From Desulfobulbus propionicus DSM 2032 (GTDB lineage: Bacteria > Desulfobacterota > Desulfobulbia > Desulfobulbales > Desulfobulbaceae), in NCBI RefSeq assembly GCF_000186885.1, contig NC_014972.1, positions 1,320,001 through 1,352,000 on the forward strand: DNA of 32,000 bases, written 5' to 3'. Position 1 is the stretch's first letter; every line of letters begins with the position of its first letter. A program made the position numbers and the translations under genes. The notes under the pieces were generated by a model. That model was not told the origin of the DNA. It saw only the letters and a list, made by a program, of their open reading frames with translations, and did no database searches. Of this stretch, positions 1 to 32,000 are shown piece by piece.

Positions 1-344
1 GATGAGATGTTCCCAATACCGGCGTTGCCAGATGCCGCGTTCTTCTTTGCTCGTCCGGCTGGCGTTCCGGCGTTCCCCTTGGGGGATATACCGCGAGAAT
101 CCTGCTTTGATGAGCATCCACCGTCCGGGGTAGTCCGTGTCCCCTGGTGGTAGCGTCCACATCGCATGCAGATGTTCGGGTAACACCACCATGGCGTCGA
201 TGGTGAAGGGATGTCGTTCTTTTACCACGCCGACAACCTGACGAAGGACGTCAATGTATTCCACCAACAGGGACCGGTGTCGTTCCGCAAGATTCACGGT
301 GAAAAAAAGGTGCCGCCATCAACCCGCGCGCGCCGGTATCGCAT
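1..344 (-). pseudogene. rayT: REP-associated tyrosine transposase (RAYT, IS200/IS605-type Y1 transposase). The reading frame is broken at a T7 tract and the 3' end runs off the window.
   Basis: Minus-strand translation from ATG at 344 gives MRYRRARVDGGTFF, then a stop two codons later. One base back (-1) at the T7 run (A7 on + strand, 302-308) the frame continues as FTVNLAERHRSLLVEYIDVLRQVVGVVKERHPFTIDAMVVLPEHLHAMWTLPPGDTDYPGRWMLIKAGFSRYIPQGERRNASRTSKEERGIWQRRYWEHLI. The GGTxFFTVNL, LPxHxH and WQRRYWEH motifs are RAYT hallmarks. Confidence 0.85.
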
Positions 345-371
345 TGCATTCCTCCGGTTTTACGACACAAT

Positions 372-396
372 GTTGGGGTTCGTGCCTCACCCCAAC
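372..396. repeat. REP-like hairpin immediately upstream of the RAYT start
   Basis: Perfect 8-bp stem GTTGGGGT (372-379) / ACCCCAAC (389-396) with a 9-nt loop, 28 bp from the rayT ATG. Only one copy was noticed in this window. Confidence 0.55.
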
Positions 397-399
397 CTA

Positions 400-550
400 C
401 CTTGCTACCTTGCTCAACCAGGTATTTCTCACAAAAATCCAGATAGAAACGGAGCCACTTTTTGTAATGGATGTGATACGTGTCGGCAATGTTGTGGGCG
501 AAAAGACACTCCTCGAAACGAGTCAGTAATGTAGCGGGAATTGAAATCAT
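400..550 (-). pseudogene. N-terminal ~50-aa stub of a tyrosine recombinase (integron-integrase-like), truncated at the REP/RAYT junction
   Basis: Minus-strand MISIPATLLTRFEECLFAHNIADTYHIHYKKWLRFYLDFCEKYLVEQGSK has the spacing of the integrase N-terminal SAM-like domain (LLxxxxxxLxxxxxxxxTxxxYxxWxxxFxxF). No catalytic domain follows. It lies divergent to, and 217 bp from, the attI-like crossover. The assignment rests on pattern and context, not on a search. Confidence 0.35.
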
Positions 551-570
551 AGGGAATCTCGAAGACGGGT

Positions 571-592
571 TATCCTTCCAAATGGAAGGATA
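571..592. promoter_or_regulatory. 22-bp palindrome upstream of the integrase stub (candidate operator)
   Basis: TATCCTTCCA-AA-TGGAAGGATA has perfect 10-bp arms and sits 21-42 bp upstream of the stub start codon (550). A second, 13-bp palindrome TTGTCA-A-TGACAA lies at 625-637. Confidence 0.35.
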
Positions 593-741
593 TACAGAAA
601 AGCGGGTATTCAAAAACCATCGATTTGTCAATGACAATCTTTATAAATACTAGTAAGTAAGCCATGATATCGGCCTTAAACGCAAGGGCAGAGGAATGCC
701 GGCACGAAAAACTCATCCCGGCCCGCTCTGCAAATCTAGAT

Positions 742-773
742 GTTATACAGATCAGCAGAATAACTTGTTAGGC
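742..773 (+). other. attI-like recombination site with crossover core GTTAGGC (767-773)
   Basis: GATGTTATACAGATCAGCAGAATAACTTGTTAGGC contains a GTTAT repeat, then CAGCAG, then an inverted AATAAC/GTTAGG simple site. The layout is reminiscent of attI1. The core GTTAGGC is the exact complement of the cassette attC R'' box. Confidence 0.45.
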
Positions 774-1655
774 CCATCACCGGGCAAAATCGCAAACTGT
801 AAGTAAGGGGGAACTTCATGGCGATGACAAAGTGTAAGGAGTGCGGAACCGAGATCAGTACCACTGCTGACGCATGCCCCAAATGTGGCGCAAAACAAGT
901 GCGAACCTCTGGCTGTGCCAAGGTTGTTCTTGGCGTTCTCGGATTCTTCGTTTTTGTCGCAATTGTCGGACAATGCAGCCGTTCTGATACGAGCTCGCCT
1001 TCAACGTCAGCAACCTCTGCAAGCTCATCGTCAGCTACTGCAAAGCCGGCAGCGGCGCCAACCCCGCCTCCTCCTCCCGCCCCAGGGTCACAATGGCGCT
1101 ACGGCCAAGACGAAGACCCGATGGGCAAAGGCACAACTCTGCTGGCTCAGGTAACAAGCACAAATGTAGTGCTGTTTGATTCGCCGTATGGCGGGCCTCA
1201 GCATGGAACACTTACTTTGCGCACCCATCCTCGTCACGGAAAAGACATCATTCTCGGCATTGAGCGCGGGCAGTTTCTTTGCCGCTCTTACGAGGATTGC
1301 AATGTTCTCGTGCGCTTCGACGATCAGAAAGCGGTGACTTACGCTGGTGTAGGCCCTGCAGACAATAGTACTGAGTCAGTTTTCATCCGTAACTACTCGC
1401 GCTTTGTCTCAAACATGCTCAAGGCCAAGCGGGTACGTATCTCAGCTGAGGTGTACCAAGAGGGGGCGCCCGTATTCGAGTTTGACGTTAGCGATTTCAG
1501 TGAGGCCAAGTACAAGGGCAAGCAGTGATTCTTGCATCACCGCGGGTGGGCCTAACAATTCGTTCAAGCCGAACTTGCTTCGTTACGGCAAAAGCGTGGC
1601 AGAAACAGCTTGCCACGCTTTTGCCTCCACTACGCAAGTCGGCTTAACTCAGGCG
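768..1655 (+). mobile_element. Integron gene cassette (one ORF plus attC)
   Basis: The cassette starts TTAGGC, right after the G of GTTAGGC. It ends at the G of the attC R' core GTTATCC (1655). It contains a single ORF with its own RBS, and the attC starts 22 nt after the stop. GC content is lower than in the rest of the window. Confidence 0.7.
818..1528 (+). CDS. Cassette-encoded zinc-ribbon, single-pass membrane protein of unknown function
   Basis: RBS AAGGGGGA lies 6 nt upstream of the ATG. The N-terminus CKECGxxxxxxxxxCPKCG is a Cys4 zinc ribbon. It is followed by a TM helix (VVLGVLGFFVFVAIV), a Ser/Ala/Pro-rich linker, and a ~150-aa C-terminal domain (QWRYGQDEDPMGKG...FDVSDFSEAKY). Confidence 0.8.
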   Translation: MAMTKCKECGTEISTTADACPKCGAKQVRTSGCAKVVLGVLGFFVFVAIVGQCSRSDTSSPSTSATSASSSSATAKPAAAPTPPPPPAPGSQWRYGQDEDPMGKGTTLLAQVTSTNVVLFDSPYGGPQHGTLTLRTHPRHGKDIILGIERGQFLCRSYEDCNVLVRFDDQKAVTYAGVGPADNSTESVFIRNYSRFVSNMLKAKRVRISAEVYQEGAPVFEFDVSDFSEAKYKGKQ

Positions 1656-1661
1656 TTATCC
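1550..1661 (+). other. Integron attC (59-base element), 112 bp
   Basis: Boxes are R'' GCCTAAC (1550-1556), L'' TTCAAGCC, L' GGCTTAA and R' GTTATCC (1655-1661). TTCAAGCCGAACTTGC pairs with GCAAGTCGGCTTAA, leaving two bulged top-strand bases. Next come an 8x8 internal loop and a 15-bp apical stem (1587-1601 / 1611-1625, 9-nt loop). The ends closely match my memory of aadA-type attC ends (GTCTAACAATTCGTTCAAGCCGA...GGCTTAACTCAAGCGTTAGAT). Confidence 0.8.
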
Positions 1662-1662
1662 C

Positions 1663-1765
1663 GTTTCTGGTTATCACTCAGTGTTTCCAGCTTGAAGGTT
1701 CACGATTTACTTTTTTAGGTTTTCGCTCCCTGGTTCTCATGCGGTTTTGGAGGATAACCAGAAAC
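1663..1765. repeat. 103-bp element with 13-bp perfect terminal inverted repeats (MITE-like)
   Basis: GTTTCTGGTTATC (1663-1675) and GATAACCAGAAAC (1753-1765) form the terminal repeats. They are flanked by near-identical direct repeats CGTTATCCC (1654-1662) and CGTTTATCCC (1766-1775). No ORF lies inside. Confidence 0.5.
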
Positions 1766-1851
1766 CGTTTATCCCCTTTGCGTCATGCAAATGGGCTTGC
1801 GTGCATTCAGTATCGGGAATGAATGACCAGCCCCTCCTTATCGAGCAATTC

Positions 1852-2394
1852 CTAGATTCCACTGGGAAGCTTGTCCCGCATCATCTGCTTTCTCTCGATA
1901 GTTTGGCCATCGACTCTAAAGGTGCCGTCGCCCACGGCATGGAGCATTCTCTTCTCCGCGCGAGCATTGTCAACGTAGGCCGCGATTCCTCGCAGCACGA
2001 CGATGTTGTAGGGCGTCAGGATATCGACCACTCGGCATTCGATATTTGCGAGGCACTCCTGGATGAGTGGTGCCCGAACATGCTGGGCTGGCAGACGGGT
2101 GAGGTTGAACTTCGTGAACTTATCCGTGTCAGCTCCCGAGCATGTGCCCACGCCGACAACGGTGTCAATCAGGTCCACGGTTGGGATGGCAAGGACACAC
2201 TCCTTTGATTCCTGCAGGGCCGTGTAGGAAAAGTTCCATGGCCCGGTGGTCAGGGCAAACTCTGCGGCAAAATCAAGGACCATGGTCCACGAGATGGTCA
2301 TGACGTTGTCTTTGTTGCCGTCATTCGTTGTCACCAAGACCACCGGACCCGGCTCCACGAGCGTAAATGCCCGGCTTAGTTGCAGACTTTCCAT
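1852..2394 (-). CDS. Flavin reductase-like FMN-binding (split-barrel) domain protein
   Basis: 180 aa. The sequence runs FTLVEPGPVVLVTTNDGNKDNVMTISWTMVLDF...ECVLAIPT...VGTCSGADTDKF...APLIQECLANIECRVV, typical of the PF01613-type flavin reductase fold. GC is lower than in downstream genes. Confidence 0.85.
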   Translation of the reverse strand: MESLQLSRAFTLVEPGPVVLVTTNDGNKDNVMTISWTMVLDFAAEFALTTGPWNFSYTALQESKECVLAIPTVDLIDTVVGVGTCSGADTDKFTKFNLTRLPAQHVRAPLIQECLANIECRVVDILTPYNIVVLRGIAAYVDNARAEKRMLHAVGDGTFRVDGQTIERKQMMRDKLPSGI

Positions 2395-2545
2395 GTTCTC
2401 TCCGTTCGGGTATCGACGTGATCGGGATCATCCGACTCCTGTCTTTTTGTCCGTCAGGAAAACATTCCCGGACGCTTCCCCTATGTTCGAACCATACCGC
2501 TGTGTCGGTCGTCTGCAAACACGAAACGCAACGACAAGCGGCACA

Positions 2546-4396
2546 TCAGCGCAGGTAGAACACCCAGGCGAGCAGGATCGTGGCCAGCAGGGCCAGGGCC
2601 AGCAGGGGCACGCCCACCTTGGCGTAGTCGGCAAATTGGTAGCCACCCGGTTCGCGGACGATCATGTTGACCGGCGAGCCCAGCGGCGAGACAAAGGCGG
2701 CCGAGCAGGCGATGGCCACGGTCATGGCGCAGGCCTGGGGCGAGACGTTCATGGCCAGACCGATATCGACCGCCATCGGCGCCACCAGCACCGCGGTCGG
2801 GGTATTGGAGAGAAACAGGCCGACCAGCGCGGTGAGCACGAACAGGATGGCCAGCACCAACAGCGGCGGACTGTTGCCGACCAGGGCGAGCAGGGTCTGC
2901 GAAACCAGGGCAATGGCGCCGGTCTTCTCCAGGGCCAGGGCCAGGGGCAGGATGCCGGCGATGAGGACGATGGTCTGCCAGTCGATCGCCTTGTAGCAGC
3001 TATCGGCCTGGACGCAGCGGGTGAGGATCAGGGCCGCGGTGGCGCCGAGGACGGCGGTGACCGTGGGCAGCAGGTCAAAGACCATCAGGCCGACCATGAC
3101 CGCGAGAATCCCCAGGGCGATGGGTGCCCGGTCGCGGGCCGCGATCACCTCGTGGTAGTCCTGGGGCAGGGTGAGCAGCAGGTATTGGTCGCGATGCCGG
3201 CGCAAGCGGAGGATGTCGTCCCACGCTCCGCCCATCAAGAGCACATCGCCGAATTTGAGCGGCTGGTCGGCGAAATGGGTGGTCAGGGTCGCGCCCTTGC
3301 GGCGGATGGCCAGCACCTGGCACTGGAACTGGGAGTAGAAACGGATTTCGCGGATCGACTTGCCGATCAGGGTGGAGTCCGGGGTGAGCATCACCTCGCC
3401 CACGCCGATCACCTGAAAAAAATTTCTGCGCAGGGCCGGATCGTCGGGCAGCTCCATGGTTTCGAGGAAAAAGGCGGCGGCAAATTCGGCGATCCGGGCC
3501 GGCGTGCCGATGACCACCAGCAGGTCGTCGGCGTGAAAAACGCTCTCCGGACGGGCGGGGACAATGGCCCGGCCGCTGTCGGTGATGGTGTGCAGGGCAA
3601 TGAGGTTGATGTGGTGGTGGGCGCCCAACTGCATCCGGGCCACGGAGCGGTCGATCAGGTCGGATTTGGCGGTGACCCGCAGCAGGGACACGCGCTGGTC
3701 GATGCCGTAGCGGTGGAGCAGGTCCTCGATGGAGCGTTCCTGTCTGCGTTTGACCGTGGTTCGCCGGGCGGCGAGCAGATGGCGGCCCCACAGCAGCATG
3801 AAGCCGATGGCCAGGGCGAGAATGACCAGGCCGAAAGGGGTGAAGCTGAAGAAGGACAGCGGCTCCTGGCCACGCTCGCGGAGCACGTTGTTGACCACGA
3901 TGTTGGGCGTGGTGGCCACCAGGGTCATCATGCCGCTGATCAGCGAGGCGGCCGCCAGGGGAATGAGCAGCCGCTTGTGGTTGATGTCCGCCTTTTCCGC
4001 CACCGCCATGGTGATGGGGATGAAGATGGCGGCGGTGGCGGTGGAACTCATGAACGAGCCCACCAGGCTGGAGGCGCCCATGAGCAGCATCAGCAGCCTG
4101 CTTTCGCTGGCGCCGCCGCGATCGAGTACCGCCTCGCCCAGCCGCTGGGCAATGCCGGTGTGGACGATGGCCTCGCTGACGATGAACATGCAGGCGATGA
4201 TGATCACCACCGGGTTGGAAAACCCGGAGAGCGATTCGCCGACATCGAGCACGCCGGAGAGCAGCAGAGTCAGCACCACCAGCAGGGCGACCAGGTCGCC
4301 GCGGATGCGGTTGGAGACGAGGAGAACGGCCGCGCCCGCCAGGGTGGCCACGGAGATGAGCAGGTCGGGATGGATCATGAATGGTTGCGTGATCAA
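2546..4396 (-). CDS. SLC13/DASS-family permease with two central TrkA-C (RCK_C) domains
   Basis: ~610 aa. Two multi-TM halves flank two RCK_C-like segments (VSLLRVTAKSDLIDRSV...LLVVIG and GEVMLTPDSTLIGKSIREI...GDVLLMGG). The ORF-track start at 4396 is TTG. An ATG at 4378 (MIHPDLL) is the alternative, and neither has a strong SD. Confidence 0.9.
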   Translation of the reverse strand: MITQPFMIHPDLLISVATLAGAAVLLVSNRIRGDLVALLVVLTLLLSGVLDVGESLSGFSNPVVIIIACMFIVSEAIVHTGIAQRLGEAVLDRGGASESRLLMLLMGASSLVGSFMSSTATAAIFIPITMAVAEKADINHKRLLIPLAAASLISGMMTLVATTPNIVVNNVLRERGQEPLSFFSFTPFGLVILALAIGFMLLWGRHLLAARRTTVKRRQERSIEDLLHRYGIDQRVSLLRVTAKSDLIDRSVARMQLGAHHHINLIALHTITDSGRAIVPARPESVFHADDLLVVIGTPARIAEFAAAFFLETMELPDDPALRRNFFQVIGVGEVMLTPDSTLIGKSIREIRFYSQFQCQVLAIRRKGATLTTHFADQPLKFGDVLLMGGAWDDILRLRRHRDQYLLLTLPQDYHEVIAARDRAPIALGILAVMVGLMVFDLLPTVTAVLGATAALILTRCVQADSCYKAIDWQTIVLIAGILPLALALEKTGAIALVSQTLLALVGNSPPLLVLAILFVLTALVGLFLSNTPTAVLVAPMAVDIGLAMNVSPQACAMTVAIACSAAFVSPLGSPVNMIVREPGGYQFADYAKVGVPLLALALLATILLAWVFYLR

Positions 4397-4460
4397 AGGG
4401 GGAGGGGAAACGGTGGAGCCGGAGCCGTTGGCCGGCCGGCCGCACGGGAGGGAACCAGCG

Positions 4461-5060
4461 CTACAGCGTCAGTTCCTCCACCCGGCATGTCTGGGCCCCG
4501 GCGGCGCGTATCTCTGCGAGGGCCCGTTCGCTGTCGCCCGGCTGGAGATCGACCCCGGCCACGGCGTCAATGAGCACGGTGACCGCCAGGCCGCGCAGGC
4601 GGGCATCGAGGACCGTGGCGCGCACGCAGTAGTCGGTGGCCAGGCCGCCAATGTAGAGGTGGCCGACGCCAAGTTGGCGCACAAGATCGGCCAGCACGGT
4701 GCCGGCATCGTCCACGCCGTCGAAGGCCGAGTAGCCGTCCAGCTGTTCGTCAATGCCCTTGAAGAGAAGAATGGTGTCGGCGGGCAGGCGCAGGCCCGGA
4801 TGAAATTCGGCGCCCGGTGTGTTCTGGACGCAGTGCACCGGCCATAGGCCGCCAAAGGGCTGAAAATGACCGGTATGCGGCGGGTGCCAGTCGCGGGTGG
4901 CCACGACGGGCAGCCCGGCGGCAGCAAAGGCCGCCGCCGCCCGGTTGAGCGGTTCCACCACCCGGTCGCCATCGGGCACGGCCAATGCCCCGCCCGGACA
5001 GAAATCGTTCTGCACATCCACCACGATCAACGCGGCCTTGGGGGTGCTGTTGTGGTTCAT
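4461..5060 (-). CDS. pncA: Nicotinamidase/pyrazinamidase (isochorismatase family)
   Basis: [28 protein letters not shown]...ATRDWHP...GLATDYCV. The start ATG at 5060 forms an ATGA overlap with the pncB stop, and a GGAGG-like RBS lies upstream. The longer ORF to 5288 overlaps pncB and is rejected. Confidence 0.9.
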
Positions 5061-6487
5061 GCCTGCCTCCTGCCCGCATTCATCGCCTCGATCAGGCGAC
5101 AACGCAATGCTTTTAGTTGTGGTGAAATCGACACCTTGTAGCGGTGCGGATTGACGAAGCGGCGGCAGCCCTGGGGCAGCAACGCCAGATCGCGGCGGCA
5201 GCGCTCGGCCATGGTCTCGATCGGTTCCTCGGCCAGCAGCCGTTGTCCGCGCTCCATGACCACCTGGCGCAGATCGACCAGCCGGCACGGCGGCAGGGTG
5301 GTGTGGCGCAGGGGGTTGGTCGGGTCATAGACGGTGGTGCCGCCGGTCACCGCATCGTCTTCGAGGCAGACCAGATCCTGGAGATAGCTGCCTTCCGGGC
5401 CGACGGCGCGCAGCACCCGCTTGGCTCCGGGCAGGGTAGCCTTGGCCAGGTCGCTGGTGCGCTTCATCTTGGGCTGGCCGTCGATGGCCACCAGTTTGTA
5501 CACCCCGCCCAGGGCCACGCCGCCGGGGCCGGAGGCAGTGGCCAGTTTGGTGCCGACGCCGTAGATGTCCACCCGGCCGCCCTCGTTGCGGATCGATTCG
5601 ATCACCCATTCGTCGAGTTCGTTGGAGGCAAGGATGCGCACCTCCGGGAAGCCCGCCGCGTCGAGCATCCGCCGGGCCTCACGCGACAGGTAGGCCAGGT
5701 CGCCGGAATCAAGGCGGATGCCGCGCAGGTTGTGGCCCCGCGCGTGCAGCTCGCGAGCCACGGTGATGGCGTTGGGCAGGCCGCTTGTGAGGGTGTCGTA
5801 GGTATCGACCAGCAGGACGCTGCTGTCCGGGAAGGCGTCGGCATAGGCGCGGAAGGCGGTCAGTTCGTCGGGGAAGGACTGCACCCAGCTGTGGGCGTGG
5901 GTGCCGCGCACCGGCAAGCCAAAGTCCATGCCCGCGAGCACGTTGCTCGTCCCCTTGGCGCCGCCGATGCAGGCGGCCCGCGAGGCGGACAGGCCGCCGT
6001 CCGGTCCCTGGGCGCGGCGCAGACCGAATTCGATCACCTCGCCATCGCCCGCGGCCGAGCAAATACGCGCCGCCTTGGTGGCCACCAGGGTCTGGAAGTT
6101 GATGCTATTGAGCAGTACGGTCTCCACCAGCTGCACCTCGGTCAGGGTGCCGGACACGGTCAGCAGCGGCTCGTTGGCAAAGACCACGCTGCCCTCAAGT
6201 GGAGCCACCACCGTGCCACAGAAACGAAAGGTGCGTAGATACTCAAGAAATCTGGGCTTGAACAGGTGCAGGCTGGCCAGGTAGCCGATCTCCTCTTCGG
6301 TGAAGCGCAACTGCTCCAGGCAATCCAGGGCCGGAGCGAGGCCGGCGAAGATCGCATAGCCGCCCTCGAAGGGATTGGTGCGGAAATAGAGATCGAACAC
6401 CGCCTGCTTGTCGGCCATCCCTTCTTCCAGGTAGCCGGCGAGCATGGTCAGTTCGTACAGATCGGTGAGCAGGGGAGAGATGCGCAT
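5057..6487 (-). CDS. pncB: Nicotinate phosphoribosyltransferase
   Basis: 476 aa. [24 protein letters not shown]...FDLYFR...GTHAHSW...RLDSGDL are canonical NAPRTase motifs. Confidence 0.92.
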
Positions 6488-6653
6488 GGGATGCTCCGGG
6501 TGAGGAGGGCGGTCGATGGTTCCCGGGTGGACAACCAGCTTTTTTGATAGTGCAAAATCCGGGCGGCCGCAAGCGATTTCCCCGGAAGGGGAGCCGCGCC
6601 GGGCGAGCCATGGGGCACGTTCCGGCGCGGTTGTTCCCGCGTCGCGGGCAGGG

Positions 6654-7289
6654 TCAGCGGATGAAATTCATGTAGATTTTGTTCTCGCGCTCGGGCGGGG
6701 GAATGGTGGCCTTGCCGTGCTCGACCAGTTTCATCAGCCAGGCCATGTTCTTGCCCAGGGTGCGCATGATCTGGGTGCCTTCCTCGTCCTTGACCGCCTC
6801 GCCGGGGCGGGTGCCATGGATCACGTTCCAGTAGTTGGCCGATGGCATCAGCATTTCCGAATAACAGATGAAATTATTCAGTTGGTTGAAGGTGGGTAAC
6901 CCGCCGGAGCGGCGTACCGCCACCACCGAGGCGCCGACCTTGTGGCGCAGCATGCCGTTGTTGACCCCGGTGACGTAAAACACCCGGTCGAGAAAGGATT
7001 TCATGGTGCCGCCGATGGCCGAGAAATGCACCGGCGAGCCAAGGAGGATGCCGTCGGCCGCCTTCATCTTCTGGATCCACTCGTTGACCGGATCCTCGGT
7101 CTGCACGCACTGCTCGTTGCGCTTCTTGAAACACTGGCCACAGGCCAGGCAGCCACGGATGGCCTTGTTGCCCACATGGATGATCTCGGTGGCGATACCT
7201 TCCTGGGCCAGCGCATCGGCGACCATCTGGATGGCGTGATAGGTGTTGCCGTTCTTGTTGGGACTGCCGTTAAAGGCCACGACGTTCAT
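6654..7289 (-). CDS. NADPH-dependent FMN reductase / iron-sulfur flavoprotein-like (flavodoxin fold)
   Basis: 211 aa. [16 protein letters not shown]...[15 protein letters not shown]...[19 protein letters not shown], with RBS AAGGAGAAG upstream. Confidence 0.88.
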
Positions 7290-7460
7290 TGTCTTCTCCT
7301 TGGGTTGAATGGAATGGGTGTATCTACTTCCCTTTTACGACCGTTTCGCCTATAATGAAACTTATGCTTTTCAACGTCAATAACGAACTTTTTGGTAACG
7401 TAGTGCATTTTTCGAAACATAGTACCTTTTTTGTTCCTTTGGGCAGGGTGGAGCGGGGCA

Positions 7461-7808
7461 ATGGACGCTGAGCTCGACACGGAACGGTTGATCTACCGGG
7501 ACAAAGAGTATGCCTGCGGCATCGACGTCACCCTGGCGGTGGTCGGCGGCAAATGGAAGGCCTCGATCCTCTGGCACCTGGCGGGGGCGACCATGCGTTT
7601 TTCCGACCTGCAGCGCCAGTTCGCCGACACCACCCGCAAAATGCTCACCCAGCAGCTGCGCGAGTTGGAGGCCGACGGTCTGGTTCACCGCGAAGTGTAC
7701 CCGCAGGTACCGCCCAAGGTGGAGTATTCGCTCACCGACAAGGGGCGGAGTATCTTTCCCATCCTGCAACAGATGTGCGAGTGGGGCAAACAGTACCTGC
7801 GCGACTGA
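7461..7808 (+). CDS. HxlR-family winged-helix transcriptional regulator
   Basis: [22 protein letters not shown]...RFSDLQR...[39 protein letters not shown] 7461 is preferred (GGAG 8 nt upstream) over the ORF-track start at 7431. The gene is divergent from the flavoprotein gene across a 171-bp AT-rich spacer that contains TATAAT at 7351-7356. Confidence 0.88.
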
Positions 7809-7852
7809 TCGCGACAAGGCCCGCCGCTTCCCGATCAACACGGAGACCCACC

Positions 7853-8872
7853 ATGGAACCCCACGAACAACGCCAGCCGGCCAGCCCGCGCGCTCCCTTT
7901 GCCCATCTGACCCCGGAACGCATCCTCCGCGAGGTCGAAACGGCCCTGGGGCGTGACTGCTCCAACCTGTGCCGCTCCTACAACAGCTACATCAACCGGG
8001 TGTTCGAGCTGGCCGATGCGGAGGGCAACGGCTTGGTGGCCAAATTCTACCGCCCGGGCCGCTGGTCGCGCCAGGCCTTGCAGGACGAGCACGACTTTCT
8101 CCTTGAGCTGGCGGCGGAGGAAATCCCGGTCATCGCGCCCCTGCCGCTAAGCGACGGTTCCACCCTCGGTTGCTGCGATCAGACCTTTTTTGCCGTTTTT
8201 CCGCGCAAGGGCGGGCGCTGCGTGGACGAGCTCCTCGACGAGCAATGGCTGGAGGTCGGCCGTCTGCTGGCGCGGGTGCACCAGGTGGGCGAGCGGCGGC
8301 GGCCGCGTGATCGGGTAACCCTGCATCCCGCCGAAACCACTGCGGCCCAGGTGGCGTTGCTGTGCGACAGCGGTCTGATCCCGGTGGATTTGCGTGAAGC
8401 CTACGCCCGGATCGCCACCCAGATCATCGAGCTCGTTCAGCCGCTTTTCGCCCGTGGCGAGGCGATCAGAATCCACGGCGACTGCCATCGGGGTAACCTG
8501 ATCCACCGGCCGGGTGAATCGTTTTTCCTGATCGATTTCGATGACATGGCGGTTGGTCCGCCGGTCCAGGATCTGTGGATGCTGCTGCCCGGCCCCCCGG
8601 AAGAGTGCCCGGTCGAGCTGGACCTGCTGCTGGAGGGCTACGAAACCTTCCGCAGCGTTGACCGTGCCAGCCTTCGCCTGATCGAACCCCTGCGGGCCAT
8701 GCGGTTTGTGCACTACTCGGCCTGGTGCGCCCGTCAGGTGCTCGACGATGGCGCCACCAGCGTGATCCCTGATTTCGGTTCGCGCGGGTATTGGCAGCGG
8801 GAAATCGCCGACCTCCACGATCAGTTGGCGCGAATCAGGGAAGGGCAACATCCGTCGGGCAATGCCCCCTGA
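7853..8872 (+). CDS. srkA: Stress response serine/threonine kinase SrkA (YihE/RdoA family)
   Basis: From MEPHEQ: YNSYINRVFEL...KFYRPGRWS...HDFLLEL...IHGDCHRGNLI...IDFDDMAVGPPVQDLWML...EPLRAMRFVHYSAW, colinear with E. coli YihE as I recall it. The upstream part of ORF 7553.. overlaps the HxlR gene and is rejected. Confidence 0.88.
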   Translation: MEPHEQRQPASPRAPFAHLTPERILREVETALGRDCSNLCRSYNSYINRVFELADAEGNGLVAKFYRPGRWSRQALQDEHDFLLELAAEEIPVIAPLPLSDGSTLGCCDQTFFAVFPRKGGRCVDELLDEQWLEVGRLLARVHQVGERRRPRDRVTLHPAETTAAQVALLCDSGLIPVDLREAYARIATQIIELVQPLFARGEAIRIHGDCHRGNLIHRPGESFFLIDFDDMAVGPPVQDLWMLLPGPPEECPVELDLLLEGYETFRSVDRASLRLIEPLRAMRFVHYSAWCARQVLDDGATSVIPDFGSRGYWQREIADLHDQLARIREGQHPSGNAP

Positions 8873-9060
8873 GCCGGTCGGCGTCCGTCCGAGAAAAATC
8901 TTTCGCAAGCCGCTGGGGTCAGGTACAATTATTTTTTGAATTGACGATCGATCGTCGGCCATGAGGCCAGCGCCGGGCCATGATCGATTCGCCGTGGTTT
9001 TTGATGGGTAGGGCCGGATGCCGGCTTTACCGTTTTCATTTTTTCTTCAGGAGAAGATCC

Positions 9061-9333
9061 ATGAAAAAAATTTGCGTGTTGTTCATGTACGCCGCCGTGG
9101 CTGCTGCCCTGGTCGGCTGTGGTACCGCCACCATTCCCCCCAACTATTCGTCGACCAACCCCGATCTGATGCGCATCGGCGGCGACACGCCGGGCAGCCG
9201 GGAGCCTGAGATCATCAACATGGGGTCCTACTGCCTGCAGGTGACCGAGAAATGGAAGGCCGACGGCAAGACCCCGGATGATCAGATCATCTGGACCAAG
9301 GACAGCTACCGCAAGGCAATTCCCTGCCGGTAA
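9061..9333 (+). CDS. Small lipoprotein, unknown function
   Basis: 90 aa. MKKICVLFMYAAVAAALVGC has a lipobox (LVGC). RBS AGGAGAAG lies upstream, and third-position GC is high, like neighbouring genes. Confidence 0.7.
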   Translation: MKKICVLFMYAAVAAALVGCGTATIPPNYSSTNPDLMRIGGDTPGSREPEIINMGSYCLQVTEKWKADGKTPDDQIIWTKDSYRKAIPCR

Positions 9334-9475
9334 GCGGGCGGCCAATGCTTCAATGCGCAACACAAACGGCTGACTCGCCGCGTACGGATCGTGGGGGACA
9401 GGTCCTGGGGTACAAGGCGTTCGAATAACGTGTTCTCGCCTTTTTCCGTTCGTTTTCTCTGGATGAGGTGCATGC

Positions 9476-9820
9476 ATGATCAAAAAGACAACACTTGTCC
9501 TGATGCTCTGCCTGCTGTTGACACCGTCCGTGGGATACTCGCATCATCACCACGGCGACGCGGCCCTGGCCTGGGGGCTGACCGGTTTGTTCATCGGCTC
9601 GATGCTCACCGCCGCCGCCTACCGGCCGCCGGTGGTCTATGCGGCGCCGCCAGCGGTTTACCGGCCGCCGGTGTATGCCTATGCCCCGAGCGTGCCGCCG
9701 GGCTCCTGCCGCTGGGAGCGCTATGTGCTCGATGGCTACGGTCGCGCCCTGCTCGACCCCTACGGCCGGCCGATCAAGGAATATACCATCGGCCCCTGTG
9801 ACTACCCGCCGCCCTATTGA
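9476..9820 (+). CDS. Small secreted/membrane Pro-Tyr-rich protein, unknown function
   Basis: 114 aa. It has a signal peptide MIKKTTLVLMLCLLLTPSVGYS, then HHHH, a Gly-rich hydrophobic segment and PPVVYAAPPAVYRPPVYAYAP repeats. The Cys-containing C-terminus ends PPPY. RBS GAGGTG lies upstream. Confidence 0.65.
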   Translation: MIKKTTLVLMLCLLLTPSVGYSHHHHGDAALAWGLTGLFIGSMLTAAAYRPPVVYAAPPAVYRPPVYAYAPSVPPGSCRWERYVLDGYGRALLDPYGRPIKEYTIGPCDYPPPY

Positions 9821-9900
9821 GCGGGCGGGGACCGTCTCCCAACCGGCGACCATGTCCGACACGGGTCAGGCCGCCGGTTGCTTCCTCCCAAAACGGGTCA

Positions 9901-11058
9901 TCAGAGCGCCGCTTCCAGTATCTTGCGGCTTTCGGCCAAGGTAATCTCCCGTTTTTCCCCCAGCGCGGTCAGGCCGTGCGCTTCCAAGGCGTTGAGAACA
10001 TCATCGATCCGCTCCGCGCCCACGCCGTAAGCGCCAAGCCGGGTGGCGACCCCCAACCTCTCGAAAAAGGTTTCGGTCTTGGCAATGGCCGCATCGATCC
10101 GCTCTTCCTCGCTCCCTTCCCGCAGATCCCAGACCCGCTCGGCGAATTGCAGCAGCTTGGCCCGTTTCTGTTCCCGGCGCACCTTCCATACCGCCGGCTG
10201 GACAAGGGCGAGCGTCTTGGCGTGGTCGAGGCCGAACAGGGCGGTGAGTTCGTGACCGATCATGTGGGTGGTCCAGTCCTGGGGCACGCCGGCGCCGATC
10301 AGGCCGTTGAGCGCGTTGGTGGCGCACCACATCAGGTTGGCCCGGGCGTCGTAGTCGGTGGGGTTGTCCAAGGTGGCCGCGCCGATCTCGATCAGGGTGC
10401 GGAGGATGCCCTCGGCGGTGCGGTCCTGGAAGCGGCCCTCGGCCGGCAGGGTGACATACTGCTCCACGGTGTGGATGAAGGTGTCGATAACCCCGTTGGC
10501 CACCTGCGTGGGCGGCAGGGTAAAGGTGAGGGTGGGGTCGAGGATGGAGAACTGGGGAAAGACCAGCGGATGGAAGAAGACGTACTTGCCGCTCTGATGG
10601 CTGATCACCCCGCCCGAATTCATTTCCGAGCCGGTTGCCGGCAGGGTGACCACCGTGCCCAGGGGAACGGCGGAAACGAGTTGCGCCGGTTTGACCCTGC
10701 CCAGGAGAATATCCTCGGCCTTGCCCTCGAAGCGGGAGGCCAGGGCGATGAACTTGGTGCCGTCCATGACCGAGCCGCCGCCGACGGCGAGCAAAAAGTC
10801 GATCTGTTCACCGCGCACCACTTCCACCGCCCGCATCAAGGTGGGGAAACGGGGGTTGGGCTCGATGCCGCCGAACTCGATCACCGCGCGGCTGCCCAGA
10901 GCCTGGCGCACCTTGTCCAGGGTGCCGAATTGCTTGACGCTGCCGCCGCCGTACAGCACCAACACCTTGGCTCCGTCCGGCAGCAAGCGGTTGAGTTCCT
11001 TGATCCGGTCCCTGCCGAAAACGATCCGTGTCGGGTTGTGGAATTCGAAGTTGAACAT
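9901..11058 (-). CDS. Iron-containing (group III) alcohol dehydrogenase, YqhD/butanol-DH-like
   Basis: From MFNFEFHNPTRIVFG...VLVLYGGGSVK...AVGGGSVMDGTKF...LPATGSEMN...HMIGHELT. ATG 11058 follows GGAGACACC. The 18-aa N-terminal extension in the ORF track is rejected. Confidence 0.9.
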   Translation of the reverse strand: MFNFEFHNPTRIVFGRDRIKELNRLLPDGAKVLVLYGGGSVKQFGTLDKVRQALGSRAVIEFGGIEPNPRFPTLMRAVEVVRGEQIDFLLAVGGGSVMDGTKFIALASRFEGKAEDILLGRVKPAQLVSAVPLGTVVTLPATGSEMNSGGVISHQSGKYVFFHPLVFPQFSILDPTLTFTLPPTQVANGVIDTFIHTVEQYVTLPAEGRFQDRTAEGILRTLIEIGAATLDNPTDYDARANLMWCATNALNGLIGAGVPQDWTTHMIGHELTALFGLDHAKTLALVQPAVWKVRREQKRAKLLQFAERVWDLREGSEEERIDAAIAKTETFFERLGVATRLGAYGVGAERIDDVLNALEAHGLTALGEKREITLAESRKILEAAL

Positions 11059-11301
11059 AGAGGTGTCTCCTTGGAAGAATGATTGACCGGCTGCCGGTGC
11101 CAGGGGTCGCACCGGCCCTTTGCCTAGAAAAATGCCCTCACCCTAACCATTGCCAGGTGGGCGGGCAAGGAGCGGCGGTGCGGCGCGCGCAGTTTCCCGC
11201 CAGGGTTTTGGGTGGCTGAAGTGGAGCGCCGGGTTGCCGAAACGTGCCCTGTTGGATAGGATGATGCCCAGAAAGAAGACCCTCAACCGATCAGGAGGCC
11301 G

Positions 11302-12147
11302 ATGCCCATGCAGTCCCATCACCTTGTCGCCTATTTTTCACCCGCCGGATCGACCCGGCTGGTGGCCGAAACCATCCGCCTTCGTCTGGCCCATCACGGC
11401 CATGCGGCCACGATGATCGATCTGGGCAAGCGGAACGTCCCGCTCCGGGAAAAGCTGGCGCCCCTAGTCGGCAAGCCCTGCTGCCTGTGGATCGGTTCCC
11501 CGGTCTACTGCGACCATGCGGTTCCGGTGGTGAGTGATTTCCTGGCCGGCCTGCCGTCCGGTCTGGGCGGTCATGGCGTTGCCTTTGTCACCTGGGGCGG
11601 CGTGACCAGCGGCCTGGCCTTGCCCGAACTGGCACAACAGCTGCGGGCAAAGGGGTTCATACCCGTGGCCGCGGCCAAGGTACTGGCCGTGCATTCGTCC
11701 CTGTGGCAATCGCCACGGCCGCTGGGCATGGGCCATCCAAACGGCGGCGATCTGGCCCTGGTCGAGCGGATGGTGGAGGCGGTGGTGAACAATCTGGCCA
11801 ACGGTTCCGTCCAGCCATTGGCACAATCGGCCCTGGAATACCTCTCGCCCGCGCTGCGCGCCGATGCCGCCGGCAAGAGTCTGGCCCTGGCCAAGGCGTC
11901 CATGCCGCCGCTCGCGGCCGATGAACAGCGGTGCAGCCGTTGCGGGGAGTGCGCCCTGGCCTGTCCGGTGGCCGCCATTGTTCTTGACCCTTTTCCGCGC
12001 ATCGGAGCAGCCTGCGTGGTGTGCATGCAGTGCGTCCGCGTCTGTCCGGAAGAAGCCTTTCCCTACAATGCCCAGGCCGTGGCCGAACGCATTGCGGCCA
12101 TGGCCGCGCGCAGCGATGAGGCCAAGGAAACGGCGGTCTTTTATTGA
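11302..12147 (+). CDS. Flavodoxin-like domain fused to a 2x[4Fe-4S] ferredoxin domain (EFR1-like)
   Basis: LVAYFSPAGSTRLVAE is a flavodoxin-like N-terminus. The C-terminus carries CSRCGECALACP and CVVCMQCVRVCP cluster motifs. The second ATG at 11308 is better spaced from AGGAGG. The 3' end overlaps the convergent kinase gene by 7 bp. Confidence 0.85.
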   Translation: MPMQSHHLVAYFSPAGSTRLVAETIRLRLAHHGHAATMIDLGKRNVPLREKLAPLVGKPCCLWIGSPVYCDHAVPVVSDFLAGLPSGLGGHGVAFVTWGGVTSGLALPELAQQLRAKGFIPVAAAKVLAVHSSLWQSPRPLGMGHPNGGDLALVERMVEAVVNNLANGSVQPLAQSALEYLSPALRADAAGKSLALAKASMPPLAADEQRCSRCGECALACPVAAIVLDPFPRIGAACVVCMQCVRVCPEEAFPYNAQAVAERIAAMAARSDEAKETAVFY

Positions 12148-15100
12148 AGCAGGTCCGACAGTCCCTGTTTGAGCGCTTCGAGACGCTCGGCAAAAGGCAG
12201 GTCGCGGCCCTGCTTGGCACCGTCGTGGATCTCCTGGGCTTTGTCCGCCCAGTGGTCAAGCCCGCATTGCAACAAGGTTCCCTTGAGAGTATGGGCGCAT
12301 CTGGCCAAGGCGGCCAGGTCGTCCTGTTCGATCGCCGCCGCTGCCTGGGCGAGGGTGCCGGTGATGCTTGACCGGGCCGCCTCCAGGATGCGTTCGATCT
12401 GCTCCGCTTCCAGCAGTGTGGCGTGCTGCAGGGCGTCGCGCACTGTTTGCCTGGATGGCCGAGGCGGTGCAGCCACCCCGGTGGCTGGGGGGCGCGCGGT
12501 CGATGGCGCCGGTGCTTCCGTGCGGGGAGCGGAAGGCCTGTCGAATGGACCCAGTACCTCGAGCAGCTGGCCGGGCTGAAAAGGTTTGGTGATGTAGGTG
12601 TCCATGCCGGCGGCCAGGCACATCTCACGGTCGCCGCCCATGGCGTGGGCGGTCATGGCCACGATGGTCAGATGACGCCCCTTGAGATTGGCGGCCAGCG
12701 GGTCGCTGATTTCCGGCGGCAGTTCGATGGCCAGCGGCCGCTGCTGTTCGATGGCCCGGATCGCGGTTGTGGCGGCCAGGCCGTCCAATACCGGCATCTG
12801 CACATCCATCAGCACCACGTCGTAGCGGTTCAGCGCCAGGGCGCGCAAGGCCTCCAGGCCGTTGCCGGCGGTATTGACCCGATGTTCCCCCTCCAGCAGC
12901 ATGCTGGCCACATCCCGATTAACCTCGTTGTCATCCACCACCAAGATGCGCAGGCCGGTGCGTTTCGCGGCCGCCGCTTCCCGGTCCGCGCCATCGGCCG
13001 GCAGCGGTTGATCACAGACCGGCAGGGGCACGAGGACGTGGAAGGCGCTGCCCTGGTTGATCCGGCTTTCCACCCAGATTTTCCCGCCCATCAGGGTCAC
13101 CAACTGCTTGCAGATGGACAATCCCAGGCCGGTGCCGCCATATTGCCGGACATAGGAGTTGTCGGCCTGTTCAAAACTGTTGAAAATCAAGGCGCGTTTT
13201 TCCTCGGCAATGCCGATGCCGGTATCGATGACCGTGAAATGGATCAGCGGTTCGCTGCCCCCGCTCGATGGCTGCTCCTGGGTGATGCGCAGGGTGATTG
13301 ATCCGGCGGCGGTGAATTTGATCGCGTTGCCGACCAGATTGAGCAGGATCTGCCGCAGCCGCAGGTCATCGCCGACCAGACAGGGCGGCAGATTGGGGGC
13401 GATATCCATCGCCAGCCGCAATCCCTTTTCCCCGGCCGGCATCTGCAGGGTGGCCATCACCTCCTCAAGCAGCTGACGCGGCGAAAAAGGGGCCGTGCTC
13501 AACTTCAGCTGGCCGGCCTCCATCTTGGAAAAATCGAGGATGTCGTTGAGCAGTCCCAGCAGGCTTTCGGCCGAATGGCGCACCGTGTCCAGGAAACGCC
13601 CGCGCTTGTCGTCGTCCCGGGTCTGCATGGCCAGATGGGTCATGCCGATGATAGCGTTCATCGGCGTGCGGATCTCATGGCTCATGTTGGCCAGGAACTG
13701 CGATTTGGCCCGACTGGCCGACTCCGCCTCCCGCGCCAGCCGCTCGGCACGGACAATGGCGGCCTCCAGTTGCCGGTTGGCCTCGCGCACGCTTTCCTCG
13801 GCCTGTTTGCGTTCGCGGATATCGACAAAGCATTCCAGCAGCTTGCGGCGGCCCTTGATGGTGATCATCCGGACCGTCTTCAGCACCGGCAAGGTGGTGC
13901 CGTCGGCGCGGAGCATCAGCCGGTCCGAATTGTCGACCGCCAATCCCCGGTCGATGATCGGGCAGGAAAGCTCATCCTGGGGGCAGAGGAAATGGTGGCA
14001 TTCTCTGCCGATGATCGTTTCGCGGTCGGCGCCGAACAGGGAGGCGGCCAGCGGGTTGACCTCCTCGATGATCCGGCTTTCGCCGTCGATGATCGCCAGG
14101 CCGATGGGCAGGCTCTCGATCAGGGTGCGCTGGATGCGTTCGTTTTCCCGCAGTTCCGCCTCCATCCGCATCCGGTCGGTGATGTCCTCCTTGATGGCGA
14201 TGAAATGGGTGATCGTGCCTTGTTCGTTGCGGATCGGGGAAATGGAGACAGCCTCCCAGTAGAGGGTGCCGTCCTTGCGCTTGTTGTGCAGTTCGCCCTT
14301 CCATTCGAGACCGGCGGTGATGGTCTGCCACAGCTCTTTATAGATTTCCTCGGGCATCATGCCGGACTTGAGGATTCGGGGATTCTGCCCCAGGGCCTCC
14401 TCGACGCTGAAGCCCGATTTCTGCACGAACTTCTGATTGACGTACTCGATGGTGCCGTCGCTGTCGGTGATCACCACGCTGGCCGGACTCTGTTCCACGG
14501 CGGTCATCAGCTTGCGGCCGTTTTCCTCGCTTTGCAGCAGGGCCGCCTCGGTATGCTTGCGTTCGGTGATATCACGGAAGGCGGTCACCGAGCCGACCAC
14601 GGTACCCTGCTGAAAAATGGGACGGCTGGCGATCTCCATGAGCAGCAGCTCTCCGTTCTTGCAGAGGAAATACTCTTCGCCATCGTATCCTTGGCCGCTA
14701 TGGTGCACGGTCTGGAAAAAGGGGCACGCTTCCTTGGGCACGGCGCCGTTGCCGCCATGCCGATGGAACAGGTCATGGGCCACCTGGCCGAGCAATTCGT
14801 CCGCGTCGTAGCCGAGCAGCTGGCAGGCGGCCGGGTTGACCCGGGTGATCACCCCGTCCCGGTTCTGCATATAGATGCCTTCGGCCAGGGCGTTGTTCAT
14901 GGCGCTGAGATTGCGCCGTTCTTCGTCCAGGGCCTGACTGCGGCGGCGCAGACGCCAGAGCAGGGCGAAGACCAGGCAGCACACGGCGATGGTATAGAGC
15001 AGAAGGATATAAAATTCCTGCTGAAATTTGCCAATGATCGGATCAGGGGCGTAGGTGAGCAGATACCCCGACAGACGGCCGGTGACGTCATGAAGCGGCA

Positions 15101-15989
15101 GCAGGGAGACCGTATGGGTGGTTGCGTCAAGTACGACGGCGAGGGTCAGCGGCTGGCCGGCGTGCATGGCCTGGTGCACGTCCTTTCTCTTGCCGAGCAG
15201 GGCATTGATGGCCTTGGCGGTGGCGGAAAGCGGGGCCGGGCTGTCGGGCAGCACGGCGTTGGCGTCTTCCACCAGGTAGTCGTCATGGATGGTTGCCGGG
15301 CTGTACAGCCAACGCTGCTCGGGAAAGAGATAGGTGTCGAGCAGCCGTTTGTTGAGCACATAGGCGTATTCCCGTTCCGGTCCAAGTTCGCGCAGGGCGT
15401 CGATGATCGATTTGAAGGTGACGCTGACCTCGACGCTGCCAAGATGGCGGCCACCCTGGGCCAAGGGGAAGACATAGCGAAAACCGGAGCGGATCTTGCC
15501 GATTTCCAATCCCTGGATGACCCGCTTTTCGGTGTTGCACAGCCGCACGCTGGGCCGGGCCTCGAACAGGGGGTCGCCGTGGCGCTCGGGTTGAAAAAAG
15601 CGCAGATAGCTGGTGCCGTCGGCCAGGTGGAAGTGGAGTTGGAACAGGTTCTGGCGCCGCATCGCCTCGTAGGCGCCAAAGAGGTGGCGATAAAGCCTGC
15701 CCCTGGCCAGATCGCGCTGGAGCCCCTGGCTGTTCACCCCCTGGGCGAATAGGTCAAGCGTTTGGGGGGTGTTGAGGGCGTTGTGGTAAAAGCTCTCCAT
15801 GGCCAGGCGGTAGGACTGGATGCTGGCGCGGTAGGCGGTGTCGAGAATGGCCTGGTGCTCGGAAAAATGGCTTTTTTCCTTGTTGAGTTTGTTGGAGTGC
15901 AGGAACAGGCCAAGGCTCAGGGTGCAGAGCACGGTGATGACGAGAAACCCGAGGGGGCCCTGGTGCGTGATGGAAACGGAGCGGTTCAT
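12141..15989 (-). CDS. Hybrid sensor histidine kinase (periplasmic Cache-like sensor, TM, several PAS, HisKA, HATPase, REC, HPt)
   Basis: 1282 aa. Two TM segments flank a ~300-aa extracytoplasmic domain. PAS repeats follow, then H-box SHEIRTPMN, N/G boxes NLVGNAIKFT, DTGIGI and GGTGLGLSI, REC (VVDDNEVN...LMDVQMP) and HPt (AHTLKGT). Confidence 0.93.
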   Translation of the reverse strand: MNRSVSITHQGPLGFLVITVLCTLSLGLFLHSNKLNKEKSHFSEHQAILDTAYRASIQSYRLAMESFYHNALNTPQTLDLFAQGVNSQGLQRDLARGRLYRHLFGAYEAMRRQNLFQLHFHLADGTSYLRFFQPERHGDPLFEARPSVRLCNTEKRVIQGLEIGKIRSGFRYVFPLAQGGRHLGSVEVSVTFKSIIDALRELGPEREYAYVLNKRLLDTYLFPEQRWLYSPATIHDDYLVEDANAVLPDSPAPLSATAKAINALLGKRKDVHQAMHAGQPLTLAVVLDATTHTVSLLPLHDVTGRLSGYLLTYAPDPIIGKFQQEFYILLLYTIAVCCLVFALLWRLRRRSQALDEERRNLSAMNNALAEGIYMQNRDGVITRVNPAACQLLGYDADELLGQVAHDLFHRHGGNGAVPKEACPFFQTVHHSGQGYDGEEYFLCKNGELLLMEIASRPIFQQGTVVGSVTAFRDITERKHTEAALLQSEENGRKLMTAVEQSPASVVITDSDGTIEYVNQKFVQKSGFSVEEALGQNPRILKSGMMPEEIYKELWQTITAGLEWKGELHNKRKDGTLYWEAVSISPIRNEQGTITHFIAIKEDITDRMRMEAELRENERIQRTLIESLPIGLAIIDGESRIIEEVNPLAASLFGADRETIIGRECHHFLCPQDELSCPIIDRGLAVDNSDRLMLRADGTTLPVLKTVRMITIKGRRKLLECFVDIRERKQAEESVREANRQLEAAIVRAERLAREAESASRAKSQFLANMSHEIRTPMNAIIGMTHLAMQTRDDDKRGRFLDTVRHSAESLLGLLNDILDFSKMEAGQLKLSTAPFSPRQLLEEVMATLQMPAGEKGLRLAMDIAPNLPPCLVGDDLRLRQILLNLVGNAIKFTAAGSITLRITQEQPSSGGSEPLIHFTVIDTGIGIAEEKRALIFNSFEQADNSYVRQYGGTGLGLSICKQLVTLMGGKIWVESRINQGSAFHVLVPLPVCDQPLPADGADREAAAAKRTGLRILVVDDNEVNRDVASMLLEGEHRVNTAGNGLEALRALALNRYDVVLMDVQMPVLDGLAATTAIRAIEQQRPLAIELPPEISDPLAANLKGRHLTIVAMTAHAMGGDREMCLAAGMDTYITKPFQPGQLLEVLGPFDRPSAPRTEAPAPSTARPPATGVAAPPRPSRQTVRDALQHATLLEAEQIERILEAARSSITGTLAQAAAAIEQDDLAALARCAHTLKGTLLQCGLDHWADKAQEIHDGAKQGRDLPFAERLEALKQGLSDLLQ

Positions 15990-16912
15990 TGCTTGCTGCT
16001 GGTCGGTATGTGCAGATTGCCCTTGTAGAGGCGGACCGGGTCAAAATCACGGTCCGAGGCGGCCACCGCGCCAAAACGAAGGGACTCGCCCCACGAGGCG
16101 AGCATTTCCTTGTCCGCGCCATTCGGATCCAATTGGGTGAGAGCCGTGCGAAGAGCCTCCATGGTCTGTGCCGGCAAGGTGGCCCGATTGGCGATCAGGG
16201 CAAAGGCGGGAAAGGGCGGCGTTTCCGCCAGGATGGCTATGCCGAGATGAGCATATTTTCGGCCGATGGCCGTCTTGACGCCGCCGGCATCGAACTCTCC
16301 TCGGACCACGGCCAGGGCCACGGCATCATGCTTGTCCAGATAGCGGTAGCTGTTGTTCTCCAGGCTGCCGCCATGCTGCCGCAGCAGGCCGTTGACCGCC
16401 AGATAGCCGCAGGTGGACAGCGGCTGGGTGAGAGCGATCCGGCGATGGGTCAGGTTGTCGAGCGGCAACGGCGTGTCGGCCAGGCTGATCAGGGCGCAGG
16501 TGTACATCGGCTGGCCCGATGCCTCGTTGAAATGAACCAGCGGCTCGGCCTGCGGCGCTTGGGCCCGCAGTTCGACATAGGGCAAAGGTCCCAGATAGGC
16601 GAGATCGATGGTGCCCGCCTTGAATTTTTTCAGGATCTGGGCGTAGTCCTCGGAGAAGTCAAATTCGATGGTTACCCCGAGCTGCTTTTGCAGAAAAGCC
16701 ACCATGGGCCGGAATTGGACAACCATGGCTTCGCGGTTTTCCATGGGCAGGGGGGCAAAGCGCAGGCTTTTCGTCTCGGCGGCCAGCGTGGGGCAAAGCG
16801 CTGCCAGGACGATGGCGAACAGGAGCGAGGCGGCCGCGAGCCGTCGCCGGACCTTTGCCGGATGGTTGCAGACGCGGCTGCGCAGGAAATGAAGGAGGTT
16901 TCGGCAGGCCAT
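15986..16912 (-). CDS. PhnD-like (phosphate/phosphonate-type) periplasmic substrate-binding protein
   Basis: From MACRNLL, with a signal-like LLFAIVLAALCPTLAAE, then LRFAPLPMENREAMVVQFRPMVAFLQKQLGVTIEF...AGTIDLAYLGPLPYV. Its stop overlaps the kinase start (ATGA). ATG 16912 lies 2 nt after the LysE stop. The longer track ORF overlaps LysE and is rejected. Confidence 0.85.
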   Translation of the reverse strand: MACRNLLHFLRSRVCNHPAKVRRRLAAASLLFAIVLAALCPTLAAETKSLRFAPLPMENREAMVVQFRPMVAFLQKQLGVTIEFDFSEDYAQILKKFKAGTIDLAYLGPLPYVELRAQAPQAEPLVHFNEASGQPMYTCALISLADTPLPLDNLTHRRIALTQPLSTCGYLAVNGLLRQHGGSLENNSYRYLDKHDAVALAVVRGEFDAGGVKTAIGRKYAHLGIAILAETPPFPAFALIANRATLPAQTMEALRTALTQLDPNGADKEMLASWGESLRFGAVAASDRDFDPVRLYKGNLHIPTSSKQ

Positions 16913-16914
16913 GT

Positions 16915-17550
16915 TCACACCAGTTTTTCCACGCCGCTGTAGAAAAAGTAGCAGGAAAAACAAAGGAGAAACAGGGCGCAGCAACCGATCAGCCGACGAT
17001 AGGCGACCGGGCTGAACAGCCGTCGTCCCCGACTGATGCCAAAGGAGATCAGGCTGTACCACAGCAGGTCAGCCAGGAGATGGCCGGTGAAAAAGGCGGC
17101 CACGCCAAGGAGCCCGAAGCGGGCCGAGTGGAGGATATATCCCAGGCCGATGGAGGCCCACCAGATCAGCCAGTAGGGGTTGCACACACTGAGCACGATG
17201 CCGGCGAGCACCAGGTTTTTTCCGGTTTCTGCGGCGATGACGCTGGGGAGCTGCAAGGTGGGCAGACTCCGCAGCATGGAGCAGCCCATCCAGAAGAGGG
17301 TTGCCCCGCCCAGCAGGGCGATGACGACGAAGACATCGTCGCGGCCGAGCACCGCGGCGAAACCGGAGAGCAGGGCGCCGGCCAGGACCAGCTCCAGCAA
17401 ACCGTGGCCAAAGATCATCAGGGGGCCGGCGACGGCGCCCCGCCGCGTGCTTTCGCTGATGGTCACGGTCATCAGCGGACCGGGCATCATGGCCCCGGAA
17501 AAGGCGATCATGAACGACGAGGCGAAGATGGACAGCAGGGTCAGGGTCAT
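16915..17550 (-). CDS. LysE/RhtB-family amino-acid exporter
   Basis: 211 aa with ~6 TM segments. The N-terminal motif is AMMPGPLMTVTISESTRRG. It overlaps the upstream gene by 4 nt. Confidence 0.85.
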   Translation of the reverse strand: MTLTLLSIFASSFMIAFSGAMMPGPLMTVTISESTRRGAVAGPLMIFGHGLLELVLAGALLSGFAAVLGRDDVFVVIALLGGATLFWMGCSMLRSLPTLQLPSVIAAETGKNLVLAGIVLSVCNPYWLIWWASIGLGYILHSARFGLLGVAAFFTGHLLADLLWYSLISFGISRGRRLFSPVAYRRLIGCCALFLLCFSCYFFYSGVEKLV

Positions 17551-18062
17551 GGGAACCGCTTCCGTGACGTTGCGGTGGGATTGCCCGACTCCGTCGCCAC
17601 GGTTGCCGGAACCGCGGGCAGGGAGGCAAGGATCACCAGCACCACCCCGCCGGCGATCACCGCCAGGTTGGCCGCCATGGACAGGCCGTGCAGCTGGCGG
17701 AACCGCACTCGCAGCGGATCGTCCTTGGCGGTGGTCTCAAAGGAGGTGATCGATTGTTTCAACGCGGCGGCACGCGGTTCGAGGACAAAGGCCTGCACCG
17801 AGGTGAGCAGCAGCATCACGGTGATGAGCGCCAGGGATGCCGCGGCAAAGCGGCCCCGGTTGAGCACGTGGCACAGCAGGGCCACCGTCCCGCAGGCCAG
17901 ACCCCAGCGGAAGTAGCCGGGAAAGAGCAGGCTGACGATGTTGCCCGCCAGATCGCGGGACAGAGCGGCAAAGAGTTTGGGGGTGAGGATGAAGGTGAAC
18001 AGGGCCGCGCCGCCCAGCCAGCAGCTCACGGCAAGGTTATGGAGAATGGTCAGCAGATGCAT
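17547..18062 (-). CDS. DUF4149-like four-TM membrane protein
   Basis: 171 aa. MHLLTILHNLAVSCWLGGAALFTFILTPKLF...LFPGYFRWG matches the TMEM205/DUF4149 pattern as I recall it. It is the first gene of a tightly packed four-gene string. Confidence 0.7.
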   Translation of the reverse strand: MHLLTILHNLAVSCWLGGAALFTFILTPKLFAALSRDLAGNIVSLLFPGYFRWGLACGTVALLCHVLNRGRFAAASLALITVMLLLTSVQAFVLEPRAAALKQSITSFETTAKDDPLRVRFRQLHGLSMAANLAVIAGGVVLVILASLPAVPATVATESGNPTATSRKRFP

Positions 18063-18386
18063 GGAAGCTCAAGGTTCAGGTTGCGGTGGCCGGGCGTGGC
18101 TGCCGGCGCGCCGTGTGATGCAAACGGTCTTTAATTTATCATGCCGCGAAAAATTAGTGTAGACTTTGTGCGCGGGAACCTGCCGATTCGCGCATGGAGA
18201 CTGGCGCGGCACAGGGAGGAGTTTGCCCTTTTGGGGCGCCATGGCTATTTTTTCGTGGAACTGGTTGTTTTAATGACAGATAATGGGTGTGCGGATTGCG
18301 CAAGGTGTTGTATCATAACCGCACGACAGCAAGGCTGAACGTGCAGCGGGGAACCAAACCGGAGACCGTCCTACGAGGGAGGAGGA

Positions 18387-20099
18387 ATGCCGCAGAAAAA
18401 AACCATCGGGCCGGCGGCGAGCGACGAGGCTGACCGGCTGCTGGACGAGCTGGAACGACAGAACGAAGAACTGCGGCTGGCGCGGGCCGAGGTGGAGGCC
18501 GGGCTGCGAAAATATTACGATCTCTATGATTTTGCCCCGGTGGGCTACTGCACCGTCAGCCGTGACGGTTTGGTGCTTGAGTCCAACCTCGCCGGGGCGT
18601 TGCTGTTGGGCGTGGACCGGTTACGGGTGCTGCGGTGCCCTCTCGCCGGTTTTGTCGTCCGGGAAGGGCGCAACGATCTGGCCCGTTTTTTGGAGCGGGT
18701 CTTTTCCGGCGAACACAAGGCGACCGGCGAGCTGCGGGTGCCGGATGGCGAGGGAGGGGTGCGGCATCTCTATCTGGAGGGGGGCTCCTTTGAAACCCCC
18801 TTGGGCGAGCAACAGTGCCGCATCGCGATGATGGATATCACCCAGTCCCGGCAGACCAGCGCCGAACTGGAACATTACCGCTATCATCTGGAGGAACTGG
18901 TGCAGCAGCGCACCAGCCAACTGGAAGAGGCCAACCTTCGGCTGCGGGAGCAGACGGAGAACCTGACCTCGATCTACCAGGCCATGGACAGTATCGGCCT
19001 GATTGTCTGCTCCCTTGAAGAAAACGACGCGCGGATCGACATTTTCAGCGCCGGCGCGGAAAAGCTGTTTGGCCATCGCCAGGACGAGGTGCTCGGCGCA
19101 TCGGTGTCCCTGATCTATCCCCCGGCAGCCAATGCCATGGTTGCGGACATGGTCAGACGGCTGCGTCAGGGCGAGGCGATGCAATCCTTTGACAGCACCC
19201 TGGTGCGCAAGTCCGGCGATTGTTTTCCCGCAGTGATCTCATTTCATCCCTTTGCCCGACAGGACGGCCTGTTCACCAAGGCGGTGGGCGGGTGCCGCGA
19301 TATTTCCGAACTGATGTACATCCAGAATCAGTTGCAGGCAATGAACGACGAGCTGGAGCGGCGGGTCGAACAGCGCACCCGCGAGCTGCAGGAAACCCAG
19401 CGGCAATACCTGCACGCGGAAAAGCTTTCGGCCATCGGCAAGCTGTCCGCCTCCATCGCCCATGAATTCAACAACCCGCTCCAGGGCATTCTGTCGATCT
19501 TGAAGGGGCTGAAAAAACGCGCCATCCTTGAGGAAGAGGACCGGGTACTGCTGGAGGCGGCCATCGCCGAGAGCGACCGGATCAAGGAACTCATCCGCCA
19601 GTTGCAGGATTTTAACCGTCCTTCGTCGGACCGCAAGGCGGTGGTGGACGTGCACCAGTCGCTCAACTCGGTGCTGCTGCTGCACACCAGCGATTTCAAG
19701 GGCAAGCGGATCGAGCTCCGCCTCGATTATGCCGAGCGGCTGCCGCATATCCTGGCCGTGCCCGATCAGATCAAGCAGGTTTTTCTCAACCTGCTGGCCA
19801 ACGCGGCCGACGCCTGCCGTCCGTCTGGCGGCGTGATCACCGTGACCACCCGGTTGGTCGACGACAGGGTGGCGGTGACCGTTGAGGACAACGGCATCGG
19901 CATCGTTCCGGAAGACATGGACCTGATCTTTCAGCCGTTTTACACCACCAAGCCCGAGGTCAAGGGCACCGGCCTGGGGCTGTCGGTCAGTTACGGGATC
20001 GTCAAGGATCATCAGGGAGAGATCCGGGTGGAAAGCCGGCCGGGAGAAGGGGCGCGCTTCACCGTTTTGCTGCCGGTGGGAAACCGATACCATGCCTGA
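18387..20099 (+). CDS. Cytoplasmic sensor histidine kinase (coiled coil, 2 PAS, HisKA, HATPase)
   Basis: 570 aa with strong RBS GGGAGGAGG. YDLYDFAPVGYCTV marks the PAS entry. The H-box is SASIAHEFNNPL, and the N/G boxes NLLANAADA, DNGIGI and GTGLGLSV are intact. Confidence 0.93.
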   Translation: MPQKKTIGPAASDEADRLLDELERQNEELRLARAEVEAGLRKYYDLYDFAPVGYCTVSRDGLVLESNLAGALLLGVDRLRVLRCPLAGFVVREGRNDLARFLERVFSGEHKATGELRVPDGEGGVRHLYLEGGSFETPLGEQQCRIAMMDITQSRQTSAELEHYRYHLEELVQQRTSQLEEANLRLREQTENLTSIYQAMDSIGLIVCSLEENDARIDIFSAGAEKLFGHRQDEVLGASVSLIYPPAANAMVADMVRRLRQGEAMQSFDSTLVRKSGDCFPAVISFHPFARQDGLFTKAVGGCRDISELMYIQNQLQAMNDELERRVEQRTRELQETQRQYLHAEKLSAIGKLSASIAHEFNNPLQGILSILKGLKKRAILEEEDRVLLEAAIAESDRIKELIRQLQDFNRPSSDRKAVVDVHQSLNSVLLLHTSDFKGKRIELRLDYAERLPHILAVPDQIKQVFLNLLANAADACRPSGGVITVTTRLVDDRVAVTVEDNGIGIVPEDMDLIFQPFYTTKPEVKGTGLGLSVSYGIVKDHQGEIRVESRPGEGARFTVLLPVGNRYHA

Positions 20100-20160
20100 T
20101 CCTTCTGGGGAAACGAACCGTCCAGCGGGCGGGCAGGCACGAATTCGACAAGGAGGGGCC

Positions 20161-21469
20161 ATGGCGAAAACATCCATTCTGTTTGTTGACGACGAGGAAG
20201 TGATCCGCAAATCCTTTGTCCGGGAATTGGAGATGGAACACTTCACGGTCACCGCCGTTGATGACGGCACCGAGGCCATCCGCGCGATCGCCGGGCAAGA
20301 TTTTGACGTGGTGATCACCGATCTGGTCATGCCGGGCATGGATGGATTCGGGGTGTTGAAGGCGGTGAAAAAGAAAGAAGGCGCCGCAGACCAGCGTCAT
20401 CATCCTCACCGGCTACGGCGACATGCGTTCGGCCATCGATGCCCTGCGGCTGGGCGCGGACGATTTTACCCTCAAGCCCTGCGAGATGGAGGAGCTGATC
20501 TTCAGGATAAGGCGCTGTCTGGACAAGCAGAGCCTGCTGCAGACCCTGGCTTCGCAGAACAAACGGCTGGAAGAGGAGATCAGCCGCCGCCGGGAGGTGG
20601 AATCCGAGATCGTCACCAGCGAAAACCGCTTTCGCCTGGCCATGGATGCGGCCTCCAACGGTGTGTGGGATCGCAACCTGGTCACCGGCGAGGTCTACTT
20701 CGGCGAAAACTGGCATCTGAGCTTGGGATATGCGCACAAGAGCGACCTGATCGATCACAACTCGTTTGAACAGCTCATCCATCCCGATGACCGCGAACGG
20801 GTGCTGGCCCTGCGCGAGGCCCATGTCCAGGGAACAACCCCCCGTTATGAGGCGGAATACCGGATGCGCAACAAGGCCGGCGGCTGGCAGTGGATATTGT
20901 CGCGCGGCCAAGCGGTTGCCCGGGACGAGCAGGGCAGGGCGCTGCGGATCATCGGCACCCACACCGACATCACCCGCCTGAAGGAGGTCGAGGCCGAACT
21001 CAAGCAGGTGCAGGCCAATCTCGAACAGCGGGTGGCCGAGCGGACCGCCGAGCTGCATGAATCCAACGTCGCCCTCAAGGTGCTGCTCAATAAACGGGAA
21101 GAAGACCGCAAGGCGCTGGCCGAGCAGGTCCTGTCCAGTATCGCCCAACTGGTGGACCCCCTGCTCGACCGGCTGCGCAAAAGCGGCCTCAGCGAACAGC
21201 AGCGGACCCTGGTCGAGATCCTCGGAGCCAATATCAACGAGCTGACCTCGCCCTTTGCCAACAGTCTGTCCACCAAGCTGACCCGGTTGACACCGGCGGA
21301 AATTCAGGTGGCCAATCTGGTCAAACTGGGCAAACGGACCAAGGAAATCGCCGAGATCATGCACCTTGCCCCGGGGACCATCAGCATTCACCGCAAGAAC
21401 ATCCGCAAGAAGCTGGAGCTGACCCACCAGAAAACCAATCTGCAGACCATGCTGTCCACCCAGTCGTGA
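20161..21469 (+). pseudogene. Response regulator REC-PAS-coiled coil-LuxR/GerE HTH, interrupted by a +1 frame change inside REC
   Basis: Frame 1 from ATG 20161 (RBS AAGGAGGGG) reads MAKTSILFVDDEEVIRK...DVVITDLVMPGMDGFGVLKAVKKKEGAAD, then nonsense. Frame 2 opens at TGA 20366-20368 and reads KRKKAPQTSVIILTGYGDMRSAIDALRLGADDF..., continuing through PAS to the LuxR HTH (LTPAEIQVANLVKLGKRTKEIAEIM...SIHRKNIRKKL). The junction lies in the A/G-rich tract 20368-20390. Confidence 0.85.
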
Positions 21470-21486
21470 TCATGGGGCATCGGTTG

Positions 21487-21508
21487 GGAGAGGATATTTT
21501 TCCTCTCC
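21487..21508 (+). terminator. Rho-independent terminator candidate after the response regulator
   Basis: Perfect 8-bp stem GGAGAGGA / TCCTCTCC with a 6-nt loop TATTTT, followed by the T-rich ATTTCTTCTCC. It lies 18 nt after the stop. Confidence 0.55.
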
Positions 21509-21678
21509 ATTTCTTCTCCAAAATCCTTCCCTTGCTTTTTTTGTTGGTTTGCTCAAAGTACAACTGATGCAGCTGCCCCGGGCTGTGCCTGGCGATTGAT
21601 GGGGCAGCCGGGGAGGACGGTCGATGGGCGCGAGGCCCTGAAACCGATCCGGTTGGTCAACGACAAGGGGGACTGGCT

Positions 21679-22692
21679 ATGCACGAAGCGCTTTTTTATC
21701 AGCGGATCGAGGGAAACAAGGTGGTCTGCGGTCTGTGCCATCACCGCTGCCGTATCGCCGCGGGAGGCCGTGGCCGTTGCGGCGTGCGCGAGAACCAGGA
21801 CGGACGGTTGATCAGTCTGGTGTATGGTCGTCTGGTGGCGGAGAACGTCGATCCGGTCGAGAAGAAACCCCTGTTTCATTTTCTTCCCGGCAGCCGGTCC
21901 TACTCCATTGCCACCGTGGGCTGCAACTTTCAATGCCTGCACTGCCAGAATTACGAGATTTCCCAATATCCCGGCCGGCATGGCGGCCAGATCACCGGTG
22001 TCGGCCGCAGCCCGGCCGCGGTGGTGGAGCGTGCCGAGCAGACCGGGTGCGCCAGCATCAGCTACACCTACGTCGAACCCACCATATTTTATGAGTTCGC
22101 CCACGACTGCGCCTGTCTGGCCAAACAGCGGGGCATCAAGAACATCTTTGTCAGCAACGGCTACATGACCGCCGAGGTGGTCCGCCATCTCGCGCCGGTG
22201 CTGGACGGCATCAACATCGATCTCAAGGCGTTCAGCGCCGATTTCTACCAGAAGGTATGCAAGGCCCGGCTGGAGCCGGTGCTGGAGAACATTCGCCTGT
22301 TCCACGAACTCGGGGTGCTTGTCGAGGTGACCACCCTGGTGATTCCCGGGCACAATGACAGCGAGAACGAATTGCGGGCCATCGCCCGTTTTCTCCGCGG
22401 CATCTCGGTCAACATCCCGTGGCATGTGACCGGGTTCTACCCGACCTACAAGATGCTCGATCGTCCCGCCACTCCGACCGCCACCCTGGTCATGGCGCGG
22501 GAGATCGGCTTGAACGAAGGCTTGCGCTTTGTCTACACCGGCAACGCGGCCATCGCGGGCGGCGAAGATACCCGTTGTCCGGGCTGCTCGGCCCTGCTGA
22601 TCCATCGCAGCGGTTTCAGCAGTCAGCAGCTTGCGTTGCAGGCCGGCCACTGCTCCACCTGTCAACTGCCGATTGCCGGCGTCTGGCGGTAG
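21679..22692 (+). CDS. amrS: AmmeMemoRadiSam-system radical SAM enzyme
   Basis: 337 aa. The N-terminal Cys cluster is CGLCHHRCRI...GRCGVR and the radical SAM motif is GCNFQCLHCQNYEIS. It continues ISYTYVEPTIFYEF...FVSNGY and ends with a C-terminal CPGC...CSTC, matching the TIGR04337-type pattern as I recall it. Confidence 0.85.
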   Translation: MHEALFYQRIEGNKVVCGLCHHRCRIAAGGRGRCGVRENQDGRLISLVYGRLVAENVDPVEKKPLFHFLPGSRSYSIATVGCNFQCLHCQNYEISQYPGRHGGQITGVGRSPAAVVERAEQTGCASISYTYVEPTIFYEFAHDCACLAKQRGIKNIFVSNGYMTAEVVRHLAPVLDGINIDLKAFSADFYQKVCKARLEPVLENIRLFHELGVLVEVTTLVIPGHNDSENELRAIARFLRGISVNIPWHVTGFYPTYKMLDRPATPTATLVMAREIGLNEGLRFVYTGNAAIAGGEDTRCPGCSALLIHRSGFSSQQLALQAGHCSTCQLPIAGVWR

Positions 22693-22693
22693 C

Positions 22694-22730
22694 GGCACAC
22701 TGTTCCGGTGGTCCCCGCCGGAACAGTGTG
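22694..22730 (+). terminator. GC-rich hairpin directly after the amrS stop (no U-tract)
   Basis: Perfect 14-bp stem GCACACTGTTCCGG (22694-22707) / CCGGAACAGTGTGC (22717-22730) with a 9-nt loop. It is followed by GGAGATTCC, so it is not a classical intrinsic terminator. Confidence 0.4.
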
Positions 22731-23010
22731 CGGAGATTCCCTCCGGAAAACGCCCTGATTGCTCCTCTGATCCCACGGCCTCGTCGTGCCGTTTCCCTCC
22801 CACCGCCCCTGGCGGGCCGGTCCCCGCCGATCTCCGCTCTTGTGTTAAGCGCATCCAAACACGGTCAACACCGCTTTTTCATCGTTCGTTGATCCTGTCC
22901 TAACACGGCCATGGTTTTTCTGGACGTGGAACAAGGCATCAGCCCGGGCAGGACCGGCTTGCCCGCTCCGGTGCCAGGGAATGACGAACACACGACAGGA
23001 GGAGGAAGCG

Positions 23011-24765
23011 ATGCGCAACAAGGCGAACACGGTGCTGTCCTGGATGACCGCGACCTGTTTGGCCGCCCAGGCGGGGATGTCGGTGGGCGGCGCATGGGCG
23101 GGAAGCGAGATCGAGGCGCGGCAGCGCGCGGAGCGGCCGATCGAGTGGCGCGCGCCACAGCAAGAAGACAAAACCGTGGCGGTAACGCTGCTGGCCATCA
23201 ACGATTTTCACAGTCAGATCACCGCCGGTCTGGAGGTGGCGGGGAGGCCCGTGGGCAGTGCCCCGGTGCTGGCCGCCTATCTCAAGGCGGCGCAGGCCAG
23301 GGCCAGGGGCCAGACCTTTATCCTTCACGCCGGCGACCATGTCGGCGCGTCCCAGCCGCGGTCGGCCCTGCTTCAGGACGAGCCGGGCATCATGGTGTTC
23401 AACATGCTGGGCAACCAACACTGCCGGCCGGGCGGTCTGTACGGAGTGGAATGCAACCTGATCGGCATCCCCGGCAACCATGAGCTCGACGAGGGCATGG
23501 GGGAGATGCTGCGCCTGATCCACGGCGGCAACCACCGCCAAGGTCCCTATCTCCAGGATCCGTACCAAGGCGCGCATTTTCCCTACATCTGCGCCAATCT
23601 GGTGCGGACCGCGACCAACAAACCGCTGTTTCCCCCTTCTGTGGTGCGAATGGTCGACGGTGTGCCGATCGGATTTGTCGGCGCGCTGCTTCGCCATGCC
23701 ACCACCTTTCTCCCGCCGGACAGCCTCGATGGCCTGCAGGTGCTCGACGAGGCCGAGGCCATCAATGCCCAGGTGGCGGCCTTGCGGGCCGAGGGCGTGC
23801 ATGCCGTGGTGGCGGTGATCCATCAGGGTGGCTACCAGCTGCCGGCAAACGGCAGCGAGCACCCGTCCACCCGGCTGGCTGGCGACCTGGCCGCCATCGT
23901 CGGTCGGCTCGATGGCGAGGTCGATGTGGTCCTGGCCGGTCACACCCATACGGTGCACAACCTGCTGGTGGACAACGCCGCCGGGCGCAAGACCCTGGTC
24001 ACCCAGGCCTGGCCCAAGGGCACGGGCTATGCCGAGATCGATCTGGAGATCAGCCGAACAGGCCGCGAGGTGGTGGCGCTCTCCTCGCGGATCGTCACCA
24101 CCTGGGCCGATCAAGGACCAGGGCTGCGGCCGGATGTTCGGGTGGCCCGGCTGGCCGACCGGGTGGATGCGATGGGCAATGCCGTTGCGGCGCAGGTGAT
24201 CGCCAATGCGGCCAAACCGATCACCCGGGTCAGCAACGAGGCCGGCGAATCCGCCTTGGGCGATCTGGTCGCCGACGCCCAGCGCCAGGCCATGGGTACC
24301 GATTTTGCCTTCATGCACCCCGAGGGCATCGAGGCCGACATCGATCCCGGCCATATCACCAAGGGCGATTACTACACGGTGCAGCCCGCCAACCTCAACC
24401 TGGTCAAGTTGGAAATGACTGGCGAACAGATTTATGCCCTGCTCAACCAGCAGTGGACCACCGCCTCCGGCGAAGGACGATTTCTCCAGGTGTCGGGCCT
24501 GAGCTATGTGTGGGATGCCCACCGCCCCGCGGGCCGGCGCGTGGTGTCGGTGATGAAGGACGGCGAGCCGCTGCGGAGGGGGGCGAGGTATACGGTCACG
24601 GTCAACGAATACCTGGCGGCCGGCGGTGGCAATTTCACCGTGCTGACCGAAGCGGCCAACCCGGTGGTCGGTCCCTTTATCGCCGACGCCCTGCATCAGT
24701 ACGTGCGCACCCGGCCGCAACCGATCAACGCGGCCATCGAGGGACGGATCAGCCGTCTGAATTGA
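23011..24765 (+). CDS. Secreted bifunctional metallophosphatase / 5'-nucleotidase (UshA-like)
   Basis: ATG 23011 follows GGAGGAGGA. The signal peptide is MRNKANTVLSWMTATCLAAQAGMSVGGAWA. Metallophosphatase motifs are LLAINDFHSQ, HAGDHVGAS and GNHELDEG, and a C-terminal 5'-nucleotidase domain follows (YTVQPANLNLV...TVNEYLAAGGGNF). Confidence 0.9.
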   Translation: MRNKANTVLSWMTATCLAAQAGMSVGGAWAGSEIEARQRAERPIEWRAPQQEDKTVAVTLLAINDFHSQITAGLEVAGRPVGSAPVLAAYLKAAQARARGQTFILHAGDHVGASQPRSALLQDEPGIMVFNMLGNQHCRPGGLYGVECNLIGIPGNHELDEGMGEMLRLIHGGNHRQGPYLQDPYQGAHFPYICANLVRTATNKPLFPPSVVRMVDGVPIGFVGALLRHATTFLPPDSLDGLQVLDEAEAINAQVAALRAEGVHAVVAVIHQGGYQLPANGSEHPSTRLAGDLAAIVGRLDGEVDVVLAGHTHTVHNLLVDNAAGRKTLVTQAWPKGTGYAEIDLEISRTGREVVALSSRIVTTWADQGPGLRPDVRVARLADRVDAMGNAVAAQVIANAAKPITRVSNEAGESALGDLVADAQRQAMGTDFAFMHPEGIEADIDPGHITKGDYYTVQPANLNLVKLEMTGEQIYALLNQQWTTASGEGRFLQVSGLSYVWDAHRPAGRRVVSVMKDGEPLRRGARYTVTVNEYLAAGGGNFTVLTEAANPVVGPFIADALHQYVRTRPQPINAAIEGRISRLN

Positions 24766-24810
24766 GCGCCTGACCGGGCGGGCAACGAACGGAAAACCGG
24801 TCCCCGCTCA
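24763..24810. terminator. Nested hairpin between convergent genes (bidirectional terminator candidate)
   Basis: The outer stem is TGAGCG (24763-24768) / CGCTCA (24805-24810). The inner stem is GACCGG (24772-24777) / CCGGTC (24797-24802). Both stop codons lie in the outer stem. Confidence 0.35.
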
Positions 24811-25215
24811 GGACTCGATCTTTTTCTTGATGTCGAGAATCGGCGTGCCGTCGAGCACATCCAAGCCGCTGACGTGCAGGCGACTGCCCTCGACCGCTTC
24901 CACCCGCAGCTCCGAGATGGCGATGGGGTTGGGCCGCGCCGGGCTGCGGGTGGCGAAGACGCCGTGCAGTCCCCTTGCCCTGTCTCCCCGGGGGTAGACC
25001 TGGAGCACTCCGCGGTCCGCCCGGTGCAGCCAGCACAGCACCACGATGGTCATGCCGGGAACGATGCCGAGCAGGCCGTCGCGGTACGGGGGAAAGATCT
25101 CCAGCACGCCCTTGCGACTGGAAATATCGTAATTTTTGGGCGCATCCTCAAGGCGGGTGATATCGCCATGCACCACTCCGATGGCGCGCACGTTGGGTTG
25201 TTGGTTTTCCTGCAT
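24808..25215 (-). CDS. TsaA/TrmO-like N-terminal domain protein (short, single domain)
   Basis: 135 aa. AIGVVHG...PYRDGLLGIVPGMTIVVLCWLH...HGVFATRSPARPNPIAIS...GLDVLDGTPILDIK are YaeB/TsaA family motifs. The start is 16 nt downstream of the kinase stop. Confidence 0.85.
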   Translation of the reverse strand: MQENQQPNVRAIGVVHGDITRLEDAPKNYDISSRKGVLEIFPPYRDGLLGIVPGMTIVVLCWLHRADRGVLQVYPRGDRARGLHGVFATRSPARPNPIAISELRVEAVEGSRLHVSGLDVLDGTPILDIKKKIES

Positions 25216-25231
25216 GATCTTTTTTGGGTAT

Positions 25232-27394
25232 CTAGGAGGAGGCGGTCTGTTCGTCTGGCGGCGCGGGTGCGGCGGCTGGCGGCCGGTCGCCGAGCAGTTG
25301 GCGCAATTTCCTGCTCAGTTCGGAGAAGCGATAGGGTTTGGCCATTACCTCGCTGAAGCCGTAGCTGGCATAATCGGCCATCACCGAGCTGTTGCTGTAG
25401 CCGCTGGACACGATCCCTTTGGCCTGCGGGTCCATGGCCCGTATCCTGGCCATCGCCTCCCTGCCGCCCATGCCGCAGGGCACGATCAGGTCCATGATCA
25501 CCGCGTCGAAGGGCTGGCCCGATTGGAGCGCCAGGGCATACTGTTCCACGGCCTGCTCGCCGTCCTGGGCGAACGTCGCTTGGTATCCCAGGGACGCGAG
25601 CATGGTCCCCAGAATGCTGCAGATCACCTCGTCGTCGTCCATGACTAAAATGGTGCCGCTGCCTTGGATCAGCTCCGTCTTTTCTTCCGGAGGCGCGACG
25701 GGAGCGGACGCCGGGGACAGGGCGGCCGGGAGGAGCAGCGTGAACACGATACCGCCCTCCGGAGCCGGGGTCATGCTCAGGTGTCCTCCATGGTTCTTGA
25801 CGATCGCCTGGGCGGCGGCCACGCCGAGCTCGTGCAGGCTTTCCCTGGAGGAGGGGGCGAACAGATGTTCGCGATTGTCCGACTCGCCCTTTACTCCCTG
25901 ATAGGTGATGGAGAGTGCGACGTATTTCCCCCTGGCCAGGGGCAGGGGATCGCCTGCGGCGACCATGGTGTTGTCGCATCGGATACGGATGGGACCACCG
26001 CCGGGCATGGCCCGGTCGGCATGCATCAGGAGGTTGGTCAGCGCTTGACCGATCTGCCCTTCGTCGGCGTCAATGCTCCAGAGATCGTCGCCCAAGGCGC
26101 AGGTGCAGGTCGATTGGGTTTCTCCCAGGGTAAAACGGCTGCAGCCGGACAACAGATGGGCCACGGTCACCGGGTGTTTTGTCGGAGGACCGTTCTGGGC
26201 GAAGGCAAGGAGCTGACGGGTGACCTCCCTGGCCCTGAGCGCCGTGGCCTCGGCCTTGGTCAGGCGCCTGGACGCTTCGTCCTCCGGCGAAAGCAGGGTT
26301 TTGGCAAAAGCGATGTGCCCCATCACGGCCATGAGAATATTATTGAAGTCGTGGGCCACGCTGTTGGCGAGAAATTGCAGCGATTCCAGTTTCTGGGCCT
26401 TGAGCAGCTCCTGCTCTGCCCATTTGCGCTCGGTGATATCCTCGTAGGCGCCGAGGATGCCGATGATCCTATCCTGTTCATCGCGCAGCGGCGTCTTCGA
26501 GGTGGACAGCCAGATCCGCTTGCCGTCGGGTGTGGTCTGCGCCTCTTCGTAATGCAGCTTGGGCTTGCCGCTGATCATGATGGCAAAGTCATCCTGGCGA
26601 TACATGTCCGCCTGGTCCTTCCAGCCCATGCAGTAATCGTCCAAACCAATCAGTTCCTCCGGTACCTGAAAGCCGGCATCCTGGGCAAAGAGACGGTTGC
26701 AGCCCAGATAGGTCGAGGTCAGATCCTTCCAGAACAGGCGAACCGGAATGGTGTCCAGCACCAGCTTGAAGAGATTGTTGGCCGCGGTGGTCCGTTGCTC
26801 GCTCTCCTTGAGCGCCTGCTCGGTTCGTTTCCGCTCGGAGATGTCGCACAGCACCAGGCGGCACTGCGGATGGCCGTCGGCGCCGGCAGCGGTGCTGGTG
26901 GTCAGGGAGACCCAAAAGGGAGCGCCATCCCCGCGGACCAGCCGCAGTTCACAAGCTTGGGGAACACAGCCGCCGTTTGGTCCCGGAGGCGGGACATGAA
27001 AAACATCCCGGTCCTCCTGGTGAATGAACCGGGCCAACGGCTGGTTGATCAGGACATCACGGTCCACCCCCAGCATGGCGGCGGCTGTCTGGTTGGCTTC
27101 GAGAATCAGGCCGTTGTCGGAGAGCGTACAGTACCCCACGGGAGCGGTATGGTAGAGATCGAAATAGCGCGCCCGTTCGCGGTCCAGTTTCCCCTGGAGC
27201 TGGCGAAGTTCGTCGTTCTGCCGTTCCAGCGCGAGTTGATGGGCGCTCAGTTCGTGGAAGAGCAATCGATGCTCCTCGTCGGGCACGGTATCTGCGGCAT
27301 GGATCGGCACACTATTCGCTTGCTCGGCCGGCGATGTCTCGTTCGACCGGTCGTGATGAGCTGGGCGGCGGGAACGGTCGTCCGGGGTGCTCAT
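25232..27394 (-). CDS. Hybrid sensor kinase-like protein (coiled coil, 3 PAS, HisKA, degenerate HATPase, REC)
   Basis: The start is taken at ATG 27394 (MSTPDD), which follows AAGGAGAG. The H-box SVAHDFNNIL is intact. The ATPase boxes are degenerate (see finding). REC reads ILVMDDDEV...VIMDLIVP...MAKPY. Confidence 0.9.
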   Translation of the reverse strand: MSTPDDRSRRPAHHDRSNETSPAEQANSVPIHAADTVPDEEHRLLFHELSAHQLALERQNDELRQLQGKLDRERARYFDLYHTAPVGYCTLSDNGLILEANQTAAAMLGVDRDVLINQPLARFIHQEDRDVFHVPPPGPNGGCVPQACELRLVRGDGAPFWVSLTTSTAAGADGHPQCRLVLCDISERKRTEQALKESEQRTTAANNLFKLVLDTIPVRLFWKDLTSTYLGCNRLFAQDAGFQVPEELIGLDDYCMGWKDQADMYRQDDFAIMISGKPKLHYEEAQTTPDGKRIWLSTSKTPLRDEQDRIIGILGAYEDITERKWAEQELLKAQKLESLQFLANSVAHDFNNILMAVMGHIAFAKTLLSPEDEASRRLTKAEATALRAREVTRQLLAFAQNGPPTKHPVTVAHLLSGCSRFTLGETQSTCTCALGDDLWSIDADEGQIGQALTNLLMHADRAMPGGGPIRIRCDNTMVAAGDPLPLARGKYVALSITYQGVKGESDNREHLFAPSSRESLHELGVAAAQAIVKNHGGHLSMTPAPEGGIVFTLLLPAALSPASAPVAPPEEKTELIQGSGTILVMDDDEVICSILGTMLASLGYQATFAQDGEQAVEQYALALQSGQPFDAVIMDLIVPCGMGGREAMARIRAMDPQAKGIVSSGYSNSSVMADYASYGFSEVMAKPYRFSELSRKLRQLLGDRPPAAAPAPPDEQTASS

Positions 27395-27569
27395 GGAAAC
27401 TCTCCTTTGACGGGTAAGCGGCAATCATGGCGGTGATCCGTGTCGGCCGTTTCCTGGCGGACAGGCAATGGTGCGAACATGCCTTGCCTGCCCTCCACGC
27501 GCACAGGCAAGGCATAGAGAGTGGAGCCGCCGATCTGGACGGCCAGGAACAGGACCGGACGGGCATCGA

Positions 27570-27593
27570 GGAGAGCGGGCGGAGCCGCTCTCC
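27570..27593 (-). terminator. GC-rich hairpin after the hsp20 stop
   Basis: 9-bp stem GGAGAGCGG / CCGCTCTCC with a 6-nt loop, 13 nt downstream of the hsp20 stop on the minus strand. No U-tract follows. Confidence 0.35.
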
Positions 27594-27605
27594 CGGGAAA
27601 GGAGG

Positions 27606-28145
27606 TTATTCCACCTTGATGGTCGATTTTTTGGCCTTCTCCATTTTGGGAACGATCAATTCGAGCACCCCGTTGGTGAAGGTGGCCTTGGCCTCGCCCT
27701 CCTTGACCGGAGCCGGCAACTCCAGCGTGCGCCGATAGGTGCCGTGGCAGATCTCCCGGTGGTAATATTCCTCCTTTTCCTCCTTCTCCTCCTTGCTCAT
27801 GCTGGCTTCAATGGTCAGGACATTGTTGGTGATGGTGATGGCGATGTCCTTTTTGTCCACACCGGGCAGCTCGGCCTTGATGAGAAAATCCGCCTCCCGG
27901 TCGAGAATGTCGATTGAAGGGGTTTTGCCGGCAAACGGCATCAGTCCGTGACCGGCGAACCTTTCCGGCGCGCCAAGACGAAACTGCTGCCACCGGCGAG
28001 GCAGATATTCCTCGAAAAACCGGTCCATTTCCTTGAAAAAACCAAAATCGGAAAAAAGGTCCGGCCCCCCGAAGGGGGAGAGCGCACCGCGCGGCTGTGC
28101 TTTCTGCACGTCCTGTTTGCTTTGTTCTGGATTTTTATCGGTCAT
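27606..28145 (-). CDS. Hsp20/alpha-crystallin family small heat-shock protein
   Basis: From MTDKNPEQ (ATG 28145, RBS GGAGA). The alpha-crystallin core is PSIDILDREADFLIKAELPGVDKKDIAITI...YRRTLELPAPV...AKATFTNGVLELIVPK. Confidence 0.9.
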   Translation of the reverse strand: MTDKNPEQSKQDVQKAQPRGALSPFGGPDLFSDFGFFKEMDRFFEEYLPRRWQQFRLGAPERFAGHGLMPFAGKTPSIDILDREADFLIKAELPGVDKKDIAITITNNVLTIEASMSKEEKEEKEEYYHREICHGTYRRTLELPAPVKEGEAKATFTNGVLELIVPKMEKAKKSTIKVE

Positions 28146-28325
28146 CAATGTTCTCCACAATGGCTTCAATGGATTCGCCGTGTGGGGCAGCGTGCCGCCC
28201 TCGCAAGCCCTGTTGGCCGTTCCCGTACAACGCGGGACAAGCGAATGGCGGCTGCCCGGTGCCTCGGGATGCCGCCGGGATCCGCACGGCAACGGGATCG
28301 AACGCGCCGCCTCTTCCGGCTCCTG

Positions 28326-28829
28326 TCAGATCGGTTGCACGTTGTCGCCAATGGGGGTGGTGATCTGATATCCCCGCTCCCCCTTGTAGGGGTTGAACAG
28401 CAGGATCGGGCAGGCGGCTCGTTTCAACACCCGGTCGGCGACACTGCCAAGCATGATTTTCTCGATGCCCTGGGCACCGTGCGTGGCCATGACGATCATG
28501 TCGATCTTGTTGTCCATGGCGTAGCGGACAATAATATCCGCCACCTCGCCGATGATCACCGTGCCGCCGCATCCGGGGCTGGCGGCCTTGTGCTGCTCGA
28601 TCAGGGCAGCCATTTTCTTTTTGGCGTTCTCTTCCATTTCCTTCTCCACTTCCGTCACCGAGGCGGGGTAGAAACCCGCGTCGGCGGCCACTTCGGCAAA
28701 ATGGCCGACCACGTGGACAAAGGTGATCGTCGCTCCAAGTTTATTGGCGATGCCGCTGGCAAAGGCAGCCAGATCATCGGTGTGCTGGTGAAAATCGACC
28801 GGTACTAGAATCTGCTGAATGTCTTGCAT
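28326..28829 (-). CDS. Universal stress protein (UspA family)
   Basis: 167 aa. ILVPVDFHQHTDD...DMIVMATHGAQGIEKIMLGSVADRVLKRAACPILL, with RBS GGGAGGAG. Confidence 0.9.
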   Translation of the reverse strand: MQDIQQILVPVDFHQHTDDLAAFASGIANKLGATITFVHVVGHFAEVAADAGFYPASVTEVEKEMEENAKKKMAALIEQHKAASPGCGGTVIIGEVADIIVRYAMDNKIDMIVMATHGAQGIEKIMLGSVADRVLKRAACPILLFNPYKGERGYQITTPIGDNVQPI

Positions 28830-29082
28830 ACGCTCCTCCCTGGAGAATAGTGAACGAATGTCCCGCTTGACGGGCGTTGACCTCTTCCGTCGTGGCCTTC
28901 CTTCGCGGCGGCGAAGGGAACGGCATGGAACGGATTTTCTGCATAAATTTATAAAAAGTGTGTGGTGATTTGGGAATGGAGTTTAATTGGATAAAAATTA
29001 TAGAGAATTTCTATCCCTTTTTCTCCTGGTGGGGCCAGGCACGGCCGGATGGGGTGCTTTGGAACCGCCTGCTCTTCTTCTG

Positions 29083-29718
29083 CTATTTTTTTTTCGTCAA
29101 GGAATGTCGAAGATCGGCCATCTGCTTGTCAAAGCACGCGGGGCAACAGCCGTGGGAAACCCGCACCCCTTTCATTTTGAGCAAATATTCCTCCAGGCTG
29201 TACCAGTCCTTGTCCTGGGGCGTCTGCTGGGCGACCCGAATTTTTTTGCAGTAACTGCAGACCGGGAGAATCGCTTCATACAGCTCCACCTTGCGCAGCA
29301 GATCCTGTTTGACAAGACAGTTGGCCATGCGAAAGAGCAATTCATCGCTGTCGATCGGTTTTTGCAGGAAATCATCCGCGCCCAGGCGCAGGGCGTCGAT
29401 GGCCGCCTGCATGTCCCCATAGCCGGTTAGAATGATCACCATGGTCGAGGCGTTGCGCCGTTTGGCCGTCTTGAGCACCTGGAAGCCGTCAAGTCCCGGC
29501 ATGACCAGATCGGTGATCACCAGATCCCACTGGCCGCTGTCGATCCTGGCAATGGCTTCTTCTCCGCTCGCCGCCTGGGATACCGTGAAGTTGGGCGCGT
29601 CATTGGCCAGGTCGCGGGCAAGGCTCCTGCGGATAAGCGGCTCGTCGTCGACCAGAAGAATGGTTTTCCGGCTACCGCCTTGCCCAACCTGGTGCTGTGT
29701 TGCCTCTGCGTGTACCAT
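29083..29718 (-). CDS. Response regulator: REC domain plus a C-terminal Cys4 (CxxC...CxxC) motif, with no recognisable DNA-binding or enzymatic output
   Basis: ATG 29718 follows GGAGAAAG. REC reads ILLVDDEPLIRR...LVITDLVMPGLDG...IILTGYGDMQAAIDALRLGADDFLQKP. The tail is ILPVCSYCKKIRVAQQTPQDKDWYSLEEYLLKMKGVRVSHGCCPACFDKQM. Confidence 0.88.
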   Translation of the reverse strand: MVHAEATQHQVGQGGSRKTILLVDDEPLIRRSLARDLANDAPNFTVSQAASGEEAIARIDSGQWDLVITDLVMPGLDGFQVLKTAKRRNASTMVIILTGYGDMQAAIDALRLGADDFLQKPIDSDELLFRMANCLVKQDLLRKVELYEAILPVCSYCKKIRVAQQTPQDKDWYSLEEYLLKMKGVRVSHGCCPACFDKQMADLRHSLTKKK

Positions 29719-29942
29719 CGGTGCTTTCTCCGGGCGCCAACTAGTGGGGTGCTGAGATTGATCGGGCGTGGTGGGTTGATCGGGCGGGCGCAATCACTAT
29801 GACGAGAAGGCCGGGAAAAGACAATGGGGCAAAAAATGACAAGGAATAGATAGCCACACTATCCATACGCTTACTGGGGGCGGGGGACGTGTCCGGGCGA
29901 CGGACCGATTCGCGGCTGCATGGGGCGCGGATGGGGGAAAGG

Positions 29943-32000
29943 TCAATCGCCAATGGCCGATTGTTCCAAAGGGCCGTTGATGGGGAGCCGCACGGTGAAG
30001 GTCGACCCGACCCCCGGCGCGCTGTCGACCAGGATTTCTCCCCCGTGGTGCTTGACGATGCCATAACTGACCGACAGCCCCAGGCCGGTGCCCTTGACCT
30101 CGGGCTTGGAGGTGTAAAAGGGTTGGAAGATCAGCTCCAGCTCCTCCGGGCCGATGCCGCTGCCGGTGTCCTGGATGGCGATGGCCACCTGTTGGTCATC
30201 GTGCCAGGTGGTGATGGTGATCATCCCGCCGGGATGGTGACAGGCATCGGCGGCGTTGGTCAGCAGGTTGAGCAGAACCTGCTTGATCTGGTCGGGGACC
30301 GCCATGATCTGCGGCAGGTTGTCGGCGAAATTGCGTTGGAGGACGATTCGCTTTTCCTTGAAATCGCTCTTGTGCAACAACAGCAGCGAATTGAGCGAGC
30401 GATGCACATCCATCAGCGTCTTCCGCCCGGAGGAAGGGCGGTTGAAATCCTGCAAACCGCGGATCAGTTCCTTGATCCGGTCGCTTTCGGCGATGGCCGC
30501 TTCCAGCAGTTCCCGGTCTTCCGCCTCCAGGATGGCTCGTTTCTTCAACCCTTTGAGAACCGAGAGGATACCTTGCAAGGGGTTGTTGAACTCGTGGGCG
30601 ATGGAGGCGGACAGTTTGCCGATGGCCGAGAGTTTTTCCGCATGGAGGAATTTTTTCTGGGTTTCCTCCAGCTCCAAGGTACGTTGGGCCACCCGCCGCC
30701 CTAGATCCTCGTTGGCGACTTGCAGCTGTTGCTGGGCCATCCGCAGGCCCACTTCGTTTTCCCGCAGGATTTCCGCCTGCTTGCGACTGGTGATGTCGAT
30801 GACGATCCCGAGATAGCGAGTGGCCCGGCCGGCATCGTCGAGGATCGGTTTTCCCCGGGACATCAGCCAGCGGCAGTCGCCGCTGCTTGTCACCACCCGC
30901 CATTCGGTGTTGATCTCGCCGCCGCCGACCACGGCGTGACGGATGGTTCGTTCCACCCGCTGGATGTCTTCGGGATGGACCACCTGGCGCCAAAGGGCAG
31001 GGGAGGGCTCAGCACTGCCCGGTTCCAGCCCGTACAGGTGCCAAAGCTCCTCGGACCAGGCCATGCCGCCGGTCAACACATCCCATTCCCAGGAGCCGGC
31101 CTGGGCCGCCTCCTGCGCCAGCCGGAGCCGTTCCTCGCCCGCCCGCAGGGCCACCTCGGCCCGTTTGCGCATGAAGGCCTCGACAATCACCGGCGCGAGA
31201 GCTTCCAGGGTTTCCTGCTCGGCCTGGGTGTAGCCGTTTGCCCGGTTGGCCACCCCCACCATGCCAATCACCTTTCCATTCTGGCGCAGAGGCACCCCGA
31301 GGAAGGTCTCCACCGGCGGATGGCCTGGAGGAAAGCCGATCCGGTCCGGATGGTTGGCCGGGTCATTGGTGAACAGGGACTGGCCGTCGAGCAAAACGCG
31401 ACCATAGAGGCCGTGGAGCTTGAAGTTGCCGGGCGGCTGGTGGCGGTTGCCGTTGTCGGCGATGGAGCAGGCCGCCCAGCCTGGGTCGCTGATGGCGATG
31501 TCGTGCAGGCCGCGGTCGTTGACCTCGCCGATGAAACCGAAGTCGCTGGCGGTCAATTGCTGGACAATCTCCAGGCAGATCGCTCCCAGTTCCTGCTCGG
31601 TCTGGCAGTTGAGGGTGGCCGCGAGCAAGTGATTGATGCCTTGCAACGTGCTGTATTGCCGCTGCCTGTCGGCTTCCAACCGCTTTTGCTCGCTGATGTC
31701 GCGGACGGAAACCACGGCGCCGATAATCGTACCCCGTTTGTCGCGAATGGGGCCAAAGCTGTAGCTGCCCATCCACGTTTGCGTGGTGTCTCTCCGCCGG
31801 AGCGTGTATTCCGCGTTGCTGACCGCCTCGCCGCGCAGCGCCCGCATGACCGGCCAGTTTTCCGGCGGCATCGGTTCGCCGTCGGCCGAGGACAGCTCGA
31901 GCACGGCCAGGTATTCGGCCAGGGTTCGGGGGCAGTCGTTTTTGTCGGGAAATTTGTGGAAGACCGCGAAGGCGTCGTTAAATCGTACCAGCCGCCCATC
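29943..32000 (-). CDS. Sensor histidine kinase (PAS-GAF-PAS-HisKA-HATPase), 5' end beyond the window
   Basis: The frame stays open to position 32000 (DGRLVRFNDAFAVFHKFPDKND... precedes the GTG at 31904). The GAF-like segment is FGFIGEVNDRG...MVGVANR. The H-box is SASIAHEFNNPL, and NLLTNAADA, DTGSGI and GTGLGLSV are present. The transmitter is roughly three-quarters identical, by eye, to that of kinase 18387-20099. Confidence 0.92.
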   Translation of the reverse strand, partial: DGRLVRFNDAFAVFHKFPDKNDCPRTLAEYLAVLELSSADGEPMPPENWPVMRALRGEAVSNAEYTLRRRDTTQTWMGSYSFGPIRDKRGTIIGAVVSVRDISEQKRLEADRQRQYSTLQGINHLLAATLNCQTEQELGAICLEIVQQLTASDFGFIGEVNDRGLHDIAISDPGWAACSIADNGNRHQPPGNFKLHGLYGRVLLDGQSLFTNDPANHPDRIGFPPGHPPVETFLGVPLRQNGKVIGMVGVANRANGYTQAEQETLEALAPVIVEAFMRKRAEVALRAGEERLRLAQEAAQAGSWEWDVLTGGMAWSEELWHLYGLEPGSAEPSPALWRQVVHPEDIQRVERTIRHAVVGGGEINTEWRVVTSSGDCRWLMSRGKPILDDAGRATRYLGIVIDITSRKQAEILRENEVGLRMAQQQLQVANEDLGRRVAQRTLELEETQKKFLHAEKLSAIGKLSASIAHEFNNPLQGILSVLKGLKKRAILEAEDRELLEAAIAESDRIKELIRGLQDFNRPSSGRKTLMDVHRSLNSLLLLHKSDFKEKRIVLQRNFADNLPQIMAVPDQIKQVLLNLLTNAADACHHPGGMITITTWHDDQQVAIAIQDTGSGIGPEELELIFQPFYTSKPEVKGTGLGLSVSYGIVKHHGGEILVDSAPGVGSTFTVRLPINGPLEQSAIGD

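Follow-up and report, generated by a model that had tools for sequence, protein, structure and literature searches.

In the established mechanism of cassette capture, the integron integrase (IntI) folds the bottom strand of a cassette's attC site and recombines it with a double-stranded attI site between G and TT. The attI1 site lies between a divergent intI gene and the first cassette, with its crossover at the G/TT of a GTTAGGC-type box (a slash marks the crossover throughout), an inverted ...TAAC box just upstream, and a GATGTTAT-type direct-repeat motif farther upstream.

Cassette clusters are also found apart from an integrase. Groups of at least two attC sites clustered without an integron-integrase have been defined as CALINs, and loss of intI from a complete integron (origin iii) and action of an integrase in trans are among their listed origins (Cury et al. 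2016; PMC4889954). The same survey discarded 431 "single attC sites" and searched for integrase pseudogenes with an IntI C-terminal profile together with PF00589 (PMC4889954). Among individual recombination sites, the attC of aacA7 [aac(6')-Il], a cassette of clinical class 1 integrons, has been assigned to the Xanthomonadales model (Ghaly et al. 2021; PMC8352920).

Here we describe a locus in a window of 32 kb (the whole stretch of DNA that was analysed) from the sulfate reducer Desulfobulbus propionicus DSM 2032. Judged from comparison of sequences, window positions 401–1661 are very probably (a probability of about 0.95) the remnant of a chromosomal integron. The reading as an integron remnant was put forward in an earlier note on this DNA and is upheld by the homology of the integrase stub, the identity of the attI site, a cassette swap, and the identity of the attC site. 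The kind of element is already known, and the Desulfobulbus locus adds one further example; a literature search for an integron in Desulfobulbus propionicus gave nothing relevant. Like the integrons that have lost intI in the survey of Cury et al. (PMC4889954), the locus carries an attC cassette with no functional integrase adjoining it, and it arose by their origin (iii), loss of intI from a complete integron. It falls among the single attC sites but, unlike these as described, retains attI and an N-terminal intI stub. Our own simple attC scan of both strands of the window (background about 0.1 hit per mononucleotide shuffle of the window) detected this one site only, so the definition of a CALIN does not apply; of the two labels offered in the earlier note, fossil platform or CALIN-type cluster, the former is the right one.

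General Features of the Locus

The features of the locus are summarized in Table 1. Two of the translated proteins match ADW17336.1 and ADW17337.1 of D. propionicus DSM 2032 exactly, and the D. propionicus contig L001 is 99.7% identical to window positions 1–2600. GC content is 0.42–0.56 across positions 345–2545 versus 0.63 in the remainder of the window, so the low-GC patch described in the earlier note is real; the core boxes, the attC, and the stub start named there also lie where that note placed them. Rfam and tRNA scans of the window gave no matches.

The locus was recovered in 23 independently assembled contigs, and its chromosomal position is conserved. All ten of the displayed contigs that carry Despr_1166 have the same single cassette. 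Three independent and concordant metagenome or metagenome-assembled genome (MAG) assemblies (L121–L123) carry an allele in which intI is intact, and the flanks of the two that were aligned (L121 and L123) are 98.8–99.7% identical to L001. Intact and deleted intI alleles coexist within one species. The ancestral order, still present in these conspecifics, is TauE, a REP-associated tyrosine transposase (RAYT) gene with its REP, a divergent intI of 485 amino acids, attI, one cassette, and the flavin reductase gene.

Table 1. Features of the integron remnant and its flanks, in window coordinates
Feature	Position	Strand	Evidence
REP-associated tyrosine transposase (RAYT) gene	1–344	−	Translations; profile match of the intact allele
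REP hairpin GTAGGTTGGGGTGAGGCACGAACCCCAACA	371–400	−	One exact occurrence in the window, against a chance expectation of none
Spacer, 12 nt, 3' of the intI stop in the intact allele	401–412	−	Comparison of the L121 and window junctions
intI remnant, codons 1–46 of a 485-aa "long" integron integrase	413–550	−	45/46 identity to P0307 residues 1–46
intI-attI intergenic region	551–766		Alignment of ten platforms; repeat search
attI, TGTTATACAGATCAGCAGAATAACTTG/TTAGGC, crossover between G767 and T768	741–773	+	Identity to the L020 site
Complete gene cassette, 888 bp	768–1655	+	Replacement as a unit in L121–L123; copy in the L124 array
Cassette ORF Despr_1166, 236 aa	818–1528	+	Pfam PF13240; exact match to ADW17336.1
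attC, 112 nt: R'' GCCTAAC, L'' GTTCAAGCC, L' GGCTTAAC, R' GTTATCC	1550–1661	+	Folding; identity to the aacA7 attC
attC core boxes R'' GCCTAAC and R' GTTATCC	1550–1556 and 1655–1661	+	Sequence inspection
Conserved sequence distal to the cassette	1656–1851		Common to both alleles
Flavin reductase gene Despr_1167	1852–2394	−	Pfam PF01613, E = 1.6e-21
Predicted empty attI-flank junction (cassette absent), AATAACTTG/TTATCCCG

The Integrase Remnant and Its Deletion

A divergent, integrase-like stub of about 50 amino acids had been proposed 217 bp from the crossover. Its start codon (CAT 548–550) does lie 217 nt from G767 and its homology to integrases holds, the genuine intI portion being 46 codons. 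The allelic gene in the three intact assemblies encodes an IntI of 485 amino acids (P0307) that scores 394.5 bits against TIGR02249 (cut-off 265). The stub shares 98% identity with this allelic IntI and 65% with its best unrelated match; the similarity of positions 400–550 to tyrosine recombinases, which the earlier note made a test of its reading, is borne out by the match to the N-terminus of the intact protein. Codons 1–46 are all of intI that adjoins the cassette in the window, in agreement with the earlier view that the integrase is not intact, and the occurrence of a complete gene in L121–L123 together with the 46-codon stub here indicates that the locus derives from a complete integron.

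The stub corresponds to the first 46–65 residues of "long" integron integrases. These proteins of 470–520 amino acids, annotated in their sources as "integron integrase," are found in Desulfobacterota, Nitrospirota, and anammox Planctomycetota and comprise an extra N-terminal SAM-like (PF13495-like) domain, a low-complexity linker, and a canonical TIGR02249 body. They are complete, whereas DSM 2032 keeps just the first half of the extra domain; a literature search on extended N-termini in integron integrases found nothing relevant. Pfam scans of the 128-aa open reading frame and of the 51-aa stub alone gave no matches. A word-indexed homologue search with the stub returned two short proteins only, and an exhaustive search was used instead. 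For this the stub of a related platform (L013), which is 18 codons longer and matches PF13495 (E = 1.8e-4, below the gathering score), gave 1132 matches; among the 150 matches listed, the best stretch starts at the protein's own residue 72 or earlier, and eight of ten longer matches tested run on into TIGR02249.

Breakpoints read against L121 show that 1320 nt, from codon 47 through the stop codon, are absent in DSM 2032 as a single, clean, in-frame deletion. The spacer found after the intI stop in the intact allele here immediately adjoins codon 46, and this end of the deletion lies 12 nt from the REP hairpin. The gradual decay implied when the locus was called "decayed" is therefore replaced by one clean event abutting a REP element. 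This deletion removed the recombinase and left the 46-codon stub, an intact attI, and one cassette. Two further contigs (L011 and L012) have the same stub truncation boundary as the window and different first cassettes, and the occurrence of the same endpoint beside the REP hairpin in two lineages hints at a recurrent REP/RAYT-associated deletion process.

The RAYT gene, the left neighbour of the remnant, is truncated at the start of the window and carries a frameshift in an A7 run at 302–308. An intact allele of 178 amino acids occurs in L002–L006, and the L002 protein (177 residues without the stop) scores 195 bits against NF047646 (cut-off 80). L003 has an inverted REP partner on the far side of the RAYT gene, which is thus flanked by inverted REP hairpins. 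A reading by eye of L003 positions 7046–7300, beyond the RAYT gene, for a remnant of the intI C-terminus found just a short unrelated open reading frame. The sequence GCTCAACC is a candidate RAYT-cleavage site that bears on the shared deletion endpoint.

The attI Site

The attI-like site proposed upstream of the cassette is confirmed by a match at 27 of 27 positions (window 744–770) to a site in another Desulfobacterota genome (L020), where it lies 217–218 nt upstream of an intact intI whose product scores 392.5 bits. The core is about 93–96% identical in three further sequences (L021, L028, and L063) and is present in 18 metagenome contigs with 18 different continuations, seven of which fit GTTRRRY versus about one expected by chance. 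Across ten aligned platforms the attI core is conserved and similarity is gone after GTTA; the D. propionicus-type platform itself is followed by five different continuations, or first cassettes.

As in attI1, the site lies between the divergent intI and the first cassette with its junction at the G/TT of a GTTAGGC-type box. The inverted ...TAAC box just upstream and the GATGTTAT-type direct-repeat motif farther upstream are likewise present, as candidate IntI-binding boxes. The conserved core GATATACAGATCAGCAGAATAACTTGTT is specific to a subclade of long integrases, and the site is otherwise unrelated to attI1 in sequence. The intI-attI intergenic region includes a conserved block, GGATATACAGAAAAGCG (588–604), that repeats part of the attI core in direct orientation, as well as a palindrome, TTGTCAATGACAA, at 625–637. 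A promoter scan of the plus strand found no sigma-70-like site for the cassette. Recombination between attI and attC would place a cassette right after ...AATAACTTG/TT.

The Gene Cassette

Core sites delimit the cassette as a discrete unit. As had been pointed out, its first six bases, TTAGGC (768–773, following G767), are complementary to the R'' box of its attC. In L121–L123, a SIR2-like cassette of 1961 nt, which has an attC of its own, takes the place of window positions 772–1653; identity to L121 ends after GTTAG and resumes at CGTTATCC (window 1654), which marks an exact cassette swap. The window's cassette recurs in an array of 14 attC sites (contig L124, assembly ERZ15185882) at 94.7% identity over window positions 767–1658, with identical boundaries. 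The check proposed in the earlier note, whether the region behaves as one separate unit in related genomes, is thus answered by the core-site swap in conspecifics and by the copy in the array. A homologue in L019 (72% identity at the protein level) likewise begins with GTTAGGCCCAT and ends in an attC.

In Despr_1166, the cassette protein, a zinc ribbon at the N terminus is followed by a transmembrane helix, a disordered linker, and, at the C terminus, a beta domain; the AF2 model of the protein (pLDDT 82.5) gives a weak IalB-like fold match. Searches of PADLOC and NCBIfam with this protein, and of PADLOC with the SIR2-like protein, gave no matches. Despr_1166 has 666 homologues, and its gene family also occurs outside a cassette context (L014 and L016–L018), so the open reading frame alone is not diagnostic.

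The cassette is foreign to this integron lineage; its attC belongs to the aadA/aacA7 family (see below), and the same cassette is found in the 14-attC array. It would have entered by IntI-mediated recombination of attI with attC, before or independently of the deletion. Lacking IntI in cis, it would now be fixed unless an integrase acts in trans.

The attC Site and Its aacA7 Near-Twin

The bottom strand of positions 1545–1665 folds at −34.2 kcal/mol against a shuffle mean of −16.9 (z = −6.3), a stability that none of 200 shuffles attained. The fold comprises an R-box helix, a 15-pair L-box helix, an 8x8 internal loop, and a 15-bp apical stem, and the R''/L'' arm carries extrahelical bases at top-strand C1565 and A1573 (bottom-strand G and T). 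The site thus combines the R''-L''-L'-R' architecture and extrahelical bases with a stable bottom-strand hairpin, and the four boxes, two bulged bases, 8x8 spacer, and 15-bp apical stem described from inspection were all recovered by folding. The Rfam scan gave no hits at the attC; Rfam is without an attC family.

Over its full length the site is identical to the aacA7 attC at 101 of 112 positions (90%). The aacA7 sites (e.g., on pEGKP4.1, pJB12, and p8MO13m20_VIM) are also 112 nt long and agree with it in bulged bases, 8x8 loop, and apical stem length. Identity to the two closest aacA7 copies is complete over nt 1–37 and again from column 77, in the 3' internal loop, through GTTA; the pJB12 copy differs by one base on each side. 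All differences from the aacA7 attC are confined to the apical stem-loop, where they amount to four compensatory pairs, one single-sided pair, and one loop base; in the attC alignment 94.6% of cells are paired, versus at most 44% with the partners slid. The ends had been likened to those of aadA-type sites, and they are identical to the ends of aacA7; the accompanying statement that the centre is unrelated fails, since the 90% identity spans all 112 nt.

The aacA7-type match is found in 218 plasmid records and stops exactly at R'' and at GTTA, so that it comprises the 112-nt attC only and extends into neither the cassette nor attI. Altogether 4310 plasmid records match the attC, mostly via its ends. 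With ends ..YTAACAATTCGTTCAAGCCGA ... GGCTTAACTCAGGCGTTA identical to those of aacA7, the Desulfobulbus attC is assigned by sequence identity to the aadA/aacA7 ("Xanthomonadales-type") family. The cassette genes differ, a zinc-ribbon membrane protein here versus an acetyltransferase in aacA7, as do the hosts, the chromosome of a sulfate-reducing member of the Desulfobacterota versus a clinical plasmid. The 14 attC sites of the L124 array are homogeneous and of the same family, and another of them is identical to the aacA7 attC at 106 of 112 positions.

Alternative Explanations

Two readings deny that the locus is a chromosomal integron remnant. One holds that the hairpin at 1550–1661 is a REP-like element or transcription terminator and its core matches coincidental. 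Its position 21 nt past a stop codon and the nearby REP element fit this idea, which nevertheless has next to no chance of being correct: no T-run follows the hairpin, its sequence is unrelated to the local REP, and the idea is refuted by the full-length, compensated match to the aacA7 attC, the swap of the cassette as a unit, and the copy in the L124 array. The other takes the locus for a piece of a clinical class 1 integron that arrived by contamination or recent transfer, which would explain the near identity of the attC to that of aacA7. We regard this as extremely improbable, the integrase being of the long Desulfobacterota type, the attI differing from attI1, and the locus recurring in the 23 independently assembled contigs and holding a conserved chromosomal position; the restriction of the plasmid match to the attC alone refutes it.

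The remaining alternatives accept an integron and concern its recent history. The platform might still be a working docking site at which an IntI encoded elsewhere, either in this genome or on an element that enters the cell, acts in trans and cassettes turn over. Trans action is among the listed origins of integrase-less clusters (PMC4889954), different first cassettes follow the same stub boundary in L011 and L012, and several metagenome contigs have an attI core and first cassette with no detectable intI within the 1.4 to 11 kb upstream. In addition, scaffold L003 joins the platform lacking intI to other DNA exactly after CTTGTT, although this join contains NN and a 25-nt duplication and may be a scaffolding artefact. 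The uniform single cassette of the ten displayed Despr_1166 contigs speaks against turnover, no second D. propionicus intI was found among the best 120 relatives of the Desulfobulbus-type IntI, and homologous exchange can equally yield differences between lineages; continued function in trans is accordingly a tentative possibility, with the odds against it. Homologous recombination, for its part, could have moved the cassette and, separately, the intI deletion allele across the 98.3–99.7% identical flanks on both sides, the entire attI-cassette segment being exchanged between alleles, so that no integrase acted in this lineage. That the strains differ for this reason we consider unlikely. The breakpoints fall to the base at the G/TT of attI and of the attC R' box, as an IntI crossover gives and homologous exchange does not require, and each cassette must still have entered at attI somewhere in the history of the species.

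Implications for Integron Evolution

Read as an integron remnant, the locus is an unusually clean example of integron death, with both alleles in one species and a single in-frame deletion abutting a REP. Its cassette position is exchangeable to the base. A near-twin of a clinical attC here accompanies an unrelated gene of an anaerobic sulfate reducer and also occurs in an environmental 14-cassette array; this supplies a concrete data point on the still open origin of the recombination sites of resistance cassettes. The attC and cassette matches demonstrate cassette flow between distant phyla and between integrons with very different integrases.

In the window and in L011–L013, L104, L110, L114, and L119, intI is lost, the attI core is intact, and the first cassettes differ. 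Given this repeated loss and variety, the integrase-less attI platforms of the clade may have been kept as docking sites served in trans. Similarly, an environmental array of the L124 type, which holds the same cassette as well as an attC 106/112 identical to that of aacA7, may be a reservoir of the recombination site for both Desulfobulbus and clinical aacA7 cassettes; in that case, it would have sent cassettes to a distant phylum and to class 1 integrons alike. Both of these proposals are doubtful.

A pseudogene search based on the integrase C-terminus would miss a 46-codon N-terminal stub, and a locus such as that of DSM 2032 would go uncounted in a survey of the kind made by Cury et al. 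(2016). Part of the "single attC" noise in surveys probably consists of genuine fossils of this sort.

Sequence Distal to the Cassette

An imperfect inverted repeat at 1651–1777 holds four GTTATC-like boxes. It was considered as a second attC or mini-cassette and rejected: it lacks the R''...R' order, its fold gives a z of only −2.4, and the segment is also conserved in the allele with a different cassette. The flavin reductase gene was likewise considered as a reversed cassette and ruled out, since Despr_1167 occupies the same position in L121–L123 and forms the fixed right-hand flank of both alleles.

Integron Remnant in Desulfobulbus propionicus

Judged from its sequence, the locus is a derivative of a complete integron: an attI site, cassette boundaries and an attC site were all found, but the integrase gene (intI) is not intact. 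The earlier note had offered two classes, fossil platform or CALIN; an integrase-less integron derivative fits, whereas CALIN does not, because a single attC falls short of the definition (PMC4889954). In that work 431 isolated attC sites were discarded and intI pseudogenes were sought via the C-terminal domain, and the DSM 2032 locus would escape both steps. What lifts it above the routine is a natural, base-exact "before and after" pair of alleles, a deletion next to a REP element with an intI endpoint found again in a second lineage, and an attC near-identical to that of a clinical resistance cassette.

Every core motif that the earlier note had named was located in place, and the low-GC patch that it described is borne out by GC of 0.42-0.56 across 345-2545 versus 0.63 in the remaining window. 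The composition profile also has low-GC stretches (0.54-0.56) at 7001-7500, 9001-9500 and 28501-29500.

Features of the locus and blastn segments shared by D. propionicus contig L001 with the assemblies that have intact intI (L121, L123)
Feature	Window	L001	Sequence, match or identity	Basis
REP hairpin	371-400			
Integrase stub	413-550 (-)			
attI	741-773			
Crossover base and cassette start	767, then 768-773		G, then TTAGGC	read in sequence
Cassette	768-1655			
Cassette ORF (Despr_1166)	818-1528		exact match to ADW17336.1, D. propionicus DSM 2032	
attC	1550-1661			
attC R'' box	1550-1556		GCCTAAC	read in sequence
attC R' box	1655-1661		GTTATCC	read in sequence
ORF	1852-2394 (-)		exact match to ADW17337.1, D. 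propionicus DSM 2032	
Left segment	up to 413	1-9596	98.98% to L121, 98.8% to L123	blastn
Stub-attI segment	411-771	9594-9954	98.3% to L121, 98.3% to L123	blastn
Right segment	1654-9472	10837-18655	99.72% to L121, 99.7% to L123	blastn

Integrase Stub

The minus-strand frame of the stub begins at CAT 548-550, 217 nt from G767, where a divergent integrase-like stub had been proposed; its translation is MISIPATLLTRFEECLFAHNIADTYHIHYKKWLRFYLDFCEKYLVE, after which the frame enters the REP hairpin. A Pfam scan of the stub alone gave no matches, and a word-indexed search returned two short relatives only, one of which (P0002, from the related platform L013) is 18 codons longer. P0002 matches positions 1-56 of the PF13495 profile (N-terminal SAM-like domain of phage integrases) with an E value of 1.8e-4, below the gathering score. 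An exhaustive phmmer search with P0002 recovered 1132 proteins at E <= 1e-3; in the best 150 of these the aligned region lies at or close to the protein's own N-terminus (best stretch from residue <=72). Beyond a low-complexity linker, eight of ten longer matches tested continue into TIGR02249 ("integron integrase"). Full-length members have 470-520 aa and are called integron integrase by their sources, and the 482-aa protein of L020, another platform, scores 392.5 bits (cut-off 265) over residues 171-481. This continuation identifies the stub, by homology, as the beginning of an extra N-terminal domain preceding the canonical enzyme in a "long" IntI clade, so that the proposed likeness is to the N-terminus of an integron integrase.

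The long IntI proteins (470-520 aa), found in Desulfobacterota, Nitrospirota, anammox Planctomycetota and others, carry a second SAM-like domain and a low-complexity linker before canonical IntI. At least 8000 database proteins belong to the clade (examples are L020 9279-10727, L028 10001-11509 and P0307), and no description of the extension was found in the literature searched.

Deletion of the Integrase Gene

An intact 485-aa integrase, P0307 (TIGR02249, 394.5 bits), a close relative of Desulfobulbus-type IntI, occupies the chromosomal locus of the stub in three independent assemblies (L121, MAG GCA_029267735.1; L122; L123), and the stub is identical to it at 45 of residues 1-46. Gene order in these assemblies (APH, HxlR, flavodoxin-like, NAPRTase, isochorismatase, CitMHS, flavin reductase, [SIR2_2 gene], intI, [RAYT], TauE, cytochrome, RF-1, PIF1) is the order around the window in D. 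propionicus contigs. For the comparison of alleles by blastn we used L001, which is 99.7% identical to the window over 1-2600. Reading the junctions directly, we found that 12 nt separate the intI stop codon from the REP hairpin in L121 and that in DSM 2032 those 12 nt are fused straight onto codon 46. This fusion indicates that the integrase was lost in a single clean deletion of 1320 nt, comprising codons 47-485 and the stop codon. The term "decayed" is therefore apt in that the integrase is not intact (46 codons are left), but gradual decay is contradicted by the junctions. Insertion of an element of the REP-associated tyrosine transposase (RAYT), considered as the cause of the loss, was rejected on the fusion of codon 46 to the 12-nt spacer.

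In an alignment of the intI junctions of the window, L011, L012, L013 and L121, the window and the L011/L012 lineage, which is ~85% identical to it, share the endpoint 412|413 (G|CTCAACC, after codon 46); in contrast, the window's conspecific has intact intI and L013 retains 18 more codons. The second endpoint always lies 4-12 nt from the REP hairpin. The common endpoint suggests either recurrent deletion, REP/RAYT-associated or at microhomology (CT), or recombinational spread of the deleted allele. The neighbouring RAYT gene of DSM 2032 has a frameshift in an A7 run (302-308), which may denote a pseudogene or a sequencing error; the D. propionicus contigs L002-L006 encode an intact 178-aa RAYT.

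Cassette Exchange and the Cassette Protein

In L121-L123, 1961 nt encoding a SIR2_2-domain protein stand in place of the window segment between 771 and 1654, and identity between the window and L121 picks up again at CGTTATCC. In this presence-absence comparison, which the earlier note had called for, the cassette proposed at 768-1655 is thus swapped as a discrete unit, with boundaries at the predicted core sites as closely as the shared bases allow. The SIR2_2 cassette has its own, different 72-nt attC (TGCTAAC AAAGC GCTCCACCTGACCGCTAT ... ATAGCGGCAGGTGAGC TTGGTC GTTATCC), in which the R''/L'' arm again bears two additional bases, C and A; such extrahelical bases mark the recombinogenic strand of an attC. 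Its 611-aa protein (L121 7861-9696, minus strand), whose domain is common in anti-phage defence, gave no matches in PADLOC. An imperfect 25-nt inverted repeat beginning inside the attC R' box (1651-1777), with four GTTATC-like boxes (1655, 1670, 1753 reversed, and 1766), is also kept in the allele with the different cassette.

At the level of sequence, these comparisons establish the sites, where they begin and end, and that natural exchange takes place at those limits. In the established integron mechanism, IntI acts on attC as a folded bottom strand and on attI as a duplex, recombining the two between G and TT; the Despr_1166 cassette would have entered by this reaction and could presumably move again in DSM 2032 only with an integrase supplied in trans. 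A homologue of Despr_1166 in L019 (72% protein identity) likewise begins with GTTAGGCCCAT and has an attC of 60 nt from the aadA/aacA7-type family, and those in L014 and L016-L018 lie in an ordinary chromosomal setting without attC.

Despr_1166 begins with a zinc ribbon (PF13240, 25.9 bits), followed by a transmembrane helix (residues 33-51) and a disordered linker, and ends in a confidently modelled beta domain (residues 90-236; mean pLDDT of the AF2 model, 82.5). In the model this domain has a weak likeness to Bartonella IalB (3DTD; Foldseek E 7.8e-4, TM 0.54 normalised to target); the protein had no PADLOC or NCBIfam matches. Members of the family (666 homologues), with cytoplasmic zinc ribbon, one transmembrane helix and IalB-like beta domain, are encoded in some cases by a cassette and in others by an ordinary chromosomal gene. 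A good RBS (GGGGGA) precedes the ATG, and a scan for a sigma-70-like promoter for the cassette found none.

attI Platform

Window 744-770 (ATACAGATCAGCAGAATAACTTGTTAG) is identical at 27 of 27 positions to a site 217-218 nt upstream of intact intI in L020, a Desulfobacterota MAG distinct from D. propionicus, and ~93-96% identical to matching sites in L021, L028 (an uncultured Desulfobulbus with intact long IntI) and L063; contig L021 terminates exactly at ...CTTGTT. An alignment of ten platforms has two conserved blocks, GATGATATACAGAAAAGCG near the intI start and the core GATATACAGATCAGCAGAATAACTTGTT, and similarity is gone past GTTA. The L020 match and this limit of conservation uphold the attI-like site proposed upstream of the cassette. 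A degenerate search with the core recovered 18 metagenome contigs, each with a different continuation and usually with an RBS and ATG within 20-40 nt downstream; counted by eye, the base after the core is a purine in 17 of the 18, and 7 of 18 fit GTTRRRY versus ~1 expected by chance. The D. propionicus-type platform itself has five continuations: TTAGGCCC (window), TTAGCGAG (L121-L123), TTAGCTTT (L011), TTAAGACC (L012 and L013) and TTGTGTGT (scaffold L003). In the leader, part of the attI core recurs in an element at 588-604 (GGATATACAGAAAAGCG), located 38-54 nt upstream of the intI start, and a palindrome at 625-637 (TTGTCAATGACAA) is kept only in the closest platforms; both may be integrase-binding or regulatory sites.

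The deleted platform may still be in use, served by an integrase in trans: L011 and L012 have the truncated stub in common yet carry different cassettes, L003 joins the deleted platform to other DNA at CTTGTT, and several contigs (e.g., L114) have attI core and cassette with no detectable intI upstream. However, the ten displayed contigs carrying Despr_1166 are all alike in structure, L003 includes NN and two copies of a 25-mer, and cassettes could also move by allelic exchange across the 99%-identical flanks.

In L003, a scaffold from a short-chain-alkane-degrading culture, CTTGTT is followed directly by 368 nt (8296-8663) in which a methyltransferase-like ORF in reverse orientation has its 3' end; NN and a 25-nt stretch repeating the attI core come next. 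The join reflects either variation at attI within the population or an artefact of scaffolding. The 28-nt core and a first cassette, with no intI detected, are found in the metagenome contigs L104, L110, L114 and L119 and in L106-L108 and L116-L118. Among such contigs some keep the intI-attI leader without the gene, and six have another leader in common, up to ~125 nt (~50-125 nt between pairs); in L114 a glmS-like gene ends ~100 nt before the core.

attC and the Clinical aacA7 Cassette

Folding the bottom strand of 1545-1665 gave -34.2 kcal/mol versus -16.9 (sd 2.75) for shuffles (z = -6.3). The structure consists of an R-box helix, a 15-pair L-box helix whose R''/L'' arm has two additional bases, an 8x8 internal loop and a 15-bp apical stem, which is the four-box architecture with two bulged bases that had been described. 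A custom scan (AAC...GTT pairs 50-160 nt apart, at least 5/7 R-box complementarity, and an L-box helix with bulges allowed) covered both strands of the 32 kb and found this site alone; it gave one match in 10 trials on the mononucleotide-shuffled window.

A blastn search of a plasmid collection with 1540-1670 matched 4310 records, 218 of them at >=80% query coverage, the best matches running from 1550 to 1661-1663 at 88-90% identity. Three records were inspected, and in each the matched region proved to be the aac(6')-Il (aacA7) cassette attC of a class 1 integron, adjoining blaOXA-10, blaVIM-1 or blaVIM-2 cassettes; this attC has been assigned to the Xanthomonadales model (Ghaly et al. 2021; PMC8352920). 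The two closest copies are identical to the D. propionicus attC in the first 37 nt and from column 77 (3' internal loop) through GTTA, whereas the pJB12 copy differs by one base on each side; past GTTA the sites diverge (GTTAGCC, GTTATGC, GTTATCC). Differences between D. propionicus and aacA7 all fall within the apical stem-loop. On the alignment, 94.6% of cells pair in the canonical structure versus 18-44% with partners slid, and four pairs have compensatory double changes; in the aacA7 copies one apical pair, 38-76, is a mismatch, and no pair has one-sided pairing-preserving changes. Because aacA7 matches over the full site, the claim that the attC centre is unrelated to known sites does not hold. 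Cassettes at attI sites of the long-IntI type (L011, L121) have attCs of other types, and the Despr_1166 cassette accordingly looks like an import from the aadA/aacA7-type pool.

The window's cassette also occurs, at 94.7% identity over 767-1658, in L124 (1-8049; ENA ERZ15185882 NODE_3217), an 8-kb environmental stretch with 14 attC sites of one family (aadA/aacA7 type; 60, 92, 112 and 114 nt), where it is preceded by ...GGCGTTAGGCCCATCACC and followed by GCGTTAGGTGCC. A second attC there (5902-6013) is identical to the clinical aacA7 attC at 106 of 112 positions and, in our own reading of the sequences, four of the six differences are two paired changes in the apical stem. The array is a possible reservoir of the aacA7 recombination site.
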